64,000 nt of DNA from an uncultured Actinomycetota bacterium (GTDB lineage Bacteria > Actinomycetota > Actinomycetes > JAHEKZ01), in NCBI GenBank assembly GCA_963718235.1, contig CAVQYR010000001.1, positions 512,001 through 576,000 on the forward strand, read 5' to 3'. Below, one piece after another: positions 1-64,000 of the stretch. A model generated the notes under the pieces. It was not told the origin of the DNA. It saw nothing but the letters and a program-made list of their open reading frames with translations, and ran no database searches. The translations under genes were made by a program, and so were the position numbers. How positions within the stretch are numbered: position 1 is the first letter of the stretch; each line of letters begins with the position of its first letter.

Positions 1-970
1 CACCGAAGAAGCCGAACCCGTACCTGGGGTCGGACAGCCGGTCAACAGCCTGGGCCGGGCTCACGACGTCGTAGGCCCCGAGGGGTACGAGCGGCGCCAG
101 CCCGCCGTACAGCGCCTGGACCTGCCGGCCGACGAGGGTGACACTCCACACCGCGTCGGTGCGCTGCCCGTCGACCACGGGGAAGGCAGCGACGTACGCA
201 GCGCGCGGTGTCCCGTAGTCGCCGACCTCGAACTCCATGGAGGAGACGTCGATGCCGAGCGACGTCAGCACATCTTTGACCGCGTCGATGGCTGCGTCAC
301 CGGACGGCGCATCGAGTCCCTTGGGTCCGCAGTCCGGGGCGGGGGCGGGCACCGGGTCTACCGAGCCGCCGGACCCGGAGTCTCCCGGTTGGTCGCCTTC
401 CGCAGCAGCAACTGCGCATCCGTACGGGTCGAGCGTCGGGTTCCAGAAGCTGAGCGAGGCAAGGCCGTCCGGCGCCAGCTGCAGGGTCGGTCCCGAGCCG
501 TCGTTGGGTCCGACGGTCCAGACGCCGTCCGCCAGTCTGGGCTCCTGGTCGAGACCGAGCGCAGACGCTGCGTCGGCAGCTGTGCGCCGGGAGAACGCCT
601 GGCTCGGGTCGTACGCCCAGGCGGTTGCGGTGTCGGGGTCGTCGGACAAGCCTGACGAGGTGAAGACGAGGCGCCCGTAGCCGTACGGCATGACGTCGAC
701 ACCGATGCGGCTACCGATGGACGGAGCCGGCTCCTCGGCCCCGGTCGTCGTCGGACGGCCGAGCTGCATGCCTACCGATGCGCTGCCCGACCACGAGATC
801 GCGGACGCAGCCGCCTTGTGGGTGTCACCCGATCGGCCGAATGCGTAGCCGGTCGTGCCGGCGACGACAACTCCGACCGACAGTGCCGCGACCCCGATCC
901 ACCAGGCAGGAGCAGCCCGACCCGGCTTCGCGCTCGGGTGGTCTGACGTCAACATCTCGTGCTCGGTCAT
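1..970 (-). CDS. Membrane-anchored/secreted hypothetical protein (partial, runs off the left edge; absent from the ORF track)
   Basis: Manual translation gives ATG at 970 with GGAGGT RBS, MTEHEMLTSDHPSAKPGRAAPAWWIGVAALSVGVVVAGTTGYAFG..., one N-terminal TM helix, and an open frame to position 1. Confidence 0.75.
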   Translation of the reverse strand, partial: MTEHEMLTSDHPSAKPGRAAPAWWIGVAALSVGVVVAGTTGYAFGRSGDTHKAAASAISWSGSASVGMQLGRPTTTGAEEPAPSIGSRIGVDVMPYGYGRLVFTSSGLSDDPDTATAWAYDPSQAFSRRTAADAASALGLDQEPRLADGVWTVGPNDGSGPTLQLAPDGLASLSFWNPTLDPYGCAVAAAEGDQPGDSGSGGSVDPVPAPAPDCGPKGLDAPSGDAAIDAVKDVLTSLGIDVSSMEFEVGDYGTPRAAYVAAFPVVDGQRTDAVWSVTLVGRQVQALYGGLAPLVPLGAYDVVSPAQAVDRLSDPRYGFGFFG

Positions 971-1005
971 GGCGACCTCCGCCGTCGGTGTCTCGTGCAC
1001 CAACA

Positions 1006-1031
1006 GACGGGGCGGCGAGCGCCCCGGTTCC
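1006..1031 (-). promoter_or_regulatory. ECF-sigma-type promoter GGAACC-N16-CGTC
   Basis: Motif read directly, about 35 nt upstream of the 970 start; the same architecture occurs at 9729-9754. Confidence 0.5.
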
Positions 1032-1067
1032 GTGAACCCACTCGCCGATCTCCGGGCGGTAGCGTTC

Positions 1068-1898
1068 ATGTCGGTCCAACCCTTCCTGCAGGCCCCGACC
1101 CAGCGAGGTGACGTGCCCGGTTCCGTCGTGACCGTGGGTGAGGTGGGCCCGACCGGCACTCCCGCGCCTGGAGGCGCGAGGGTCGCCGTCCTCGCCTCGC
1201 TCAACCTCCCGGACCAGGACGAGCACCTGGCGGCTCTCATCCGTCAGCTGACCCGCACCGCGTTCAAGACACTCGTTGACGTGGGGGCCGATCCATGGCT
1301 GGTCGACCTCACGGCTCGTACCCGCGCCGGGTTGACCGAGCTGGGAGAGGCGGACGCGCTCGTCCTCCTCGGGGGTGGCGACATGGACCCCTCCCTGTAC
1401 GGCTACGAGGGGGAGGTCGCGAACGAGTACGGCGTCGACCGCGATGCCGACGAGTACTCGATGGCTGCCGTCCGACAGGCTCTCGTGGCCGACCAGCCCC
1501 TTCTGGCGATCTGCCGAGGCGTGCAGGTCCTCAATGTCGCGTGCGGCGGCACGCTGCACCCCGACCTCGCGGACTGGTCCTTGCATCGGGGTGCCAGCCA
1601 CGACGCCCTGTTCGTCGACGAGCACGTCACGATCGACCCGCAGTCACGGCTGGCGTCGTGGGCCGGCTCGACCGACCTCGTCGTACGAACCGGTCACCAT
1701 CAGGCGGTGGACCGGGTCGCTGACGAGCTGGTTGCCGTGGGCTGGGCCGACGACGGCCTGGTGGAGGCGGTCGAGCATCCGACGAGTCGGGCGGTGGGCG
1801 TGCAGTGGCACCCCGAGCAGGAGTCCGCGTCGCACGCCGACCGGCATCGGCTCTTCGCAGCCTTCGTCAACCAGACTGGCTCTGCACTCTCCGCCTGA
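1068..1898 (+). CDS. Gamma-glutamyl-gamma-aminobutyrate hydrolase family (peptidase C26, class I glutamine amidotransferase)
   Basis: LLGGGDMDP, LAICRGVQVLNV nucleophile motif, HHQAV, GVQWHPE; start chosen at ATG 1068. Confidence 0.85.
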   Translation: MSVQPFLQAPTQRGDVPGSVVTVGEVGPTGTPAPGGARVAVLASLNLPDQDEHLAALIRQLTRTAFKTLVDVGADPWLVDLTARTRAGLTELGEADALVLLGGGDMDPSLYGYEGEVANEYGVDRDADEYSMAAVRQALVADQPLLAICRGVQVLNVACGGTLHPDLADWSLHRGASHDALFVDEHVTIDPQSRLASWAGSTDLVVRTGHHQAVDRVADELVAVGWADDGLVEAVEHPTSRAVGVQWHPEQESASHADRHRLFAAFVNQTGSALSA

Positions 1899-2517
1899 GT
1901 CCCCGGATCATGCTCGTCGCCATGACGAAGTCCGCTGGAACGATCAGTACGACATAACCGGCGTTGATCCACCAGGGTTGCGTGCGGCCCCGGGTGCGGA
2001 GCAGGAATCTCGTGCCCGAACCCTCCGGCTCCAACACGAAGGTCCATGCCCATTCCAGCCGAGCGCCGAAGCGGTCTCGCCACGAAGCCGGAAAGTGCGT
2101 CGTCGAATGCAGGACGAGCAGGTGAGGTGCCTCGGCGCATCGGACGACGAACTCGGCGGTCCCGGGTGGCCCATCGGGGATGGTGTCACCTACCACGAGG
2201 TCTCGCATCAGCTCGGGTCTGAGGTCGTCGGCGCTGGCCCAGTTCGCCGGGAACAGCAGTGCGTCGACCCAGCGCGCGGTGTACCAGCCGCCACGGTGCC
2301 ATCCAGTCTGGGTCAGCCATGGCCAGACCTGCTCGGGCGGCGCCGGCAGCGACCCGGCGTGGTTCGTCACCACGGTGGGTCGAGTGACCAGTCCGTCACT
2401 GACGAGCTGTCGGCGACGTTCGTCTCGGCGAGTTCCGGAGGTGCGGCCTAGCCACTGCATCGCTGCGTATGCCGTCCCAGCAGCGAGGACTGCAACGAAC
2501 TCTGTCCGAGTTCTCAT
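1867..2517 (-). CDS. SRPBCC/polyketide-cyclase-like hypothetical protein
   Basis: VWPWLTQTGWHRGGWY and WAWTFVLEPEGSGTRFLLR resemble actinobacterial SRPBCC-like proteins. Confidence 0.6.
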   Translation of the reverse strand: MRTRTEFVAVLAAGTAYAAMQWLGRTSGTRRDERRRQLVSDGLVTRPTVVTNHAGSLPAPPEQVWPWLTQTGWHRGGWYTARWVDALLFPANWASADDLRPELMRDLVVGDTIPDGPPGTAEFVVRCAEAPHLLVLHSTTHFPASWRDRFGARLEWAWTFVLEPEGSGTRFLLRTRGRTQPWWINAGYVVLIVPADFVMATSMIRGLRRRVQSQSG

Positions 2518-2570
2518 GGGTGGCTCTCACTGGCTCGCCGTTACCTGTTCAGCACCGTACCGTGACGAGC

Positions 2571-4205
<1,635 letters not shown>

Positions 4206-4249
4206 CCTGCACACGTTCGGGGGGCCGGCGATTGACGCGAGGAGCCGAC

Positions 4250-4903
4250 GTGACTGCCCAACAGCCGATCGAAGTCCGTGACATGGCGATCGTCCACCGC
4301 ACGTTCCGGGCTGCGTACGACGAAGCCGCCCGGCTGGTCGAGGCCGAGACCGATCCGACCCCGGAGCGCGTGGCGTTCCTCGCCGACCACATCGAGATGA
4401 CCCTCGACCTGCTGCACCACCACCACGAGGGCGAGGACGAGCTGTTGTGGCCCCTGCTGCTCGAACGGGTGCCCGAGCAGGCCGAGATGGTCCAGCACGT
4501 GGCCGACCAGCATGACGATGTCGCAGCCGCCGTCGAGCACGCCAGGATCGCGGTGTCGACCTGGCGGGTGAGCCCTCAGGCCGCTGAACGGGAGGCCCTC
4601 GCGGCGTCGCTTCGCGGGCTGAACGGCGTCCTGCAGACGCATCTGGACGCGGAGGAGCAGCAGGTCGTCCCACTGGCTGCAGTGACGCTGACCCAGGAGG
4701 AATGGAACGCCATCGGCGCGCACTCGAGGGGGTCCATCCCGAAGGACAAGCTCTTCATCGCGTTCGGCATGCTGCTCGAACCGCTGTCCGACGCCGACCG
4801 CGCCTACATGCTGTCGGAGGTGCCAGCGCCAGTGAAGCTGGTCTGGAGGACGTTGGGTCAACGGTCCTGGCGTTCCTACGCCCGGCGCCTACGGCCGGCC
4901 TGA
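4250..4903 (+). CDS. Hemerythrin-domain protein
   Basis: MAIVHRTFR, LHHHHEGEDELLWP, QHDDV, HLDAEEQQVVPL; GAGGAG RBS before GTG 4250. Confidence 0.85.
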   Translation: MTAQQPIEVRDMAIVHRTFRAAYDEAARLVEAETDPTPERVAFLADHIEMTLDLLHHHHEGEDELLWPLLLERVPEQAEMVQHVADQHDDVAAAVEHARIAVSTWRVSPQAAEREALAASLRGLNGVLQTHLDAEEQQVVPLAAVTLTQEEWNAIGAHSRGSIPKDKLFIAFGMLLEPLSDADRAYMLSEVPAPVKLVWRTLGQRSWRSYARRLRPA

Positions 4904-4969
4904 CGCGCGGCTCGCACAACCTCGCGGCGCGTCGTTGCACGCGAACTGCGACGCCTCTGCCCAGAATGT

Positions 4970-5127
4970 GACGAGGCCCCTCCAACCAAGAGATGGAGGG
5001 GCCTCGCCCGATCCGACCGAAGTCGGACCGGCCGCCGGTTCGCTCTCCCGCCCCCCGGTCCTGAAGTTGCCCTCTGGTCCAGGTGGTCCGGAAGTTGCCC
5101 TCCGGCCGGGTGCGCCTCGCGGCGACG
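4970..5127 (-). ncRNA. Candidate structured non-coding RNA, family not recognised
   Basis: Minus strand shows two tandem GAGG-GCAA-CUUC (GNRA) hairpins, a 9-bp stem with a cUUCGg tetraloop, a terminal hairpin, and upstream TTGCGG-N17-TAGAAC. Confidence 0.6.
4972..5006. terminator. 13-bp perfect hairpin, probable terminator
   Basis: CGAGGCCCCTCCA-accaagaga-TGGAGGGGCCTCG. Confidence 0.7.
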
Positions 5128-5390
5128 TAGGAGAGTTCTAGTCGCTGGCTCGTGGGACCGCAAGGGGTTCACGCCAGGCTTTTCCAGGGATTTCTCCACC
5201 CACAGGTCGGTCCACAGGCTCGTCCGCGTGTGTCCCCAGCCGGTCCCCAGTCCCGTCCACAGCTGCTGTGGACGACGGGGTGCTGTCGATCACCGACCGA
5301 CGTCGCCGGTCGGTGATCGACTGACGGGCCGTCCCGGACCTTCTAGGGTGAGTACGAACGATCTGGGCAAGATCCCTCGTGGGGTGACTC

Positions 5391-6806
5391 GTGCGCCGAC
5401 TCGCCGTTGTCGGGTCGATGCTGGCCCTTCTCGCCGTGCTGGTGCTTCTTGCTTCGCTTCGCCCAACATCCCCCTCCAGAGAGGTGCTCGTCGGCAAGAC
5501 TGGTGCTGTGGAGCAACCGCGTGGACCGGCACCCGTGGATGCCAATGCCTCCCTAGCGGCCGGCCTCCTGCGTGCGGTGCGTGCCGCCGACTTCGCGTCG
5601 GTGGTGGACTACCAGTTCGACAAGGCCGGGGCGCCCGCTCCGCAGGTGTCCGCACCACCCAACGTCGACGTTGCCGTGATCCGGCTCGACCGCCATGGAC
5701 GACCGTCGGGGGCGGCGAACGTCGTGTACTCACGCGACTTTCCGCGCGGCCGGGTGGTGCGACTCGACGACAACCTGGCTGCGACCGGTATCGACTGGCG
5801 GGCGTGGGACTCCGCCCGGTCGGACGGCAACTGGAAGGCACGGTTCCCACCCGGCTCTTCGCTCGTCCCCGGCGTTGAGGGCAAGGTCTTCATGTCGCCC
5901 TACCCGGCGTCGACGTTCAAGCTGCTCGTGGCCTTCAACACCCTGCGGCTCGTAGACGACGGGACGATCTCCCTTCGCCGTACCGTGCGCTACGGCCCGC
6001 TGGGTGCGTCGACGTGCCCCGGGGGTCAGCCCACGATGGTTGCCACCACCCGAGAGCTGCTCGACCGCATGATCACCTACTCGGACAACACCTCCGCGTG
6101 TGTGCTGCTCGAGCAGATCGCCGACCTGCACGAGAACCAGGCGCTGAATCGCGGCTTCCGGGCGCTCGGCCTGCCGACCCTGCAGGTCACCGGGATCGAT
6201 GGGGCGAGCGGAGGGATGTGGAGCCCCGGCAAGATCACCATGACGGCCATGGACACCGCCCGGTTGCTTCTGCTCGTCGAGGGAGCGAGGGGCACGTTGT
6301 GGACCGATCCTTCGGGTGATCCCGTGCGGGCGTCTGCGGTCCTCAGCCGCCGGTCGAGGAGTCTGCTGAAGTCGATGCTGGCCCAGCAGGGCTTTCACAA
6401 GGTTCTGTCGACGACCAACTGGTGTGGTGCTTCCTACCCCCAACCGGGGATCCCCGCTCGGATGCCTCGACGCTGGATCGATCCGGCCGACGGAACCGTG
6501 ACCGTCGCCGGCTTCTCCTTCGGCCGAGACGTGCGTCCGTGCAATGACGAAGCCGAGGTGACCTTCGCCCACAAGACCGGCCTGACGTACGACTTCGTGT
6601 CCGACGCAGGGATCGTCGAGGCGCTCCCGGGTCAGGACGGGCGCCGCTACATCGTGGCGGTCTTCGCCAACTTGGGCTCTCGATTCGGCGATCCCCGCCG
6701 AGCCTCATCGTCGAAGACTCCGTGTCGCACCCCTGGTATGTGTTCCACGGAGAAGATGGGCATCCTCGGCCGAGCCATTGACGACCTGATGCGACGCGAT
6801 GCCTGA
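5391..6806 (+). CDS. Secreted serine hydrolase, class A beta-lactamase-like fold
   Basis: Signal peptide; SxxK (STFK), SDN and KTG motifs. Confidence 0.8.
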   Translation: MRRLAVVGSMLALLAVLVLLASLRPTSPSREVLVGKTGAVEQPRGPAPVDANASLAAGLLRAVRAADFASVVDYQFDKAGAPAPQVSAPPNVDVAVIRLDRHGRPSGAANVVYSRDFPRGRVVRLDDNLAATGIDWRAWDSARSDGNWKARFPPGSSLVPGVEGKVFMSPYPASTFKLLVAFNTLRLVDDGTISLRRTVRYGPLGASTCPGGQPTMVATTRELLDRMITYSDNTSACVLLEQIADLHENQALNRGFRALGLPTLQVTGIDGASGGMWSPGKITMTAMDTARLLLLVEGARGTLWTDPSGDPVRASAVLSRRSRSLLKSMLAQQGFHKVLSTTNWCGASYPQPGIPARMPRRWIDPADGTVTVAGFSFGRDVRPCNDEAEVTFAHKTGLTYDFVSDAGIVEALPGQDGRRYIVAVFANLGSRFGDPRRASSSKTPCRTPGMCSTEKMGILGRAIDDLMRRDA

Positions 6807-6833
6807 ACGCACGGCAGCCGATGGCTCGACCCG

Positions 6834-7430
6834 ATGACCCGGGTCGCGTGGTGGGGGGCTGTGTCATCGGTCGCTGCACCGGTGCTGCTGGTCGGAGGCT
6901 GGACGATTGCGGCCGCGCGACAGGAGCCGCCCTTCGACCCGGTGACGGGGACCATCAGTGCGCTGGCCGCGCGCGGGGCCGACGACCGGTGGATCATGAC
7001 CGGGGCGCTGCTGGGCGTCGGGCTCTGCCACGTGGCCACGGCGGCGGCACTCCGACCGGCCCGTCGACCAGGTCGGTGGATCCTGGCGGTCGGAGGCCTG
7101 GCCACGGTCGGCGTCGCCCTGATCCCGCTGCCCGCTGACGACGGCTACTCGGTGGGGCACGCGGTGTCGGCGACTACGGCGTTCGTGGCTCTCGCAGCGT
7201 GGCCGGCCCTGTCGAGCCGCCGCGGCGCCGAGGTGCCCTGGGGGCTTCGGCCACTGGTCGCTCGCGTCGCGGCCCTCGTCCTGCTGGCCGCGGTCGCCTG
7301 GTTCTTCGTGACAGCCGTCACGGGCGCCGCGGGCGTCGGACGGGCCGAGCGGGTGGCGGCCGCAGCACAGTCCGTGTGGCCCGCGGTGGTGGTCGGGTCG
7401 GCGCTGGCGAGTACTCGCGCTCGGAGTTGA
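6834..7430 (+). CDS. DUF998-like membrane protein
   Basis: About 5 TM helices, FDPVTGTISALAARGA, GRAERV. Confidence 0.7.
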   Translation: MTRVAWWGAVSSVAAPVLLVGGWTIAAARQEPPFDPVTGTISALAARGADDRWIMTGALLGVGLCHVATAAALRPARRPGRWILAVGGLATVGVALIPLPADDGYSVGHAVSATTAFVALAAWPALSSRRGAEVPWGLRPLVARVAALVLLAAVAWFFVTAVTGAAGVGRAERVAAAAQSVWPAVVVGSALASTRARS

Positions 7431-7439
7431 GCGTCGGGC

Positions 7440-8544
7440 TCAGGCCCGTGGGCGTCGCTTCTGCGGGTCGTACAGCGCCAGCTCGTCGACGACGGCACCG
7501 ACGGCGGTGCCGTCGATGTCGACGCTCAGCCGGGTGCCGTTGGAGGCGACGTCGCGCAGGAGCACCGCCAGGCCGATCGTGCCGAGGCGCGGGCTGACGG
7601 TCGGACTGGTGAGCGTTCCGACGACCTCACCGCCGAGGGTGACCTCACTGCCGTACTCAGGGGCCCGGTCGCCGTCGATGCGCAGGGTCTTGAACCGGTG
7701 CTTCGGGGAGTTGGCGGCCGACACGAGCGCTTCGCGGCCGAGGAAGTCGGCGCCGGAGGCCAGGGCGACCACGCCGTCGAGGCCGACGATCGAAAGGCGA
7801 TCGATCTCCTGCGTGGTAGTCGTAGTCGTGCACGATGAGTCCGGCTTCGACGCGCGCGATCTCCACCCCGCTGAACCCGATGGGACGCACGCCGGCTTCG
7901 GCCAGCGCAAGCCAAAGCGGCTCGGCGTCGTCGCGATCGGCGATGAGCTCGAACCCGAGCTCACCGGAGAAGCCGGTGCGCGACAGCCACACGGGGAAGC
8001 CGGCGACCTCGACCCGCTCGGTGAGGAAGCGGAAGTAGCGCAACGTCGACAGGTCGAAAGCGGTCAGCGACTGCAGCAGCTCGCGCGACTGCTGGCCCTG
8101 CACCGAGATGAGCGGCATCTCCTGGGTGCGGTTCGTGATCGTCAGCGTGGCATCGGGGCTGTGCTGTCGAAGGTGCTCGCCGAAGCCACCGCTGTTGGTG
8201 AAGACGAAGTAGCGTTCGGCGGCCAGGCGATAGACGGTCCCCTCGTCGAGCAGGAGCCCGTCGGCATCGGTGAACGCCCCGTAGCGCACCTGGCCGTCGA
8301 CCATGGAACCGACGTCGTTGGTGAACACCCGCTGGATCGCGCTGGCGGCGTCGGCACCATCGACCGTCCACTTGACCAGTGCGTAGACGTCCCACATGCC
8401 GGCGCCGGTGCGGATGGCCTCGTACTCGGCCAACGGGTCGCCGAGGTCCATCGTCCAGATGGCGCCGTCGAAGTCCTCGAAATGCGCGCCCTGCCTGGCC
8501 TGGACGTCGTAGAGGACCGACCGAACGGCCTCGCCGCTACTCAC
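7440..8544 (-). CDS. Aminomethyltransferase (GcvT-like, folate-binding), frameshifted near 7788
   Basis: EYEAIRTGAGMWDV, RTGFSGELGFEL, RVEAGL in one frame; DFLGREAL...GTLTSPTVSPRLG...LYDPQKRRPRA in another; removing one base gives SPFDVGLDG. Confidence 0.8.
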
Positions 8545-9641
8545 CGGTTCCGCGCACCTTCCGGTAGTACTCGTTGAACTGGTGCACGTAGTCGTCCTTC
8601 GCGGGGTAGACGCCGTGGTCGAACCCGCGGGACCGAACGCCCTTCTGGACCTTCTCCGAGACGGCGTAGTCCTGGCCGGCCACGAGCTCACAGAAGTCGA
8701 CGACGGGCGCCGGGTCGAAGTCGTCAGCGGCGATGTCCTCGGGGAGGAAGAGGTACTCGGTGTGCACCCGGGTCTGGAGTGGACCCTCCGGCACGAGTCG
8801 GGTCGCGACGGCGTTGCTGCCGGCGATGTCGATGAACATGTTGGGGAAGACCTGGCTGCCGAAGATCGAGTGGGTCTGCTCCTCGGTCATGTTGGGGAGC
8901 ACCGCGCGGCGAGCACGCTGGTCGTCGGAGTAGCTGGTGCCGCCGGTCTTGAGCGCGACGCCACCGTCGGACCGCCCGGGCTCGAAGACGACGCCCTTCT
9001 TGTAGGCGGGTACGACCTCGACGAGCTCGGGGTGGACGATCGGGCAGTGCAGGCACTCGTTGTAGTTCTCGATCAGGATCTTCCAGTTGGCCGCCACGAC
9101 GCTCTCGGTGCGGTGCACCGTGCGCAGCTGAGCGAGGTCGTGGATCTCGAACCGGATCGGGGAGTCGTAGTGGGCGTCGAGTGACTCACGCAACGGGGTC
9201 GGGGTCTCGCGGTCGAGGTTGACGAAGACGAAGCCCTGCCACTCGTCGACGTGCACCTGGCGCAGCGACAGCGAGGAGCGGTCGACCTCGTCGGCGTCCA
9301 CCCGAGGGGTTGCCACGAGTGCTCCGTCGAGGTCGTAGCACCAGGCGTGGTACGGACACTGGAAGACGGCCTTCGTGCTGCCCCGCTCGTCCTCGCAGAG
9401 CAGGGAGCCGCGGTGTCGGCACACGTTGTAAAAGGCGCGCAGCTGACCCGACTCGTTGCGGGTCACCAGGACGCTCTCACCGGCGACGTCGACCGTGAAG
9501 AACTGCGCCGGCCTCGCCGGCCTGCTCACTGCGTCCCGCGTACACCCACTGTCGGAACCAGATCTGCTCCTGCTCGAGGGCGTAGGTCTGGTCGTCGTAG
9601 TACTCGTGCGCTGGAAGGGTGCGTCGGGCCGCGGTGCTCAT
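8537..9641 (-). CDS. Rieske non-heme iron oxygenase alpha subunit (choline monooxygenase/stachydrine demethylase-like), frameshifted near 9506
   Basis: Rieske motif CRHRG...CPYHAW, ANWKILIENYNECLHCPIVH; the N-terminus MSTAARRTLPAHEYYDDQTYALEQEQIWFRQWVYAG starts at 9641 after GGAGGAG in another frame. Confidence 0.85.
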
Positions 9642-9654
9642 GTCTCCTCCGAAG

Positions 9655-9677
9655 TTGACCGACTGAACAGTCAGTCA
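9655..9677. promoter_or_regulatory. Palindromic TetR-type operator candidate
   Basis: TTGACCGACTGAACAGTCAGTCA just upstream of the Rieske gene; near-identical to 55424-55443. Confidence 0.6.
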
Positions 9678-9728
9678 GTGAACGCCCACGATACCTCGGG
9701 TGACCGACACACGTACAGCCTTCGGGCC

Positions 9729-9754
9729 GGAACCGACCGCGTGGCATCGTCGTC
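9729..9754 (+). promoter_or_regulatory. ECF-sigma-type promoter GGAACC-N16-CGTC
   Basis: Ends 8 nt before ATG 9763 of the META lipoprotein. Confidence 0.5.
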
Positions 9755-9762
9755 CCATGCAC

Positions 9763-10584
9763 ATGAAGCGACTCGTCAAGCCACTGGTGATCCTGTTCGG
9801 ACTCACCCTGGTGCTGGGTGCGTGCGGCCAGGCGGATGAAGACACCGGTGCGGATGGGGTGACCATGGCCCAGCTCGACGGACGGACCTTCATCGCGACG
9901 GACGGCACCAAGAGCGGTGAGCCGTTCACCGTCGTCGACGGCTCAACCCTCAGGGTCTCCTTCTCCGACGGGCAGATTGCGGCGAACGCGGGCTGCAACA
10001 ACATGGGTGGGGCCGTCTCGCTGGACGGCGACGTCCTGGTGGTCGACGGTGGGCTCATCCAGACCGAGATGGCCTGCAGTGAGCCGCTCATGCGGCAGGA
10101 GCAGTGGTTCTCGACCTTCCTGAGCTCCAAGCCCACGGTCCGCCTCGACGGTGTCACGCTGACGCTGACCCAGGGGACCGACGAGGTGGTCTTCTCCGAG
10201 CAGCAGCCACCGGCCGACCAACCGCTCGTCTCCACGACGTGGCAGCTCGACGGGATCATCAAGGGCGCCGGTGCTCAGGGCAGCGTCTCCAGCGTTCCCG
10301 TGGGGATCGCGGCAACCGTGCAGTTCGACGAGTCCGGTCGGGTCAGCATGTACGCCGGCTGCAACCGGATGAGCGGCCAGTACACGGAAGCCGGCGGCAG
10401 CCATGACGTTGAAGCGCGATGGGGTCGACCAAGATGGCGTGCAGCCCGCCCGAAGGGCGACGGTCGAGGCGGCGATGCTCTCGGTCCTGGACGAGGGTGA
10501 GACGTCGAATACTTGATCGACGGCGACACGCTGACCCTCACCCGCGGTGACGCCGGGTTGGTGCTCAAGGCTGCAGGGGAGTAG
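9763..10584 (+). CDS. META (HslJ-like) double-domain lipoprotein; second domain has several indels at about 10400-10510
   Basis: Lipobox LVLGAC; ANAGCNNMGG...QTEMAC; second AGCNRMSG; out-of-frame GSTKMAC and YLIDGDTLTLTRGDAGLVLKAAGE* ending at 10584. Confidence 0.75.
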
Positions 10585-11392
10585 CGAGCAGCCGCGGCGC
10601 GGTGTCCTTGGGCTCGACGCCGTCACCGCTGGAGACACCGCGCAGCCTTCGGCCCAGCCACGGCGCAAGGTGGGTGCGCGCCCAGTGCGCGTCCTCGAGC
10701 ACGGCCTGACGACGTGCCATCGGAGCCTGCGGCGGAAGTGGCTGGGACCACCACGCCGGGTCGCAACCGGCGGCGCTCGACTCGGCGCCGCTGAGCACGT
10801 GCCAGACCAGGGCGGCGACCCGGCGGTGTCCCTCCGGTCCCAGGTGCAGCCGGTCGGCGTCCCACATCCGTCGGTCGCCGAGCGCCGGCAGCGCTGCCTG
10901 GTCGACCAGGTTCGCTTCGTATCGCCCGGCCGTCGCGCGGATGGAGTCGTTGAATCGGCCGAACCGGTCGGCCAGTCGGCTCGCCGTGCGACCCGTGCCC
11001 CCCGCACGCTCGATGACCGTGAACAGCAGGACGCTGACACCACGGTCGGAGAGCAGACGCACCGCCCGGTCGTAGCGGTTGGCCAGGTCGTGCAGGTCGA
11101 CCCGGGGGCGCAGCGCGTCGTTCGGCCCGCCGTGGAAGGAGACGAGCGTGGTCGGTGGGTCATCGATCATCCGAAGGGCCGGAACGAGCTGCTCGACGAC
11201 GACCTGGTCCAGCAGCTTTCCCCGTACGGCCAGGTTGGCGTAGCGCACCGACCCGTTCGTCGCGGCCAGGGTCTCGACCACGCGGTCGGCCCAGCCGCGG
11301 TAGTGCCCGTCGGGTCGCAGCTCGTCGCTCATGCCCTCGGTGAACGAGTCGCCAAGGGCGAGGAACAGCGAGCAAGGGACTGGTGTGGGCAC
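10565..11392 (-). CDS. SGNH/GDSL hydrolase
   Basis: LALGDSFTEG, YANLAVRG, GGPND, DRLH; TACCGT-6nt-GTG leaderless start. Confidence 0.88.
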   Translation of the reverse strand: MPTPVPCSLFLALGDSFTEGMSDELRPDGHYRGWADRVVETLAATNGSVRYANLAVRGKLLDQVVVEQLVPALRMIDDPPTTLVSFHGGPNDALRPRVDLHDLANRYDRAVRLLSDRGVSVLLFTVIERAGGTGRTASRLADRFGRFNDSIRATAGRYEANLVDQAALPALGDRRMWDADRLHLGPEGHRRVAALVWHVLSGAESSAAGCDPAWWSQPLPPQAPMARRQAVLEDAHWARTHLAPWLGRRLRGVSSGDGVEPKDTAPRLLATPLQP

Positions 11393-11553
11393 ACCGTCAC
11401 GGTAGACGGCCCGGGAATCCCGCGACCGCATCCGGCCTCCGGTACCTAAGGCCCTGGCTGGTCCCAGCAGCCCTGGCTAGCGTGAAAGCGGGCCCGAACT
11501 CGGCGGTTCTCGGGTTTGGGCGGCCAGGGGGCCTAGAGGCTGAGGGAGTCGTC

Positions 11554-12585
11554 ATGACGAGCAGTCAGAGGATTCGGGTCGTCACCGGTGGGGTCGTCTG
11601 GGGCCTGGGCATGGCTCTGGCCGCAACGTTCGTCGCAGCCCCAGTTCAAGCATCGGCGGGACAGGGGGTCGTTCCCCCGCCACCGAGCAGTCTCGTGGTC
11701 AAGGCGAGGGATCTGGGAACGCTCCCCGGGGACTACTCGAGCGCTGCCACCGACATCAACGGCAGCGGGCTCGTCGTCGGCTACAGCTCCTCCGTCTCGA
11801 ACGTGACTCACGCCGCCTTGTGGCGCAGAGGAGTTGTGGTCCGCCTGCCCAGCCCTGGGAGCGAACAGGCCGAGGCCTTCGGCGTGAACGACCGTGGCTT
11901 CGTGGTCGGACGAGTCGGTGCCACTGCGGCCCTGTGGATGCGCGGGAAGCTCATTCGTCTCCAGCCACTTCCGGGAGGAGTCGGCAGCCGCGCCGAGGAC
12001 ATCTCGAACCGCGGACTCATCGTCGGCTACAGCGTCGACGCCGGCGGACATCCGGTTCCGGTGACGTGGTCGTGCGGCCGGGTGCGGGCCCTGGCTCTTC
12101 CTGTGGGTCGTACGGGCGGGCACGCTGACGGAGTGAGCAACTCCGGGCTCGTCGTCGGTGCGGCCGGGCCGGCGCTCAAGTGGACCCGTGGGGTTCCGAG
12201 CGAGCTGGGTCCGCTGGAAGGTGACCTTGGGGGCGTGGCCAGGTCCGTGAACGACCGCGGAGTGGCTGTTGGGTTCAGCTCGAGCAGCACGACGTGGCCG
12301 GTGGTCTGGAAAGGCTCGGCGCCCGCCGCGCTCCAGACCCCGGAAGGGACGACTGCCGGTACCGCCGAGTCCATCAACCGCTGGGGGAACGTCGTGGGCT
12401 GGCTGTCGGTGTCGGGAATGTCGCACCCGGCGCTCTGGTGGCACGGTACGTACGTCGACCTCGGCCCCGCCGGCCGTAGCGGGTACGCCTACGCGATCAA
12501 CGACTACGGGCGAGTCGTCGGGTGGTCGAGCTACGGCGCCACTCTGCATGCCACGCTCTGGAAGGTGACGACACCCGGCACATAG
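11554..12585 (+). CDS. Secreted protein with HAF-type extracellular repeats
   Basis: Signal peptide and repeated DLGTLPG...A-x-[DGS]-[IV]-N-x-x-G-x-VVG units. Confidence 0.8.
   Translation: MTSSQRIRVVTGGVVWGLGMALAATFVAAPVQASAGQGVVPPPPSSLVVKARDLGTLPGDYSSAATDINGSGLVVGYSSSVSNVTHAALWRRGVVVRLPSPGSEQAEAFGVNDRGFVVGRVGATAALWMRGKLIRLQPLPGGVGSRAEDISNRGLIVGYSVDAGGHPVPVTWSCGRVRALALPVGRTGGHADGVSNSGLVVGAAGPALKWTRGVPSELGPLEGDLGGVARSVNDRGVAVGFSSSSTTWPVVWKGSAPAALQTPEGTTAGTAESINRWGNVVGWLSVSGMSHPALWWHGTYVDLGPAGRSGYAYAINDYGRVVGWSSYGATLHATLWKVTTPGT
12571..12585 (+). repeat. Junction site A: acacc-CGGCAC-ATAG
   Basis: Supplies the TAG stop of the HAF-repeat gene. Confidence 0.6.
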
Positions 12586-12696
12586 ACCGACCGGTCGTTG
12601 CGCGAGCATGATCAGGTGGACCTGTCCTCTCACTCGCCCCCCGTGGAGACCTGTTAATCCCTTGCGCCCGGCGCGGGATTGTTGGACGTTGGGCAC

Positions 12697-13695
12697 ATGG
12701 GTTCGCTGCGCGCCGCGCTCGACCGGGAGGCCGAGAGAACGCTTTTCTCGGGCGTGGTGCGGGTCGACCGCGACGGCGCGACCGAGATGATGGCGTACGG
12801 CCACGCTGATCGCGCGTACAGCATCGGGATGACGACCGCTCACCAACTGGGGACCGCGAGCGTGACCAAGGGTTTCACCGCCCTGACGATCCTCAGCATC
12901 GTGGCCGCCGGCGACCTCGAGCTAGCGACGCCGGCGCGCTCGGTGCTCGGCTCCGACCTGCTGCTCGTCGACGACGAGGTCACCGTCGAGCAACTGCTGA
13001 GCCACAGGTCCGGCATTGCTGACTACTTCGACGAGTGGTCGGCGACGAGCAGCGACGACTACGTCATGCCGGTGCCGGTGCACCAGCTCGCGACCAGCGA
13101 GGACTACCTGCCGCTTCTCGACGGCCGGGCACCGGTCTCGGCACCGGGAGCCACGTTCGAGTACAACAACGGGGGCTTCGTCCTTCTCGCGCTCATCGCC
13201 GAGCGCGTGGCCCAGCTGCCGTTCCACGACCTTGTCGCCGAGCGCGTATGGAAGCCAGCCGGCATGGTGCGCACCGCGTTCCTGCGGTCCGACGCTCTGC
13301 CCGGCACGGCAGCGGTGGGTTATCTGGACACTGAGGGACTGCGCACCAATGTGCTGCACCTTCCGGTCCGTGGCAGCGGCGACGGAGGAGCATTCACGAC
13401 TGTCGCGGACATGAGCGCGTTCTGGGATGCGCTCCTCGCTGGCCGTATCGTCCCGGAGCGGTGGGTGGCCGAGATGCTGGTGCCGCGACAGGCGCCAGCC
13501 GGAACGGAGCTCGGCTACGGCCTCGGCGTCTGGCTGCACGCCGGTGGCGTCCTCGAGCTGCACGGGTACGACGCAGGCGTTTCGTATCGGTCGATGCACG
13601 ACCCTGCTTCGGCCAGCACCTGGACGGTCGGGTCCAACACGAGCGGCGGTTCGTGGCCTATGGAGGCGATCCTCGTTGCCGACCTCCCGCCGTGA
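12697..13695 (+). CDS. Serine hydrolase, AmpC/class C beta-lactamase-like
   Basis: SxxK (SVTK), LLSHRSG, FEYNNGGF, GSGDGGAFTT. Confidence 0.85.
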   Translation: MGSLRAALDREAERTLFSGVVRVDRDGATEMMAYGHADRAYSIGMTTAHQLGTASVTKGFTALTILSIVAAGDLELATPARSVLGSDLLLVDDEVTVEQLLSHRSGIADYFDEWSATSSDDYVMPVPVHQLATSEDYLPLLDGRAPVSAPGATFEYNNGGFVLLALIAERVAQLPFHDLVAERVWKPAGMVRTAFLRSDALPGTAAVGYLDTEGLRTNVLHLPVRGSGDGGAFTTVADMSAFWDALLAGRIVPERWVAEMLVPRQAPAGTELGYGLGVWLHAGGVLELHGYDAGVSYRSMHDPASASTWTVGSNTSGGSWPMEAILVADLPP

Positions 13696-13788
13696 CGGGA
13701 TGCAGCTCCAATCCTGCTGAATGCCGAAGATTGCCAGGGTCGGGTACAGCCAAGAAGACCATCGGGCACATCTGCGCTTGCCCGGCCC

Positions 13789-13809
13789 GTGCCGATCACC
13801 GGCACATCG
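13789..13809 (+). repeat. Junction site B: GTGCCG-atcac-CGGCAC-ATCG (palindromic form)
   Basis: Read directly; a degenerate extra copy GGGCACATCT lies at about 13764. Confidence 0.7.
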
Positions 13810-13825
13810 CGCCACGATCACCGGC

Positions 13826-14231
13826 ATGTCCAGATCTATGGGCCGCACTCCCGCGATGCGGTTGACTGGATCTGTGCCAGTCGAGCCTGCGGCGTCCCGG
13901 TGGGGTGTGGCACTTGACCGCCCGTCCACGCGCCGATGGCTCTGGTTCGTCGCCTGGGTTGCGGTGGGGGCCATGGTGCCCATGGTTGTCCTGGGCGCTT
14001 TCACCATCGGCATCTTGTTCATCCCGGTCGCCGGGGTGCTGACATTGATCCTGCTCAGCCGTCGCGCCTCCTGGGTTGGCTTGCCAGGACTGATCACGGG
14101 CATCGGAGTGCCTCTGCTGGTGTTGGTAGGAGTGGGCCCCGTGGCCGTTTCTGCTGGTCAGCCTTGGACTCCTCATCGGCGGCATCGTCGTGTTCACCAG
14201 GCAGCGACCCAAGCCACCTGCCCCCGACTGA
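13826..14231 (+). CDS. Small multi-pass membrane protein, frameshifted near 14138
   Basis: Hydrophobic helices WLWFVAWVAVG..., continuing in a shifted frame as PWPFLLVSLGLLIGGIVVFTRQRPKPPAPD*. Confidence 0.55.
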
Positions 14232-14309
14232 TACCCCGACCCAGTGCAACCCGGAGGCCCTCGTGAGTGGGACGGTCGCTCCCGCACCGGCTAAGCCCTG
14301 AACGCCAAC

Positions 14310-14324
14310 GAGAACGGCACATCG
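14310..14324 (+). repeat. Junction site C: gagaa-CGGCAC-ATCG
   Basis: Read directly, intergenic. Confidence 0.75.
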
Positions 14325-14452
14325 ACGTGGCGACCGCCCCTTGAGACCGCGTTTCGCCTCGCTTCGTGGGCCACGCCTTTGTGTCCGTGTGGTGAGCGCG
14401 AACACGACGCTCTCCGTTGGCGGGGAGCCGGTACCGCGTCTAGCGTTGAGAC

Positions 14453-15376
14453 ATGAGAGCCATGGCCTATGACGCGTACGGTTCCGACGACGCTTTGACC
14501 TTGCGGGACATGCCCGATCCGAAGGTGGGTCCAGGCGAAGTGCGCATCCGGGTGAGACGCGCCGGAGTGAATCCGGTCGACTGGAAGGTGATGTCCGGTG
14601 GGCTGGATGGCCTCATGGACGCCGTCTTCCCGGTCATCCCCGGCTGGGATGTCGCCGGAACGGTCGAGACAGTCGGCATCGACGCCCCAGAGTTCGAGGT
14701 CGGCGACGAAGTCGTGGCATACGCACGCAAGGACGTGGTCCACGGCGGCACCTTCGCCGAACTGGTGACGATGAGCGTCCGGGGCGTGGCTCGCAAGGCG
14801 GAAGCGTTGAGTTGGGACGAGGCGGGCGGCCTCCCGCTCGCCGGGCTGACAGCCCTCCAGACGCTCGACCGGTTGACCGTCTCCGCCGCGGATACGGTTC
14901 TCGTGCACGGCGGAGCAGGGGGTGTCGGCGCCCTCGCCATCCAGATCGCCAAGGCGCGCGGCGCCCGTGTGATCGCCACCGCGTCGCCGGCCAACCACGA
15001 GTTCCTCTCCGGCCTCGGGGCCACGCCGGTCGCGTATGGCGACGGCGTCGTGCAGCGCATCCTCGAGGTTGCGCAGGACGGTGTCGACGTCGTCGCTGAC
15101 TTCGTGGGCGGGGTTCGCGACGTCACAATGGCCGTGCTCGCCACTGGCGGAAGGCACGCCTCCATCGCCGACGCTTCGGTGCTGGAGACCGGAGGCTCGT
15201 GGTTCTGGGTGCGGCCCTCGTCCGAGGGCCTGGCCGAGCTCGGTCAGCTGGCAGACGCCGGGCAGCTGTACGTCCCGGTTGCCGACGTCCTACCTTTGGA
15301 GGAGCTGACCGCTGCTTTCGCGCGCAGCCGGGAGGGTCATGTGCGCGGCAAGCTCGTCATCTCCGTCGCGGACTGA
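14453..15376 (+). CDS. NADP-dependent oxidoreductase (MDR/quinone reductase family)
   Basis: AGVNPVDWK, PGWDVAG, HGGAGGVG, GHVRGKLVI; TAGCGT-6nt-ATG. Confidence 0.9.
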   Translation: MRAMAYDAYGSDDALTLRDMPDPKVGPGEVRIRVRRAGVNPVDWKVMSGGLDGLMDAVFPVIPGWDVAGTVETVGIDAPEFEVGDEVVAYARKDVVHGGTFAELVTMSVRGVARKAEALSWDEAGGLPLAGLTALQTLDRLTVSAADTVLVHGGAGGVGALAIQIAKARGARVIATASPANHEFLSGLGATPVAYGDGVVQRILEVAQDGVDVVADFVGGVRDVTMAVLATGGRHASIADASVLETGGSWFWVRPSSEGLAELGQLADAGQLYVPVADVLPLEELTAAFARSREGHVRGKLVISVAD

Positions 15377-15377
15377 A

Positions 15378-15398
15378 GTGCCGTAGAACGGCACTCGG
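15378..15398 (+). repeat. Junction site D: GTGCCG-tagaa-CGGCAC-TCGG (palindromic form)
   Basis: Immediately after the TGA at 15376, between convergent genes. Confidence 0.75.
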
Positions 15399-15429
15399 CG
15401 GCAGAGCGGTTAGGCCAGGGTGTAGTCGA

Positions 15430-15840
15430 TCATCGGTAGGGGAGGTAGTCGATGCGGGTCGCGCGTCGCCGCCACCCTGGAAGGGGCCAGACGTTGTGCC
15501 AGGTACGGCTGACTGCGGTGCCGTCGCGCTCCTCAACGCAACCGCCCCGCCCCAGGTGGTAGGCGGTGGCTCTGCCCGCGACTGCTATGTCGAGGGTGTG
15601 CTCAACCGCCGGGCGGTCCCTGCTCGCGTCCTCTCCGAGTACTGCCGGGGCTGAGGCTGGGTCATCCAGGCGCACAGTTCCTGTTCCACCGATACCGAGG
15701 TACAGCACGACCCCTACTGATCCGGGGTTGTTGGGCTGGAGTCGGCAGGTGGACGAGCCGTCCTCGTCCGTGACCTCTAGGACTGCACAGTCAGGGAGTT
15801 GCGCGGCGCGTTCCTCGGAGTAGCTGCGCAGCTGCGACAT
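15430..15840 (-). CDS. Hypothetical protein
   Basis: ORF MSQLRSYSEERAAQLPDC...RIDYLPYR fills the interval between sites D and E. Confidence 0.55.
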   Translation of the reverse strand: MSQLRSYSEERAAQLPDCAVLEVTDEDGSSTCRLQPNNPGSVGVVLYLGIGGTGTVRLDDPASAPAVLGEDASRDRPAVEHTLDIAVAGRATAYHLGRGGCVEERDGTAVSRTWHNVWPLPGWRRRATRIDYLPYR

Positions 15841-15892
15841 GAGGACACGATTCGGGGAAGCCGTGGACCGTTCGTCGCATACCAACGCGAGC

Positions 15893-15907
15893 GAGATCGG
15901 CACGTCT
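15893..15907 (+). repeat. Junction site E: gagat-CGGCAC-GTCT
   Basis: Enclosed by the 9-bp inverted repeat AACGCGAGC/GCTCGCGTT. Confidence 0.7.
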
Positions 15908-15996
15908 GCTCGCGTTTCGGAGGGATGCGACCACCTGTCCAGCGTCATCCCGAGTGAGGATCCGCCTGCCTCCGGGTCCCGTGCCCCGGCGCGCCT

Positions 15997-16677
15997 TCAC
16001 GACTGCTCGGCGTCCGCGACCCCGAACTGTGTCCACTGCCCCTCGGAGATCACCTCGACGGAGCCGTCGACGACCTTGATGGCCGTCTGCTCGTCGATGG
16101 CGTAGGCGGGGATGCCGAGGTCAGCCGCCCACCGCTCCGCGTTGGCCAGGGTGTTGTCGGGGAAGGCGTTCAGGTGCGGGAAGATCGAGAAGTCGACGAC
16201 TCCCAACGTGCGGTCGTCCGGCGCGGACGGCCACTCCACGAAGGCCGCACCGACCCTCGGCGTCATCACCATGCTCCCAGCGCTCACCCCGACCCAGGCC
16301 TTGTCCGACAGCGTCGGCAGCAGGTCCGCTAACCCTGACTCGCGCATCCAATGGCACAGGTACGTCGCGTCACCGCCGTCGACAAGTAGCACGTCGGCCT
16401 CTCTGACCCATGGCACCCACCGCTCGGGCCCGATCGTGGGCAGTGCGGTGAGCTCGAGGACGCCAAGGGACGCCCAGCCCAAGCCGGACAGGTAACGGAA
16501 GTCGGGTTCGCACGCGACCAAGCCCCGCACCGATGTCGGGCCGCACATCGGGTGACCCCACTGCGCGGTCGGGACGCAGAGGGCGTGGCACTCCTCGACC
16601 GGCTTGCCAAGAAGTAGCACGAGCGCTGAGTGGATGGTTGGGTTCGTTACGCCCCCCGACGTAAGCAGCAGCTTCAT
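15997..16677 (-). CDS. Peptidase E (S51) family, class I amidotransferase-like
   Basis: MKLLLTSGG, VDGGDATYL, VGVSAGSMV, IFPHL, YAIDEQTAI. Confidence 0.85.
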   Translation of the reverse strand: MKLLLTSGGVTNPTIHSALVLLLGKPVEECHALCVPTAQWGHPMCGPTSVRGLVACEPDFRYLSGLGWASLGVLELTALPTIGPERWVPWVREADVLLVDGGDATYLCHWMRESGLADLLPTLSDKAWVGVSAGSMVMTPRVGAAFVEWPSAPDDRTLGVVDFSIFPHLNAFPDNTLANAERWAADLGIPAYAIDEQTAIKVVDGSVEVISEGQWTQFGVADAEQS

Positions 16678-16780
16678 GGTGCCTCCCGATTCGTGTGCGG
16701 GCTCGCAGACCGGCAGTAGCAGTCAAGCTCAAGTCAGACTCAGCCGACCGCGAATACATGTTCAACCGCGGGAGGCGATG

Positions 16781-16795
16781 CAGATCGGCACATAG
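16781..16795 (+). repeat. Junction site F: cagat-CGGCAC-ATAG
   Basis: Read directly, intergenic. Confidence 0.75.
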
Positions 16796-16825
16796 AGGGC
16801 GGTTGTTCGCACCCAGGAGTGCCGT

Positions 16826-17233
16826 TCAGTTGATGATCTCGCTGCCATCTGCGCGAATCGCCGCCAACCGGTCCCGCCACTCCTGTAGGGCCGCCGGTGT
16901 CAGCCGCGTCCAGTCGGTCACCTCGCCAACGATCCTGAGTGCCTCTCCGCTGCGGTAGGACCGGGTTGGGTTACCGGGGAACTTCCTGTCGGTCACGTTC
17001 GGGTCGTCCTCGAACGCCCCAATCGGCTCAACGGCGTAGACCCGGGGAGCTGCGTCGCCTGGCGCGAGTTCCGCAGCGAGCCCCGCACCGTCACGCAGTG
17101 CAGTGAAGTAGATGTGGTTCATCAGGACTTCCGGTCGGTAGTTCGACCGGAAGCCCGGGATGAGGAGATCCCCCATCCCCAGGTCGGCTTTCGTTCCGTG
17201 GAAGAACGGCCCCTCATCCAGCACGTCGCTCAA
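16826..17233 (-). CDS. arr: NAD(+)-rifampicin ADP-ribosyltransferase
   Basis: GPFFHGTKADL, NHIYFTA, VEPIGAFEDDPNVTDRKFPGNPTRSYRS; GGAGG RBS before TTG 17233. Confidence 0.93.
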   Translation of the reverse strand: MSDVLDEGPFFHGTKADLGMGDLLIPGFRSNYRPEVLMNHIYFTALRDGAGLAAELAPGDAAPRVYAVEPIGAFEDDPNVTDRKFPGNPTRSYRSGEALRIVGEVTDWTRLTPAALQEWRDRLAAIRADGSEIIN

Positions 17234-17301
17234 GGCCACTACCTCCGGGGACGAGACAAAGGTGCACTCGGACATCTTCGCGGATCATGCGAGAACCGAG
17301 C

Positions 17302-17316
17302 GCGATTTGCACATAG
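17302..17316 (+). repeat. Junction site G (degenerate): gcgat-TTGCAC-ATAG
   Basis: Two core mismatches but the correct position and flanks. Confidence 0.5.
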
Positions 17317-17361
17317 GCACGGCCTTGCCCAGTTCAGCCGTTACCGAGGATCATCCTCCGT

Positions 17362-17559
17362 ATGACATGGCGGCGATTCGCCCTCGGCGGACTCAGTTCC
17401 CTTGTGGCGCTCGTCGGCTATGTCGTGCTGTACCCGAGGCTTGTCGCTGCGGGCCATGCACCTCTGGACGCCCTCGGTTGGGCGCTGGCAGCTGCGTGTC
17501 TGGGCCTGTTCCTGGGCTCTCTCCTCATGGCGATCATGTCGCCGGCCAGGAGGCGCTGA
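17362..17559 (+). CDS. Small two-TM membrane protein (65 aa)
   Basis: Two hydrophobic helices; fits between sites G and H. Confidence 0.55.
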   Translation: MTWRRFALGGLSSLVALVGYVVLYPRLVAAGHAPLDALGWALAAACLGLFLGSLLMAIMSPARRR

Positions 17560-17570
17560 CCCATCCCGTC

Positions 17571-17585
17571 CAGATCGGCACATCG
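17571..17585 (+). repeat. Junction site H: cagat-CGGCAC-ATCG
   Basis: Between convergent genes. Confidence 0.75.
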
Positions 17586-17609
17586 GCGCGGCAGTGCCGG
17601 TGGTGACTG

Positions 17610-18071
17610 TCAATCGACAACTACTGGATCGTCGTCGGGGTTGAACACCGCTATCTCCTCGGGATCCAGGTCACAGGCGGTGGGGACCTCCAGAGCGATG
17701 TCAGCCGAGTCGGGGGCGTGGAAGCCACCCGCGCCTTGGACCGACTGACCCTCGGCGACCAGTGACCCGGACGGTAGCCGCACGACGAGCGGGTCAGCAT
17801 CGTCGAGCTCGGTGCCGCTCGGCCAGATGACCGCCACCACGCGATCCGGCGCGTATCCGAGCGCCAGGCCGACGCAGCCGTTGCGCAGGATCAGCGTTCC
17901 CGTGATCAGCGCGTCCTCCCCGCCACGCGGCAGCAGCGAGTCCTTGTGGACCATCAGGGTGACATCGCCTTCCGTCACAACCGTCTGCCCGCCACAAGCC
18001 GCGACGGTCGCCATGAGAACCACGGCGGCGCCCATGTAACCCGCCCGACGCCAATCAGCCGGTGCTCCCAT
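17610..18071 (-). CDS. Hypothetical lipoprotein
   Basis: Lipobox-like TVAACGG; DALITGTLILRNGCVGL...VIWPSGT...GAGG. Confidence 0.6.
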   Translation of the reverse strand: MGAPADWRRAGYMGAAVVLMATVAACGGQTVVTEGDVTLMVHKDSLLPRGGEDALITGTLILRNGCVGLALGYAPDRVVAVIWPSGTELDDADPLVVRLPSGSLVAEGQSVQGAGGFHAPDSADIALEVPTACDLDPEEIAVFNPDDDPVVVD

Positions 18072-18109
18072 AAGGGTCAGAATGCCGGATTGGGTGCAGG
18101 AAGGCGATC

Positions 18110-18124
18110 GAGAACGGCACCTCG
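18110..18124 (+). repeat. Junction site I: gagaa-CGGCAC-CTCG
   Basis: Between divergent genes. Confidence 0.75.
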
Positions 18125-18173
18125 GTGCGCCGGGCTCGGACTGGTTTCGTCGGGTCGTGGATAGCATCAGACG

Positions 18174-18779
18174 ATGTCCTTCGATGCCGTCATCTTCGAC
18201 CTTGGTGGCGTGCTCATCGACTATCAAGGAGTCGAACCGCTGAAGGTTCTCGCCGGCATTCAGGACGAGCAAGAGTTGTGGCGGCGCTGGCTCAGCTGCG
18301 AGTGGGTTCGCCGCTTCGAGCGGGGCCAGTGCTTGCCGGCGGAGTTCGCGAGTGGGGTTGTCGCCGATTGGGACCTTGGCGTGACCCCGGATGTGTTCCT
18401 GGCCCAGTTCCGGAGCTGGGTCCACGGGACGATCCCGGGTGCTGATGCCTTGGTCGCGGCCGTGCGGACCGAGGTTCCGGTGGCGTGCCTGAGCAATACC
18501 AACAGCCTGCACTGGCTCGACGGGGCATCGCAGTGGCCCTTCGTCGACCTGCTCGACCATGTCTTCTTGTCGTTCCAGCTGGGGATGGTCAAGCCCGACC
18601 GGGAGATCTTCGACCACGTCAGCCGGCAACTAGGGGCACCGGGCCGACGGCTGCTGTTCCTGGACGACAACACCTTGAACGTCGAGGCGGCAGTCGATGC
18701 TGGGTGGATCGCGGCAAAGGTGGACGGGGTGAATCAGGCCACGCAGGCACTCGCCCACCATGGGGTCCTACCCAGATGA
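18174..18779 (+). CDS. HAD-family phosphatase
   Basis: IFDLGGVL, LSNT, KPDREIF, FLDDNTLNV. Confidence 0.9.
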   Translation: MSFDAVIFDLGGVLIDYQGVEPLKVLAGIQDEQELWRRWLSCEWVRRFERGQCLPAEFASGVVADWDLGVTPDVFLAQFRSWVHGTIPGADALVAAVRTEVPVACLSNTNSLHWLDGASQWPFVDLLDHVFLSFQLGMVKPDREIFDHVSRQLGAPGRRLLFLDDNTLNVEAAVDAGWIAAKVDGVNQATQALAHHGVLPR

Positions 18780-18800
18780 CCGCACCTGTCCTCCGACGCA

Positions 18801-18815
18801 CATAGCGGCACTTCG
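18801..18815 (+). repeat. Junction site J: catag-CGGCAC-TTCG
   Basis: Between convergent genes. Confidence 0.6.
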
Positions 18816-18823
18816 GGGCGGCG

Positions 18824-19609
18824 TCAGGGCACCTGCCCGATTGCCTCCAGAACTGAGTCTTCGAGCCCGCGATAGCAGGTGAGGCACTCATCAATGGCCT
18901 CGAAGCCGACCGACTCATAGAGGGGCCGCCCGGCTGGCGTGGCCAGGAGAAGCGCTTCCGATGTTGCAGTCGACCATGTCGCGGCGAGGGCAGTCGTCAG
19001 GGCCGCCCTGCCTGCCCCTCGTCCCTGATGTCGCTTTGGCGTCATCATCTCCATGACTCCGATGCTGGATCCGGACCGACAGATCCAGACGGTGCTTACC
19101 GGTTGTCCACCGTGTCGAGCCAGCCACACCTGGGCCGCACCGAAACGAGCCGCCTGGCCCATGCTGGCGTCGAGCAAGTCGAGATCGACCGTGTGCGCCT
19201 CAGAGGTCAGGCGCAGCGCGACCTCGAGGTCCCCGTCGGTTTCGCAGCGCGAGACGCTGAACTTCGACGGGACGACCTCGGGTCGGTATCCGCACCTCAT
19301 CAAGGGCTCGGACATCTCGCCAGTGGTGAACCCCGCGTCAGTCAGGACGCGACGCGACGCAGGGATCAGATGCTCGGACGTGAAGACGATCCCCGGTTGA
19401 TCGGTGCCAACAACCTGTGCCAGATCGGAGGCGGACTTGTCGGATGCCCTCGGGGAGAGGCCGCAGACGTTCAGCTCGGCACTGCTCATCCGAGACAGCG
19501 CGGCGAACCAGCCATCCGACAGCACTCGTTCCGCCTCGACCCCGGCGGCGTAGAAATCGACGCACAGCGAAGCGAAGGACTCCCACGACTTCTGAAGGGC
19601 TGGATCCAT
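18824..19609 (-). CDS. GNAT family N-acetyltransferase
   Basis: TPKRHQGRGAGRA and ATPAGRPLYESVGF acetyl-CoA binding motifs. Confidence 0.8.
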   Translation of the reverse strand: MDPALQKSWESFASLCVDFYAAGVEAERVLSDGWFAALSRMSSAELNVCGLSPRASDKSASDLAQVVGTDQPGIVFTSEHLIPASRRVLTDAGFTTGEMSEPLMRCGYRPEVVPSKFSVSRCETDGDLEVALRLTSEAHTVDLDLLDASMGQAARFGAAQVWLARHGGQPVSTVWICRSGSSIGVMEMMTPKRHQGRGAGRAALTTALAATWSTATSEALLLATPAGRPLYESVGFEAIDECLTCYRGLEDSVLEAIGQVP

Positions 19610-19696
19610 GTGAGCGATACTGGCACCGATATTGCTCGGGTGACGTCGCCAGCTCGTGGGTACGAGCCGAACTGGAGAGCGCGAGGAGGACACCGG

Positions 19697-19711
19697 GCGT
19701 TCGGCACCGAG
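19697..19711 (+). repeat. Junction site K: gcgtt-CGGCAC-CGAG
   Basis: Intergenic, more divergent flanks. Confidence 0.5.
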
Positions 19712-19779
19712 GTCGCCGGCGTCACTCGCATACCTTCGCTCGTCCGACCTGGCGCGGGCTCGATCGCCTGACTGCCGGG

Positions 19780-20622
19780 TCAGGACTTGGCGGGCGTGAA
19801 CGACATGTGGCGATAGCCGGACTCGTCAAGCACCACCACGGTCGACTCGGGCACCTCGAGAAAGGCCCCCGGTAGGTCGTTCAGCGGCTCGGAGACGATG
19901 ACGTGGGCCGCCTCGCCAAAGGTATTCAGGCGCTCGACGTCCGGGTACATCTGCCGCAGTGCGCTGATGTCCGCGGAGTGGAACAGGCTGCGCGACTGGC
20001 CCTGCGAGGAGTACCGGAAGGCCCAGACCGTCGCGCCGTCGGAGACCGCGAGGGTGCCCTGCATCGGGAAGCGGATGTCGTGGGCGTGGCCCACCGACTC
20101 GACGAGCTCGATCGTTCGCTGCATGGCGGTAACCGGGTCGTCGCGCAGGTCGAAGGTGAGCGCGAGGTGGAACAACACCTCCGAGTCGGTCGTCCCCTTG
20201 ATGTCCGGGTACAGGGACGGGTCGACGGCGAACGTGAGCTCGCGCTTGACGGAGCCGAAGTCGGCGAGGGCGCCGTTGTGCATGAACAGCCAGTTCTCGA
20301 AGCGGAAGGGGTGGCAGTTCGTCTGCTGGATCGGTGGCCCCGCAGCGGCTCGCACGTGGGAGAAGAACAGAGGCGAGGACACGGCCTGGGTGATCTCACG
20401 CAGGTTCTGGTCGTTCCACGCGGGCTCGGTGCTGTGGAACACGCCCGGAGTCACGGGCGAGGACCCGGCGTCGGGGTACCAGCCGAAGCCGAAGCCGTCA
20501 CCGTTAACGGTCTCCGCGCCCAGGGGCGAGTCGAGGGACTGGGCGACCAGGGAGTGCTTGGGGTGCAAGACCAGTTCTGAGGCTCGGATCGGTTCACCTG
20601 AGTACGCCAGCCAACGGCACAT
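19780..20622 (-). CDS. Class II glutamine amidotransferase (EgtC/YafJ-like)
   Basis: N-terminal MCRWLAY, NGDGFGFGWY, HVRAA, NCHPF, HNG, GTTDSE. Confidence 0.9.
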   Translation of the reverse strand: MCRWLAYSGEPIRASELVLHPKHSLVAQSLDSPLGAETVNGDGFGFGWYPDAGSSPVTPGVFHSTEPAWNDQNLREITQAVSSPLFFSHVRAAAGPPIQQTNCHPFRFENWLFMHNGALADFGSVKRELTFAVDPSLYPDIKGTTDSEVLFHLALTFDLRDDPVTAMQRTIELVESVGHAHDIRFPMQGTLAVSDGATVWAFRYSSQGQSRSLFHSADISALRQMYPDVERLNTFGEAAHVIVSEPLNDLPGAFLEVPESTVVVLDESGYRHMSFTPAKS

Positions 20623-20714
20623 GGCGAGACCTCCTGACGGGGTCGGTGGGTGCTTCGGGTTGCCAGCTTCGACGCTAGTGTGCGGACGGCCGCACTTCGA
20701 AGGGACTTCTGTCA

Positions 20715-21437
20715 GTGAGCACTCACCTGTCTGCCGAGCCGGGGGCCATCGCCGAGCGGGTCCTGCTGCCCGGTGACCCGCTGCGGGCCCAGTGGGTGGC
20801 GGAGACGTTCCTGGACGACGCGTCCTGCTACAGCAGCGTGCGCAGCATGTTCGGCTACACGGGCACCTTCGAGGGTGTCCCGGTCTCGGTGCAGGGGACG
20901 GGCATGGGGATCCCCTCGATGTCGATCTACGCCCACGAGCTGTTCGCCGAGTACGGCGTGCGCACGGCGATCCGGATCGGAACGGCCGGCGCCCTGAGGC
21001 CGGAGGTCGGGGTCCGCGACGTCGTCCTGGCGCAGGCCGCGAGCACCGACTCCGGGACCAACCGTGGTCGGTTCCCTGGGGTCGACTTCGCCCCGGTGGC
21101 CGACTTCGGGCTGCTCGCGCGGGCCCACGCCATCGCCACCGAGCGCGACCTGTCGGTGCATGTGGGGGGAGTGCTGACCTCCGACCTGTTCTACGGCGAC
21201 CTCGAGGCGACCCTGCGGCTCGCGGAGTTCGGGGTCCTGGCCGTGGAGATGGAGACCAACGCCCTTTACACCCTGGCCGCGCAGTTCGGGGTGCGCGCAC
21301 TGTCGGTGCTCACGATCTCCGACCACCTCCTCACCAAGGAGGAGACCTCGGCCGACGAACGTCAGCGAACCTTCGGTGAGATGGTCGAGGTTGCCCTGCG
21401 GGCTGCCGTCGGCGAGCCCGGAGCCGTACAGTCGTAG
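20715..21437 (+). CDS. deoD: Purine-nucleoside phosphorylase
   Basis: [36 protein letters not shown]. Confidence 0.95.
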
Positions 21438-21439
21438 GC

Positions 21440-21658
21440 ATGGAAGACACCCCTGTCGACGACGGTCGCAAGCCGACTCCAGACGAGCCACAGGCAACGC
21501 CCGAGGACGACCTGCGCCGCAAGTACCGCGAGGCACTCGATCGCAAGAACCACGCGTCACACGCATCCGCGGCCGAGGCCGAGTCCAGCGGCAAGGCGGT
21601 GGCCGGACACACCAACGCCAAGACCCAGCGGATGTTCCGTCGCAAGTCCGGCGGCTGA
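21440..21658 (+). CDS. DUF5302-like small actinobacterial protein
   Basis: RKYREALDRK...RMFRRKSGG. Confidence 0.75.
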   Translation: MEDTPVDDGRKPTPDEPQATPEDDLRRKYREALDRKNHASHASAAEAESSGKAVAGHTNAKTQRMFRRKSGG

Positions 21659-21700
21659 GGCGTCACGGTCGCATGGCGCCGAGGGGTCGGTGAGGGGACG

Positions 21701-22852
21701 ATGAGCCACTCCGGGCTGTCCGCCGAGCACGAGGCGCTGCGCCGGACGGTGGAGGAGTTCGCACGCGAGGTCGTCGCACCCGTCATGGGTGAGCACGACG
21801 AGGCCCACACGTTTCCCTACGACGTCGTCCGGCAGATGGGCGAGCTGGGCCTGTTCGGCCTGCCGTTCCCGGAGGAGTACGGAGGACAAGGGGGCGACTA
21901 CTTCGCCCTGTGCCTGGCGATCGAGGAGCTGGCCAGGGTCGACTCCTCGGTGGCGATCACCCTCGAGGCGGCGGTCTCACTGGGAGCGATGCCGCTGTTC
22001 CGGTTCGGCACGCCCGAGCAGTGTCGTCAGTGGCTCCCCGAGCTGACCTCCGGACGCCGACTGGGTGCCTTCGGGCTCACCGAGCCCGCCAGCGGCTCCG
22101 ACGCCGGCGGACTGGCCACCTCGGCGGTCCGCGACGGCGACGAGTGGGTCATCAACGGCAGCAAGTCCTTCATCACCAACTCCGGCACGGACATCACCGG
22201 GTTCGTGACCGTGGCCTCCGTCACCGGCCGCAAGCCCGACGGGCGACCGGAGATCTCGACGATCCTGGTGCCCGCCGGCACCCCCGGTCTGACCGTCGAC
22301 CCTGCGTACTCCAAGGTCGGCTGGAACGCCTCGGACACCCACGGGCTGACCTTCGACGACTGTCGGGTGCCGGTGGGCAACCTCGTCGGTGAGGAGGGGC
22401 GCGGCTACGCCCAGTTCCTGCAGATCCTCGACGAGGGCCGGATCGCGATCGCTGCGCTGTCCGTGGGACTGGCCCAGGGGTGCCTCGACGAGTCCCTGCG
22501 GTACGCCGGCGAGCGTCAGGCGTTCGGTGCGCCGATCGGCGCCAACCAGGCGATCGCCTTCAAGGTGGCTGACCTCGAGGTGCGGGCGTACACGGCACGG
22601 CTGGCCTACTACGAGGCCGCGCGCCTGATGGCGGCCGGCGTGCCGTTCAAGCGTCAGGCAGCAATCGCCAAGCTGTACGCCTCGGAGGCCGCCGTCACCA
22701 ACGCGCGCGAGGCGACGCAGATCTTCGGGGGCTACGGGTTCATGAACGAGTATCCCGTGGCCCGGATGTGGCGCGACAGCAAGGTGCTCGAGATCGGTGA
22801 GGGCACCTCAGAGGTGCAGCGGATGCTCATCGCCCGCGACCTGGGGCTGTGA
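21701..22852 (+). CDS. Acyl-CoA dehydrogenase
   Basis: FGLTEPASGSDA, INGSKSFITN, RQAFG, IFGGYGF, EIGEGTSEVQ. Confidence 0.95.
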   Translation: MSHSGLSAEHEALRRTVEEFAREVVAPVMGEHDEAHTFPYDVVRQMGELGLFGLPFPEEYGGQGGDYFALCLAIEELARVDSSVAITLEAAVSLGAMPLFRFGTPEQCRQWLPELTSGRRLGAFGLTEPASGSDAGGLATSAVRDGDEWVINGSKSFITNSGTDITGFVTVASVTGRKPDGRPEISTILVPAGTPGLTVDPAYSKVGWNASDTHGLTFDDCRVPVGNLVGEEGRGYAQFLQILDEGRIAIAALSVGLAQGCLDESLRYAGERQAFGAPIGANQAIAFKVADLEVRAYTARLAYYEAARLMAAGVPFKRQAAIAKLYASEAAVTNAREATQIFGGYGFMNEYPVARMWRDSKVLEIGEGTSEVQRMLIARDLGL

Positions 22853-22886
22853 CCGACCGAATCCGAACATCCCTGTCGCCGCCGGC

Positions 22887-23396
22887 TCAGGGAAGCGGGT
22901 CGATGATCTCCTGGTGGGCCTGCGCGTTGCGGGCGAACGAGGCCTCGATCTCCAGCTCGGTCTCGGCCCGGTTGGCCCAGGTGGCGCCCTCGACTGACTT
23001 GCCGGGCTCGAGGTCCTTGTAGACCTCGAAGAAGTGCTGGATCTCCAGCTTGTCGAACTCGGGCATGTGGTGGATGTCGCGCAGGTGCTCCTTGCGCGGA
23101 TCGTGCGCGGGGACGCAGACCACCTTGTCGTCGCCGCCGGCCTCGTCGGTCATCCGGAACATCCCGATGGCGCGGCACATGATCACGCACCCGGGGAAGG
23201 TCGGCTCGTCGAGCAGGACGAGCGCGTCGAGCGGGTCGCCGTCCTGGCCCAGGGTGTTCTCGATGAAGCCGTAGTCGGCTGGGTACCGGGTCGAGGTGAA
23301 CAGCATCCGGTCGAGGCGGATGCGCCCGGTGTTCTTGTCCAGCTCGTACTTGTTGCGGTGACCCATGGGGATCTCCACGAAGACGTCGAACTCCAC
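22887..23396 (-). CDS. ppa: Inorganic pyrophosphatase
   Basis: [40 protein letters not shown]. Confidence 0.95.
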
Positions 23397-23611
23397 GTCG
23401 GCACCTCTCGGGTCCTTGTCGCCAGGGCCGGTTCCGCCGGACCCGTGTGGGGCGGCAGCCGGATGGGGTCCAGTCTCGCGCAGCGGACGACGCCCCGGGG
23501 AGCCGGGTCGAGGTGGTCCCCCGACCGGGCTAGGTCCTAAGGTCCGGGAGCACTGGACCGAGCACTGTCCGAGCACTGACCTGACCCACTCGTACCGGAG
23601 GAGCCGTCACC

Positions 23612-25045
23612 GTGCGCCGCATGACCCCCCTGCGCTGGCTTCTGGTGGCCGGCCTGGCTGCGGTCACCCTCGTGGTGGTGCTGCTCGACGTCTCCGGGGT
23701 CCTGTTCCCGAGCGGGGCCCCGGACCAGGCATCGAGCTCAGCATCGAGCTCAGTCTCGACGTCGGCCCCTGCCGACACCACGCCCCAGCCGTCGGCCACG
23801 GCCGCGAGCGGCCTCCCGGTCGACCTGCCGCTGCAGCCGGTCGACCTGACCCTCGAGGCACCGATGGGCCCGGTGCTGGCCCGGGCGCTGCGTCGGGACC
23901 TGACCGACCCGGCCCTGGGCGAGTCGGTGAGCGCCGTGGTGGTCGACGCCACCGGCAGCACGCTCTTCGCGAGCCGCACCTCCGCGCCGGTGGTCCCGGC
24001 GTCCAGCCTGAAGCTGGTCACCGCGATCGCCGTCCTGCAGAACCTCGGTCCGGGCACTCGCCTCGAGACCCGGGTGGTCGAGGCGACGCGCCCCGGCGAG
24101 ATCGTGCTCGTCGGAGGGGGGGACTCCACGCTGGTCCGGGAGAGCGCCCTTCGGGGTCCGGACGCGTCGGCCTCCCTGCGCCAACTGGCGCGCGACACTG
24201 CCGCCACCTTGCGGAGCGACGGCCGAGCTGCCGTGCGCCTTGCCTACGACGACACGGCGTTCGTCGGGCCCGCGGTGTCCCCGGCCTGGGAGCCGACCTA
24301 CGTGTCGAGCGGGGTCATCGCCCCGGTCACCGCGCTGATGGTCGACCAGGGTCTGGCCGACCCCAACTCCGGGACACTGGCCCGCGTCGAGGACCCGGCC
24401 GTGCAGGCGGCGTCGGTGTTCGCTGCCGAGCTCAAGGCGGCGGGGGTCCGCGTGCTCGGGCCACTGCGACCAGTCAGCGCACCGACCGGGGCGGCGGTCG
24501 TCGCGGCGGTGGAGTCGCCCCCGGTCGACCTGTTGGTGCAGCGGATGCTCACCGACTCGGACAACCAGCTCGCCGAGGCGCTGGGTCGGCTGGCCGCGCA
24601 AGCCGCGGGACGCCCGGCGAGCTTCGTCGGGGCGGCGGCCACCCTGCGGGCCGCGGCAGCCGAGGCGGGCGTCTCGGTGACGGGGCTTCGGGTCTTCGAC
24701 GCAAGTGGTCTGTCCCGAGACGACCGGCTGACCGTGCCGACGCTGGCTGAGTGCCTGGTCGCCGCGGTGTCCGACGACGCGCTGCGCCCGATGCTCGTGG
24801 GCCTCCCCGTGGCCGGCTTCAGCGGAACTTTGGTCGATCGGTATCTCACGGCCCCCAGCCGGGCCGCGGCTGGGGTGCTGCGGGCCAAGACCGGGACCCT
24901 GACCGGGATCACGGCCGAGGCGGGGCTGGTCAGGTCGGCCGACGGAGGGCTGCGGGTCTTCGCCGTCGTCGCCGACGCCGTGCCCTACGACACCGACGCT
25001 GCCCGCGCCGCCCTGGACGACGCCGTGAGCCGCCTGGCGTCCTGA
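23612..25045 (+). CDS. dacB: D-alanyl-D-alanine carboxypeptidase/endopeptidase (PBP4, peptidase S13)
   Basis: PASSLK, SDN, DASGLS, AKTGTL; canonical synteny. Confidence 0.9.
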   Translation: MRRMTPLRWLLVAGLAAVTLVVVLLDVSGVLFPSGAPDQASSSASSSVSTSAPADTTPQPSATAASGLPVDLPLQPVDLTLEAPMGPVLARALRRDLTDPALGESVSAVVVDATGSTLFASRTSAPVVPASSLKLVTAIAVLQNLGPGTRLETRVVEATRPGEIVLVGGGDSTLVRESALRGPDASASLRQLARDTAATLRSDGRAAVRLAYDDTAFVGPAVSPAWEPTYVSSGVIAPVTALMVDQGLADPNSGTLARVEDPAVQAASVFAAELKAAGVRVLGPLRPVSAPTGAAVVAAVESPPVDLLVQRMLTDSDNQLAEALGRLAAQAAGRPASFVGAAATLRAAAAEAGVSVTGLRVFDASGLSRDDRLTVPTLAECLVAAVSDDALRPMLVGLPVAGFSGTLVDRYLTAPSRAAAGVLRAKTGTLTGITAEAGLVRSADGGLRVFAVVADAVPYDTDAARAALDDAVSRLAS

Positions 25046-25087
25046 GCGCGTCGGCGGGCCAGCCGGTCACGCCGTACGGTGGCTGCC

Positions 25088-26161
25088 ATGGCAGACAGCG
25101 TGGTCGACTGGGGAACGGCAGTGTCCACCGGCGCGCGGATCGCCGGCGCCGGGCCGGTGCTGAGCCTCGACGAGGCGCGGGCCGCCGTCAGCGACCTGCG
25201 TGCCTGTGCCCGGGAGGCCGTGGGCTACGTCGCCGAGCACACCGGTCTGGTCGCACCGGCCACACCGGGTGCGGTCACCGTCGTCGACCGGCGGGGGTGG
25301 ATCACGGCCAACGTCGAGGGCTTCGCCGCGGTGATCGACCCGGTCCTCGCCCGGCTGCGGGCTCAGCGGTCCGCGAACGGATCGGCGGTGCTGGGTCGCG
25401 TGACGGCCACCGTCACCGGTGCCGAGGTGGGGGCCGCGCTCGGCTTCCTGGGGTCGAAGGTGCTGGGGCAGTACGAGCTGTTCACCCCGCCGGGTCAACG
25501 ACCGAGGTTGCTCCTCGTGGCGCCGAACGTGGTCCAGGTGGAGCGCCAGCTCGACGTCGACCCGCACGACTTCCGGCTGTGGGTCTGCCTGCACGAGGAG
25601 ACCCATCGCGTCCAGTTCACCGCGGTCGAGTGGCTGGGGCCGTGGCTTCGCGCCGAGATCGAGGGGTATCTGGCCGTCGTCGACCTCGACCCGCAGGCGC
25701 TGGCCCAGCGGCTGCGCCAGGTCGGGGGTACCGCGGTCGGTGCGTTGCGGGGTCTCGACGCGATCGCCGTCCTCGAGACGCTGATGACCCCGCAGGAGAA
25801 GGAGGTGCTCGACCGGCTGACCGCGGTCATGTCCCTGCTCGAGGGTCACGCCGACGTCGTCATGGACGGCGTCGGCCCGCAGGTGGTCGGGTCGGTGACC
25901 ACGATCCGGGAGCGCTTCCAGCAACGACGCTCCGACCCCACGGCCAGCGAGGCGCTGGTGCGTCGCCTGCTGGGCGTGGACAGCAAGCTGAAGCAGTACC
26001 GCGACGGCGCCCGCTTCGTCCGGGCGGTCGTCGAGGAGGTGGGCATGGCCGGGTTCAACCAGGTCTGGACGTCACCGGAGACCCTTCCCCGCCGGGCCGA
26101 GCTGGACGACCCAGCCGGCTGGGTGCGGCGGGTCGTCGGCCCACGGGTGTCCTCGACCTGA
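25088..26161 (+). CDS. Zinc-dependent metalloprotease (Rv3626c-like)
   Basis: CLHEETHRVQF, MSLLEGHA, KLKQY; lies between dacB and tilS. Confidence 0.88.
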   Translation: MADSVVDWGTAVSTGARIAGAGPVLSLDEARAAVSDLRACAREAVGYVAEHTGLVAPATPGAVTVVDRRGWITANVEGFAAVIDPVLARLRAQRSANGSAVLGRVTATVTGAEVGAALGFLGSKVLGQYELFTPPGQRPRLLLVAPNVVQVERQLDVDPHDFRLWVCLHEETHRVQFTAVEWLGPWLRAEIEGYLAVVDLDPQALAQRLRQVGGTAVGALRGLDAIAVLETLMTPQEKEVLDRLTAVMSLLEGHADVVMDGVGPQVVGSVTTIRERFQQRRSDPTASEALVRRLLGVDSKLKQYRDGARFVRAVVEEVGMAGFNQVWTSPETLPRRAELDDPAGWVRRVVGPRVSST

Positions 26162-27216
26162 TGGAAGACGCGCTGTGGCAGCTGCGTCGAGAGGTGCGGC
26201 GAGGCCTCGCCGACGTCGAGCCGGGCCGCTCGCTGGTGGTCGGGCTCAGCGGAGGGCCGGACTCGCTGGCCCTGGCCGCGGCGACAGCAGCCGAGGCGCA
26301 CGACCCGGCGTGGCGGGTCACCGGGGTGGTGGTCGACCACGGACTCCAGGACGGGTCGGGCGCGACGGCGGACGCGGCGGCAGCCCACGGCCTGGCCGTC
26401 GGCCTGGACCAGGTGGAGGTCGTTCCGGTCGACGTCGTCGCCGACGGAGCGGGGCCGGAGGCCGCGGCCCGAGCAGCCCGATACGCCGCGCTGTCCGCAG
26501 CGGCGTCGCGGCTCGGGTCGGTCGCGGTGCTGCTCGGGCACACCCTGGACGACCAGGCCGAGACGGTGCTCCTGGGGCTCGCCCGAGGGTCCGGGGCCCG
26601 GTCGCTGGCGGGGATGTCCCCGCGTCGTGGGCTGTTTCGTCGCCCGCTGCTCGGTGTGCGCCGCACGGTCACCCACCAGGTGTGCACCACCCTCGGGATC
26701 ACCCCGTGGCAGGACCCGCACAACCACGATCCGAGCTTCACCCGGGTGCGGGTGCGCCACGGCGCGCTGCCCGCGCTCCAGGCCGCCCTCGGTGACCGGG
26801 TCGTGGAGTCCCTGGCCCGCACCGCGGACCGGCTGAGGGAGGACGACGACGCGCTGGCCCAGTGGGCGAGCGAGGCGCTGGACCAGGCGCTGGCCCAGCC
26901 GCTGAGGCAGCCGCTGAACGAGGCGCCTTGCGAGGCCGAGCGGCTCGGCCTCGACGTGGAGCGGCTGGCCGGCCTTCCGGCCGCGGTGCGCCGCCGGGTG
27001 CTCCGGTTGGCCGCACTGCGCGCCGACGTGCCGTCGGGCTCGTTGACCACCGGGCACCTGCTGGCCGTCGACGCCCTGGTCGTCGACTGGCACGGCCAGG
27101 GCGCGGTGTCCCTGCCTGGAGGCGTCAGCGCCGTTCGGCGCTGTGGCAGGCTCTCCCTCGCCGGCGACGTCGCTCGCGGGCAAAGCCAGCCGACTCCCAC
27201 CCACGACGGACCGTGA
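26161..27216 (+). CDS. tilS: tRNA(Ile)-lysidine synthetase
   Basis: SGGPDSLAL, DHGLQ, ARAARY, GHTLDDQAETVLL. Confidence 0.95.
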   Translation: MEDALWQLRREVRRGLADVEPGRSLVVGLSGGPDSLALAAATAAEAHDPAWRVTGVVVDHGLQDGSGATADAAAAHGLAVGLDQVEVVPVDVVADGAGPEAAARAARYAALSAAASRLGSVAVLLGHTLDDQAETVLLGLARGSGARSLAGMSPRRGLFRRPLLGVRRTVTHQVCTTLGITPWQDPHNHDPSFTRVRVRHGALPALQAALGDRVVESLARTADRLREDDDALAQWASEALDQALAQPLRQPLNEAPCEAERLGLDVERLAGLPAAVRRRVLRLAALRADVPSGSLTTGHLLAVDALVVDWHGQGAVSLPGGVSAVRRCGRLSLAGDVARGQSQPTPTHDGP

Positions 27217-27225
27217 AGGGGCAGC

Positions 27226-27783
27226 GTGGACGCGGACGACATGGGCCAGGACCTCTCGGGGATCCTGGTCTCCGAGCAGGAGATCCAGGAGCGCGTCCAG
27301 GCCCTGGCGGCTGAGATCAGTGCCGACTACGCCGACCGTGACCTGCTGCTCGTGGGTGTCCTCAAGGGCGCGGTCATGGTGATGGCCGACCTCTCCCGCG
27401 CGCTGCACGCCCCCGTCGAGATGGACTGGATGGCGGTCTCGTCGTACGGGTCCGGCACGCGCTCGTCCGGAGTGGTCCGGATCCTGAAGGACCTCGACCG
27501 GGACATCACCGACCGCCACGTCCTGGTCGTCGAGGACATCGTCGACTCCGGTCTCACCCTGTCGTGGCTGCTGCGGAACCTGCGCTCGCGAGGGCCCGCC
27601 TCGGTCGAGGTCTGCGCCCTGCTGCGCAAGCCCGATGCGGTGACGGTGCCGGTCGGCGTCAAGTACGTGGGGTTCGACATCCCCAACGAGTTCGTCGTGG
27701 GGTACGGGCTGGACTACGCGGAGCGGTACCGGAACCTGCCGTTCATCGGCACACTCGCCCAGCACGTCTACGGGCGCAGCTGA
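27226..27783 (+). CDS. hpt: Hypoxanthine phosphoribosyltransferase
   Basis: [25 protein letters not shown]. Confidence 0.97.
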
Positions 27784-27803
27784 CCGGTCTTCGTCTCTCC
27801 CCG

Positions 27804-27830
27804 GGAACAATCCTTGCCCCGCCGCCCGTT
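27804..27830 (+). promoter_or_regulatory. SigH/SigR-type promoter GGAACA-N17-CGTT upstream of ftsH
   Basis: Matches the mycobacterial SigH/SigE and Streptomyces SigR consensus; same spacing upstream of clpC. Confidence 0.6.
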
Positions 27831-27934
27831 CCTGGGGCGCGGGCCTCTGCGACCGGCGTGGGGCCGGTGTACCGTCGAACGTCCGTACGACCGTTGATCC
27901 CGGCAGGAGGTAGGGGCGCCGCACGCCCCCCACG

Positions 27935-29948
<2,014 letters not shown>

Positions 29949-29951
29949 CCG

Positions 29952-30566
29952 GTGGTCGACCGGATCTCGATGGGCCAGGCGTCGAGCCGCGAGCCCGCGC
30001 CGTTCGACCACGAGCGTGCGGCTGCCGCCGTCACCGAGCTGCTGCTGGCGATCGGCGAGGACCCCGAGCGCGACGGGCTCAAGGACACACCGGCCCGGGT
30101 GGCGCGCATGTTCGCCGAGACCTTCGCCGGCCTGCGTCAACGCCCCGAGGACGTGCTCACCACCACCTTCGACCTCGGGCACGACGAGATGGTGATGGTG
30201 AAGGACATCGAGGTGTACAGCACCTGCGAGCACCACCTGGTGCCGTTCCACGGGGTGGCCCACGTGGGCTACATCCCCAGTGAGTCCGGCCGGATCACCG
30301 GGCTGTCCAAGCTGGCCCGGCTGGTCGACGTGTTCGCTCGTCGGCCACAGGTGCAGGAGCGGCTCACCACCCAGGTCGCCGACTCGCTGGTCGAGCTGCT
30401 GGACCCCCGAGGAGTCATTGTGGTCGTGGAGTGCGAGCACCTGTGCATGTCGATGCGGGGGGTGCGCAAGCCAGGGGCGCGCACGGTCACGTCGGCCGTG
30501 CGCGGCCAGCTGCGTGACGCCGCCACCCGGGCCGAGGCGATGAGCCTGATCCTCGACCCCCGCTGA
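29952..30566 (+). CDS. folE: GTP cyclohydrolase I
   Basis: [32 protein letters not shown]. Confidence 0.97.
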
Positions 30567-30594
30567 CCACCGGCCCACGCTCTAGGCTCCAGCC

Positions 30595-31458
30595 GTGACC
30601 CTTCGACCCGTGGCCGGTCTCCCCGACCGGCTGTCCGTCGACCGGTGTCTGGTCATGGGTGTGGTCAACGTGACCCCGGACTCGTTCTCCGACGGCGGCT
30701 CCTACCTGGACGTCGACGCAGCGGTCACCCGGGGACGACACCTGGCCGCCACCGGCGCCGACCTGGTCGACGTGGGTGGGGAGTCGACCCGGCCCGGCGC
30801 GCAGCGGGTGAGTGCCGCTGAGGAGATCGCCCGTGTCGGTCCCGTCGTCGAGCAGCTCGTCGCGGGCGGCGTGCTCGTCAGCATCGACACGATGCGGGCC
30901 GAGGTGGCGCAGGCAGCCGTGGCGGCGGGGGCCGTGCTGGTCAACGATGTGAGTGGGGGTCTGGCCGACCCGCAGATGCTTGCCTTTCTCGCGACCTCCC
31001 GAACCCCGTGCGTGCTCATGCACTGGCGGGGGCACAGCGACCACATGATGGGCCGCACCGACTACCCGTCAGGAGTGGTCGCGGAGGTTCGGTCCGAGCT
31101 GCGGGCGCGACTGGACGACGCCGTCGACGCCGGTGTCGAGGTCGACCGGATCGTGCTGGACCCCGGGATCGGATTCGCCAAGGAGCCGGCCGACAACTGG
31201 CCGCTGCTGGCCGAGCTGGACGTGCTGATGGGTCTGGGGCGTCCGGTGCTGGTGGGTGCGTCGCGCAAGCGCTTCCTGGGGGTCGCCCTCGGCTCCTCGC
31301 AGGTGCCGAGGCCCGCTGAGGAACGTGACCAGGCCACCGCGGCGGTCACCGCGCTGGTGGCGGCCGCAGGCGCCTGGTGCGTGCGCGTGCACGAGGTCGC
31401 GGCCAGCCACGACGCCGTCCAGGTGGCGTCCGCGTTGCGAGGGGCGAGCCGGCGGTGA
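30595..31458 (+). CDS. folP: Dihydropteroate synthase
   Basis: VNVTPDSFSDGG, GGESTRPGA, DPGIGFAK, SRKRF. Confidence 0.97.
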   Translation: MTLRPVAGLPDRLSVDRCLVMGVVNVTPDSFSDGGSYLDVDAAVTRGRHLAATGADLVDVGGESTRPGAQRVSAAEEIARVGPVVEQLVAGGVLVSIDTMRAEVAQAAVAAGAVLVNDVSGGLADPQMLAFLATSRTPCVLMHWRGHSDHMMGRTDYPSGVVAEVRSELRARLDDAVDAGVEVDRIVLDPGIGFAKEPADNWPLLAELDVLMGLGRPVLVGASRKRFLGVALGSSQVPRPAEERDQATAAVTALVAAAGAWCVRVHEVAASHDAVQVASALRGASRR

Positions 31459-31883
31459 GCGCTGACGCGGACGTGCAGGCGGTCGAGGCGGCCAACGCGG
31501 CCCTGTACGACGCCTTCGAGCGGGCAGACGTCGACGCCATGGCACAGGTCTGGGTCGGCGGGGCGCTGGCGTCGTCGGCGTGGTGCGTGCACCCGGGGTC
31601 GGCCCCGGTGGTGGGTCGCGACGCCGTCCTGCGGTCCTGGACCCTCCTCATGGCCAACACCGCCTACATCCAGTTCGTCCTGACCGGCGTCACGGTGCGG
31701 GTCGACGGCGACCATGCCGTGGTCACCTGTACCGAGAACGTGCTCACCGCCCACTCCGACGAGAGTGACCTCGGCGGCGGCGCGGCCGTCGCGACCAATG
31801 CGTTCCTGCGCGAGGACGGCCGATGGAGGGTGTGGCTGCACCACGCCTCGCCGATCCTGGGCAGCGAGCAGGAGGCGTCGTGA
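31455..31883 (+). CDS. NTF2/SnoaL-like protein
   Basis: ANAALYDAFE, CVHPG, ATNAF, WLHHAS; usual neighbour of folP in actinomycetes. Confidence 0.85.
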   Translation: MSADADVQAVEAANAALYDAFERADVDAMAQVWVGGALASSAWCVHPGSAPVVGRDAVLRSWTLLMANTAYIQFVLTGVTVRVDGDHAVVTCTENVLTAHSDESDLGGGAAVATNAFLREDGRWRVWLHHASPILGSEQEAS

Positions 31884-32242
31884 CCGACCACATCGAGGTG
31901 CTGGGAATCCGCACGTTCGGCCACCACGGGGTCCTGCCCGAGGAGCGCCGAGATGGTCAGCCGTTCGTCGTCGACCTGGACGTCGAGCTCGACCTGTCGG
32001 CTGCCGCGGCGTCCGATGCACTGGACGACACGGTCGACTACGCCGGCCTGGCCGCCCGAACGGTCGCGCTGGTCGAGTCCGACCCGGTTGACCTGATCGA
32101 GACCGTGGCGTCCCGGGTGGCCGCGATGGTCTTGGAGGACCCGCGGGTCGAGGGTGTCACCGTGACCCTGCACAAGCCGCAGGCGCCGGTCGGTGTGCCC
32201 TTCGACGACGTGCTCGTCCGGCTGCACAGGAGTCGTCCGTGA
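31880..32242 (+). CDS. folB: Dihydroneopterin aldolase
   Basis: GHHGVLPEE, TVDY, LIETVA, HKPQAP. Confidence 0.95.
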   Translation: MTDHIEVLGIRTFGHHGVLPEERRDGQPFVVDLDVELDLSAAAASDALDDTVDYAGLAARTVALVESDPVDLIETVASRVAAMVLEDPRVEGVTVTLHKPQAPVGVPFDDVLVRLHRSRP

Positions 32243-32745
32243 CGGCGGTGCGTGCGGCGCTCGGGCTGGGCAGCAACCTGGGGGACCGGCTGGGCCGGCT
32301 TCGCGAGGCGTGCCTGGGCCTGTCGGGTGAGCCCGGCGTGACGGTGGCTGCGGTGTCCTCGGTGTTCGAGACGACGCCGGTCGGCGGGCCCGAGCAGCCC
32401 GACTACCTCAACGCGGTGGTGGTCGTGGACACCACCCTGACCGCGGTGCAGCTGCTGGCCCTGGCCCACCGGCTCGAGGACCGGGCTGAACGACGGCGGA
32501 CGACTCGCTGGGGTGCCCGGACCCTCGACGTCGACGTCCTCGCCGTGGGCGGCGAGCAGGTCGACCAGCCACAGCTGACGCTGCCGCACCCACGCGCCCA
32601 CGAGCGGGCGTTCGTGCTCGTCCCCTGGGCGCAGGTCGACCCCGACTTCGTGGTTCCGGGGCGTGGTCGGGTGATCGACCTGCTGGACGCCGTCGACGAC
32701 AGCGGTGTCGCAGCGTGGCCCGAGCAGCTGGTCGAGCCGACGTGA
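32239..32745 (+). CDS. folK: 2-amino-4-hydroxy-6-hydroxymethyldihydropteridine diphosphokinase
   Basis: LGSNLGDR, YLNAV, RWGARTLDVDVL, PHPRAHERAFV. Confidence 0.95.
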   Translation: MTAVRAALGLGSNLGDRLGRLREACLGLSGEPGVTVAAVSSVFETTPVGGPEQPDYLNAVVVVDTTLTAVQLLALAHRLEDRAERRRTTRWGARTLDVDVLAVGGEQVDQPQLTLPHPRAHERAFVLVPWAQVDPDFVVPGRGRVIDLLDAVDDSGVAAWPEQLVEPT

Positions 32746-33218
32746 GGCCGACGTCGTGGAAGGTCCTGGTGGCCGTCGCCCTGCTGGGTGGGGTCAGCGG
32801 GTGGGCGTTGGTCAACGTGTGGAAGTCGTGGACCGGGGCGCCCCCGGGAGTTCCCTGGACCGCGCCGCTGACCCTCGGGGTGCTCGCGGCCGGGTTCGCG
32901 ATCGCCGCGGTCACGCTGCGGCCGCGGCTGCGTCGGGAGGAGGGGCACCGGCCGGTCGACCCCTTCGTGGCGGCGCGTGCCGCTGTGCTGGCGATGGCCG
33001 GCTCCAGGGCGGGGGCGTTCGTGGCCGGCGGCTACCTCGGGTACGCGGTCTTCCTGCTCGTGGACCTCAGCAACTCCTACCGCCGCACGCTGCTGTGGCC
33101 GGTGGTGCTCAGCATCGCCACGGCGATCGCCCTGATGGTGGCGGCGCTGTGGCTGGAACGGGTGTGCCGGATCCCGGTCGACCACGACGACCCAGGAGCT
33201 GGCGCCGCGCCGGCGTGA
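32742..33218 (+). CDS. DUF3180 membrane protein
   Basis: Four TM helices, AALWLERVCRIP; follows folK. Confidence 0.85.
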   Translation: MRPTSWKVLVAVALLGGVSGWALVNVWKSWTGAPPGVPWTAPLTLGVLAAGFAIAAVTLRPRLRREEGHRPVDPFVAARAAVLAMAGSRAGAFVAGGYLGYAVFLLVDLSNSYRRTLLWPVVLSIATAIALMVAALWLERVCRIPVDHDDPGAGAAPA

Positions 33219-33281
33219 GGCGCCACTCGCCCCAAGCGGATGTCCCCGGCTCGTTCACCCCTTCGGCGTAGTCTTTCGCCC

Positions 33282-33854
33282 ATGTCCAGCGCCCGACACG
33301 CCCGGTCCAGGAAGTCCCGATCCGGCGTCACCCTGCTCGCCCTCGTCGTCGTCCTCGCGCTGCTGCTGGCCGTTGCGGCCGCCTACGTCGACGACCCCGC
33401 CGTGCTGCAGGCCGCGGTGGTCCTCACCGCCGCCCTGGCCGTCGCGGCGAGCTTCGTGGCCTGGACCGCGAGCCAGCGCGCACTCGACCGGCACCGCGCC
33501 GAGTCGAGGGCCGTGCAGGTGCAGCTCGCCGAGGTCCGGCGCGAGCTGGCCGCCGTCCATGACATCACGCTCGGCCTCAGCGCCGAGGTGTCCTGGTTGC
33601 GCGCCCAGCTGCAGGAGTACGTGCTGCCGGTCTCCGGGGTTCCCGAGCCGGTCTACCCGTCGCTGCACCTGCCCCTGGTCCGGGCCGCGTTCGGGGTCGA
33701 GCCGCTGCCGGTCGACCCGGCGCGTGCGGTGCCAGCGCCGTTCGAGGTGCCGCCCACGATCAGCACGGACCGCGGGTCGGAGGGGCGCCCGCCTCGCCAG
33801 CTGGTCGACCTGACCACCCAGCCCGTCCCCCAGCCCATCGCCCGCCCCGCCTGA
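33282..33854 (+). CDS. Hypothetical membrane protein (2 TM + coiled coil + Pro-rich tail)
   Basis: ORF composition; TAGTCT-7nt-ATG. Confidence 0.65.
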   Translation: MSSARHARSRKSRSGVTLLALVVVLALLLAVAAAYVDDPAVLQAAVVLTAALAVAASFVAWTASQRALDRHRAESRAVQVQLAEVRRELAAVHDITLGLSAEVSWLRAQLQEYVLPVSGVPEPVYPSLHLPLVRAAFGVEPLPVDPARAVPAPFEVPPTISTDRGSEGRPPRQLVDLTTQPVPQPIARPA

Positions 33855-33872
33855 CCCGCCTGACCCCACCCC

Positions 33873-33940
33873 CAAGTTGATCTTGGACTTGATGTCACCT
33901 TTCGACCGCTGAGGGCCGCATCTTCTGCAAGATCAACTTG
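33873..33940. repeat. 68-bp palindromic REP/MITE-like element, copy 1
   Basis: 13-bp terminal inverted repeat CAAGTTGATCTTG...CAAGATCAACTTG; homologous to 46110-46177. Confidence 0.8.
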
Positions 33941-33965
33941 TGAAGGGGGACGGGGGAGCGGGCGA

Positions 33966-35141
33966 CTACTTGTCGACGTCGCCGACCACGAAGAACATCG
34001 AGCCCAGGATCGCCACCATGTCGGGGACGAGCTGGCCGGGCAGCATCTCGCGCAGCACCTGCACGTTGTTGAACGACGCCGACCGCAGCTTCATCCGCCA
34101 CGGGGTCTTCTCGCCGCGGGACACCAGGTAGTAGCCGTTGATGCCGAGCGGGTTCTCCGTCCACGCGTAGGTGTGACCCTCAGGGGCCTTGAGCACCTTG
34201 GGCAGCCGGGTGTTGATCGGCCCCGGCGGCAGCGACTCCATCCGGTCCAGGCACGCGTCGGCCAGGTCGAGAGACACGTGCACCTCCTCGCGCAGGACCT
34301 CGAACCGGGCGAGGCAGTCGCCCTCGGTGCGGGTGACGACGCGTAACACCTCAGTCAGCTCGGGGTAGGCCAGGTAGGGGTCGTCGCGACGCAGGTCCAG
34401 GTCGACACCAGAGCCCCGGGCGATCGGTCCGCTCACGCCGTACTGCAGCACCTGCTCCTGGCTCAGGACGCCGACCCCGCCGGTGCGGGCGCGGAAGATC
34501 TCGTTGCCGAAGACGAGCTTCTCCAGCTGGGGCAGCAGGTCGCGGACCTGGACGACGGCTTCGCGGGCGCGAGCCGTCCACCCGTTGGGGAGGTCCTCCT
34601 TGAGCCCTCCGACCCGGTTGAACATGTAGTGCATGCGCCCTCCGGCGACCTCCTCCATCACCGCCTGCAGGATCTCCCGCTGGCGGAAGGCCTGGAACAC
34701 CGGAGTGATGGCGCCGACCTCCAACGGGTACGACCCCAGGAACATCAGGTGGTTGAGCACCCGGTTCAGCTCGGTCAGCAGGGTGCGCGCCCACACCGCT
34801 CGGACCGGGACCTCCATGCCCAGCATCCGCTCGACGGCAAGGACGACGCCGAGCTCGTTGCTGAACGCGCTCAACCAGTCATGTCGGTTCGCGAGCATGA
34901 TGATCTGGCGGTAGTCGCGCACCTCGAACAGCTTCTCGGCGCCGCGATGCATGTACCCGATGACCGGCTCGGCGTGCACGATGCGCTCGCCGTCCAAGGT
35001 GATGAGCAGACGCAGCACGCCGTGGGTGGCGGGGTGCTGTGGCCCGATGTTCAGCACCATGTCGGTCGTGGCCAGGCCGTCGGCGCCGGCCCCGGTGCCG
35101 ACGAGGCGCTGCTCCAGCGAGCCAGACGACGGCGAGGTCAC
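33966..35141 (-). CDS. nuoD: NADH-quinone oxidoreductase subunit D, stand-alone copy
   Basis: [39 protein letters not shown]-terminal GDVDK. Confidence 0.9.
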
Positions 35142-35212
35142 CCACCGATCGTGCCAGAAGGCCGGCCCCAAGGTGAGGGACCGGCCTTCTGGTCAGACTG
35201 GGCAGTGCGCGA

Positions 35213-36916
35213 TCACTGGTTGGGAGCGTGATCCTCCGGGTGCTTGCCCTGGTGCGGGCCAGGAAGGTAGCCCTGGTCGAAGTGCTCGAGGGCGATCTCC
35301 TCCGCACCTGGCACTCCCGCCGGGAGGTCGACCGTGCGTTTCGGACCGGTGAACCACTTCTTGGCCGACAGGTGCCAGCCGATCCAGAGCAGAATCAGTG
35401 CGGCCCCGGTCACGATCGGCGTGTAGTTCACGAACTTCCAGTCGAAGGGGACTTCGTCGGTGCCAGGAGCGCCCAAGAGCCCGCGCATGAAGCCGGGGGC
35501 TCCTGCGGGGGTGAACGGCATGAGGAAGTAGATCGAGGTGACGACGATCTCGCCCACGGCGAGTGGGGCCATCCACTTCCACTTGGTGCCGAGGTTCCAC
35601 GGGCCCTGCTTGAAGGCCGACCCCATCCGCCAGCGCAGCCAGATCGGGATGGCGAAGGCCAGGTAAAGCCCGATGACGCCGATCGACACGACGGCGAGGA
35701 AGGCGTAGTTGACGAGGATCGGCTCCTCCTCCGTGCCGATGTTGATCTCGATCAGAGCCGGCAGGGTCAAGATGATGCCGACCACCGCAGTCAGAAGCAC
35801 CGCGTTGACCGGCACCTTCTTGCTGTTGAGCTTTGACCAGTACTGCGCACCGGGCATCGCGCCGTCGCGGCTGAATGCGTACATCATGCGGGTGCACGAG
35901 GTGAGACACGCGGTGGTGCAGTAGAACTGGCCGCTCGCTGCGATGAGCAGCACCACGCCGGCCCACTTGGCCCCGAGTGCTTGGTCGAAGATGACCTGCA
36001 CCCCACCACCACCGGCACTGACCCCCTCCGGGTCCTGTACGGCGAACAGGAAGGTGAGCAGCAAGATGTAGCCGCCGATGGCCGAGTAGAAGATCGACTG
36101 CCAGATGCCCCTAGCCGCTGAGTCGGCCGCAGCGTGGGTCTCCTCGGAGAGGTGCGCCGACGCGTCGTAGCCGGTGATCGTGTACTGCGTCAGCAGGAAG
36201 CCGAGCGGAAGCACGTAGAACCAGAAGCCGATACCGCCAGTGTCACCGCCGAACAGGCCGCCGGTGTTGTTGACATGGCCGGTGAAGACGTCGCTGGCGG
36301 ACCAGTGCTGGTCGGGGATGATCCACAGGATGCCGATGACCACGAGCGCTCCGACCACGTGCCACCACACCGAGACGTTGTTGATGATGGCCAGGAGGTG
36401 GCTGGAGAAGATGTTGATCGTTGCCGCGAGCACGAGGACCACCACGAACATGATGAACACGCGCTGCAACGAGTAGCCGGCCGCCCACGACTCGCTGAAC
36501 CGGCTGAGCGCAAGGTCGAAGAAGGCTGCACATCCGTAGGCGACCGACGCCACGATGGCGAGCAGCCCGATCAGGTTCAACCACCCCGTGTAGTAGCCCG
36601 CCTTGGGGCCGCCCAGCGTGCCGGCCCACCAGTAGATGCCGCCCGACGTCGGGTAGGCCGAAACGAGCTCGGACATACAGAACCCGATGACCAGGATGAA
36701 TGCCGAGATCAGCGGCCAGCCCAGCGAGATCGCGATGGGCCCACCGTTGTTCCAGGCCTGGTAGAAGGTGGTGAAGCAGCCGGCCAGGATCGAGATGATC
36801 GAGAACGAGATGGCGAAGTTGGAGAACCCGCTCCACGTGCGGTCCAGCTCCTGCTTGTAGCCGAGCTCGGCGAGCCGCTTCTCGTCGGCGTCGCTGATCT
36901 TGTTGATGTCGGTCAC
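35213..36916 (-). CDS. APC-family amino acid/polyamine permease
   Basis: LGYKQEL, FSNFAISFSIIS, ELVSAYPTSGGIYWW, GYDASAHLSEET, FSRDGA. Confidence 0.9.
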   Translation of the reverse strand: MTDINKISDADEKRLAELGYKQELDRTWSGFSNFAISFSIISILAGCFTTFYQAWNNGGPIAISLGWPLISAFILVIGFCMSELVSAYPTSGGIYWWAGTLGGPKAGYYTGWLNLIGLLAIVASVAYGCAAFFDLALSRFSESWAAGYSLQRVFIMFVVVLVLAATINIFSSHLLAIINNVSVWWHVVGALVVIGILWIIPDQHWSASDVFTGHVNNTGGLFGGDTGGIGFWFYVLPLGFLLTQYTITGYDASAHLSEETHAAADSAARGIWQSIFYSAIGGYILLLTFLFAVQDPEGVSAGGGGVQVIFDQALGAKWAGVVLLIAASGQFYCTTACLTSCTRMMYAFSRDGAMPGAQYWSKLNSKKVPVNAVLLTAVVGIILTLPALIEINIGTEEEPILVNYAFLAVVSIGVIGLYLAFAIPIWLRWRMGSAFKQGPWNLGTKWKWMAPLAVGEIVVTSIYFLMPFTPAGAPGFMRGLLGAPGTDEVPFDWKFVNYTPIVTGAALILLWIGWHLSAKKWFTGPKRTVDLPAGVPGAEEIALEHFDQGYLPGPHQGKHPEDHAPNQ

Positions 36917-37099
36917 GCGCACTCCTCGGGAGGCAGCGGGCATCCGACCGCCCGCGGTATGGGCGCTTTCTAGCAGCCCAGACCCCCGGCTGTGTGACCT
37001 TCGCCACAGGATTTGGGTCGCAGTTTGGTCAAGATTCGTACCGAACGGGAACTCGATCGTGCGTTCGGGCCTTCCGGGCCGCCCAACTAGCCTGAGCCC

Positions 37100-37618
37100 A
37101 TGGTTTCGCCCGACCCCACCGTGCCGCTGGCCGCCGACCCGTTCCGCGGTCCGGCCGGCGGTTGGACGCCGGTCTCGGCCCGCCTGGCGTCCGCCCGTCG
37201 GCTCCTGGCCTCCCTGGTCGTGGGTGGGTTGACCCTGGCCGCTGTCCTCGGCCTTGCCGTGGCCGGATGGCCGGAGTGGGGGTTCGTCGCCCTGCTCGTC
37301 GGGCTGGCCGTCTGGGCCTGGTGCTGGTGGCTCATCGGACGGCAGGTGCGGGCCATGGGCTACGCCGAGCGGGACGACGACCTGCTCGTCGTGAGCGGGA
37401 TCCTGTTCCGCCGCCTGGTCATCGTGCCCTACGGGCGGATGCAGCTGGTCGACGTCAGTCGCGGGCCGATCGACCGCCGCTTCGACCTGGCCACCGTGCA
37501 GCTGCACACGGCGGCAGCCACCACCGACGCCGCGATCCGTGGCCTGACCCCAGAGGTGGCCGCCCACCTGCGCGACCAGCTCGCCGCGCTCGGTGAGCAG
37601 CGGAGCGCCGGGCTGTGA
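37100..37618 (+). CDS. Bacterial PH-domain membrane protein (YdbS-like)
   Basis: Two TM segments, VPYGRMQLVDVSRGP, LHTAA. Confidence 0.85.
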   Translation: MVSPDPTVPLAADPFRGPAGGWTPVSARLASARRLLASLVVGGLTLAAVLGLAVAGWPEWGFVALLVGLAVWAWCWWLIGRQVRAMGYAERDDDLLVVSGILFRRLVIVPYGRMQLVDVSRGPIDRRFDLATVQLHTAAATTDAAIRGLTPEVAAHLRDQLAALGEQRSAGL

Positions 37619-38970
37619 GCGAAGCGACCCCCAGCGGCTGGCGGGCCACCTCACCGCATGGGGTCCACCCGGTGACCCCGCTGGTCAAGACGGCGCGGGT
37701 CTTCCCGGTGTTCGTCGCCTTCTTCCTCACCGTGGGCCTGGAGCCGACCCGGCTCATCGGGTCGCTCGGCGTCAGCGGCGTCCTGCTGCTCATCATCATC
37801 GCGACCGCGCTCGTCAACTACCTGCAGTGGACCAGGGTCAGCTACTGGTTCGACGACGACGGCGACCTGCGCCTGCGCTCGGGGGTGCTGCAGGTCAACG
37901 AGCGACGGGTCCAGGTGTCCCGGCTGCAGTCGGTCGACGTCACCCAGCCGCTGATCGCGCGCCTGTTCGGGCTGGCGGCGGTGCGCCCCGACGTGGCCGG
38001 CACCGGCGACCGGGGCACCCGGATCGAGTACCTGGCCTTCGACGACGCCCAACGCCTGCGCGCCGAGCTGCTGGCCCGCTCGGCGGGGGTTCACACCGGG
38101 GCCGACCAAGCCGCCCCGGTCGCACCGGAGCGGACCGTGCTCACTGTCCCTCCGCAGGTGCTCCTCGAGTCGCTGGTCCTCCAGCCGGCCACGGTGGTGG
38201 CGGTCCTCGCCTCAGCGGCGGTCATCGTCTACGCCGTGGTCTCCGGCCAGTGGTTCGCCCTGCTGCCCTCGATCATCATCGTCGTCTCGCCGGTCTTCAT
38301 CGTCGGCGGGCAGTTCCTGTCGTGGTTCGGGTTCACCGTCGCCGAGTCGCCGGACGGTCTGCGTCTGCGCTTCGGGCTCACCGAGCACCGGGCCCAGACC
38401 GTGCCGCCCGGACGCGTGCAGGCGGTTCGGATCGAGGCCCCGGTGATGTGGCGTCATCGCGGGTGGGTGCGGGTGCGGGTGAACGTCGCGGGCGCCTCGG
38501 GCGGCGACGAGGCCAAGGAGCGCCCCTCCATCCTGCTGCCGGTGGCACCGCTGGAGCTGGCCCGGTGGGTGATCGCCCAGGTGCTCCCGGGCACCGACCC
38601 GCTCACCGTCCCCGTGCTGGAGGTTCCGCGTCGCGCCCGGTGGCGGGCGCCGCTGCAGCGACGCCGGTTGGCGACCGGCGCCGACGAGCGGATGTTCGTG
38701 GCTCGCCACGGGTGGCTGGTGCCGACGTGGGACGCCGTCCCGCACGCGCGTACGCAGAGCGTACGGGTGACCCAGGGTGCCTGGCAGCGCCGGCTGCAGC
38801 TGGCCAGCGTCCACGTCGACTCCACGCCTGGGCCAGTCACGATCAAGGCGGCTCAGCGCGACGAGCGGGAGGCCCGAGCCATCGCCGAGGCCCAGGCCGA
38901 CCGTGCCAGACTCGCCCGTGCCACCGCTAGGCCCCAGCGGTGGATGACCAGCCCGGAGGAAGCCGAATGA
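37615..38970 (+). CDS. Bacterial PH-domain membrane protein (YdbT-like)
   Basis: Repeated bPH_2-like segments RLQSVDVTQP, RVQAVRI, RTQSVRVTQG. Confidence 0.85.
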   Translation: MSEATPSGWRATSPHGVHPVTPLVKTARVFPVFVAFFLTVGLEPTRLIGSLGVSGVLLLIIIATALVNYLQWTRVSYWFDDDGDLRLRSGVLQVNERRVQVSRLQSVDVTQPLIARLFGLAAVRPDVAGTGDRGTRIEYLAFDDAQRLRAELLARSAGVHTGADQAAPVAPERTVLTVPPQVLLESLVLQPATVVAVLASAAVIVYAVVSGQWFALLPSIIIVVSPVFIVGGQFLSWFGFTVAESPDGLRLRFGLTEHRAQTVPPGRVQAVRIEAPVMWRHRGWVRVRVNVAGASGGDEAKERPSILLPVAPLELARWVIAQVLPGTDPLTVPVLEVPRRARWRAPLQRRRLATGADERMFVARHGWLVPTWDAVPHARTQSVRVTQGAWQRRLQLASVHVDSTPGPVTIKAAQRDEREARAIAEAQADRARLARATARPQRWMTSPEEAE

Positions 38971-39590
38971 GACGCGGTCTGTCCGCCTGGTGGTTCGCCG
39001 TGCCGGTCGTCATCGCCTTGGTGTCGGTCATCGGCGGCGGGGTCGTGATCGGTTACCAGCTCGGTGCCGCCGGACGTGTGGTGGCGGCCGAGATCGACGA
39101 GATCGAGACCGTGCCCACCACGGGGCTGCGGATCACGTTCGACGCCGGTGAGAACCGCACCCTCTTCGGTACCAACCAGGGAGTCGGCTGGGCGGGCCGG
39201 CGTCCGGCCACCTGCACCGTCACTGCGAACGACGGTCAGGCGCCACCGGACGTCACGCTGGTCTCCGATCGGGGCCAGGACGGCCCGACCCTCGAGGTCA
39301 ACGGTGTCCGCTGGTACCCGAGGTACCAGATCCGGGCAGTCGAGCAGGGGCAGCTCGTCATCGCCTGTGACATGGCGTCCGGCGTGCGGTACGCGCTCGG
39401 GCCGTGGGTCGACGTCCGCGACTACGCAGGGTTCGGCACGGCCGGCCTCGTCGCGCTCGCCGCGATGTCGTTCGGACTCCTCGTCGCGCTCACGGTCGCC
39501 GGCGTGCTGGTCGCCCTCTGGGTCACCGGTCGGTCGACGTCGCGGCCCAGTCAGGCCAGCGATGCAGGGATCGCGACCCCCTTGGACTGA
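38967..39590 (+). CDS. Hypothetical membrane protein
   Basis: N- and C-terminal TM helices with a Cys pair; ATGA coupling to the upstream gene. Confidence 0.65.
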   Translation: MRRGLSAWWFAVPVVIALVSVIGGGVVIGYQLGAAGRVVAAEIDEIETVPTTGLRITFDAGENRTLFGTNQGVGWAGRRPATCTVTANDGQAPPDVTLVSDRGQDGPTLEVNGVRWYPRYQIRAVEQGQLVIACDMASGVRYALGPWVDVRDYAGFGTAGLVALAAMSFGLLVALTVAGVLVALWVTGRSTSRPSQASDAGIATPLD

Positions 39591-40561
39591 ACCAACCAGC
39601 CGAACCCGCCGAGTCCGACCGGGTCCAGCAGCTCGGCCGCCTCGCCGGCACCACTGAGCGCGGTGAGGTAGTCGCGTGGGGACGCGTCGGCCAGAGCCAG
39701 AGGAGGACGCGCGACGTCGAGACCGAGGGCCGACAGGGCCTCACCCTGGGACACGATCCGAGTGCCCCGAGCCCCGGCCCGCGTACCGGCGGCCGCGCAC
39801 GCGTCCAGCGCCACGTGCGCGGTGAGGTCGCACGACCCGTCGGGCACCGGGCGGACCTGCCGACCCGCCCGGTAGGCAGCCAGCGTGCCGGCGGCGAGCT
39901 CCCGCGCGGCCCGCTGCTCCAGGGTGTGGTCGTAGTCGACGGCGACCGCGAGCCCCCGACCGAGGTGCCGCACCACGTCGGCCCAGGCCAGGTCTCGGGT
40001 CAGCCCGCACTCGGCCCGGTCGCCGTCGCCGGCCGCGTCGAGGGGCCACCACTGCTGGAGCCAGGCCAGCACCTCGCCGTCGGCGACGGCTCCGAGCTGC
40101 TCGTCGCCGGTCGACGGGTCGACCTCGACCAGCCGCGTTCGACCATCGGCGACCTGGACGACGTCGAGCGCCACGTTGTCCAGCCACTCGTTGGCCACGA
40201 CGACGCCCGCGACGTCCGCGGGGATCGAGTCCGACCACCCGATCGTCGGGTGCAGGTGAGCCGGGCGGGGGGAGAGCTCGACCGCCACGAGATGCAGGCG
40301 GTCGACCAGACCCACCCGGCGGACCGACTCGACGCGAAGCGCCTCGGCCAGCTCGCCGCGCCCGGCGCCGAGGTCGACGACGTCGAGTCGGGACGGATGT
40401 CCCAGGGCGGCGTCGACCTGCTCGACCAGTGTCATCACGGTGCGCGCGAACGACGGGCCGACGTGCGCGGAGGTGCGGAAGTGCGCTGCTGGGCCATCAC
40501 CAGCGGTGAAGAACCCCTGCGCGCCGTAGAGCGCCTGCTGCATCGCGGCCCGCCAGGTCAT
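39551..40561 (-). CDS. SAM-dependent methyltransferase, MidA/NDUFAF7 family
   Basis: MQQALYG, HFRTS, DLGAGRGEL, ANEWLDN, AVDY, DLTAHV. Confidence 0.85.
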   Translation of the reverse strand: MTWRAAMQQALYGAQGFFTAGDGPAAHFRTSAHVGPSFARTVMTLVEQVDAALGHPSRLDVVDLGAGRGELAEALRVESVRRVGLVDRLHLVAVELSPRPAHLHPTIGWSDSIPADVAGVVVANEWLDNVALDVVQVADGRTRLVEVDPSTGDEQLGAVADGEVLAWLQQWWPLDAAGDGDRAECGLTRDLAWADVVRHLGRGLAVAVDYDHTLEQRAARELAAGTLAAYRAGRQVRPVPDGSCDLTAHVALDACAAAGTRAGARGTRIVSQGEALSALGLDVARPPLALADASPRDYLTALSGAGEAAELLDPVGLGGFGWLVQSKGVAIPASLA

Positions 40562-40662
40562 CACGCAGGGCGACGCTAGCGGGTGCGCCTCCGCCCGGAA
40601 GACTTGGCGCCCTACGCTGGTGGCGACCACCGTCCGGTACCCCTCGAGGACTGGAACCTGGA

Positions 40663-41619
40663 ATGGCGATGCACCTGACCCCCGACCCTTCCGAGCGGCC
40701 GTCGTCCACCGTCGCCGGGTCCACCGCACCCGAGCAGCGTCCCGGCCGCCTCTCGGTCGGGGTCGTCGGGACGGGCCGGGTCGGCGCGGTGCTGGGGGCG
40801 GCACTGGCCCTCGCCGGCCACCGGGTCGTGGCCGCGTCCGGGGTCTCGGACCGCTCGGTCGACCGCGCCTCGGTGCTTCTCCCCGACGTCCCGTTGCTGC
40901 CCCCGCCGGATGTTGCGGTCATGGCCGACCTCGTGCTGCTCACCGTGCCCGACGACGCGCTTCCCGATCTGGTGCGTGGCCTGGCGGCCGGTGGGGCGTT
41001 CACCCGTGGACAGCTCGTCGTGCACACCAGTGGGCGGTGGGGGACCGACGTGCTGCGGCCCGCGTCGGAGGCCGGCGTGCTGCCGCTGGCCCTGCACCCG
41101 GTCATGACCTTCACGGGGACGTCGGTCGACCTGAACCGGCTCGCTGGCTGTGTGTTCGGCGTGACCGCTCCGGAGCCGTTGCTGCCGATCGCCGATGCGC
41201 TCGTCCTCGAGATGGGTGGCGAGCCGATGCACGTCGACGACGCGCGCCGTGAGCTCTACCATGCGGCGTTGGCGCATGCCGCGAACCACCTGGTGACGCT
41301 GGTTGCCTCGTCTTCGGAGCTGCTGCGCGAGGCCGGTGTCGACGACCCGGCACGGGTGCTGGGACCGTTGCTGGGCGCGGCCCTGGACAACGCCTTGCGC
41401 AGCGGCGACGCGGCGTTGACCGGTCCCGTCGCACGCGGCGATGCGCAGACGGTGGCTGCCCACGTCGAGGCCATCGGAGACGTCTCGGCGAGCACCCGGG
41501 CGGCGTACGTGGCCCTCGCCCGGCTCACCGCGGACCGGGCGATGGCCAGCGGTCTGCTGGACGCCGTCCATGCCGAGCCGCTGCTGGACGTGCTCGCCGA
41601 CTCCGAGGGGCCCCGATGA
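40663..41619 (+). CDS. Rossmann-like + DUF2520 protein (PanG-type ketopantoate reductase)
   Basis: GTGRVG, VPDD, HTSG, LHPVMTF, YHAA, LTGPVARGD; directly upstream of panC. Confidence 0.88.
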   Translation: MAMHLTPDPSERPSSTVAGSTAPEQRPGRLSVGVVGTGRVGAVLGAALALAGHRVVAASGVSDRSVDRASVLLPDVPLLPPPDVAVMADLVLLTVPDDALPDLVRGLAAGGAFTRGQLVVHTSGRWGTDVLRPASEAGVLPLALHPVMTFTGTSVDLNRLAGCVFGVTAPEPLLPIADALVLEMGGEPMHVDDARRELYHAALAHAANHLVTLVASSSELLREAGVDDPARVLGPLLGAALDNALRSGDAALTGPVARGDAQTVAAHVEAIGDVSASTRAAYVALARLTADRAMASGLLDAVHAEPLLDVLADSEGPR

Positions 41620-42479
41620 CCGTCGTTGCCCGCACCCGGGCGGAGCTCGCAGAGCTGCGGTCGGAGGTGACCGCCAAGGGCACTCGTGGTCCAGTCGCCG
41701 TCGTGATGACGATGGGCGCCCTGCACGCGGGGCACGTCGAGCTGATCCGGGAGGCACGCGGTCGCGCCGAGGTCGTACTGGTCACGGAGTTCCTGAACCC
41801 CCTGCAGTTCGCCCCTGGTGAGGACCTGTCCAAGTACCCGCGGACCTTCGACACCGACCTCGAGCTCTGCCGGGCCGAGGGGGTCGACCTGGTCTTCGCG
41901 CCGAGCGCCGACGTCGTCTACCCCTCCGGTGAGCCGATGGTCACGCTGTCGGCTGGACCGGTCGGTGACGTGCTGGAGGGGCACAGTCGGCCCGGTCACT
42001 TCGACGGCGTGCTCACCGTCGTGGCCAAGCTGCTGCACCTCACGGCTCCCGACCTCGCCTACTTCGGCCGCAAGGACGCCCAGCAGCTGTGGCTCATCTC
42101 GCGGATGGTCGACGACCTGGACTTCGACGTCGAGATCGTGCCCGTGCCGACGGTGCGCGACGCGACCGGGCTGGCGCTGTCCAGCCGAAACACCTACCTG
42201 AGCGGGCCCGACCGGGAGGCTGCCCGGGCCCTGTCTCGCGCCCTCGAGGCGGCTGTCGCTGCGGCGCGGGATGCGACGCCCGACGCCGTCGTCTCGGCCG
42301 CGTCGGCCGTCCTGTCGGGCACCGAAGGGGTCGTCACCGACTACGTCGCCCTGGTCGACCCGGCCACGTTCACGCCGGTGGCGAGGGACTTCGTCGGCGA
42401 GGGGCTCGTGCTGGTCGCGGCGGGCGTCGGCCCGACCCGGCTGATCGACAACGCCACCGTCCACCTGGGGAGAGGCTGA
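41616..42479 (+). CDS. panC: Pantoate-beta-alanine ligase
   Basis: TMGALHAGH, NPLQF, RPGHFDGV, FGRKDAQQ, LALSSRN, RLIDN. Confidence 0.96.
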   Translation: MTVVARTRAELAELRSEVTAKGTRGPVAVVMTMGALHAGHVELIREARGRAEVVLVTEFLNPLQFAPGEDLSKYPRTFDTDLELCRAEGVDLVFAPSADVVYPSGEPMVTLSAGPVGDVLEGHSRPGHFDGVLTVVAKLLHLTAPDLAYFGRKDAQQLWLISRMVDDLDFDVEIVPVPTVRDATGLALSSRNTYLSGPDREAARALSRALEAAVAAARDATPDAVVSAASAVLSGTEGVVTDYVALVDPATFTPVARDFVGEGLVLVAAGVGPTRLIDNATVHLGRG

Positions 42480-42482
42480 CCC

Positions 42483-43244
42483 GTGCTGCTGGCGATCGAC
42501 GTGGGCAACACCCACACGGTGCTCGGACTGTTCGACGGCGAGCGCCTGGAGCAGTCCTGGCGGGTCAAGACCGACGCCCGGTCGACTGCCGACGAGATGG
42601 TGCTGACCTACCGGGGACTGCTGCAGGACGAGCCGCCGATCACCGCGATCGCCGTGTGCTCGACGGTGCCGGCTGTTCTTCGGGAGATGCGGGCCATGCT
42701 GCAGCGCTACTACCCGCACCTGCCCACGCTCGTCGTCGAGCCCGGCATCCGCACCGGAGTCCCGATCCTGACCGACAACCCCAAGGAGGTCGGCAGCGAC
42801 CGGATCGTCAACACGCTGGCCGCCCACGAGCTCTTCGGCGGTCCCTGCATCGTGGTCGACTTCGGTACGTCGACCAACCTCGACGTGGTGAGCGACAAGG
42901 GTGAGTTCCTCGGTGGTGCGCTGGCCCCGGGGATCGAGATCTCCCTCGATGCCCTCGCCCAACGCGCGGCGCAGCTGCGCAAGGTCGAGCTGGTGGCGCC
43001 GCGCTCAGTGGTGGGCAAGAACACGGTCGAGGCCCTGCAGTCGGGCGCGCTGTACGGCTTCGCGGGCCAGGTCGACGGCCTGGTCCGCCGGATCACCGCT
43101 GAGCTCGGCGGCTCGGTGACCGCCGTGGTCGCGACTGGCGGACTGGCGCCCATCGTGATCGGCGAGACGGAGACGGTCACCCACCACGAGCCCAACCTCA
43201 CCCTGATCGGGCTGCGGCTGGTGTTCGAGCGCAACCGTCCGTGA
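42483..43244 (+). CDS. coaX: Type III pantothenate kinase
   Basis: IDVGNT, GSDR, VDFGT, GGALAPG, ATGG. Confidence 0.95.
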   Translation: MLLAIDVGNTHTVLGLFDGERLEQSWRVKTDARSTADEMVLTYRGLLQDEPPITAIAVCSTVPAVLREMRAMLQRYYPHLPTLVVEPGIRTGVPILTDNPKEVGSDRIVNTLAAHELFGGPCIVVDFGTSTNLDVVSDKGEFLGGALAPGIEISLDALAQRAAQLRKVELVAPRSVVGKNTVEALQSGALYGFAGQVDGLVRRITAELGGSVTAVVATGGLAPIVIGETETVTHHEPNLTLIGLRLVFERNRP

Positions 43245-43245
43245 C

Positions 43246-44013
43246 TCAGGCCTTCGTGGCGCGGTAGACCGTCGTCACGTACGGCAGGGCGAAAGACGCT
43301 TTCCCGGCCAACGAGGCATGCACGGCCGCCAGGTCGCGGACCTGCTGCAGGATCTCGTCGCGGTGGGGGCTGAGTGCCACATAGCTGTACGTGCCGACGA
43401 GCCGCTCGAGCGACGCGGCGTCGAGGGGCTGCTGGTAGGAGAAGTCGCCCCGTTCGGCCAGCTCGAACCACGGTTCGATCCGTGGGACACCCTCGTCCCT
43501 GCTGCCGGAGCGGGCGTCGACCCGTCCGACGATCCGGGAGAGCTGCTCGACCCACTCGACGTCGTCGTCCCTGACGTTCCACACGATCACCAGGGCGCCG
43601 CCAGGACGCAGCACGCGCGCGATCTCGGGCAGCGCCGTGTCGAGCTCGAACCAGTGGAACGCCTGCGCCACCACGACGGCATCGAGGGAGCCGTCGTCCA
43701 CCGGGATCGCCTCGGCTGAGCCCTCCAGCGCCTGGATCCGGCCACCGAGCCGGGCCACCAGCTGGTCGCGCATGCCCTCGTCCGGCTCGACCGCGACGAC
43801 GTCGTGTCCGCAGTCGAGCAGGACCTCCGACATCAGCCCGGTTCCGGCTCCGAGGTCGACGACACGACGCGGGGCGGCTCCGAGTGCCCAGGTGACGGCG
43901 TCCTGCGGGTAGCTCGGCCGGAACCGGTCGTACTCGACGGCCTGCTCGCCGAACGAGAGCCGTCGGTCCTCGGGGTCGACGAGGTTGGCTGGGTCGTGCT
44001 CATCGAGAGACAT
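43246..44013 (-). CDS. Class I SAM-dependent methyltransferase
   Basis: YDRFRPSYP, DLGAGTG, AQAFHWF, RVLRPGG. Confidence 0.88.
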   Translation of the reverse strand: MSLDEHDPANLVDPEDRRLSFGEQAVEYDRFRPSYPQDAVTWALGAAPRRVVDLGAGTGLMSEVLLDCGHDVVAVEPDEGMRDQLVARLGGRIQALEGSAEAIPVDDGSLDAVVVAQAFHWFELDTALPEIARVLRPGGALVIVWNVRDDDVEWVEQLSRIVGRVDARSGSRDEGVPRIEPWFELAERGDFSYQQPLDAASLERLVGTYSYVALSPHRDEILQQVRDLAAVHASLAGKASFALPYVTTVYRATKA

Positions 44014-44057
44014 ACTCAGATGCTGGCACGACGACCGGGTCGATAGCCTTGCCGACC

Positions 44058-45569
44058 ATGGCTCCCCATGTGCAACCGACATCCGACGACCTGCCGGAGC
44101 AGATTCGGGTGCGCCGGGAGAAGCTGGACCGGATCCGCGGTGAGGGGCGTGACGCGTTCGCGTTCGAGTACCCGCGCACGACCACGATTGCGGCGCTGCG
44201 AGCGAGCTACCCCTCGCTCGCGCCCGACACGGCCACCGGGGACCGGGTCGGCATTGCCGGCCGGGTGATGCTCAACCGGGTCAGCGGCAAGATCGCCTTC
44301 GCGACCCTGCGTGAGGGAGACGCCGACGTCCAGGTGATGCTCACCCTCGACGTGAGCGGCGAGCAGGCCCTGCAGCAGTGGAAGTCAGACGTCGACCTCG
44401 GCGACCACGTCGGGGTCACCGGGGAGGTCATCTCGAGTCGTCGGGGTGAGCTGAGCGTGCTGGCCGACTCGTTCACGATCACGAGCAAGTGCCTGCGACC
44501 GCTGCCCGACAAGCACAAGGGGCTCAGCGACCCCGAGCAGCGCGTGCGTCAGCGCTACGTCGACCTCATCGTGCGCCCCGAGGCCCGCGACGTGCTGAGG
44601 CTGCGCTCGCAGGTCGTGCGCAGCCTGCGCGACTCGCTCCAGGAGCGCGGGTTCCTCGAGGTCGAGACGCCGATGCTGCAGGTCATGCACGGCGGCGCCA
44701 ACGCGCGACCGTTCGTCACGCACATCAACGCGTACGACATCCCCCTGTACCTGCGGATCGCGCCGGAGCTGTACCTCAAGCGGCTCATCGTCGGTGGGGT
44801 CGAGCGGGTCTTCGAGATCAACCGGAACTTCCGCAACGAGGGCGCTGACTCCTCGCACAACCCCGAGTTCACGATGATGGAGATGTACGAGGCGTACGGC
44901 GACTACGACACGATGCGCCTGCTCACCCAGCACCTGGTCCAGGAGGCGGCCACCGCCGTCTTCGGCGCACCGGTCGCTCGGCGGGTGCAGGACGACGGCA
45001 CGATCGAGGAGTTCGACCTGTCCGGTGAGTGGCCGGTCAAGACGATGATCGGCGCCCTGTCCGAGGCGTTGGGCGAGGAGGTCGGGCTGGACACCCCTCG
45101 GGAGGTGCTGCAGGCCCACGCCGCAAGGCTCGGGGTGGACGAGCCACCCGACGCGAGTGTGGGCATGCTCCTGGAGGAGCTGTACGTCGTCCTGGTGGAG
45201 TCGGTCACGACCACGCCGGTGTTCTACAAGGACTTCCCCAAGGAGAACGCGCCGCTGACCCGGGTCCACCGAAGCGACCCCAGGCTGACCGAGAAGTGGG
45301 ACCTCGTCGGCTGGGGGGCCGAGATGGGCACCGGCTACTCCGAGCTGATCGACCCGATCGACCAGCGGGAGCGGTTCGTCCAGCAGGCCGAGCGAGGCGA
45401 CCGGGGCGACCTCGAGGCCATGCGCCTCGACGAGGACTTCCTGCGGGCGCTGGAGTACGGCATGCCCCCGACCGGAGGACAGGGCATGGGGATCGACCGG
45501 CTGGTCATGACGCTGACCGGCCTCGGCGTCCGCGACACGATCCTGTTCCCCCTCGTGAAGCCCGAGTAG
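44058..45569 (+). CDS. lysS: Lysine-tRNA ligase (class II)
   Basis: RQRYVDL, GGANARPF, LRIAPELYLK, RNFRNEG, HNPEFT, YGMPPTGG-GIDRL. Confidence 0.97.
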   Translation: MAPHVQPTSDDLPEQIRVRREKLDRIRGEGRDAFAFEYPRTTTIAALRASYPSLAPDTATGDRVGIAGRVMLNRVSGKIAFATLREGDADVQVMLTLDVSGEQALQQWKSDVDLGDHVGVTGEVISSRRGELSVLADSFTITSKCLRPLPDKHKGLSDPEQRVRQRYVDLIVRPEARDVLRLRSQVVRSLRDSLQERGFLEVETPMLQVMHGGANARPFVTHINAYDIPLYLRIAPELYLKRLIVGGVERVFEINRNFRNEGADSSHNPEFTMMEMYEAYGDYDTMRLLTQHLVQEAATAVFGAPVARRVQDDGTIEEFDLSGEWPVKTMIGALSEALGEEVGLDTPREVLQAHAARLGVDEPPDASVGMLLEELYVVLVESVTTTPVFYKDFPKENAPLTRVHRSDPRLTEKWDLVGWGAEMGTGYSELIDPIDQRERFVQQAERGDRGDLEAMRLDEDFLRALEYGMPPTGGQGMGIDRLVMTLTGLGVRDTILFPLVKPE

Positions 45570-45574
45570 TCGGG

Positions 45575-46117
45575 GTGACTGCCGTGCCCGACGTCGGTGC
45601 CTTCGTCGTCCGCGATGCGAGGACCTCCGACGTGGCCTCGATCCGCGGCCTGATCGACACCTACGCGCCAGACCGGATCCTGCTGAGCAAGGCCACGGTC
45701 ACCCTGTTCGAGGACGTGCAGGAGTTCTTCGTCGCCGAGCAGGACGGGCAGGTCGTCGGCTGCGGGGCGTTGCACGTGCTGTGGGAGGACCTCGCCGAGG
45801 TGCGCACCCTCGCCGTGGCCCCACCGGTGCGAGGGCACGGGATCGGGCACCGGCTGCTGGAGCGCCTGCTGGACCAGGCGCGTCACCTGGGGGTCGCCCG
45901 GGTCTTCACCCTGACCTTCGAGGTCGACTTCTTCACCCGGCACGGCTTCCACGAGATCGAGGGGACGCCGGTGGACCACGACGTGTTCGAGCAGCTGCTG
46001 GAGTCCTACGACGAGGGTGTGGCCGAGTTCCTCGGGCTGGAGCGGGTCAAGCCGAACACTCTGGGCAACGCCCGGATGCTGCTCGTCCTCGACCCACCCC
46101 CACCCCCCTCAAGTTGA
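45575..46117 (+). CDS. argA: Amino-acid N-acetyltransferase, short GNAT type (Rv2747-like)
   Basis: LFEDVQEF, GCGALHVLWEDLAEVRT, LTFEVDFF, VKPNTLGN. Confidence 0.88.
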   Translation: MTAVPDVGAFVVRDARTSDVASIRGLIDTYAPDRILLSKATVTLFEDVQEFFVAEQDGQVVGCGALHVLWEDLAEVRTLAVAPPVRGHGIGHRLLERLLDQARHLGVARVFTLTFEVDFFTRHGFHEIEGTPVDHDVFEQLLESYDEGVAEFLGLERVKPNTLGNARMLLVLDPPPPPSS

Positions 46118-46177
46118 CCTTGCACATGATCTGCCAGATCGACGGTCCTGGGCCGCATCTTCTGCATGATCAACTTC
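46110..46177. repeat. 68-bp palindromic REP/MITE-like element, copy 2
   Basis: CAAGTTGACCTTGCA...GGGCCGCATCTTCTGCATGATCAACTTC; provides the argA stop codon. Confidence 0.8.
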
Positions 46178-46233
46178 GGAAGAGGGGGTGGGTGGCCCAG
46201 GGGGGCAGGGGCGGGTGGTGCTGGGGTGCTGGG

Positions 46234-46710
46234 TCAGGTGGTCCAGGTGATGATGCGCTTCTCGTAGAAGCGCAGGTCGTCGGGCGCCTCGTCCTCCGGC
46301 TCCACCCGCATGTAGCCGCTGGTCTCGTAGAGCAGGATCGCCTCGGTGAGGCCCTCGTAGGCCTCGAGCTTGATGGTCTCGAACCCGGCGACGGCGGCAG
46401 CGCCCTCCAGCGCGGACAGCAGACGGCGCCCGATGCCGGTGCCACGGAGCACGGGGTCGACCCACATCCGGCGGATCTGGCCGACCCCCGGCTCGATCTC
46501 CTGGAGAGCTCCGCAGCCGACCACGATGTTGCGGTCGTTGAAGGCCACCAGGAAGAAGCCGTTGTCGACGTAGCCCTCGTTCTCGTCGGCCGGGTCCGCG
46601 GTCAAGGCATTGGCGTCGACCCGCTCGACCATCTCGTGCAGGAACGCGCTCACCGCGTGCAGGGCGCGGGGGTCGAGGGGGTCCAGGGCCTCGATGCGGA
46701 CGGAGGTCAT
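46234..46710 (-). CDS. GNAT family N-acetyltransferase
   Basis: GCGAL, IRRMWVDPVLRGTGIGRRLL, AILLYETSGY. Confidence 0.85.
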   Translation of the reverse strand: MTSVRIEALDPLDPRALHAVSAFLHEMVERVDANALTADPADENEGYVDNGFFLVAFNDRNIVVGCGALQEIEPGVGQIRRMWVDPVLRGTGIGRRLLSALEGAAAVAGFETIKLEAYEGLTEAILLYETSGYMRVEPEDEAPDDLRFYEKRIITWTT

Positions 46711-46907
46711 GAGGTCACCTTATGGGCCACCGCCCTCTTCGTGGGTGAGGTGGGGCGCGCGAACCCGCTGTGGCCCCCGACCGGGCCCCGGACAACGGCG
46801 TTCGCCGAAAGCACGTGCCCCCGCTATTCTTCGGCCGAATTGTCTCCTGGGTTTCTCTCAGGATTTCACTGCAGAACTCATTTCCCTTTTCGACAAAGGA
46901 ACTTCTG

Positions 46908-47230
46908 ATGGCCCAAAAGGTGCAGGTCGTGCTCGTCGACGACGTCGACGGCGGCCCGGCCGACGAGACCGTGCAGTTCGCCCTCGACGGGGTCGGCTAC
47001 GAGATCGACCTGTCCGCGGCCAACGCCACCCGGATGCGCGAGGTGCTGGCTCCCTACGTCGGCCACGCCCGCAAGGCGGCCCGCTCGGGGCGCCGGACGG
47101 CCCGAGCCCCCGCGCCGGCCAGGGTCGCAGCGCAGAGATCCGCGCGTGGGCGCGAGCCCAGGGCATCGCCGTCAACGAGCGGGGGCGGATTCCCGCCGAC
47201 CTCGCGGCACGTTTCGACGCCGCACACTGA
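46908..47230 (+). CDS. lsr2: Nucleoid-associated protein Lsr2, frameshifted near 47123
   Basis: MAQKVQVVLVDDVDG...YEIDLS in one frame; SAEIRAWARAQG...RGRIP in another. Confidence 0.9.
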
Positions 47231-47278
47231 CGCCGCACCCGCGGTCGGACGGCGGGGCACCGGGCGCATCTGGGGCCG

Positions 47279-47292
47279 GTTCGCTGTTGGCG
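47279..47292 (+). promoter_or_regulatory. ClgR-type operator GTTCGC-N5-GCG
   Basis: GTTCGC-tgttg-GCG upstream of clpC matches the Streptomyces ClgR consensus. Confidence 0.65.
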
Positions 47293-47313
47293 TAGCGACC
47301 AGCGCCGTCGCGC

Positions 47314-47340
47314 GGAACAGCAGGTGCCAGCGTGCTCGTT
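47314..47340 (+). promoter_or_regulatory. SigH/SigR-type promoter GGAACA-N17-CGTT upstream of clpC
   Basis: Read directly. Confidence 0.65.
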
Positions 47341-47485
47341 GGGCTCAACAGCACGGACCGCCCTGCCGAGGCATCCTGCAGGAGCGTTTGGCGATAGGAG
47401 CCGACCGCCCCTCCGGGGCTAACATGCCGAACAGGGCGCATGACGCCTCGAGGTCTCGTGCACCTGGTGAGGAGCGGCAGCGGAC

Positions 47486-49990
47486 ATGTTCGAACGGTTT
47501 ACCGACCGAGCCCGGCGGGTGGTCGTGCTGGCCCAGGAAGAGGCCCGCATGCTCAACCACAACTACATCGGCACCGAGCACATCCTGCTCGGGCTGATCC
47601 ACGAGGGCGAGGGCGTCGCCGCCAAGGCGCTGGAGAGCCTCGGCATCTCGCTGGAGGCCGTGCGCCAGCAGGTCGAGGAGATCATCGGGCAGGGCCAGCA
47701 GGCGCCGTCCGGGCACATCCCGTTCACCCCGCGCGCCAAGAAGGTGCTCGAGCTCAGCCTGCGCGAGGCGCTGCAGCTCGGCCACAACTACATCGGCACC
47801 GAGCACATCCTGCTCGGCCTCATCCGCGAGGGTGAGGGTGTCGCCGCCCAGGTGCTCGTCAAGCTCGGCGCCGACCTGAACCGGGTCCGCCAGCAGGTCA
47901 TCCAGCTGCTGTCCGGCTACCAGGGCAAGGAGCCCGCGGGCGCCGGAGGTCCCGCCGGTGAAGCCGCTCCGTCCAGCTCGCTCGTGCTCGACCAGTTCGG
48001 CAGCAACCTGACCCAGGCAGCCCGTGAGGGCAAGCTCGACCCGGTCATCGGTCGCGAGAAGGAGATCGAGCGGGTCATGCAGGTGCTGTCCCGGCGCACC
48101 AAGAACAACCCCGTGCTGATCGGGGAGCCGGGTGTGGGCAAGACCGCCGTCGTCGCGGGTCTGGCCCAGGCGATCGTCAAGGGTCAGGTTCCGGACACTC
48201 TCGAGAACAAGCAGGTCTACACCCTCGACCTCGGGGCGCTCGTCGCCGGAAGCCGCTACCGCGGCGACTTCGAGGAGCGGCTGAAGAAGGTCCTCAAGGA
48301 GATCCGCACCCGGGGCGACATCATCTTGTTCATCGACGAGATGCACACCCTGGTCGGTGCGGGCGCCGCCGAAGGCGCAATCGACGCTGCCAGCATCCTC
48401 AAGCCGATGCTCGCCCGCGGTGAGCTGCAGACCATCGGTGCCACCACCCTCGACGAGTACCGCAAGTACGTCGAGAAGGACGCCGCGCTCGAGCGCCGCT
48501 TCGCTCCGGTCCTGGTGCACGCACCCGACGTCGAGATGACCGTCGAGATCCTGCTCGGGCTGCGTGACCGCTACGCCGCCCACCACCGGGTGAACATCAC
48601 CGACGAGGCGATCAAGGCGGCGGCACGGCTCTCCGACCGCTACGTGGCAGACCGGCAGCTCCCCGACAAGGCCATCGACCTCATCGACGAGGCCGGCTCG
48701 CGGCTGCGGATCCGCAGCATGACCGCGCCGCCCGACCTGCGCGAGTACGACGACCGGATCGCCGTGGTCCGCCGCGACAAGGAGTCGGCGATCGACGCGC
48801 AGGACTTCGAGAAGGCCGCTGCGCTGCGCGACACCGAGAAGCAGCTGCTGGGTGAGCGCAGCCAGCGCGAGCGGGAGTGGAAGTCCGGGGGCATGGAGGC
48901 CATGCCCGACGTCGACGAGAAGCTGATCGCCGAGGTCGTCGCCCTGATGACCGGCATCCCGGTGGCCGACCTCTCCGAGGACGACGCCCAGCGGCTGCTG
49001 CGCATGGAGGGCGAGCTGCACAAGCGGGTCATCGGCCAGGAGCAGGCGATCAAGGCGCTGTCCAAGGCCATCCGCCGCACCCGGGCCGGGCTGAAGGACC
49101 CCAAGCGCCCGTCCGGCTCGTTCATCTTCGCCGGGCCGTCAGGCGTCGGAAAGACCGAGCTGAGCAAGACGCTGGCCGAGTTCCTGTTCGGCGACGAGGA
49201 CGCTCTGATCGCGCTCGACATGTCGGAGTTCCAGGAGAAGCACACGGCCTCCCGGCTGTTCGGCTCGCCCCCTGGGTACGTCGGCTACGAGGAGGGCGGA
49301 CAGCTCACCGAGAAGGTGCGGCGTCGTCCGTTCTCCGTGGTGCTCTTCGACGAGGTCGAGAAGGCCCACCCGGACATCTTCAACTCGTTGCTGCAGGTGC
49401 TCGAGGAGGGCCGGCTCACCGACGCGCAGGGTCGTTCGGTCGACTTCAAGAACACCGTCATCATCATGACGACCAACCTCGGCAGCCGCGACGTGTCGAA
49501 GGGTGTGAACCTCGGCTTCGCCATGTCGGGCGACTCCACCGGCGACTACGAGCGGATGAAGAACAAGGTCCAGCAGGAGCTCAAGCAGCACTTCCGGCCG
49601 GAGTTCCTGAACCGGATCGACGACGTCATCGTGTTCCACCAGCTGAGCGAGCTGGAGATCGTGTCGATCGTCGACCTCATGCTGGACAAGCTCGACGAGC
49701 GGCTCAAGGAGCGCGACATGGGCATCGAGCTCACCGCGTCGGCCAAGGCGCTGCTCGCCAAGCGCGGCTACGACCCCTCCCTGGGTGCCCGGCCACTGCG
49801 ACGCACGCTGCAGCGGGAGATCGAGGACTCGCTGAGCGAGAAGATCCTGTTCGGTGAGCTGCAGAACGGGCAGATCGTCGTGGTCGACGTCGAAGGCGAA
49901 GGCGAAGAGGCGCAGTTCACGTTCACGGGGGCGGAGAAGTCCGTGGCGCCTGACGTCCCCCCGGTCGAGACCGCAGAGACGGCCGAGTAG
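47486..49990 (+). CDS. clpC: ATP-dependent Clp protease ATP-binding subunit ClpC
   Basis: [11 protein letters not shown], two Clp-N repeats, [24 protein letters not shown]. Confidence 0.98.
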
Positions 49991-50000
49991 CCGGCCGCGC

Positions 50001-50876
50001 TCAGCCCGGGAGCCCGAAGCGGTCCTTCGACAGCACGGCGACGAGCCCGTCGGAGACCAGCCCGTCGAGGGCTCGCTCACGCTGGACGGCGTCCTCCCAG
50101 GTCGCCTCGAGGGCCGACCGCGGGACCGGCCCCGGGGCTTCGCGCAGGACAGCCAGCAGTCGCCCGCGACACTGGCGGTCGGTTCCGGCGTACGACTGCC
50201 CACGCCGGGGTGGTCCGGACCAGGCGGGCCGACCGGCCAGCAGCCAGGTGCACCACCCGGCCACTGGACAGGCGTCGCAGCCGGGAGCCCTGGCCGTGCA
50301 CACCAGTGCCCCGAGCTCCATGAAGGCGACCGACAGCTGTGGGGCCAGGCTGTCGTCCGGGAGCAGGCGCAGCGCCCGCTCACGCTCCACCCGGGTGATG
50401 GCGCCCGGCGGTTCGAACTCCTGCCCCGCGAGCACGCGGGCGTGTACCCGGCGCACGTTGGTGTCGAGCACCGCGTGCCGTTGTCCGAAGGCGAACGACG
50501 CGACCGCTGCGGCCGTGTACTCACCGACCCCGGGGAGGGCCCGCAGGGCCGCGAGGTCGTCGGGGACGTCGCCTCCGTGGCGGTCCACGCAGGCCGCCGC
50601 GGCTGCGTGCAGGCGCAGCGCCCGGCGGGGGTAGCCGAGCCGGCCCCAGAGCCGGACCGCCTCGCCGGGGGAGTCGGCGGCCAGGGCATCTGGGGTGGGC
50701 CACCGGGCGAGCCAGGTGGCGTAGACGGGGAGGACGCGGTCCACCGGCGTCTGCTGGAGCATCACCTCGCTGACCAGCACGCCCCACGGCGACACGCCGT
50801 CGCCTCGCCACGGGAGCCTGCGGGCGCGGTCCCGGTACCAGGCCAGGAGCGAGGGGGCGAGGGGGGCCTCGGACAT
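50001..50876 (-). CDS. mutY: A/G-specific adenine glycosylase
   Basis: VSEVMLQQT, LGYPRRA, HhH LPGVGEYTA, DTNVRRV, C-x6-C-x2-C-x5-C. Confidence 0.93.
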   Translation of the reverse strand: MSEAPLAPSLLAWYRDRARRLPWRGDGVSPWGVLVSEVMLQQTPVDRVLPVYATWLARWPTPDALAADSPGEAVRLWGRLGYPRRALRLHAAAAACVDRHGGDVPDDLAALRALPGVGEYTAAAVASFAFGQRHAVLDTNVRRVHARVLAGQEFEPPGAITRVERERALRLLPDDSLAPQLSVAFMELGALVCTARAPGCDACPVAGWCTWLLAGRPAWSGPPRRGQSYAGTDRQCRGRLLAVLREAPGPVPRSALEATWEDAVQRERALDGLVSDGLVAVLSKDRFGLPG

Positions 50877-50935
50877 GATCGACCGATCGTGCCACCGGGC
50901 CAGCATGGGCGCTCGCCCAGCCCTAGGCTTCGGGT

Positions 50936-51574
50936 GTGAGCACGCTGATGCGGCCGACCGGACCCCTGCCACCCGGGGTGTACTGGGTCCGGCGGGGCCT
51001 GGTCGTCCTGGTCGTCCTGGTCGTCCTGGTCGCGCTGTGGTGGGTGTTCCTGCGCTCCGACGCTGCTCCGAGCACGGCCGAGCCGACGCCCAGCATCACG
51101 CCGTCGGTCTCGTCGACCCCCTCGTCGACAGCCTCGTCGACCCCCTCGGTGAGCCCGACGGCGAGCTCGACGAGCAGCCCGGCGCAGCCGGACTGCGTCG
51201 CCAAGGCGATCGAGGTCTCGGTGACGACCGACCGGACCAGCTACCCCGAGGGCGTGCTGCCGGTCTTCTCGCTGACGGTGACCAACACCGGCGACGTCAC
51301 CTGTCGGCGTGACGTGGGGCAGCAGGCCCTGGAGCTCGTCGTCACCTCCGGTGACGTCCAGGCCTGGTCCTCCGACGACTGCAACCCGGGGGGGCCGAGT
51401 GCGGTACGGGTGTTCGGCCCCGGCGACGAGTTCGTCCAGCAGGTGACGTGGTCGCGCCAGCTCTCCGAGCCAGGGTGCCCGACCGGCGAGCCGCTGGCTG
51501 ACGCCGGTCAGTACCAGGTGGTCGCCCGCAACCTGGCCAAGCTCAGCGAGCCGGCCACCTTCACCCTCGGCTGA
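50936..51574 (+). CDS. Conserved actinobacterial membrane protein (Rv3587c-like)
   Basis: GPLPPGVYWVRR, TM helix, S/T/P linker, WSSDDC; normally lies between mutY and disA. Confidence 0.8.
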   Translation: MSTLMRPTGPLPPGVYWVRRGLVVLVVLVVLVALWWVFLRSDAAPSTAEPTPSITPSVSSTPSSTASSTPSVSPTASSTSSPAQPDCVAKAIEVSVTTDRTSYPEGVLPVFSLTVTNTGDVTCRRDVGQQALELVVTSGDVQAWSSDDCNPGGPSAVRVFGPGDEFVQQVTWSRQLSEPGCPTGEPLADAGQYQVVARNLAKLSEPATFTLG

Positions 51575-51696
51575 GGCCGACGCCCACGCTCTCCCGAGCA
51601 CCGCCCACGGCTCAAGGTTCGGTCCGCGGGCGACGACATCCTGGGGGAACGGCGCGGGGTGAGGGTCGCGGGGCGCCGTCCTCTGAGGAGGTCGGT

Positions 51697-52947
51697 TTGC
51701 CGGCGCCACGCACGCCCTTCGGGCCGGGGGTCACCAGTCCCCCGTTGCTGGTGGCCGTCGTCGCCGGCACGCGCACCCGGGTCAAGGCCCTCGAGCGCCT
51801 CCTCGCCCAGCCCGGCCTGGTGGTCTGCGGAAGCGCCCAGGACCCGGCCGGCGCCCAAGAGCTCGTCCTCACCTGCGCCCCGAGCGCCGTCCTGCTCGAC
51901 CTGGACCTGTGGAGCGGCGGCCTGGAGACCATCGAGCGGCTGATGGCGGTCCGGGCCACCCCCATCGTCGTGATCGGCGCGGCTGCCGAGCACCCGGAGG
52001 CGGCCATCGCGGCCGGGGCGGTCGACGTAGTCGGTGCGCTCGACGTCGCCCCGGGGACCCCTGAGTACGCCGAGGTCGTCATGCGCCACCTCAAGGTGGC
52101 CAGCCGGGTGCGGGTGATCACCCATCCGCGCGGTCGGCTGCGGGGTCGCGGCATGCCTTCCCCCCCGTTGGACGGCCCGCGCGCGGAGCCTACCGACGAG
52201 GCCGGTGGACCTCCCGTCAGCGAGCCAGCTGCTGCCCAGCGGACGGCCGCCGCACGCCCCCGGCCGGCCCCGGCGGACCTGGCACACCAGCGGCGGATTC
52301 GCGAGCTGGTGTCACCGCGTCCGCTGAACCCCAAGCGGGGACCGCGGTTGATCGCGATCGGCGCGTCGACCGGCGGCCCTCCGGCGCTGGCGACGGTCCT
52401 GACCGACTTTCCGGCCGACATGAGTGCCGCGGTGGTGATCGTCCAGCACATGGCGGAGGGCTTCGTCGAGGGGCTCGCCCGGTGGCTCGACGGGATCTGC
52501 GCGCTGCCGGTCATGGTCGCGGTCGAGGGGGAGCGGCTCCAGCCGGGCCAGGTCTACCTCGCCCCGGCCAACCAGAACCTGGTGGTCCGTCCCGGGTTCC
52601 GGGTGGGTCTGTCCGACCCGCCGCCGGGGCAGTACCACGTGCCCGGCGTCGACGTGACCTTCCGAAGCATCGCCTCGCTGTCCGGCGGCAACGCGGTCGG
52701 GGTGCTTCTGACCGGGATGGGCCGAGACGGCGCGGCCGGACTGCGCGTGCTGCGCGACGCCGGTGCCTTCACCATCGGCCAGGACGAGTCGACCTCGGTC
52801 GTGTGGGGGATGCCGGCCGCGGCCCAGGAGCTGGACGCGGTCGACCTCGAGCTGCCGCTGCCGGTGATCGGCTCGGCCGTGGTCGCTGCGGTCACCGAGC
52901 CTGTGGCGGCGCCCGACGCCGCCGCGGCCGTGGGAGGTCCCCGATGA
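51697..52947 (+). CDS. cheB: Chemotaxis methylesterase CheB with atypical receiver domain
   Basis: GASTGGPPAL, VQHM, LTGMGRDGA, QDESTSVVWGMP; GAGGAGG RBS before TTG 51697. Confidence 0.9.
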   Translation: MPAPRTPFGPGVTSPPLLVAVVAGTRTRVKALERLLAQPGLVVCGSAQDPAGAQELVLTCAPSAVLLDLDLWSGGLETIERLMAVRATPIVVIGAAAEHPEAAIAAGAVDVVGALDVAPGTPEYAEVVMRHLKVASRVRVITHPRGRLRGRGMPSPPLDGPRAEPTDEAGGPPVSEPAAAQRTAAARPRPAPADLAHQRRIRELVSPRPLNPKRGPRLIAIGASTGGPPALATVLTDFPADMSAAVVIVQHMAEGFVEGLARWLDGICALPVMVAVEGERLQPGQVYLAPANQNLVVRPGFRVGLSDPPPGQYHVPGVDVTFRSIASLSGGNAVGVLLTGMGRDGAAGLRVLRDAGAFTIGQDESTSVVWGMPAAAQELDAVDLELPLPVIGSAVVAAVTEPVAAPDAAAAVGGPR

Positions 52948-54380
52948 CCGCCCGGATCCTCTCCGACGCCGAGTACGCGGCCGCGACCGACGCGCTGGTC
53001 GAGCTGGCCGGGCTCGTCTTCGACGACAGCCGCCGGGCCACGCTCAGCGCGATCGTCTTCGACCGGCTGCACACCGCCGGCTTCGCTGACGTCGCTCACT
53101 ACCTGGCGTACGTCCGCTCCACCGCGGGGGCGGCCGAGAAGCAGGTCCTGCTGGACGCCGTGACGATCCAGGAGACCCACTTCTTCCGCAACCTGCCGCA
53201 GATGGAGGCGCTGCGCCGCCAGATCCTGCCGGACCTGGTGAACCACGCGGCGAGTGCCCGTCGTCCGCTGACCATCTGGTCCGCCGGGTGCTCCACCGGT
53301 GAGGAGCCGTTCACCTTGGCCATGCTCGCCCTGGAGGCGGTCGCGTCCCGGCCGCAGGTTCCGGTGCGCATTCTCGGCTCGGACGTCTCGGCCTCGGCGT
53401 TGGCGGTCGCCAGCCAGGCCATCTACTCCGGACGCACGATCTCGCTGGCCGAACCGGGTGCCGTGGAGCGCTGGTTCGACCCGATGGGCGAAGGCGCCCT
53501 CCGGGTCAAGCGCGAGGTCCGCGACCTGGTGGAGTTCCGACTGCACAACCTCGTGACCGAACCTCCTCCGTTCTCGATGAACGAGATCGACCTGCTCGTG
53601 TGTCGCAACGTCACCATCTACTTCGCTCGCGAGACGACTCGACAGCTCGTGCACCGGTTCCACGGCGCCATGCGCGAAGGTGGCTACCTGGTGCTCGGCC
53701 ACGCCGAGACGCTGTGGCAGGTCTCCGACGCCTTCTCCCTCGTGCCCGTCGGCGAGGCGTTCGCGTACCGCCGGGAGTCGCGCCCCGTGCCGCGCGGGCG
53801 CACCGGCGTCCCGAACCCGCCCACGGCGCAGCGGGTCGAGCCGCGCCGGATTGGTCGCGGTCGGCTGAAGTCGCCCGTCCGGGTCGTGCGGCCGAAGGCG
53901 GCCGCGGTGCCGCCCGGGGGCACAGCGAGTGGCCTTCCGGCCGCGCGCGAGCTGTTGGCCGCCGGGCGCTACCCGGAGGCAGCGGCGCTCGCCGCGGCCG
54001 AGGTGGTCCACGACCCGTTGTCGGTGGAGGCGTACGTCATCCAGGGGCGCGCGTTGTCCAACACCGGTGACGACCTCGCGGCGCTGGACATGCTCCGCAA
54101 GGCGGTGTTCCTGGACCCCTCGGCCGGGCACGCGCACTTCCTGCTCGCGTCGACGCTGTCGAGGCTGGGCGACTCCGGGGCTGCGGCGCTGTCGTTCGCG
54201 GCAGCGGCCGAGACCCTGCCGATGGCGACGCCCCAGGCGCTGGCCGACCTGCTCGATGGTCGTGCGGTGTCGGATTTGGTAGACCTGTGCCGACAGCTGG
54301 CGGCGGCCTCCCGGCCCTCGTCGGACGAGTCGCCGACGACGTCTGGTGCGGCGACCCCAGCGGGACGGAGACGACGGTGA
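52944..54380 (+). CDS. cheR: Chemotaxis methyltransferase CheR with C-terminal TPR domain
   Basis: ETHFFRN, WSAGCSTGEEP, CRNVTIYF, LVLGHAE, followed by TPR-like LRKAVFLDPSAGHAHFLLA. Confidence 0.9.
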   Translation: MTARILSDAEYAAATDALVELAGLVFDDSRRATLSAIVFDRLHTAGFADVAHYLAYVRSTAGAAEKQVLLDAVTIQETHFFRNLPQMEALRRQILPDLVNHAASARRPLTIWSAGCSTGEEPFTLAMLALEAVASRPQVPVRILGSDVSASALAVASQAIYSGRTISLAEPGAVERWFDPMGEGALRVKREVRDLVEFRLHNLVTEPPPFSMNEIDLLVCRNVTIYFARETTRQLVHRFHGAMREGGYLVLGHAETLWQVSDAFSLVPVGEAFAYRRESRPVPRGRTGVPNPPTAQRVEPRRIGRGRLKSPVRVVRPKAAAVPPGGTASGLPAARELLAAGRYPEAAALAAAEVVHDPLSVEAYVIQGRALSNTGDDLAALDMLRKAVFLDPSAGHAHFLLASTLSRLGDSGAAALSFAAAAETLPMATPQALADLLDGRAVSDLVDLCRQLAAASRPSSDESPTTSGAATPAGRRRR

Positions 54381-54787
54381 GCGGCTTCATCACGTTCACG
54401 ATGAACGAGCGTGAGCTGGCCTGCCGGCTCGACGAGGTGCGCGAGGTGGTTCGGGCCGTGGGGATCGACTCCCTGCCCGGCACGCGAGCTCCCGTGAGCG
54501 GGGTCCTCGAGCTGCGCGGTGACCCCCTCCCGGTGGTCGACCTGCGCTCCAACGCCTACCCGGGTGAGACCGGCGACGTCCTGGTGCTGAACCCGGCGGT
54601 CAGCGGCTCGTACTGCGTGGCCGTCGACCAGGTGCTCGCCGTGCTCAGCGACGACGAGCTCGTGCCTGACCCGGCCGAACGGCCGGCCGGGCTGCCGCCG
54701 TACGTCATCGAGGTGCTGCGCGACCCCAAGGACCAGTCGCCGGTCCTGCTCGTCAACGTGCGTGTCCTCGCCGGCCTGGAGCTGTGA
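54377..54787 (+). CDS. cheW: CheW-domain protein
   Basis: VREVV, LPG, GVLELRGDPLPVVDL, VAVDQV; GTGA coupling to cheR. Confidence 0.85.
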   Translation: MSGFITFTMNERELACRLDEVREVVRAVGIDSLPGTRAPVSGVLELRGDPLPVVDLRSNAYPGETGDVLVLNPAVSGSYCVAVDQVLAVLSDDELVPDPAERPAGLPPYVIEVLRDPKDQSPVLLVNVRVLAGLEL

Positions 54788-55406
54788 GGAGCTCGAGCTC
54801 GAGCCCGAGCTCGAGCGCGGCTGCCCCACGCAGCTGGGCCAGCACAGCGGCCCTGGTCACACCGCTGTGGTGCAGCACGAGACGCAGGCACAGCCCGTCG
54901 ATCAGTGCGGTGAGCCTGGCTGCCGCCGTCGTCGGGTCGGCGCAGATGAACGCGCCTTCGTCGACGCCGCGGACGATGAGCTCGCGCAGGGTCGTCGACC
55001 AGGTGGCGTCGAGGTCCTCGTGCACCCGACGGACGGCCTCGTTGCGCAGACCGGCCGACCAGGCGTCGACCCACAGCACCCAGCCGTCGCGTGAGCCGCT
55101 GGAGGGGATCGCCGCTCGCAGCAGCCGGTCGAGCTGTTCCTGCGGATCGCCGGGGGCCGACACGGCCCGGCGCAGCCGCCGGGTGTCGGCATCGGCGAGG
55201 TGGTGCATCGTGGCCGTGACCAGAGAGTCCTTGGTCGGGAAGTAGTAGTGCACCAGGCCATGGCTGATCCCGACCCGGTCAGCGATGTCGGTGACCCGGG
55301 TCTCGGTGAGCCCACGCTCGACGACGACCTCGGCCGCGGCGTCCAGGATGGCGCTGCGCCGCTGGTCGGGAGCCACTCGTCGACGCCGCTGGTTGGTCGT
55401 TGACAC
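54753..55406 (-). CDS. TetR-family transcriptional regulator (BetI-like C-terminus)
   Basis: ILDAAAEVVVERG...DIADRVGISHGLVHYYFPTKD; LTALIDGL. Confidence 0.9.
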   Translation of the reverse strand: MSTTNQRRRRVAPDQRRSAILDAAAEVVVERGLTETRVTDIADRVGISHGLVHYYFPTKDSLVTATMHHLADADTRRLRRAVSAPGDPQEQLDRLLRAAIPSSGSRDGWVLWVDAWSAGLRNEAVRRVHEDLDATWSTTLRELIVRGVDEGAFICADPTTAAARLTALIDGLCLRLVLHHSGVTRAAVLAQLRGAAALELGLELELLTAPGRRGHAR

Positions 55407-55423
55407 CGGCCTACCGTACCCTC

Positions 55424-55443
55424 TTGACTGACTCGCCAGTCAA
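55424..55443. promoter_or_regulatory. Palindromic TetR operator candidate
   Basis: TTGACTG-actcgc-CAGTCAA, perfect 7-bp arms, in the divergent promoter region. Confidence 0.7.
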
Positions 55444-55455
55444 TAACGTGGAGCG

Positions 55456-56625
55456 ATGATGCCTTCCGACCTGCCCGTAGAGCTCGTGGCGCTGTCCGAC
55501 GAGCAGCGTGCCGTACGCGACCTGTGTCGAGACTTCGCCCTGGAGGTCATCCGCCCGGTGGCCCGGGAGGTCGACGAGGCCGACGTCGAGGTCCCGCTGG
55601 CCGTGTGGGAGAAGGCCGCCGAGGTCGGCATCACCTCGTTCATGCTGCCCGAGGAGTACGGCGGGGGCGGGGTGACCGACGTCTTCACCCAGTGCATCGC
55701 CCAGGAGCAGCTCACCTATGGCGACATCGCGATCGGCAACCTGGTCACGTCCAACGGGTTCTACGCCGACCCGATCCTGGAGATCGGCACCGACGAGCAG
55801 AAGCAGCGGTTCCTCAGTCCGCTGTGCGATCCGCTGCCGCCGTTCACCGCGCTGGCGACCACCGAGCCGGAGTTCGGTTCCGACGCCGGCGGCATCCAGA
55901 CGCGGGCTGTCCGGGACGGGGACGGCTATCGGATCACCGGGCGCAAGACTTGGATCTCCAACGGAGGGCTCGCCAGCAGCTACGTCGTGTTCGCGACGGT
56001 CGACAGCAGCCTGCGGTCGCGGGGGATCACGGCGTTCGTCGTCGATGCCGAGTCGCCCGGTCTCAGCACGGGTGAGCCGTTCCGCAAGATGGGTCAGCGA
56101 GCCATCCGCAACACCGAGCTCGTGCTCGACGACGTCGTCGTGCCGGTGGAGAACCGGCTCGGGGACGAGGGCCAGGGGTTCTCCGGGCTGATGCGCACCT
56201 TCGACATCTCCCGGGTGATCCTGGGCGCGGCGACCACGGGGCTGGCCCAGGCCGCACTGGACACCGCGGTCGAGTACGCCACGCAGCGCGAGCAGTTCGG
56301 GAAGCCGATCATCGAGCACCAGGCGGTCGGGTTCCGGCTGGCCGACGTGGCCACGAGGGTCGAGGCCAGCCGGCTGCTGACCTGGCGGGCGGCCAAGCGG
56401 CTGGATGCCGGGCTCGACGCGACCAAGGAGGCCGCGATGGCCAAGCTCTTCGGTTCGGAGACGGCGATGTTCGCCACCTGGGCCGCGGTGCAGACGTTGG
56501 GCGGCTGGGGCTACAGCCGGGAGTTCCTGGTCGAGAAGTGGATGCGGGACGCCAAGCTCGAGGAGATCGAAGAGGGGACGTCGGACATCCAGCGGCTCAT
56601 CATCAGCCGGCGCCTGGCCGGATGA
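55456..56625 (+). CDS. Acyl-CoA dehydrogenase
   Basis: TEPEFGSDA, GRKTWISNG, REQFGK, LGGWGY, EEGTSDIQ. Confidence 0.93.
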   Translation: MMPSDLPVELVALSDEQRAVRDLCRDFALEVIRPVAREVDEADVEVPLAVWEKAAEVGITSFMLPEEYGGGGVTDVFTQCIAQEQLTYGDIAIGNLVTSNGFYADPILEIGTDEQKQRFLSPLCDPLPPFTALATTEPEFGSDAGGIQTRAVRDGDGYRITGRKTWISNGGLASSYVVFATVDSSLRSRGITAFVVDAESPGLSTGEPFRKMGQRAIRNTELVLDDVVVPVENRLGDEGQGFSGLMRTFDISRVILGAATTGLAQAALDTAVEYATQREQFGKPIIEHQAVGFRLADVATRVEASRLLTWRAAKRLDAGLDATKEAAMAKLFGSETAMFATWAAVQTLGGWGYSREFLVEKWMRDAKLEEIEEGTSDIQRLIISRRLAG

Positions 56626-56634
56626 GTGAGCCCG

Positions 56635-58704
56635 ATGAGTGAGCCCGTGAGTGAGCCCGGCTCGCGACCCGCGGTCGAGGCGCTGTTCGCCCCGAACAGC
56701 CTCGCCGTCGTCGGCGCCTCCGGCGACCCGTCGAAGTGGGGCTACTGGCTCGCGCGGGGCGCGCTCGAAGGACGCGGACGGCGCACGGTGCACCTGGTGA
56801 ACCGCAAGGCCGAGGCGGTGCTCGGGGAGCCCACGGTCGCCGCGCTGAGCGACCTGGACGTGGTGCCAGAACTGGTCGTGGTCGCCGTCCCGGCGGGGGG
56901 CTACGAGGCGGTCGTCGACGAAGCGCTGGCCGCAGGGGCCAGGGCCCTGGTCGGAGTCACCGCCGGAGTCGACCCGGATCGAAGCCGCGCGATCGGACGC
57001 CGGGTGCGCGAGGCCGGCGCCGTCCTGCTGGGACCCAACTGCATGGGCGTCGCAGACACCCATGCCCAGCTGCGACTCGTGTGGGGTGACCTGCCGTCCG
57101 GGTCGATCGCGCTGCTGAGCCAGAGTGGGAACCTGGCGATCGAGCTCGGCAAGCTGGCCGCCCACGAAGGGCTCGGGTTCTCCCGCTTCGCCTCCCTGGG
57201 CAACGAGCACGATCTCACCGCAGCCGACCTGCTCGAGACCGTGGCGGCAGACCCCCAGACCAAGGTGGTGGCGCTGTACCTGGAGGACTTCACCCGGGTC
57301 CGTGGCCTGGCCGAGGCGGCTCACCGGTGCGTCGAGTCGGGCACCCCGGTCGCCCTGCTGGCGGCCGGTCGCTCGGAGGTCGCCCGACGCGCGGCCGCCA
57401 GCCACACCGGCGCGCTGGCCGGCTCCCGGGCAGCGATCGAGGCGGCCTGCCGCGCCTCGGGCATCGCCCTGGTCGACACGCCCGCCGAGCTGATCGACGT
57501 GGCCCACGCGCTGACCGCGCGGGGCCGGCTCCAGGGCCGCACCGTCGGAGTCGTCGGCGACGGAGGCGGGCACGGTGTGGTCGCTGCCGACCTGGCCTCG
57601 ACCGCGGGCTTCACCCTGCCCGTGTTCACCGACGACGTGCAGCGGGAGGTGCTGGCCACCCTTCCGCCGATGGCCACCGCCGCGAACCCGGTCGACCTCG
57701 CCGGGGGTGGCGAGCAGGACCACATGAACTACGCGCGCACGGTAGGCGTCGTCCTGGCCTCCGGGGCGGTCGACGCGGCGGTCCTCACGGGGTACTTCGG
57801 CGCGTACGGCACCGACGAGCCGCGGCTGGCCGGGCGCGAGGTGGAGGTGGCCCTGGCGCTAGCCGATGCGGTGGCCGACACCGGCCGCCCGGCCCTGGTC
57901 CACTCGGTGGCGCCGGACAGCCCGACGTCGTCGGTGCTGCGCGACTCGGGGGTGCCGGTGCTGCGACGGATCGAGGGTGCCGTGGCCGGGCTGGGCGGGC
58001 TCGCGGCGGTCGCCGAGCGAACCGGGGTGCCACCCGTGCCCGCCCCCGACGACGTCGTGCCGTCCGGCGACGCGTACGTCGTGGCCCGGGCCCTGTGTGT
58101 GGAGGCCGGAGTGGCCTTCCCGCGGGCGGAGTTCGTGCCCGACGTCGACGAGGCGGTTGCGGCCGCCGAACGGATCGGGTTCCCCGTGGTGCTCAAAGCG
58201 CTCGGCCTGGCCCACAAGTCCGACGTGGGCGGGGTGAAGCTCGGGCTGACCGACGCGTCCTCCGTGCGCGACGCGTACACCGACGTGGTGACCCGGCTGG
58301 GGCAGCGGCCGGTCGTCGTCGAGGCGATGGCCTCGGCTCGCGGCGTCGAGCTCATCGTCGGTGCCCGGCACGACCTGGGGGCAGGTCCGATCGTGCTGGT
58401 GGGTCTGGGCGGGGTCCAGGCCGAGGTGAGTGGCGACGTCGTGGTCGGGCTCGGGCCGGTCGACCGGGCCGGGGCGTTGGCCATGCTGACCCGACTGCGT
58501 GGACTGCCTCTGCTCACCGGGTTTCGCGGCTCGGCGCCGGTCGACCTCGATGCAGTGGCTGACGTCGTGGCCGCGGTGTCCTCGGTTCTCGCCCGACACC
58601 CGGAGATCGACGCGCTCGAGCTGAACCCGGTGCTGGCCAGTGCCGAGGGTGCCGTCGCGCTGGACGCCCACCTCGAGTGGGCGACCGAGCACGGGGCTCC
58701 GTGA
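56635..58704 (+). CDS. Acetate-CoA ligase (ADP-forming) family acyl-CoA synthetase, fused
   Basis: VVGAS, LGPNCMG, SQSG, SLGN, SHTGALAG, NPVDL, HKSDVGGV, ELNP. Confidence 0.9.
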   Translation: MSEPVSEPGSRPAVEALFAPNSLAVVGASGDPSKWGYWLARGALEGRGRRTVHLVNRKAEAVLGEPTVAALSDLDVVPELVVVAVPAGGYEAVVDEALAAGARALVGVTAGVDPDRSRAIGRRVREAGAVLLGPNCMGVADTHAQLRLVWGDLPSGSIALLSQSGNLAIELGKLAAHEGLGFSRFASLGNEHDLTAADLLETVAADPQTKVVALYLEDFTRVRGLAEAAHRCVESGTPVALLAAGRSEVARRAAASHTGALAGSRAAIEAACRASGIALVDTPAELIDVAHALTARGRLQGRTVGVVGDGGGHGVVAADLASTAGFTLPVFTDDVQREVLATLPPMATAANPVDLAGGGEQDHMNYARTVGVVLASGAVDAAVLTGYFGAYGTDEPRLAGREVEVALALADAVADTGRPALVHSVAPDSPTSSVLRDSGVPVLRRIEGAVAGLGGLAAVAERTGVPPVPAPDDVVPSGDAYVVARALCVEAGVAFPRAEFVPDVDEAVAAAERIGFPVVLKALGLAHKSDVGGVKLGLTDASSVRDAYTDVVTRLGQRPVVVEAMASARGVELIVGARHDLGAGPIVLVGLGGVQAEVSGDVVVGLGPVDRAGALAMLTRLRGLPLLTGFRGSAPVDLDAVADVVAAVSSVLARHPEIDALELNPVLASAEGAVALDAHLEWATEHGAP

Positions 58705-59513
58705 TGGGCGCTCGTTTCGTCGGCCGGACCGCGCTCGTGACCGGAGGAGGCACGGGCATCGGACGCGCCGTCGCCGAGCGACTCGCGCTCGAAGGTGCCC
58801 GGGTCGTCGTCGCGAGCCGCAACCGCGAGCACCTCGATCCCACGGTCGACGCGCTGCGCGCGCTCGGTGCCGACGCTGACTCGGTGGCACTGGACGTCCG
58901 CGACGCGGCTGCCGTCGCCGACGCCTTCGACCGGGTCGAGCGACACTTCGGTGGGGTCGACCTGCTGGTCAACAACGCGGCGGGGAACTTCGTCGTCCCG
59001 AGCGAGGACCTGTCGCCGAACGGATGGCGTTCGGTGCTCGACATCGTCGCCACCGGGAGCTTCCAGTGCACCCGGGAGTTCGGACGGCGACGGATCGCTG
59101 CGCAGCGGCCCGGCGCGGTGCTCAGCGTCATCGCGACCTATGCGTGGACGGGCCACCCCGGCGTGGTGCACAGCGCCGCGGCCAAGGCCGCTGTCTTGTC
59201 GATGACCCGGACCCTTGCCGTGGAGTGGGCCCGCTTCGGCCTGCGGCTCAACTGCGTGGCTCCCGGCCCGACCGAGACCGAAGGAGCCGGTCGCGCGTTG
59301 TGGGCCGACGAGGCAACCCGCGAGCGGATCCTGGCGAGTGTCCCGGCGGCGCGGTTCGCCACACCCGAGGAGATCGCGGCCGCGGCCGCCTTCCTGCTGA
59401 GTGACGACGCCGCCTACGTCACAGGCGAGGTGCTGGTCGTCGACGGTGGCCAGTCGCTCGGCGAGCAGGTGTACGGAGACGACGTGACCCACGCGACCGG
59501 GGTGTCGTCGTGA
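58704..59513 (+). CDS. SDR oxidoreductase, 2,4-dienoyl-CoA reductase-like
   Basis: TGGGTGIG, NNAAGNF, HSAAAKA, LAVEW, VAPGP. Confidence 0.88.
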   Translation: MGARFVGRTALVTGGGTGIGRAVAERLALEGARVVVASRNREHLDPTVDALRALGADADSVALDVRDAAAVADAFDRVERHFGGVDLLVNNAAGNFVVPSEDLSPNGWRSVLDIVATGSFQCTREFGRRRIAAQRPGAVLSVIATYAWTGHPGVVHSAAAKAAVLSMTRTLAVEWARFGLRLNCVAPGPTETEGAGRALWADEATRERILASVPAARFATPEEIAAAAAFLLSDDAAYVTGEVLVVDGGQSLGEQVYGDDVTHATGVSS

Positions 59514-60253
59514 CCGAAGCCACTGCGGCACCGGAGTCGTTGCTCGTTCGGCGTGACGGAGACGTCGTCGTGCTGACGTTCAACCGGCCCGAGCGCCGTA
59601 ACGCACTGGACCGCACGATGTTCGGCGCGCTGAGCGACCAGCTGCGGGCTGCCGACCGGGACCAGACAGTCGGTGCCATCGTGCTGAGCGGGGCACCACC
59701 GGCGTTCTGCGCAGGGGCGGACCTGGACGAGCTGAAGACGCTCAGTGACGACGATCCGCGCGCCCTCGGCCCGGTGTTCGAGGAGCTGCTCGACACACTG
59801 GCCACGATTTCGGTGCCTCTGGTCGCGGCTGTCGATGGCGCCGCTGTGGGCCTCGGCGCCACGCTCCTGCTGCACTGCGATGTCGTTGTCGCAGGTGACT
59901 CGGCCCGCCTCCGGTTTCCGTTCGTCGCCCTGGGGGTCACGGTCGAGGCGGGGGCCGGCGCGCTGCTTCCGTCGCTCGTGGGTGCCCAGCAAGCCGCTCG
60001 TCTCCTGCTGACCGCCTGCTGGGTCGATGCCGACGAGGGGCGCGAGCTGGGGCTGGTCACCCTGAGAGCGCCGGCTGCCCTCCCGGCGGCGGTCGAGCTC
60101 GCACAGTCCGTCGCGGCGCAGCCGCGCGAGGCGGTCCGCACGACTCGGCAGCTGCTGGCCGCGCTGCGGCGGCCGTCGGTCGAAGCGGCTCGGGTCGAGG
60201 AGCGCGAGGCGTGGTCCCGGCTGCAGAACCGTCGTCCGCACGATCCGCGGTAG
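59510..60253 (+). CDS. Enoyl-CoA hydratase/isomerase
   Basis: NRPERRNAL, FCAGADL, AVDGAAVGLG, PFVALG. Confidence 0.9.
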   Translation: MTEATAAPESLLVRRDGDVVVLTFNRPERRNALDRTMFGALSDQLRAADRDQTVGAIVLSGAPPAFCAGADLDELKTLSDDDPRALGPVFEELLDTLATISVPLVAAVDGAAVGLGATLLLHCDVVVAGDSARLRFPFVALGVTVEAGAGALLPSLVGAQQAARLLLTACWVDADEGRELGLVTLRAPAALPAAVELAQSVAAQPREAVRTTRQLLAALRRPSVEAARVEEREAWSRLQNRRPHDPR

Positions 60254-60279
60254 GAGCCACCCCGCCTAGGCTGGAGCCC

Positions 60280-60825
60280 GTGCAGCGCGTTCTCGTCGGA
60301 GGGATCTCCGGCTGCGGGAAGACCACGTTGGCCCGAGAGCTGGCGCGGCGCACCGGGCTGCCGTACCACGAGATGGATGCGTACTACCACGGTCCAGGGT
60401 GGGTGCCGATCCCGTCGTTCGTGTCCGACATCGCTGCGATCGTCGAGCAACCCGCGTGGGTGTTCGACTCGCACGGCTACGCCCAGGTCAGGGAGCTCGT
60501 CTGGTCCAGGGCCGACACCGTCGTGTGGCTGGACTACTCCCGGTCGGTGGTGGTCCGGCGGGTCGTACGACGGTCGGCGAGGCGCGCGCTCACCGGCGAG
60601 CCGACCTTCAACGGCAACACGGAGACACTTCGAGCGTGGCTCGACCCGGAGCACCCAGTGCAGTGGGCGGTTCGCAACTACCGCCGTCGGCGCGAGGTGA
60701 TGTGGCAGGGCTTCACCGAACCGCGGTTCGACCACGTCCGTCGGGTGCGGATCACCCGACCCGAGGCCGCCCAGATCTGGCTGGACCACGTCGCACCACC
60801 AGTGGGCGTGCCCTCGCGGCCGTAG
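60280..60825 (+). CDS. Adenylate-kinase-like P-loop protein (FlaR/topology modulation family)
   Basis: GISGCGKTT, HGPGW, RADTVVWLD, NGNTE. Confidence 0.8.
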   Translation: MQRVLVGGISGCGKTTLARELARRTGLPYHEMDAYYHGPGWVPIPSFVSDIAAIVEQPAWVFDSHGYAQVRELVWSRADTVVWLDYSRSVVVRRVVRRSARRALTGEPTFNGNTETLRAWLDPEHPVQWAVRNYRRRREVMWQGFTEPRFDHVRRVRITRPEAAQIWLDHVAPPVGVPSRP

Positions 60826-60867
60826 CGCAGAACCCAGTAGGTGCTCTGTGCGCTGCCTCTCGGCCGC

Positions 60868-62025
60868 TCACTCCTGCAGTGCCGTGGCGACGGCCAGCTG
60901 GCCGGCCCACAGGTGGTCGAACATGCGATCCCCGAGCCAGTCCGGGAAGCTGCAGAACCCCACAATGACCGAGTTCGACGGGTGGTGGATCGTCATGACC
61001 TGGCCGTTGGCGCCCGAGGCCGAGTAGACACCGTTGACCGGGTCGCTGATCCACCACTTGTCGTGGTAGCACGCATCCGGGAACTCAGGATCGAGCGCGT
61101 GCGTGGCGGCATAGGCGTCGATGAGCTGCTGGTCGCGTGCACGCAGTCGCTCGAGCCACCTCGCGGGCACGACCTCCTGGCCCATGGCCCGGCCCCCCTC
61201 GAGGAGCATGAGACCCAACCGCCCCCAGTCCCTCAGCGTGGCGCTCATGGAACCGTTGGTGGCCTGGAAGCCGAACCGGTCGACGACGATGTCGGCGTCG
61301 TGCTCGGCCCCGATCCTGGACCAGACCTCGTCCGCGAAGAGCTCGGAGAACCGGCCGCCGCCCACGCGCTGCACGACCCAACCGAGCACCGACGTCTGGA
61401 GTGAGCAGTAGCGGAAGGGCCCGGTGCCGTGCGGGTGGGAGTTCTCCGCCGACCGGATCCAGGCCTCGGTTCCGATCGGGATGCCGCCGCGCTGGTGCGG
61501 CCGCCAGTCGGCGATGTCCATGTCGAGGTACTCATCGACCTCGTAGTCCCACTTCGTCCCCGCTCTCATGTCGAGCAGGTGCTGCACCCGACAGCCCTCC
61601 CACGCGGTACCGGCGAGCTCGGGGAGGTGGTCGGTGACGAGGTCGTCGGTGGACAGCAGGCCGCGTGCGACGTAGATGCCACAGAGCAGTCCGGTGTGGG
61701 ACTTCGCAGCCGACATCAGCAGGTGTGCGTCATGGCGGCTCGCACCCTCGACGTACCACTCGAACGCGATGGCCCCGTCGTGGATCACGAGGAACGCGTC
61801 GGCGTCGATCGCCTCGAAGTAGCGCTGCAGATCGTTCGTCCGACCCTCGAACTCGTAGGTCACCTCGGCGAGCTCGGGTCGGGGTGTCTCGGGAAGGTCG
61901 CGGACGGGACCGGGTCCGCACCGGATGGTCGCCGTCCGGGTCATCTCGCGCACGTGCCAGAACGCCCATCGGTTGTGGGGCGGGTCGAGCCAGTTCTCCG
62001 GAGTCGTGTCGCCACGCCTGAGCAC
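60868..62025 (-). CDS. Serine hydrolase, 6-aminohexanoate-dimer hydrolase (NylB)-like
   Basis: ENWLDPPHNRWAF, HLLMSAAKS, LLDMRAG, FRYCS, GANGQ; AAGGGGAGGA RBS. Confidence 0.82.
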   Translation of the reverse strand: MLRRGDTTPENWLDPPHNRWAFWHVREMTRTATIRCGPGPVRDLPETPRPELAEVTYEFEGRTNDLQRYFEAIDADAFLVIHDGAIAFEWYVEGASRHDAHLLMSAAKSHTGLLCGIYVARGLLSTDDLVTDHLPELAGTAWEGCRVQHLLDMRAGTKWDYEVDEYLDMDIADWRPHQRGGIPIGTEAWIRSAENSHPHGTGPFRYCSLQTSVLGWVVQRVGGGRFSELFADEVWSRIGAEHDADIVVDRFGFQATNGSMSATLRDWGRLGLMLLEGGRAMGQEVVPARWLERLRARDQQLIDAYAATHALDPEFPDACYHDKWWISDPVNGVYSASGANGQVMTIHHPSNSVIVGFCSFPDWLGDRMFDHLWAGQLAVATALQE

Positions 62026-62087
62026 GGTCGTCCTCCCCTTCAGCGGCGCCAGGACACGGTAGCGGCCGGCGGCCGCCAGCCGGGCGG

Positions 62088-63416
62088 TCAGCGGGGGTGG
62101 CGGTACGCGGGCCGGCTTCCTTGGTGCCCCAGGACCGCGGCAGCCGCAGCCCGCCCGGTGGCGACGGCACCCTCCATGTACCCGGAGGCCCAGTGGTCCG
62201 ACCCGGCGACGAAGAACGGCGGCTCGTGGGTGCCGTGCAGCGGCCCGACGGCGGTGAGGTCCCCCGGGGCCCAGTGGGCGACGTAGCCCAGGGAGAACGG
62301 GTCGGACGCCCAGTGCCGCCACAGCACCTGGGGGGACCCGACCGGACCGAGCGCACGCTCGAGCCCGGCGAGGAGCCGCTGCGTGGCGACACCTGGCTCG
62401 GCCTGCTCGACGGAAGCGACCAGGGAGGGGCCGGAAAGGCTGGACAGCACCGATCCCCCCTGGACCCAGAACCCCCCGGACTCACGCTCGGACAGGATCT
62501 GGCCGTTGCACCCGACGACCTCCCAGACCGGCTCGTCGAGGGCCACCACAGCCTTGACGGCGGGAACCTGACGCTGTCGGCGCAACGACCTCACCCGCTC
62601 GTCGGAGACGCCATCCAGCCGCAGCGAGCGCAGCACCGGCGCCGGCAGCGCGCACACGATGGCCGACGACTCGATCGTCTCCCCGCCCACCAGCACGGTG
62701 CGGCACGTCGCACCGACCTCGAGTGCGACGACCGGTGACGCCAGGCGGATCCGACCAGCCAGCGCCGCGGCCAGTGCGTCGACGAGCACACTGGAGCCGC
62801 CTTCGACCTTGAGGTTCTCCCACACCTCGTAGTCGGTCGGGCTGTGACCACCGACGCTGGCTATCGCCCGCAGGTGTCCCAGCACGGACAGGTCGCGAGC
62901 GCCGTCCAGGCCGGTGTAGCGCATCTTCAGGTCCAGCAGTCGCAGTGCCGACGGCGTCAACCCTTCGTCATGCGCAAACGCCGCGACTGACAGGTCGTCG
63001 AGGCGCTGTGCGTCCTCGGTGGCCAGCGGCGTGGACGGGTCGACCGTGCGGGCCAGCTCGACGAGGGTGGCGTCCAGCCGCTGCAGCTGCGACTCGGCGT
63101 CGCCCAGCCAGCTGCTGTCGCGGTGCAAGGCGTCGCGCAGGTCGTAGAAGGCGACACCGCCGATGTCGGTGTAGCTCGGCACGAGCCGCAGGCCGAGCTC
63201 TGCGGCCAGCTCCTGATAGGCCAGGTGGATCGAGCCGACGACCTCCCCGCCCAGCTGGACCAGGCGACCGTCGTCGAGCACCTCGCCCTCGACCCGGCCG
63301 CCCGTGCGCGGCCGGGCCTCGACCACGACGACGTCGGTACCCGCCAGGGCGAGGTCCCGCGCGCACGACAAGCCGGCGAGCCCGGCTCCCACGACGACGA
63401 CGTCGACCCGAGGCAT
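62088..63416 (-). CDS. Flavin monoamine oxidase family protein
   Basis: VVGAGLAGL, EARPRTGGR, WASDPFSLG, GYMEGAVATG. Confidence 0.88.
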   Translation of the reverse strand: MPRVDVVVVGAGLAGLSCARDLALAGTDVVVVEARPRTGGRVEGEVLDDGRLVQLGGEVVGSIHLAYQELAAELGLRLVPSYTDIGGVAFYDLRDALHRDSSWLGDAESQLQRLDATLVELARTVDPSTPLATEDAQRLDDLSVAAFAHDEGLTPSALRLLDLKMRYTGLDGARDLSVLGHLRAIASVGGHSPTDYEVWENLKVEGGSSVLVDALAAALAGRIRLASPVVALEVGATCRTVLVGGETIESSAIVCALPAPVLRSLRLDGVSDERVRSLRRQRQVPAVKAVVALDEPVWEVVGCNGQILSERESGGFWVQGGSVLSSLSGPSLVASVEQAEPGVATQRLLAGLERALGPVGSPQVLWRHWASDPFSLGYVAHWAPGDLTAVGPLHGTHEPPFFVAGSDHWASGYMEGAVATGRAAAAAVLGHQGSRPAYRHPR

Positions 63417-63425
63417 GCGGTCGAC

Positions 63426-64000
63426 TCAGACGTAGCGCTCGAGGATGCTGGACTCGGCGAGCCGGGAGAGCCCTTCGCGCACGGTGCGGGCGCGGGTGTC
63501 GCCGACTCCCTCGACCGCCCGCAGGTCGTCGATCCCGGCGGCCAGCAGCTGCTGCAGCCCGCCGAAGTGGCCCACCAGCCGGTCGACCACCTGCGACGGG
63601 AGTCGCGGTACCCGGGCCAGCAGCCGGTAGCCCCGGGGGCTGACACTGAGCTCGAGCGCCTCGCTGCCCGGGTAGCCGAGCGCCTTGGCCACGGCGGCCA
63701 GGTCGATCAGCTCCACGGCGGACAAGGAGTCGAGCTCCTCCGACGACTGCTCCAGCCGCCGGGCCTTCTTGCCCCCGCCAGGCAGGTAGTCGCGGATCAC
63801 CAGCTCGCGGTCGCTGTCGACTCCGGCGACGAGCTCCTCGAGCTGCAGCGACAGCAGGCGTCCGTCACTGCCCAGCTCGACGACGTAGCCCTCGATCTCA
63901 CGGGCGATCCGGCGCACCATCTCCAGGCGCTGAGCCACCGCTGCGACGTCCCGAACCGTGACGAGGTCCTCGATCTCCAGCGCCGAGAGCGTGCCTGACA
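63426..64000 (-). CDS. disA: DNA integrity scanning diadenylate cyclase DisA, C-terminal part (partial)
   Basis: LSALEIEDLVT, YVVELGSDGRLL, VSPRGYRLL, HhH VEGVGDTRARTVREGL. Confidence 0.93.
   Translation of the reverse strand, partial: SGTLSALEIEDLVTVRDVAAVAQRLEMVRRIAREIEGYVVELGSDGRLLSLQLEELVAGVDSDRELVIRDYLPGGGKKARRLEQSSEELDSLSAVELIDLAAVAKALGYPGSEALELSVSPRGYRLLARVPRLPSQVVDRLVGHFGGLQQLLAAGIDDLRAVEGVGDTRARTVREGLSRLAESSILERYV

Follow-up and report, generated by a model that had tools for sequence, protein, structure and literature searches.

A predicted stand-alone structured RNA behind DnaA-box-like repeats in a small order of uncultured actinobacteria

What is encoded on the minus strand beyond the end of a hemerythrin gene in this uncultured actinobacterium, if not a protein? 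An earlier note on the window (the whole 64,000-nucleotide stretch of DNA that was analysed) had proposed that this strand carries a stand-alone structured small RNA, preceded by the blocks TTGCGG-N17-TAGAAC. To our knowledge, actinobacteria have no Hfq, no CsrA and no canonical 6S RNA, and only a few of their structured RNAs have been explained. Our analysis points to a self-contained gene module of ~313 bp (5275–4963, minus strand), in which an array of repeated boxes, a promoter-like element, a predicted RNA and a probable terminator form one unit (Table 1). We hold this reading with moderate confidence when it is taken as a whole, that is, with control by DnaA and action of the RNA as a scaffold included; its parts are graded separately below.

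Table 1. Features of the module, in window coordinates and in the order of the minus strand.
Feature	Position	Strand	Conservation and remarks
Whole conserved module (box array, promoter, RNA, terminator)	4963..5275	-	Homology block with relatives in other gene contexts
Box 1, TCGTCCACA	5267..5275	-	Opposite orientation to boxes 2–6; one mismatch to TT(G/C)TCCACA; CACA core in 19/19 loci
Box 2, CTGTGGACG	5254..5262	-	TGTGGA invariant in 19/19 loci
Box 3, CTGGGGACC	5242..5250	-	TGGGGA invariant in 19/19 loci; variant shared with own dnaA-dnaN spacer
Box 4, CTGGGGACA	5231..5239	-	11 bp past box 3; TGGGGA invariant in 19/19 loci
Box 5, CTGTGGACC	5209..5217	-	22 bp past box 4; TGTGGA invariant in 19/19 loci
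Box 6, CTGTGGGTG	5197..5205	-	Weak; 12 bp past box 5; cTGtGg in at least 80% of 19 loci, degenerate in a few
A/T-richer spacer, boxes to -35	5164..5196	-	A-rich in all relatives
-35-like block, TTGCGG	5158..5163	-	CTTGC invariant in 19/19 loci
-10-like block, TAGAAC	5135..5140	-	TA.Aac conserved 17–18 nt past the -35-like block
Predicted RNA, ~160 nt	4965..5128	-	Start (A5128) and end inferred; conserved ACG 7 nt past the -10-like block in all loci
P1, 5' strand, GUCGCCG	5120..5126	-	Pairs with 5037–5031; own-type helix 1, 97.1% paired
Junction hairpin A, GCAA loop	5088..5105	-	Helix 3; 100% of cells paired, five sequences, one pair changed on both sides
Junction hairpin B, GCAA loop over A-A mismatch	5052..5086	-	Helix 4; 82% paired, two pairs changed on both sides
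P1, 3' strand, CGGCGGC	5031..5037	-	Partner of 5126–5120
UUCG-capped hairpin	5009..5030	-	Helix 5; 97.8% paired, two pairs changed on both sides
Terminal hairpin	4970..5008	-	Perfect 13-bp stem, extended in the predicted fold; present in 19/19 loci

The locus and its relatives

The RNA locus is present once in the genome of the window. Six WhiB-family genes and a 6C RNA match below threshold place that genome in the actinobacterial phylum. Its nearby genes are a plus-strand hemerythrin gene (4232–4903) and an ABC-F ATPase gene (2469–4205); the former is convergent with the RNA and no minus-strand gene follows downstream, so that the RNA is not a riboswitch leader, as the earlier note had argued. 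Homologues were found at 19 loci, drawn from 14 of the 20 genomes of the window's order and from four metagenome contigs. The genome search of the order, made with covariance model R1, matched both genomes of the window's genus, one of two in genus g2 and 11 of 14 in genus g4, and neither of the single genomes of genera g3 and g5. The six genomes of the order in which the RNA was not found include G003 (100% complete), G005 (96%) and G006 (90%), and the RNA is thus dispensable in close relatives.

The box array accompanies the RNA into at least four different gene neighbourhoods. The flanking pairs are hemerythrin and beta-lactamase-like, ppa and beta-lactamase-like, DUF998 and Peptidase_C26, and DUF429 and Exo_endo_phos; neighbours differ even inside a genus, and no neighbouring gene is kept beside the module across the loci compared. 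Despite at least four differing sets of flanks, the upstream edge of homology fell at 5273–5277, i.e. at box 1, in six of six comparisons, and the downstream edge lay at 4963 (L002), 4962–4969 (L003) and 4925 (L090). The earlier note had recognized the RNA and the two blocks before it, and had overlooked the conserved array that extends the same unit to 5275. In the three genomes with both on one contig, the locus lies 240–291 kb from dnaA, on the opposite strand each time; in genome G000, DnaA is encoded at C1:258619–260442.

Among the collections searched, the RNA is confined to one small order of uncultured actinobacteria, whose genomes come from freshwater or sediment. A search for sequencing runs listed 20, all of DNA or of unknown type and none of RNA, and reads from four of the DNA runs gave short contigs and no variants. 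No credible copy was found in 145 other genomes of the class, where one model match (G127, E 0.0043) was rejected since its sequence reads as an ftsZ leader. BLAST matches outside the order were terminator-like palindromes or chance; of five that were inspected (L019–L022 and L024), four lie in apparent coding sequence, and L022 is unrelated and without the RNA. A pattern scan of metagenomes gave 16 matches, four of them genuine and the other 12 chance occurrences with no RNA, mostly in apparent coding sequence, while none of 19 candidates from a viral scan contained the RNA. In a collection of genome contigs that does not include the order's own genomes, a scan for the box pattern returned 15 stretches, six of them with non-actinobacterial titles; the model gave the other nine no score below E 0.07, and its matches fell away from the pattern. 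Four of the box-pattern stretches (L062, L064, L066 and L067) turned out on reading to be unrelated elements. The box pattern, with three mismatches allowed, also occurs at seven places in five of the RNA-lacking genomes, with the RNA at none of them.

Predicted fold of the RNA

The minus strand between 4965 and 5135 folds with a predicted energy of -102.3 kcal/mol, compared with -78.2 +/- 4.6 for 200 shuffled sequences (z -5.19), and the set of hairpins exceeds chance, since none of the shuffles equalled it. In the predicted architecture, a long-range helix (P1) closes a multi-helix junction with GNRA-capped arms, which is followed by UNCG-type hairpins and then by the terminator. The individual hairpins described in the earlier note were largely found as described: CUGGACCAGAGG-GCAA-CUUCAGGACCGG at 5082–5055 and CGGUCCGAC-UUCG-GUCGGAUCG at 5030–5009, both on the minus strand, together with a perfect 13-bp terminal stem pairing 5006–4994 with 4984–4972. 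The hairpin CCGGAGG-GCAA-CUUCCGG is likewise present, though it spans 5105–5088, one base away from the position of about 5087–5104 given for it. What had been missed is the helix that encloses these two GCAA hairpins and the varying number of hairpins among relatives.

This variation is extensive. The junction has two GNRA arms here and four in the main sister genus, the UNCG-type hairpins number one to five per relative, and the total ranges from three to nine hairpins per RNA; in the sister genus the predicted RNA is about 270 nt long (about 230–300 nt). The 19 predicted folds contain 134 loops, comprising 62 GNRA, 48 YNCG and 24 others, 19 of the last being terminator loops, and the GNRA loops of a single relative (L029) may differ among themselves (GAAA, GAAA, GAGA and GCAA). 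Nearly all nucleotides are paired in the predicted folds, which leaves almost no single-stranded sequence. A varying number of generic, hyper-stable hairpins could mean selection for stable folding only, and not for a specific binding surface.

Compensatory changes keep the stems in both alignments, and structure-conserving homologues, for which the earlier note had named a search as a check, exist. Across 11 sister-genus sequences and 52 pairs, 85.3% of cells are paired, compared with 26.7–47.8% when partners are slid, and 13 pairs are changed on both sides; across five own-type sequences and 60 pairs, the corresponding values are 91.8%, 30.7–49.8% and six. The closing helix has a competitor, in that RNAalifold on mixed alignments prefers a local 5' hairpin (CGCC-GYGA-GGCG). 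The long-range helix is favoured by single-sequence folds and by a switch from A-U to U-A between subfamilies: P1 pair 4 is A-U in all 11 sister-genus sequences and U-A or U-G in all five of our own type. The local hairpin and the long-range helix may also form successively.

The tail of the terminal stem, ACAUUCUGG, is poor in U, and a terminator scan made no call. Actinobacterial terminators often have no U tracts. We consider the terminal hairpin, as modelled, a likely intrinsic terminator, which possibly works in both directions and serves the convergent hemerythrin gene as well. Together, the fold z-score, the conserved promoter-like blocks and the absence of a downstream gene bear out the prediction of a stand-alone structured minus-strand RNA, and it is very probable that a real, transcribed structured RNA gene lies here.

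Promoter-like element and upstream repeats

Both promoter-like blocks that the earlier note had placed upstream of the RNA, with their 17-nt spacer, are present and are conserved in all 19 loci. The consensus is TTGCG-N17/18-TA(G/C)AA(C/A), located upstream of a conserved 5' end, ACG(U/A)CGCC. In all 19 loci the final base of the -10 block is C or A, never T, and because of this a sigma-70 promoter scan of 4500–5800 is silent, with no promoters called. The spacer between the boxes and the -35-like block, exemplified in the sister genus by GAAAAACCC directly before TTGCG, is possibly a UP-like element to judge from its base composition.

At about -69 to -147 lie six helically phased repeats of two types, TGTGGAC and TGGGGAC. 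Boxes 2–5 and the core of box 1 are the same at all 19 loci, whereas the spacers between the boxes differ. The motif TG[TG]GGA[CT] occurs five times in 91 bp, compared with 0.034 expected (Poisson about 3e-10), and the array ties for the densest box cluster genome-wide. We infer that the repeats are putative DnaA boxes. The perfect actinomycete DnaA box is given as TT(G/C)TCCACA in the available text of PMC4285127; boxes 1–6 differ from it at 1, 2, 3, 2, 2 and 4 positions by manual count, all outside the TCCACA/TCCCCA core, and only box 1 is within one mismatch. The same two repeat variants are found in the dnaA-dnaN spacer (oriC) of the same genome, the same motif types cluster upstream of dnaA too, and two more box clusters exist in the genome, both without the RNA. 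From these sequence patterns, the boxes probably belong functionally to the RNA gene and bind DnaA, a proposal that we favour with some reserve. Direct repeats 11–12 bp apart also fit response regulators of the OmpR family.

Relation to known systems and possible function

The earlier note had named an Rfam search as a check, and cmscan against Rfam 15 found no family: of four matches in 3500–6500 at E<=10, all were noise, the best over the element being mir-3158 with 20.4 bits against a cut-off of 97. For 6S RNA (RF00013) there was no match in the region and none genome-wide at E<=0.1, in a genome that is 95% complete. The RNA is a new family, outside those described. Orphan structured RNAs such as raiA, ROOL, GOLLD and OLE came from comparative genomics. 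Like them, the present RNA combines a conserved, covarying and complex fold with a narrow phylogenetic range and a function that is not known; unlike them, it is much smaller, consists almost wholly of tetraloop-capped hairpins and has an upstream array predicted to bind protein. CsrB and RsmZ similarly repeat related hairpins in numbers that vary among relatives, from a gene that stands alone behind a regulated promoter of its own (the regulation here being predicted). However, their loops carry GGA motifs, whereas 110 of the 134 predicted loops here are GNRA or YNCG and no ANGGA loop occurs, and the CsrA profile PF02599 has no match in the genome (the control was positive in three of 14 reference genomes). 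Ms1 and 6S RNA, which bind RNA polymerase, share with the present RNA a stand-alone, highly structured form, in a host actinobacterium without detectable 6S RNA, and action by shape rather than by base-pairing is plausible here too. Ms1 loci are marked by a HAD-IB hydrolase gene (or an 'inhibition of morphological differentiation' gene) and an oxidoreductase gene, according to the portion of PMC9130861 available. Hydrolase and oxidoreductase flanks of the kind described in that portion are absent from the loci seen here, and where Ms1 and 6S form a rod with a large central bubble, our RNA is predicted to form a closed junction of two to four arms with independent hairpins.

As for the array, the closest parallel is the sda gene of Bacillus subtilis, whose product is a protein of 46 residues. 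In the available text of PMC2533591, five upstream DnaA boxes activate the sda promoter; the likeness consists in about five DnaA boxes, conserved among relatives, before the promoter of a tiny regulator. The differences are that the product there is a protein and here a predicted structured RNA, that our lineage is actinobacterial, that the two are not related in sequence and that control by DnaA is here inferred. DnaA-box clusters outside oriC are described, in the accessible parts of the sources, for E. coli (datA and DARS), B. subtilis (six DnaA-box clusters) and Streptomyces coelicolor (a high-affinity region) (PMC4585315, PMC3245932, PMC2533591). Our array resembles these in being a dense, DnaA-box-like array outside oriC, within 240–291 kb of dnaA, and differs in being joined to a promoter and a covarying RNA with which it moves; a literature search found no such RNA described for those clusters. 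That search likewise found in print neither a DnaA-controlled small RNA nor a similar all-tetraloop RNA, and the words sRNA, small RNA and non-coding are absent from the accessible part of a 2021 review of DnaA transcriptional targets.

We therefore set out a mechanism only conditionally. A DnaA oligomer on the array would set the activity of the promoter, and because of this the level of the RNA would report the state of the replication initiator, by the same logic as the DnaA-controlled sda of Bacillus but with RNA as the output. The RNA in turn would act as a protein-binding scaffold or decoy, by its shape and without base-pairing to mRNAs, as its scarcity of single-stranded sequence and its modular hairpins of variable number suggest. 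This mode of action is put forward tentatively from the modelled folds, and stands below even confidence; the complete statement, of a DnaA-controlled, protein-scaffolding, stand-alone RNA, is in our view about evenly poised between right and wrong. That the whole is a replication-state sensor with RNA output, the RNA signalling, e.g. by sequestering a cell-division, cell-wall or transcription protein, is a doubtful extension. In a bolder version, GNRA loops would dock into helices of other copies to give a multimeric RNA particle.

Other explanations deserve to be weighed. It is hardly credible that there is no RNA and that the conserved unit works as DNA (through cruciforms, or as a site of recombination or replication) or encodes a small protein. 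Hairpins do form on the plus strand too (fold z -2.14), and a G+C content of 70% makes long open frames common. Yet fold energy differs between the strands and, in keeping with the strand assignment of the earlier note, many conserved G-U pairs would turn into A-C on the plus strand, as at columns 6–152 of the sister-genus alignment (GU in 7/11) and at 122–143 (UG in 4/5) and 58–65 (GU in 4/5) of the own-type alignment. No reading frame runs open through the RNA in every relative, in line with the earlier note, which saw no credible ORF there; all six are interrupted in L003, L006, L010, L014 and L015, and entire hairpins are gained or lost. A classical small RNA that regulates mRNAs in trans by base-pairing would also be stand-alone with its own promoter and terminator, both predicted here, and the purine-rich hairpin strands GGAGG and GAAGG resemble Shine-Dalgarno sequences; however, the predicted folds leave hardly a nucleotide unpaired and cap their stems with closed tetraloops, and a conserved single-stranded seed is not evident, which makes this account very unlikely. 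An OmpR-family response regulator such as MtrA, which in mycobacteria binds oriC as well, might instead occupy the repeats, whose direct spacings of 11, 12 and 22 bp are typical of such regulators, and the RNA would then belong to a cell-envelope or cell-cycle two-component regulon. The MtrA box GTCACAGCG, as given in the available text of PMC4285127, resembles GTCCACAGC of box 1, and the genes beside the module in the sister genus encode cell-wall enzymes, one an S13 carboxypeptidase and the other a beta-lactamase-like hydrolase. Against MtrA, no box fits its motif unless one base is inserted while TCCACA fits the DnaA core ungapped, the same motif types form clusters upstream of dnaA as well as in the dnaA-dnaN spacer, and the neighbours are not conserved; we regard this option as quite unlikely.

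Unlikely, in our judgement, is that the functional part is the array itself, a locus that titrates or modulates DnaA in the manner of datA, DARS or the DnaA-box clusters of Bacillus. The promoter, which points outward, would then serve in cis, e.g. by stripping off DnaA or by the negative supercoiling that trails the polymerase, and the transcript would fold to stay inert; generic GNRA and UNCG hairpins in changing number would follow, because such a transcript need only fold fast and stably. The range of three to nine hairpins and the exchangeable GNRA loop sequences of L029 agree with this, as do a box density that equals or exceeds that of oriC, the two additional genomic clusters without the RNA, and the distance from dnaA and constant opposite strand in three genomes. 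In B. subtilis, clusters outside oriC but near it regulate initiation (PMC3245932, in the part available). However, 'any stable hairpin' would call for far less conservation than is seen in the 5' 22 nt, the closing helix and the junction architecture. Moreover, the distance from oriC may merely mirror conserved gene order, and the module swaps neighbours within a genus, in fragmented genomes that give no oriC distance. Should the array nevertheless work by titration, a DnaA cluster outside oriC would be documented in a new actinobacterial lineage.

The RNA has an unusually clean design: each arm is capped by a GNRA or UNCG-type tetraloop, the two sorts occupy distinct domains, and genera differ in how many arms they have. 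If DnaA does control the RNA, as we prefer to think, the replication initiator would be linked to riboregulation in these bacteria; and if the replication-state sensor should prove true, the module would provide the first regulatory RNA under DnaA control and an RNA equivalent of the Sda checkpoint.

A probable minus-strand RNA and its predicted fold

All the minus-strand promoter blocks and hairpins described in the earlier note were present, with coordinates correct to within one base (see table). The fold energy differed between strands: minus-strand positions 4965-5135 reached -102.3 kcal/mol against a shuffle mean of -78.2 (n = 200, z = -5.19, no shuffle equal), while the plus strand of the element reached -81.6 kcal/mol (z = -2.14 in the same kind of test). 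This asymmetry and the conserved G-U pairs fix the minus strand as that of the RNA. No reading frame is open across all member loci, and entire hairpins are gained or lost among them.

Features of the element and its flanking genes (window positions; promoter blocks and hairpins read from the sequence)
Feature	Position	Strand	Remark
Hemerythrin-domain gene	4232-4903	plus	flanks element
Perfect 13-bp stem	5006-4994 with 4984-4972	minus	
UUCG-capped hairpin	5030-5009	minus	
GCAA-capped hairpin, second	5082-5055	minus	
GCAA-capped hairpin, first	5105-5088	minus	
-10-like TAGAAC	5140-5135	minus	
-35-like TTGCGG	5163-5158	minus	17 nt spacer to TAGAAC
Boxes 2-6: CTGTGGACG, CTGGGGACC, CTGGGGACA, CTGTGGACC, CTGTGGGTG	5262-5197		shared orientation
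Box 1: TCGTCCACA	5275-5267		orientation opposite to boxes 2-6
Beta-lactamase2-family gene	ORF 5391-6806	plus	flanks element

Single-sequence folds of every member (19 loci in all) are concordant. In these predictions ACG(U/A)CGCC, the conserved 5' end, forms a helix with a stretch approximately 90 nt downstream (approximately 145 nt in g4, the main sister genus); next comes an irregular second helix, and the two close one junction with two arms in the window's type of RNA and four in g4. One to five independent hairpins are predicted 3' of the junction, then a terminator hairpin. The 134 loops in the 19 folds comprise 62 GNRA, 48 YNCG and 24 others (19 of them terminator loops), with predicted GNRA loops confined to the junction domain and UNCG-type loops to the tail. 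In one member, GAAA, GAAA, GAGA and GCAA stand where others show GCAA or GUAA; loop class, not loop letters, seems to be kept.

Covariation was assessed on small alignments from related genomes, in which standard pairs filled 85.3% of 552 cells in g4 (11 sequences; 26.7-47.8% when partners were slid by 1-3 columns) and 91.8% in the window's type (five sequences; 30.7-49.8% when slid), with changes on both sides in 13 of 52 and six of 60 pairs, respectively. At pair 4 of the closing helix, all 11 g4 sequences have A-U and all five of the window's type have U-A or U-G, which supports the long-range helix. RNAalifold on mixed alignments favoured a competing local hairpin, CGCC-GYGA-GGCG, and the two may form in turn.

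The earlier note saw no likeness to tRNA, SRP, tmRNA, RNase P, 6C or Ms1. In agreement with this, cmscan against Rfam 15 (E <= 10) returned four noise matches and no family, the best over the element being a microRNA model (20.4 bits, cut-off 97). Predicted fold and neighbourhood, set against the account of Ms1 in PMC9130861, also bear out the note's exclusion of that RNA. 6S RNA (no match in the region or genome) and a Csr-type sponge were ruled out as well. A sub-threshold 6C RNA match lies outside the window, at C1:457544-457616 of the same genome (39.9 bits, cut-off 47). GGCCCCTCC-loop-GGAGGGGCC hairpins (compare window 4972-5006) recur in other families of the class (L008, L011, L016-L018, L023); they match both strands and thus look like common terminator sequence.

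Distribution among relatives

The element is single-copy in the window's genome, in which six WhiB-family genes indicate placement in the Actinomycetota. A BLAST search of 61 related genomes returned extended similarity in 13 of the 19 other genomes of the window's own family and in none outside it, spanning approximately 5279-5084 and reaching 4963 in near relatives. That family is the whole order (20 genomes, five genera), and R1, a covariance model built on the 5' domain, detected the RNA in 14 of them: two of two in the window's genus, one of two in g2, 11 of 14 in g4, and neither of the single genomes of g3 and g5. The six genomes in which R1 found no RNA include some rated 100%, 96% and 90% complete, and a relaxed box-array search in five genomes lacking the RNA recovered nothing linked to it. 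One metagenome-assembled genome (G012) holds two copies; these diverged copies (L004 and L025, contigs C6 and C15), each directly after a ppa gene, probably stem from two strains binned together (4% contamination) rather than from duplication.

Outside the order, one of 145 genomes sampled across the class matched R1 (E = 0.0043); this match is an ftsZ leader, hence no member. Collection-wide searches, by exact patterns only, yielded 16 stretches with four true members in metagenome contigs, 19 stretches with no members in viral contigs (5' motif), and 15 stretches by box pattern in genome contigs other than the order's own, with the RNA at none of nine tested. In three unrelated Actinomycetota bins (L062, L064, L066), repeated copies of ACACGCAATCCGATGT adjoin TGGGGAT repeats, an arrangement that looks like iterons or a mobile-element end.

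Promoter-like blocks and upstream box array

All 19 loci keep a CTTGC and a TA.AA block, separated by 17-18 nt, with an A-rich stretch before them and an invariant ACG 6-7 nt further on; transcription would start at A5128. The Streptomyces housekeeping -10 is TAGAPuT, and the block here is one base off. Its final T is missing at all 19 loci (TAGAAC, TACAAA, TACAAC, TAAACC), an uncommon feature among housekeeping promoters that could indicate a special sigma factor or a weak promoter dependent on an activator; a sigma-70-type promoter scan called none at the element.

Homology to relatives starts sharply at 5273-5277 in six of six comparisons, regardless of the sequence beyond, and between this edge and the -35 lie six 9-mers, boxes 2-6 being spaced by 12, 11, 22 and 12 bp. 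Across the 19 loci no change occurs in the TGTGGA/TGGGGA cores of boxes 2-5 or in the CACA of box 1; the spacers vary freely. TG[TG]GGA[CT] occurs five times in 91 bp (0.034 expected from genome density), and among 150-bp clusters of the core motif genome-wide the locus shares first place for density. Five such motifs (both variants) lie in the dnaA-dnaN spacer, which adjoins the GC-skew minimum, and three upstream of dnaA. Two further TGTGGAC/TGGGGAC clusters outside the window (C2:463569-463700 and C1:220813-220960; 12-bp spacing, five per 150 bp each) equal the RNA locus in density, exceed the dnaA-dnaN spacer (four), and may be additional DnaA-box clusters.

The actinomycete perfect DnaA box is TT(G/C)TCCACA and the MtrA box GTCACAGCG, as given in PMC4285127. 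The array cores align to the former without gaps, with the 5' TTG weakly kept and 1, 2, 3, 2, 2 and 4 mismatches in boxes 1-6 (manual count). A rival reading has an OmpR-type regulator, rather than DnaA, bind the array; the MtrA box, however, fits only with a one-base insertion. This, the gap-free core fit and the same motifs at dnaA-dnaN and upstream of dnaA make it reasonably likely, on sequence grounds, that the array consists of DnaA boxes.

Gene context and possible function

As the earlier note held, no gene follows on the minus strand; both flanking genes are on the plus strand, with an ABC-F ATPase gene further left of the hemerythrin-domain gene. The module's neighbours differ among genomes: beta-lactamase-like and hemerythrin genes here, DUF998 and Peptidase_C26 in the other species of the window's genus and one metagenome contig, DUF429 and an Exo_endo_phos gene in g2, and, in g4, ppa with a beta-lactamase-like gene orthologous to the one here (57% identity). 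The array, promoter, RNA and terminator have therefore been inherited and relocated as a single unit, which links the array with the RNA rather than with any neighbour gene. In g4 ppa directly precedes the module; here it lies 18 kb off on the same strand (22929-23384, minus), which shows that this region has undergone rearrangement. On contigs that carry both dnaA and the RNA, distances of 257, 291 and 240 kb separate the two, which lie on opposite strands each time; the GC skew of the window's genome implies that transcription of the RNA would run head-on to replication.

A near-perfect palindrome (5285-5330, arms approximately 17 bp: GTCGATCACCGACCG ... CGGTCGGTGATCGAC), just beyond the conserved block and before the beta-lactamase-like gene, could be an operator or terminator. 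The Beta-lactamase2-family ORF (5391-6806) aligns to its orthologue only from residue 90, and a signal-peptide-like stretch occurs in another frame, beginning near 5399 (region 5228-5878), which suggests a frameshift or mis-set start.

The element is very probably a genuine gene for a structured RNA, transcribed on its own and belonging to a new family. In the chief rival reading, the array would be a locus that titrates or modulates DnaA; transcription would then act for it in cis, and the RNA would need only to fold inertly. Generic hairpins of varying number favour this rival, and conservation of the junction and 5' segment argues against it. For the favoured reading, the most parsimonious mechanism would be tuning of the module's promoter by DnaA on the array, as at sda of Bacillus, where DnaA bound to boxes acts on the promoter (PMC2533591). 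Since the predicted folds leave hardly any of the RNA unpaired and its arms are modular, it would most likely serve as a protein scaffold or decoy.

Follow-up and report, generated by a model that had tools for sequence, protein, structure and literature searches.

The window, as the whole stretch of 64,000 nucleotides analysed here is called, comes from an uncultured Actinomycetota bacterium and contains a variable region between two conserved flanks. The left flank gene is a 406-aa ORF without Pfam match (9943..11163, - strand); window 7002-11413 aligns with contig C5 of a genome of the same genus (G001) at 75% identity and this homology ends at about 11413. The right flank gene encodes a class-II glutamine amidotransferase domain (19780..21300, -; PF13230), and identity between window 19798-23414 and G001:C341:3649-7244 is 81%. 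The gene junctions in between carry a site of about 30 nt, in which GCGAnCGAGAW (left arm) and nTCGGnGCGG (right arm) frame the core CGGCAC. Copies are named by the start of their core and were scored with an independent matrix, 36 nt wide and built from 61 sites, window sites excluded; seven copies are full, one is marginal, two are half-sites and one is unsupported.

The variable region opens with the gene for a repeat protein of 400 aa (11383..12585, +), whose Pfam match to DUF3466 is weak and sub-threshold; the gene is not present at the syntenic place in G001. Its stop codon falls inside half-site 12576 (12576..12585, +; matrix -16.2), which comprises the core and the start of the right arm (CGGCACATAG) without the left arm. 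It is followed by a serine hydrolase of beta-lactamase fold (12679..13695, +; PF00144, E = 1.5e-39) and by half-site 13800 (CGGCACATCG, 13800..13809, +; matrix -14.4); GTGCCG lies 5 nt before this half-site, and 17 nt downstream the preceding 12 nt recur in nearly identical form. The next cassette gene, taken from the ORF list and without Pfam family, is a putative membrane protein of 121 aa (13936..14301, +); an alternative ORF at this locus spans 13721-14266. Full site 14315 (14301..14330, +; 25.1 bits) precedes a zinc-type quinone oxidoreductase/ADH (14453..15376, +; PF08240, PF13602, PF00107) in the minority orientation relative to the site. Marginal site 15389 (15375..15404, +; 6.3 bits) can be read as the consensus minus one base after the core. 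The hypothetical protein beyond it has no Pfam match (15430..15840, -); its longest ORF reaches 15948 and the ATG at 15840 keeps the following site intergenic.

That site, 15898, is full (15884..15913, +; 30.5 bits) and precedes a peptidase S51 of the peptidase E family (15997..16677, -; PF03575). Full site 16786 (16772..16801, +; 28.3 bits) is separated by 40 nt from the stop codon of the next gene, arr, of the rifampin ADP-ribosyltransferase family (16826..17275, -; PF12120, E = 3e-45). Degenerate full site 17307, with core TTGCAC (17293..17322, +; 14.7 bits), is followed by a putative gene, a 65-aa ORF from the ORF list without Pfam match and possibly a small membrane protein (17362..17559, +). 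Full site 17576 (17562..17591, +; 28.0 bits) separates it from a lipoprotein-like protein of 153 aa, also without Pfam match (17610..18071, -). Site 18115 is full and bipartite, with an upstream module AGAATGCCGGAT from 18079 (18079..18130, +; 33.2 bits), and is followed by a HAD-family hydrolase in minority orientation (18174..18779, +; PF00702, PF13419). Full site 18806 (18792..18821, +; 15.3 bits) belongs to a CATAG-CGGCAC subtype also identified at G000:C1:1182748 (G000 being this genome) and at G003 L008:8462. The last cassette gene is a GNAT acetyltransferase (18824..19693, -; PF13508, PF13673, PF00583); an ATG at about 19610 would shorten the protein. At the right-hand end of the region, 19702 (19702..19707, +; matrix -0.6) has only the hexamer in common with the site and may be a chance match. 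Copies 12576 and 13800 are read as half-sites because both keep CGGCACATMG (core and right-arm start), a 10-mer with only 31 copies genome-wide. The array contains no recombinase gene and does not adjoin a tRNA gene.

The sequence-only reading had described here 11 copies of a short motif, SAGAW-CGGCAC-ATMG, all on the + strand and delimiting ten intervals (1224, 515, 1074, 509, 888, 521, 269, 539, 691 and 896 bp) of one gene each. Strings, coordinates, strand and intervals are exact, and one gene per interval holds by ORF and Pfam calls, the Pfam-less products being the 65-aa ORF, the 121-aa membrane protein, a 172-aa ORF and the lipoprotein-like ORF. Not all 11 copies are full sites, however: 14315, 15898, 16786, 17307, 17576, 18115 and 18806 stand, 15389 is marginal and the other three do not qualify as full sites. 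The repeated short site was correctly noticed but extends further than the motif. Genes do face both ways, but site orientation is not independent of them, since roughly two thirds of neighbouring genes point the same way relative to the site (28 of 83 are reversed). The proposed non-attC character agrees with the absence of RYYYAAC/GTTRRRY cores. The motif is also scarce elsewhere in the window, as had been suggested, with two weak matrix matches of at least 10 bits, 28595 (-) and 58941 (+), in the about 56 kb outside the array.

The junction site is a conserved sequence of double-strand type, about 30 bp long. About a quarter of the sites have a TGCCGGATC module upstream; the second box of such bipartite sites is formed by an arm-like sequence and TGCCGGATC, 16-18 or 26-28 nt upstream. 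In the window the CGGCAC hexamer alone is not enriched (124 copies vs 112.9 +/- 10.8 in shuffles, with at least 124 in 16 of 100 shuffles). The longer motif GAWCGGCACATMG, with up to 2 mismatches, is enriched (16 matches vs 6.2 +/- 2.3, a number reached in 0 of 100 shuffles), and the array holds seven of these 16, every one on the + strand. The exact 13-mer has six copies in the 3.17-Mb genome, three in the window array and three in a second array (C1:1181994-1184417), and the 61-site matrix reaches at least 15 bits at 39 of about 6.3 million positions. Neighbouring same-strand sites have a median spacing of 634 nt (94 spacings). Tyrosine-recombinase cores typically present inverted binding arms around a 6-8-bp spacer; no clear pair of this kind was found in the site copies, only a 4-bp GCAC/GTGC dyad in many of them, the stem enclosing an NTCG loop.

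The second array is located at C1:1.174-1.191 Mb of this genome, adjoining tRNA-Gly, in an island with three copies of the tRNA-Gly 3' half and remnants of several integrases. Clustering was assessed with a matrix from 46 sites of other genomes only (cut-off 15 bits), which gave 41 matches. The 8-kb window array accounts for 6 of them and the 19-kb second array for 17, leaving 18 for the other 3.14 Mb. The two arrays thus contain 23 of 41 matches in 0.85% of the DNA, and 9 of the 13 exact matches to GAWCGGCACNTCGG. The motif is therefore no feature of ordinary intergenic DNA, the first of three tests proposed with the sequence-only reading, all of which favour it; the other two concern the variability of the gene set and the position of breakpoints. 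A direct repeat of the island (1179564-1179868 / 1191373-1191677; 305 nt, 99%) ends exactly at CGGCAC. Sites 1185666 (+) and 1187994 (-) are inverted and 90% identical over 60 nt, a putative signature of inversion. The cargo of the cassettes includes GNAT, HAD, NUDIX, DinB/MST, SnoaL, methyltransferase, APH and arr.

The comparison of genomes speaks against a fixed block of ten genes. G001 keeps both flanks, with about 4.6 kb between them (its contigs C5 and C341 share about 127 nt of overlap) read from the printed sequence, without Pfam, as five other genes, and with no matrix match of at least 13. The peptidase-E interval (15898-16791) is found in another genus at G003:C5:200941-201838, 78% identical from site to site. 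The lipoprotein-like protein shares 63% amino-acid identity with the product of the gene right of G003 site 7842; the left arms of this site and of site 18115 agree at 94% over 34 nt. In this G003 array the two cassettes are in opposite order and have other neighbours. Homologues of arr (78-85% amino-acid identity) were identified in five other genomes (G001, G002, G005, G006 and G129), with adjoining sites in G006, G001 and G129; in the array of G129, which belongs to another family, arr (L172 9417-9863) lies between sites 8955 and 10217. Homologues of the quinone oxidoreductase in G001, G008, G013 and G019 (87-92% amino-acid identity) have no site nearby. The site system spans at least three actinobacterial families.

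Breakpoints coincide with CGGCAC, as had been predicted, in four comparisons. Homology to G003 begins at the core of 15898, and the same core is the breakpoint against the second array, where window 15887-16141 is found again at G000:C1:1187036-1187289 (- strand, 91% identity); homology to G003 stops at the core of 16786; the arr flank of G002 restarts just right of that core; and the 305-nt repeat ends at the hexamer. Site 17576 marks the start of homology to G003:C5:195835-196257. Between the congeneric G129 and G150 (flanks 93-95% identical), 2.37 kb of extra genes in G129 are bounded by sites where G150 has one site. Cassettes appear to move as units, and the comparison supports recombination at the core, in line with the earlier proposal that site-specific insertion, at sites other than attC, has assembled a cassette array; breaks in repeats of 30-60 nt could in principle also arise by homologous recombination.

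The sites co-occur with YR2, a 302-aa Xer-like tyrosine recombinase that keeps the six catalytic residues (R, K, H, R, H, Y) in alignment with XerD; compared with that protein, its catalytic domain contains no insertion. Its nearest families are XerD and XerC (125-131 bits vs cut-offs of 279-335), and it reaches 73 bits against TIGR02249 (IntI; cut-off 265). Metagenome loci with YR2 of at least 79% identity have sites at 23 of 46 (45 sites in 155 kb of flank); the 23 without site are mostly on short contigs, and the 81-82% subgroup L201-L210 has a site at only one of ten loci. At 34 loci with identity of 70% or less (137 kb of flank) no site was found. Polarity is strict: upstream sites are + in 18/18 and downstream sites - in 27/27. 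Among 401 genomes of the class, six of the seven with a close YR2 homologue fall among the 11 with at least four exact pattern matches; these association statistics overstate independence, because the compared genomes are kin from three families. A conserved attI-like element lies just upstream of the YR2 start, and in the two loci compared (L192 vs L186) unrelated first cassettes lie directly left of it. No close YR2 was found in G003, which has a six-site array, nor any YR2 match at E <= 1e-60 in G170, G268, G196 and G293, which have 4-11 exact pattern matches. The only copy in this genome (C1:1174619-1175389) lacks the first 45 residues; separate XerC/D genes are present.

The repeat could instead be an expression element in islands built by other means, acting as a 3' stem-loop or terminator for one neighbouring gene and as a promoter or leader for the other, or a REP/MITE-like selfish repeat that invades intergenic DNA. 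The core does sit a median of 32 nt past the stop codon for 55 of 83 called neighbours, a start codon is often immediately adjacent to the upstream box, the sense-strand box would resemble a weak -10 at a distance fitting leaderless mRNA, and the 4-bp stem is present in many copies. However, 16 sites fold no better than shuffles (z from +0.96 to -2.79, at or below -2 in only 2/16), and no Rfam family was matched in the scan, which covered the second array (L001) and the G003 array (L008). This account, which leaves unexplained the core breakpoints and site-bounded indels, the absolute polarity switch at YR2 (45/45) and the concentration of matches in the two arrays, is considered unlikely.

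Two further explanations keep recombination and assign it otherwise. The sites might be att sequences at which the phage-type integrase of the tRNA-Gly island (G000:C1:1180184-1181407, with an in-frame stop) moves small integrative elements, the arrays growing as cis-mobilisable elements next to ICEs do, through tandem accretion. In the second array the first + site lies 54 nt from the end of this gene, the 305-nt repeat terminates at a site, the closest genomic relative of the integrase, L024 (67% identity), carries a single strong site at a distance of 1.7 kb, and G092 also has a phage-type integrase adjoining tig and an array. Such a role is nonetheless quite improbable: the integrase has its own identity block, 49 nt of tRNA-Gly comprising its 3' half from the anticodon loop on, motif-free in its three copies; its relatives have a matrix match of at least 14 at only 4/80 loci (1.28 Mb), L024 being the only close one; no such gene exists at the window or G003 arrays; and the polarity rule is centred on YR2. 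Least probable is that YR2 and its nearest inverted sites form a transposon-like unit, the remaining sites being scars or solo ends and the arrays by-products of insertion instead of a cassette platform. Sites flanking YR2 are indeed always mutually inverted, and the gene has a patchy distribution and is frequently multi-copy, degraded or placed at a contig end. Against this, the nearest site lies anywhere from 410 to 850 nt upstream or from 470 to 1110 nt downstream of YR2, unrelated genes occupying the gap, up to ten consecutive sites share one polarity in L222, and the window and G003 arrays are far from any YR2.

The window region at 11.4-19.8 kb is therefore probably an array that comprises about ten single-gene cassettes and no integrase, part of an integron-like system of gene capture distinct from both integrons and Xer/dif, with the Xer-like YR2 as likely enzyme. 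To the sequence-only reading this adds the second array, the spread over at least three families, and a candidate recombinase, together with its attI-like element and the strict polarity of the sites around it. Against the array reading stand the absence of a recombinase from the window array, the defects in both candidates of the genome and the proportion of reversed genes, higher than is usual for integrons. The data showed neither an excised circle nor an empty site in a single population, nor any recombination event directly. Both arrays are probably frozen now, CALIN-like, because the only YR2 copy is truncated and the tRNA-Gly integrase has its in-frame stop. The site, its clustering, the breakpoints and its co-occurrence and polarity with YR2 are observed; we infer that YR2 cuts and joins the sites, with strand exchange placed at the core or its right edge, so that the left arm and upstream box would go along with the left-hand DNA and the right arm with the right-hand DNA. 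In the commonest gene direction the cassette unit would read GTGCCG, arm, optional box, ATG, gene, stop, about 30 nt and a right-arm remnant. Variable cassettes abut the attI-like element just upstream of YR2, and the site arrays to its left and right are mirrored in polarity.

Complete integrons are described as absent from Actinobacteria in passages of two papers (PMC4889954, PMC9024848). The system here is like integrons in its arrays of unrelated, mostly single, small genes between one kind of site, its median unit of about 0.6 kb, and a simple Xer-like tyrosine recombinase with a special proximal site and cassettes reading away; recombinase-less arrays such as the one in the window are like CALIN. 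Integron cassettes hold similar cargo kinds, and GNAT, NUDIX, DinB, arr and APH are found in the arrays here. Unlike in integrons, YR2 is not IntI, the sites lack both attC cores and a significant hairpin, primary sequence and not structure is conserved across three families, the bulk of the conserved site lies 5' and not 3' of the cassette gene, arrays with mirrored polarity lie on both sides of the recombinase, and a third of the genes are reversed.

Modules of pdif type and other Xer-dependent elements are discrete gene modules with short flanking sites and a Xer-type tyrosine recombinase. The site-bounded modules and the families nearest to YR2 are alike, whereas the site differs from the genome's own dif candidate (C1:~1739243), array sites are in direct and not alternating orientation, and YR2 is far below XerC/XerD cut-offs in a genome with separate XerC/D. 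Integrative and cis-mobilisable elements accrete in tandem at tRNA genes, and the second array is similar in its tRNA-Gly island, 3'-half copies and integrase remnants; however, the units here are single genes of ~0.6 kb, the bounding site is not a tRNA-derived att and the window array is away from tRNA genes. REP/BIME repeats are short, intergenic, often just past a stop codon and contain a small dyad. The repeat here shares these features, but is confined to accessory islands and not dispersed, marks homology breakpoints and is linked to a tyrosine recombinase. The array is a run of unrelated single genes divided by one short site, apparently swapped there, probably by a Xer-like recombinase, and therefore looks like a second, non-integron route of gene stockpiling in bacteria.

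The array at ~11.4-19.8 kb of the window is formed by single genes parted by short sites, which are named here by the start of their core, CGGCAC. The 11 site strings, their coordinates and the ten intervals in the sequence-only reading were all exact when the window sequence was read again. Its 11 junction sites (motif SAGAW-CGGCAC-ATMG) stood in part: a matrix built from 61 sites, to which the window contributed none, retained seven as full sites (14.7-33.2 bits), or seven to eight counting the marginal 15389 (6.3 bits, its sequence one base short), and three fell away. At 12576 and 13800 the core and the beginning of the right arm are all that remains, and 19702 is without support from this matrix, with which just 39 of the ~6.3 million positions of the source genome (G000, contigs C1 and C2) reach at least 15 bits. 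At half-site 13800 (13789-13832) a 6-bp inverted repeat of GTGCCG and CGGCAC encloses a loop of 5 nt, and a near-copy of the 12 nt ending in the core recurs 17 nt past it. A chance origin of the motif is compatible with the hexamer CGGCAC alone (124 in the window versus 112.9 +/- 10.8 in shuffles) but not with the longer motif or with the way it clusters. When two mismatches at most are allowed, GAWCGGCACATMG has 16 matches in the window against 6.2 +/- 2.3, a number that 0 of 100 shuffles attained, and seven of the 16 fall within the window array, all on the + strand. The exact 13-mer has six copies in G000 (3.17 Mb, 70% G+C), three in the window array and three at C1:1181994-1184417.

The clustering anticipated in the sequence-only reading was recovered with a matrix of 46 sites, all from genomes other than G000. 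Of the 41 matches of at least 15 bits, the window array (8 kb) has 6, a 19-kb region at C1:1.173-1.192 Mb has 17 and the other 3.14 Mb have 18, so that 23 fall in the two arrays, which make up 0.85% of the genome. A lone strong site (28-31 bits) was identified at G000:C2:324356 (+), far from both. The second array is located in a tRNA-Gly island adjoining tRNA-Pro and trigger factor, and its one-gene units are SnoaL (two), HAD, F420H2-dependent quinone reductase, 2'-5' RNA ligase, mycothiol-S-transferase/DinB (two), NUDIX, methyltransferase, APH, epimerase, arginase and rhodanese. Three copies of the 3' half of tRNA-Gly (49 nt) were identified in the island. A 305-nt direct repeat (1179564-1179868 and 1191373-1191677, 99% identity) extends from the tRNA-Gly half to a site and stops exactly at CGGCAC, its copies diverging past the core. 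Sites 1185666 (+) and 1187994 (-) are inverted, 90% identical over 60 nt and located at the polarity switch of the array; this pair bears the signature of an inversion. At the same switch, C1:1187036-1187289 (-) is a 91% copy of window 15887-16141, comprising site 15898 (S5) and the 3' part of the peptidase-E cassette, with another minus-strand site copy near 1187283.

The aligned copies of both arrays give a consensus of ~30 nt with left arm GCGAnCGAGAW, core CGGCAC and right arm nTCGGnGCGG, in which no inverted-arm core of the classical kind was recognised. The box TGCCGGATC is an upstream module of the site. Among 149 unique sites in the retrieved loci, 36 have TGCCGG or GGCCGG 16-29 nt 5' of the core, most often at 16-18 or 26-28 nt. 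In a smaller, earlier set (112 sites) the stricter GCCGG[AT]T matched the site strand 23 times and the reverse complement once. The 16 nt preceding the box resemble the left arm. In the + frame of the site, 55 of the 83 genes called as right-hand neighbours lie on the minus strand, with a median distance of 32 nt between stop codon and core, and the remaining 28 lie on the plus strand. Neighbouring sites on the same strand have a median spacing of 634 nt (interquartile range 462-1245, 94 spacings). Left arm and box would form part of the cassette on the left, as 5' leader of its usual minus-strand gene. A long form was identified in three sites of G003, a genome from another genus (locus L008, ~8340-8470, 10900-11035 and 12820-12945), where a common ~110-nt element occupies the space between box and core instead of 16-28 nt.

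G001, the sole genome of the same genus, keeps both flanks of the window array (7002-11413 with 75% identity and 19798-23414 with 81%), and its locus is contiguous, as its two contigs overlap by ~127 nt. The ~4.6 kb between these flanks contain no site and five other genes, four of which, read from sequence alone, look like those of an F420-type oxidoreductase, a dienelactone hydrolase, a cyclase-like protein and a membrane protein. The ten genes of the window array are therefore not a fixed block. To the left of the array, most of the 19 family genomes have two to four matches to window 8555-9682 (66-78% identity), which is also found at G000:C1:786466-787583; as it is matched at several places per genome, it represents a multi-copy gene family.

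A six-site array was identified in G003 (L008 sites 7842, 8462, 11029, 11505, 12941 and 13833). Its peptidase-E unit and window 15898-16791 match over the whole length between their sites and the match of its lipoprotein unit begins at window 17569, the two being in reversed order with respect to the window and having different neighbours. In the alignments of S5 the right flanks match from CGGCAC onward and the left flanks differ, whereas in that of S6 (16786) the left flanks match and the right ones differ. G003 site 7842 is the left arm of window site S9 (18115) joined to the right flank of window site S8 (17576), and in genome G002 the homology of the arr flank sets in just right of the core. 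By the four junction comparisons, the crossover would lie at the core or its right edge. A cassette indel was identified between G129 and G150, congeneric genomes of another family with flanks 93-95% identical: where G150 has one bipartite site, G129 has a site-flanked stretch of 2.37 kb in which two genes, a small ORF and a further, internal site are found. Breakpoints thus coincide with the motif, as the sequence-only reading predicted, both in the junction alignments and in this site-bounded indel. The arr cassette was found in five other genomes, the G129 array among them. Homologues of the quinone reductase and the serine hydrolase in G001, G008, G013 and G019 have no site close by; they are ordinary chromosomal copies and the breakpoints are not informed by them. 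Logan contigs from four runs of a single study, in which 25-44% of the sampled words are present and among which the source sample may be, measure 220-980 nt with a depth of 2-5; these short and shallow contigs bridge several junctions in the reference arrangement, and no joint was found in them at any site.

Homologous recombination between repeats can also be a source of breaks at sites. Of a putative excision of cassettes as circles and their integration at a primary site, the comparisons give traces only. The sites are most probably cassette recombination joints. The proposal of a cassette array formed by site-specific insertion is supported, and it is extended by the second array, by the occurrence of the system in at least three actinobacterial families and by a candidate recombinase.

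No tyrosine recombinase (PF00589) was identified in the window. The enzyme acting on the sites is, with reasonable likelihood, YR2, an Xer-like tyrosine recombinase of 302 aa whose gene is found in the second array (C1:1174619-1175389). Full-length relatives have 302-303 aa and comprise PF13495, PF00589 and PF02899; the G000 copy matches residues 46-302 only, with residues 1-45 absent and the C-terminal motifs kept. In the homologue P0132 the six catalytic residues R-K-H-R-H/W-Y all align with those of XerD, as expected of a catalytically competent enzyme. Close homologues (at least 74% identity) were identified in G000, G005 (gene split), G001 (fragments), G129 and G247 (both partial), and intact in G092 (one copy, another family) and G150 (two copies, a third family). 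None was identified in G003 or in several motif-bearing genomes. Matrix matches of at least 12 bits lie within ~0.5-2 kb of YR2 in G000, G005, G001, G092 and G150; in G129 one match is ~4 kb off, and G247 has a core-level match only, ~1.2 kb off. Relatives of 61% identity or less have no such match nearby. The gene order in G092 is trigger factor, phage-type integrase, site, YR2, IS30-like transposase and ~11 sites to the contig end. This transposase (HTH_38 and rve, L155 10510-11946) is located directly past the intact YR2, and the same position is occupied in both G150 copies by an ECF sigma factor and a 249-aa ORF (L156 5000-6297). Short YR2-like fragments, 80-93% identical in nucleotides to the intact G150 copies, are found beside arrays in G129 and G150 (L173, L175, L176, L184 and L171).

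The exact pattern AWCGGCACNTCGGNGCG is rare in the class, being absent from 289 of 401 genomes, with a reversed control near zero. A few genomes have larger counts, with 27 in G129, 24 in G150, 11 in G170, 8 in G005 and 7 in G000. At least four matches were identified in 11 genomes, and these include six of the seven that have a close YR2 (Fisher P = 6e-10, but the genomes are kin from three families). The unpublished genomes G025, G054, G308 and G372 entered the pattern tallies only, with 0-5 matches each, and support no claim.

A separate scan of metagenome contigs with P0132 comprised 80 loci. Sites were identified at 23 of the 46 loci with at least 79% identity to P0132 (45 sites per 155 kb of flank) and at none of the 34 with 70% or less (137 kb of flank). 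Half of the close loci are without a site, most of them being on short contigs. Upstream of YR2 each of the 18 sites has the strand of the gene, and downstream each of the 27 has the opposite one; in L222 there are ten sites within 4.5 kb. A conserved element was found ~115 nt 5' of the YR2 start, formed by an arm-like sequence with TGCCGG, ~60 conserved nt and a second left arm, which is followed by the YR2 leader and not by CGGCAC. In the two loci compared (L192 and L186), unrelated minus-strand cassette genes start directly left of this element. YR2, the upstream element and the cassettes match the layout of an integron (intI, attI and cassettes), and the architecture of recombinase, adjacent primary site and outward-reading cassettes is complete in L186, L192, L194, L211 and G092; in the window the array alone is present. 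The idea that YR2 has a conserved partner gene, placed between it and the last site, was discarded, the ORFs of 150 and 156 aa at that place being unrelated and without Pfam family.

Several known systems were considered as alternatives. A true integron would have an IntI integrase and attC sites. P0132 is below the cut-offs of both TIGR02249 (73.2 bits versus 265) and NF011946 (43 bits versus 435), and its residues 30-281 align with 20-279 of XerD (1a0p) with short gaps only. The insertion in the catalytic domain, which defines the integron-like subgroup in the available text of PMC8138268, is absent from YR2. The absence of attC cores noted in the sequence-only reading was confirmed at the junctions: a crude regular expression gave two RYYYAAC/GTTRRRY pairs in 12501-19800, both inside the gene at 15430-15840. 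An attC-type hairpin would be favoured by the TGCCG...CGGCA pairing in 10 of 13 bipartite folds, yet the energies are not below those of shuffles; single-strand DNA folds of 16 sites were no more stable than shuffles (z +0.96 to -2.79), and both the TGCCG and the CGGCA halves of bipartite sites are nearly invariant. An Rfam search of the second array (L001) and the G003 array matched tRNAs only. In pdif/Xer modules the host XerC/D act on dif-like sites (XerC arm, 6-bp spacer, XerD arm). Here the dif candidate at C1:~1739243 is unlike the motif, and the genome has two Xer genes (C1:1704622 and C2:800775) that are separate from YR2, which is far below the NCBIfam cut-offs (129 bits versus 330 for XerD, 125 versus 335 for XerC). 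REP/BIME repeats are dispersed in the intergenic DNA of a chromosome and associated with a RAYT transposase; they were compared by their dispersal, and the concentration of matches in the two arrays is not that of a dispersed repeat.

The sites could also be attachment sites of the tRNA island, with its phage-type integrase (G000:C1:1180184-1181407, L001 6184-7407) as the enzyme. This protein has its full length and shares 78% identity with a homologue of 419 aa; its own att is the 49-nt tRNA-Gly 3' half, which forms its identity block, and 76 of 80 loci of its relatives are without a match of at least 14, so both proposals were rejected. One in-frame stop replaces a Trp invariant in 15 homologues of alignment A5, and both candidate enzymes of G000, YR2 and this integrase, are defective. 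Remnants of another phage-type integrase were identified at C1:1167650-1167860. In L024, the locus of the closest genomic relative of the island integrase, a 96-nt 71% copy of an integrase 3' end lies just 5' of the gene (10004-10099 and 11375-11470), which suggests an insertion into or beside a resident integrase gene.

Since neither IntI nor attC was identified and the sites are unlike dif, the system is integron-like but outside that family, and the window array resembles a CALIN, an array of attC sites without integrase. It is probably an integrase-less cassette array of an integron-like capture system, with YR2 as its likely enzyme. Neither the site nor the system was found described in a full-text literature search of limited coverage. 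In the available text of two surveys, Actinobacteria are without complete integrons and the near-absence of integrons from Gram-positive phyla is an open puzzle (PMC4889954, PMC9024848). With some reserve, we lean towards the view that Actinobacteria have their own, independently evolved platform for cassette capture, formed by the non-IntI, Xer-like YR2, an attI-like element and a conserved ~30-bp double-strand site instead of a folded attC. Its cassettes would carry their own 5' leader, its arrays would extend to either side of the recombinase, and tRNA-Gly islands would be the vehicle on which it moves among three or more families.

The stockpiling and reshuffling of genes is, in textbooks, the domain of integrons. 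If this view is true, cassette platforms would have arisen repeatedly and from different Xer-like recombinases, and the logic of their sites would differ, with duplex DNA recognised by its sequence in place of a folded single strand. The recombinase and its site would be a new compact pair for high-GC hosts, and one short motif would give access to a large unsearched pool of actinobacterial cassette genes, including the resistance-type arr and APH.

Follow-up and report, generated by a model that had tools for sequence, protein, structure and literature searches.

Copies of a conserved sequence punctuate a run of small genes within a 64,000-nucleotide stretch of DNA from a soil actinobacterium (hereafter the window). 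We read them, at a probability of roughly 0.55, as the recombination joints of a gene-cassette array, with duplex sites of the Xer/dif kind and the tyrosine recombinase Int1 as the most likely enzyme. The motif is most likely an ordinary double-stranded target site of this Xer-like recombinase rather than a folded hairpin. If so, genes would be shuffled here in an integron-like way within a phylum from which complete integrons are reported missing in passages of PMC4889954. Literature searches returned no description of the system.

The site and the window array

The consensus of the co-oriented site is GCGAGCGnGAW-CGGCAC-nTCGGnGCGG, laid out 11-6-11 as in dif, around a centre that does not vary. 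The arms are only weakly dyad-symmetric and the outer inverted repeat requires a 1-nt bulge, which is uncommon where two like monomers bind a duplex. In all, 111 non-redundant sites were gathered: from the window, from a second array elsewhere in its genome and from arrays in related genomes. The core is genuinely conserved and not a chance pattern: with a position weight matrix trained on 46 sites, the 3.17-Mb genome gave 30 matches scoring at least 18, against one in the reversed-sequence control. Most matches fall in two arrays, C1:526-531 kb (the window) and C1:1176-1191 kb, the latter holding the motif about 17 times.

Between about 14.3 and 18.8 kb of the window, unrelated small genes are separated from one another by co-oriented sites (Table 1). 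Gene orientation is mixed, and all sites keep to one strand regardless of gene direction, even between convergent gene ends. By matrix score the strong sites are I, G, E, F, C and J, while site D and the site at 17307, the latter absent from the site list of the initial annotation, are degenerate. Site B is followed by a 22-nt tandem near-copy with CGGCAT (core 13822), and site D lacks a base between core and TCGG and has an inverted core, GTGCCG, 5 nt upstream. The ORF listed between sites D and E overlaps site E, so its true start is probably further in. The four site strings quoted in the initial annotation were all recovered in place, and cassette sites do lie within its range of 13788..18131, but the array continues past site I to site J. 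After the GNAT gene there is no further site (no matrix match of at least 12 between C1:530806 and 540595). Genes called in roughly the first 20 kb of the window, those of the array among them, have a third-codon-position GC (GC3) of 0.80-0.93, mostly at most 0.88; for most window genes further right it is 0.90-0.94.

Table 1. Sites and genes of the window array, with matrix scores and fold z values of the sites
Feature	Position	Strand	Details
Site B	13789..13816	+	GTGCCG-N5-CGGCAC palindrome; doubtful/degenerate; matrix <12; fold z -0.9
Cassette gene, small ORF	13936..14301	+	No Pfam family
Site C	14304..14331	+	Core 14315-14320; matrix 27.9; fold z -0.08
Cassette gene, zinc-type alcohol dehydrogenase / quinone oxidoreductase	14453..15376	+	Pfam ADH_N, ADH_zinc_N_2
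Site D	15378..15405	+	Core 15389-15394, in stem; degenerate; matrix 15.0; fold z -1.2
Cassette ORF	15430..15948	-	No Pfam family; as listed, overlaps site E
Site E	15887..15914	+	Core 15898-15903; matrix 28.1; fold z -3.26, 0/200
Cassette gene, peptidase S51 family	15997..16677	-	Pfam PF03575
Site F	16775..16802	+	Core 16786-16791; matrix 28.1; fold z -2.0
Cassette gene, Arr-type rifampin ADP-ribosyltransferase	16826..17275	-	Pfam PF12120, E 3e-45
Decayed site between arr and small ORF	17296..17323	+	Core TTGCAC; matrix 13.9 at C1:529307 (window 17307)
Small ORF, 65 aa	17362..17559	+	No Pfam family
Site G	17565..17592	+	Core 17576-17581; matrix 29.3; fold z +0.38
Cassette ORF, ~153 aa	17610..18071 (approximate)	-	No Pfam family
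Distal inverted core copy TGCCGG	18083..18088	+	Long left arm of site I; 32 nt upstream of core
Site I	18104..18131	+	Core 18115-18120; matrix 31.9; fold z +0.96
Cassette gene, HAD-family hydrolase	18174..18779	+	Pfam PF00702
Site J	18795..18822	+	Core 18806-18811; last recognisable site; matrix 21.6; fold z -0.34
GNAT acetyltransferase gene adjoining site J	18824..19693	-	Pfam

Cassette modularity and the Int1 recombinase

The cassettes are modular and bounded at the core, and the sites co-occur with Int1, which bears out the premise of the initial annotation that these are cassette sites. The 71 cassettes bounded by co-oriented sites have a median length of 669 nt (251-2567), the main ORF occupying a median 77%, and they carry unrelated accessory enzymes (Arr, peptidase S51, HAD, ADH, NUDIX, mycothiol S-transferase, APH, glyoxalase, YCII). 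Homology blocks of 150 nt or longer shared by different genomes, recombinase blocks set aside, numbered 44; of their 169 ends, 24 fell within 10 nt of a core, compared with 1.28 +/- 1.05 at random positions (maximum 5 in 1000 trials). The S51 cassette (W15898-16791) corresponds to L002:14941-15838 of the related genome G003, where the neighbours differ; both ends of the homology lie at cores, the left at 15898 in site E and the right at 16791 in site F. Homology to another G003 cassette begins 7 nt before the core of site G, and homologues of arr are present in G001, G003 and G005. G001 also has an 86% identical copy of the ADH gene, without flanking sites. In a metagenome contig (run X3), a different, consensus-like left arm is joined exactly at 18115, the core of site I; the contigs examined for junctions were short and of low depth, no circular junction was seen, and recombination was not observed directly.

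Int1 is a 303-aa simple tyrosine recombinase, Xer-like and without an arm-binding domain, in which the expected catalytic motifs appear to be present when translations are read by eye. At each of the 17 loci with an Int1 homologue, one or more sites lie no further than 3 kb away, as scored with a matrix whose training sites came from other genomes. These homologues match one another at 67-98% (blastn) and the copy of the host genome (G000) at 75-91% best-segment identity (tblastn). An intact homologue lies at L010:9839-10747. Distant relatives (42-64% identity; Nocardia, Micrococcales and others) are accompanied by none of these sites. The closest solved relatives are XerD (1a0p, the best), XerA and Brujita gp33 (5vfz). 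Int1 does not attain the equivalog cut-offs for XerC/XerD (scores of 125 and 120 bits versus about 330; 125 against 330 for the XerD model), and reaches 71 bits against a cut-off of 265 on the integron-integrase model TIGR02249, its best stretch being C-terminal.

Sites upstream of int lie on the same strand as the gene and those downstream are inverted, so recombination between the flanking sites would invert int rather than excise it. The main ORF runs opposite to the site in 52 of 69 cassettes, which means that transcription of arrays upstream of int leads away from that gene, as it does in integrons. Int1 is multi-copy in some MAGs and often found at contig ends. The window array is without a recombinase gene, and the sole Int1 copy of the host genome, which adjoins the second array, has a degenerate 5' end with its first ~47 codons unreadable, so the arrays of this genome may now be static. 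The G005 copy is split into two overlapping matches, and G003 (100% complete, 9 contigs), with an array of at least eight sites, has three PF00589 matches, two strong Xer-type and one unclassified. Together with the damaged G000 copy, these cases indicate that many arrays are without an intact enzyme.

Folded sites and other explanations

The initial annotation had placed the core in the loop of hairpins with variable bulged stems, and had suggested from this that folded single-stranded DNA is what the enzyme recognises, in the manner of attC/IntI or HUH-type enzymes. When 25 nt on either side of each site were folded with DNA parameters and compared with 200 dinucleotide shuffles, site E, with a 12-bp stem, was the sole window site of eight to fold better than all shuffles; for site F, 9 of 200 were as good. 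The stem proposed for site I is missing from its minimum-energy fold. The GTGCCG-N5-CGGCAC palindromes described for sites B and D are present, but there CGGCAC forms one arm and lies in the stem, not the loop. Site E excepted, the claimed hairpins are no more than chance would give.

The 111 sites agree. Pairing a site's left 25-nt flank with its right one yields a duplex of -9.83 kcal/mol, compared with -9.65 for permuted partners (z -0.88; 38 of 200 as good) and with -9.21 for dinucleotide shuffles, over which it is only a slight gain (z -3.4). This small complementarity stems from the conserved arms and not from site-specific stems. The two ends of one cassette show no complementarity (z -0.67 and -1.06), and RNAalifold predicted no pairs in the alignment. 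Bulged stems of the kind first drawn pair in 51.5% of cells versus 49.1% shuffled and 37-40% slid; their covariation score of 0.175 versus 0.142 shuffled (1/500) is a small signal, with T-A beside G-C at -3/+8 in 10 sites. With folding and loop placement no better than in shuffled sequence, recognition of folded single-stranded DNA is unsupported, whereas the fallback of the same annotation, a tyrosine-recombinase core, holds up.

An attC-like site, of which one strand folds and the recombinase reads structure rather than sequence, is accordingly improbable, and this includes an amended form in which a distal TGCCG(G) pairs with the core CGGCA, putting the core not in the loop but at the base of an imperfect ~45-nt hairpin, R''/R'-like. 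TGCCG does start at -35 to -32 in 21 of the 111 sites and within 45 nt lies upstream in 30 versus downstream in 10, but this is a minority of sites, and the left arm over all 111 is no more stable than shuffles (z -1.5). Some long arms form near-complete bulged hairpins (L001:13666, -14.2 kcal/mol; L011:978, -11.8 kcal/mol), yet RNAalifold, run on the 22 long arms, gave nothing beyond the four selected TGCC/GGCA pairs, none of them showing compensatory change. When the outer 5 bp are constrained to pair, the spacer shows slightly more pairing than under a full shuffle (z -2.1; 8 of 300), but its interior does not once the conserved 5-nt ends are kept (z -0.9; 62 of 300). Upstream pairing of the core occurs in 56 sites, compared with 46 +/- 5 shuffled and 53 expected from random genomic CGGCAC. 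The stem of site E and the weak covariation favour folding; the weak match of Int1 to integron-integrase models does not.

A dif-module-like system, in which the sites are substrates of the host's housekeeping XerC/XerD (the proposal made for Acinetobacter pdif modules) and Int1 is a passenger, is distinctly improbable. The 11-6-11 layout does resemble that of dif as given in PMC6449649, passages of which describe pdif sites as 28 bp long, an 11-bp arm on either side of a 6-bp centre, with inner arms that are palindromic; two strong Xer-type genes occur in every genome examined, and arrays exist with Int1 absent or damaged. Against this, sites accompany Int1 at all 17 of its loci, and the same passages describe dif modules as flanked by conserved inverted repeats and pdif centres as more variable, unlike the direct repeats and invariant centre here. 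The host genome's single dif-like site, TTCGCCGATAA-TAGACA-TTATGTCATTT at C1:1739263 (search motif from PMC3025954), has AT-rich inner arms (GATAA / TTATG) and nothing in common with the cassette site, which makes the host Xer system an unlikely enzyme as judged from sequence.

An operator, ECF-sigma promoter, terminator or HUH-handled REP-like repeat is hardly credible: the motif lies between genes and is found repeatedly next to those for stress and detoxification, some arrays having ECF sigma factor genes paired with YCII genes nearby, but sites stay on one strand whichever way their neighbours are transcribed and also sit between convergent gene ends, homology blocks stop at the core, copies are confined to two loci and not genome-wide like REPs, there is no Rfam match, and the genome (95% complete) yielded no Y1 HUH transposase gene (PF01797) and one resolvase fragment only, far off at C1:2933-3139.

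Proposed mechanism and comparison with known systems

Under the preferred reading, that of duplex recombination joints, each site would be an asymmetric double-stranded core site of ~28 bp, with a left arm of ~11 bp (GCGAGCGnGAW) belonging to the cassette on its left, a right arm of ~11 bp (nTCGGnGCGGn) belonging to the cassette on its right, and a short inverted repeat formed by the innermost arm bases (GAW / nTC). In about a fifth of sites the left arm extends to ~45 nt, with an inverted core copy, TGCCGG, ~33 nt upstream. Strand exchange would take place within the invariant 6-bp centre. We infer that the enzyme is a dedicated Int1, whose gene in related genomes heads arrays and diverges from the cassette genes, that its substrate is duplex, and that cassettes cycle through excision and insertion. 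Two sites in direct orientation would release a cassette as a circle, which, the centres being all identical, would be able to enter any other site, and inverted sites would invert the segment between them. The orientation blocks of the second array (-, +, -) fit such inversions.

The arrays share with integrons their mostly single-gene cassettes (median 669 nt) parted by co-oriented sites, a cassette-specific part of the site that moves with the cassette, a tyrosine recombinase gene heading the arrays and divergent from the cassette genes, and a cargo of accessory enzymes including resistance-type genes; orphan arrays such as that of the window resemble CALINs. They differ in that the site is short (~28 bp, or ~45-50 with the long arm) and carries CGGCAC instead of GTTRRRY, the conserved sequence of attC, and in showing no conserved hairpin or covariation apart from the small bulged-stem signal. 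For most genes the arm carried by the cassette is found at the promoter side instead of downstream, genes in the window array point both ways, and the recombinase is Xer-like and short of integron-integrase models. The host phylum is itself, in the passages cited above, reported without complete integrons (PMC4889954).

Acinetobacter pdif modules are likewise discrete accessory-gene modules with 28-bp sites, found in different contexts, for which a dedicated hairpin is unnecessary. Here, however, the centre is invariant and the arms degenerate, while pdif centres are more variable (PMC6449649, in the passages cited); the repeats form direct chromosomal arrays rather than inverted flanks of plasmid modules, a dedicated Xer-like recombinase goes with the sites, and the host dif-like site is unrelated to them in sequence. 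With Xer/dif and Brujita-type integrases Int1 shares its simple 303-aa form and its solved relatives, but it stays below the Xer equivalog cut-offs, is multi-copy in some MAGs and often at contig ends, and is tied to arrays and not to a single terminus site or prophage. The opposite-orientation site blocks of the second array suggest inversions as in shufflons and other tyrosine-invertase systems, although here whole independent genes rather than alternative gene ends make up the segments, and direct repeats predominate among the sites.

Sites, arrays and the probable point of exchange

Taken together, the data point to an integron-like array of cassettes that has dif-like, probably duplex sites and its own family of Xer-like recombinases; the array of the window lacks the enzyme. 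Across about 13.8-18.8 kb of the window (GC 70%), the site motif occupies the + strand of intergenic gaps regardless of the direction of the flanking genes. Exact matches to GAWCGGCAC number eight at 13.7-18.2 kb, versus five in the remaining 58 kb. The genes that it separates are small accessory genes without relation to one another by Pfam, namely a small ORF, a zinc-type dehydrogenase, an ORF of no family, a peptidase S51, an Arr-type rifampin ADP-ribosyltransferase with a 65-aa ORF, another ORF of no family, a HAD hydrolase and a GNAT acetyltransferase. GC3 is 0.80-0.93, mostly at most 0.88, in the first ~20 kb including the array, and 0.90-0.94 for most genes to the right. A Pfam search found no integrase gene at 1-22 kb, and the whole window contains no tRNA gene. 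The serine beta-lactamase-family gene beside the array has a homologue (68% identity) in a site-bounded cassette elsewhere and may be a decayed cassette with eroded sites (see table).

A position weight matrix trained on 46 sites scores 21.6-31.9 at the strong window sites (C, E, F, G, I and J), 15.0 at site D, 13.9 at a decayed site and below 12 at site B. In the source genome, G000 (3.17 Mb, 2 contigs), 30 matches score at least 18, compared with one in the reversed control. High scores are limited to two arrays, the second with ~17 sites in orientation blocks -, +, -, and a few singletons. One lone site, apart from both arrays, may mark one isolated insertion or be a relic. Further arrays are found in G001, of the same genus, in two genomes of the same family (G003, G005) and in several MAG contigs. 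Among 20 genomes of the order, only these three and the source genome have at least two strict matches, and the backwards control pattern gives 0 matches in every one. None of the conclusions depends on G025, a genome marked unpublished. An exact-pattern scan of genome contigs with GAGAWCGGCACNTCGGNGCG returned at least 120 stretches, mostly single chance matches in GC-rich genomes of many phyla; among the 120 loci listed, two are real arrays by eye (L104 and the G001 contig L105).

Coordinates of features in the window, the source genome (G000; contigs C1 and C2), related genomes (G001, G003, G005) and other loci examined (L numbers; L001, the second array, is G000:C1:1172001-1192000)
Feature	Location	Strand	Remark
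PF00144 gene	window 12679-13695	+	immediately left of array
Putative eroded sites of PF00144 gene	window 12576, 13800
PF00144 homologue's cassette	L015:6553-7958
Site B	window 13797-13840		22-nt tandem near-duplication bearing CGGCAC, then CGGCAT
S51 cassette	window 15898-16791
S51 counterpart, G003	L002:14941-15838
Decayed site	window 17307
Second motif cluster	C1:1176-1191 kb
Lone site	C2:324356	+	matrix score 26.0; second contig
Dif-like site	C1:1739263		TTCGCCGATAA-TAGACA-TTATGTCATTT
Int1 gene	L001:2616-3368
DUF7711 gene	L001:1995-2603	+	also in L009, L011, L012, L021
Int2 gene	L001:7944-9407		in-frame stop at 8547-8549
Direct repeat, 300 bp	L001:7559-7858, 19368-19667		98% identical
Starts of int-upstream block	L008:5068, L009:8654, L011:4114, L021:9731, L016:9732, L044:9731
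YCII + ECF sigma factor pairs, G001 and G005	L004:4109-5667, L006:12820-14450		DUF6596 extension
Sigma-70 region-4 gene, G003	L002:11661-12734		between two sites
YCII gene, G003	L002:16686-17141		past last recognised L002 site

The collection of 111 non-redundant sites gives the ungapped consensus GCGAnCnAGAn-CGGCAC-nTCGGnGCGG, while per-position counts favour a fuller left arm, GCGAGCGnGAW. Conservation spans -11 to +16. An inner GAW/nTC repeat flanks CGGCAC, and 109 of the 111 sites have its A-T pair at -2/+7; the outer symmetry requires a 1-nt bulge.

Cassettes bounded by co-oriented sites (n=71) have a median length of 669 nt. The window's S51 cassette and its counterpart in G003 are 78% identical, start and stop on cores and have different neighbours. 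In this comparison the left arm (GGCGATsCAGAT) is kept with the left cassette and the sequence from +6 on with the right one, an ownership of arms that would map the exchange to CGGCAC, give or take one base. For 44 homology blocks shared by different genomes, recombinase blocks excluded, 24 ends out of 169 fall within 10 nt of a core, compared with 1.28 expected. Homology blocks that end at cores, and an S51 cassette bounded by them, support the premise of the initial annotation that these are cassette sites. The Logan contigs of four runs, short and of low depth and covering the array in part, contained no cassette-skipping joint; their only informative loose end is a contig of metagenome run X3, which matches the window from 18115 on and has a different, consensus-like left arm before it. 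Two cases are less clean. The cassette to the right of site G has a homologue whose similarity fades ~120 nt before site I, and no site accompanies the G001 copy of the ADH gene (86% identical).

Folding of the sites

Sites of the attC type are imperfect hairpins (R''-L''...L'-R') in which structure is conserved, sequence is variable and the stems covary. The initial annotation placed the conserved core in the loop of such variable-stem hairpins, as for IntI or HUH enzymes. When ±25 nt around each site was folded with DNA parameters and compared with 200 dinucleotide shuffles, only site E surpassed all of its shuffles, and at sites B and D the core falls in the stem.

Single-site folding against dinucleotide shuffles
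Site	Fold z	Shuffles as good
E	-3.26	0/200
F	-2.0	9/200
D	-1.2	23/200
B	-0.9	34/200
J	-0.34	76/200
C	-0.08	79/200
G	+0.38	122/200
I	+0.96	173/200

Over the 111 sites, a site's own flanks pair no better than permuted partners (duplex energy -9.83 versus -9.65; z -0.88; 38/200), while dinucleotide-shuffled flanks reach -9.21 (z -3.4). Fixed-register pair counts give z from -0.14 to 2.26, and the 5' and 3' ends of a cassette, which would meet in a circle, show no excess complementarity (z -0.67, -1.06). RNAalifold on the 111-site alignment returned no pairs and no consensus structure. A bulged stem enclosing the core has 51.5% of its cells paired, versus 49.1% when shuffled (13/500) and 37-40% when slid, and a covariation score of 0.175 versus 0.142 (1/500), owed chiefly to T-A beside G-C at -3/+8 (10 versus 57 sites) and to W-W at -1/+6. 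What complementarity is left traces to a short inverted repeat conserved around the core (GAW/nTC and, in part, GCGC/GCGC with a bulge) rather than to a set of variable stems, and on this finding the proposed hairpins fall. Their apparent stems are a chance product of GC-rich flanks and two semi-conserved arms. What stands from the earlier observation are the sites themselves; the hairpins do not exceed chance. For this claim the useful result is the negative one. The alternative that it had held in reserve, a tyrosine-recombinase core, is supported.

Some sites have a long arm, an extended left arm that carries an inverted core copy, with the layout roughly GAA-TGCCGG-WTCG ... GCGAGCGnGAW-CGGCAC. 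Of the 111 sites, 21 have the core complement TGCCG beginning between -35 and -32, and within 45 nt it lies upstream in 30 and downstream in 10. Some long arms form near-complete bulged hairpins (e.g., L001:13666 at -14.2 kcal/mol) and the spacer, with its outer 5 bp forced closed, reaches z -2.1 (8/300) against a full shuffle. This falls to z -0.9 (62/300) once the conserved 5-nt ends are kept. RNAalifold on 22 long arms yields only four selected TGCC/GGCA pairs without compensatory change, the stability of the left arm over all 111 sites (z -1.5) is not above shuffles, and upstream pairing of the core occurs in 56 sites versus 53 expected from random genomic CGGCAC. For the long arms as a class the fold evidence is weak, and an attC-like fold of the sites retains a low probability but is not supported.

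The recombinase family and its loci

The second array of the source genome contains two PF00589 genes. One of them, Int1, scores 67.9 bits, and translations of Int1, read by eye, carry the tyrosine-recombinase catalytic motifs LRVSE, GKGNK, HALRH, ARHAD and TRY. The copy in this array, the only one in the genome, matches the full-length protein of 303 aa from residue 48 onward, with 87% identity, and has lost its frame upstream. One intact homologue of 303 aa is encoded at L010:9839-10747. Homologues in MAGs share 75-91% identity with it in the best tblastn segment. Int1 is Xer-like, although its scores do not attain the XerC/XerD cut-offs; among solved structures its closest relatives are XerD (1a0p), XerA and Brujita gp33. 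The integron-integrase models are not reached: a homologue obtains 71 bits on TIGR02249 (cut-off 265; best stretch C-terminal, residues 219-283) and 29.6 bits on NF011946 (cut-off 435; residues 220-282), and Xer models outscore both.

In MAG loci retrieved with Int1 as the query, a site lies within 3 kb of int1 in 17 of 17, and upstream of the gene in all 17. These upstream sites share the strand of int and precede a conserved int-upstream block by 240-540 nt; downstream sites are inverted. Among 69 cassettes, 52 have a main ORF whose direction is opposite to that of the sites. Arrays upstream of int are thus transcribed in the direction leading away from that gene, like those of integrons, and for most genes the long arm carried by the cassette is found on the promoter side. 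The int-upstream block starts sharply with a left-arm-like word, GCGAGCG..GAA-, and then TGCCGGAT in six loci, and TGCCGGAT is also the opening word of the long arms; here it may mark another type of junction or serve for accessory binding. Directly downstream of int1, five loci have a convergent DUF7711 gene, whose product is a possible accessory factor.

The other PF00589 gene, Int2, encodes a phage-type integrase and was rejected as the main candidate for the array enzyme. It contains an in-frame stop, lies beside a tRNA-Gly direct repeat and looks like an ordinary tRNA-targeting island integrase. Both 300-bp copies of this repeat have a cassette site at their start and contain the last 35 nt (3' end) of tRNA-Gly(TCC). 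Between them lies an 11.8-kb block that starts with Int2 and has eight flipped cassettes inside. The tRNA-proximal site and its left arm are also found in L104 and L021.

Other enzymes were weighed as agents at the sites. The host XerC/XerD pair would be expected at dif, yet the single dif-like site of the source genome, located with a Frankia motif (PMC3025954), has no similarity to the cassette site. An HUH enzyme of the REP/RAYT or IS200-IS605 type fits poorly with sites that are not dispersed genome-wide, and the 95% complete genome has no match to the Y1 HUH transposase family PF01797. As for a serine recombinase, the genome has one fragment, far from the arrays. A promoter or regulatory element is rejected, since the motif keeps its strand whatever the direction of the flanking genes and homology blocks stop at its core. 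An Rfam scan of 12-20 kb (E ≤ 1) found nothing at the sites and one sub-threshold riboswitch-like match inside the ADH gene.

Recombinase genes ~50% identical to Int1, in Nocardia arseniciresistens (L035) and Occultella gossypii (L031), have repeated 10-mers nearby, of the GAGCCATCGA type 6-7 times and CCCGACGGCG 8 times. These words might represent further families of sites, or they might be plain tandem repeats; apart from them, a k-mer search for other repeat families near distant Int1 relatives gave nothing interpretable. Pairs of YCII and ECF sigma factor genes adjoin or lie inside arrays in G001 and G005, while G003 has a sigma-70 region-4 gene and a separate YCII gene; YCII genes are also found as cassettes.

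A possible gene-capture platform and known systems

On one reading, to which we give slightly less than even odds (about 0.45), some Actinomycetota carry a self-contained gene-capture platform that would act as an integron does but with other components, namely a dedicated Xer-like recombinase, short duplex dif-like sites and cassettes with a long arm of their own on the promoter side. Its sites would share an invariant 6-bp exchange region, satellite arrays such as that of the window would serve as reservoirs, and the long arm's inverted copy of the core might provide accessory binding and thereby determine in which direction the reaction runs. Integrons are the textbook means by which bacteria gather and reshuffle single genes, and Actinobacteria are the source of most antibiotic and resistance genes in soil. 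If the reading is correct, cassette capture evolved more than once, and accessory genes of the arr, APH and glyoxalase type could move gene by gene. Arrays in metagenomes could then also be traced, by searching for the short site motif and by using the recombinase as a marker.

Integrons and CALINs share their architecture with the present system and differ from it in site and enzyme. Integron integrases possess an IntI-specific extra domain. Co-oriented sites that bound mostly single-gene cassettes, with a divergent recombinase gene at one end, occur in the related loci, and the window array, lacking an integrase, resembles a CALIN. In one survey, complete integrons are missing from Actinobacteria and CALINs are frequent, often far from any intI (PMC4889954). 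Searches of the literature on integron-like cassette systems and actinobacterial dif sites, supplements aside, yielded no description of the present system. Dif sites are 28 bp long, with 11-bp arms, palindromic inner arms and a 6-bp centre that varies more, and inverted repeats flank the dif modules (PMC6449649). In contrast to dif modules, the present system combines an invariant centre with direct repeats.
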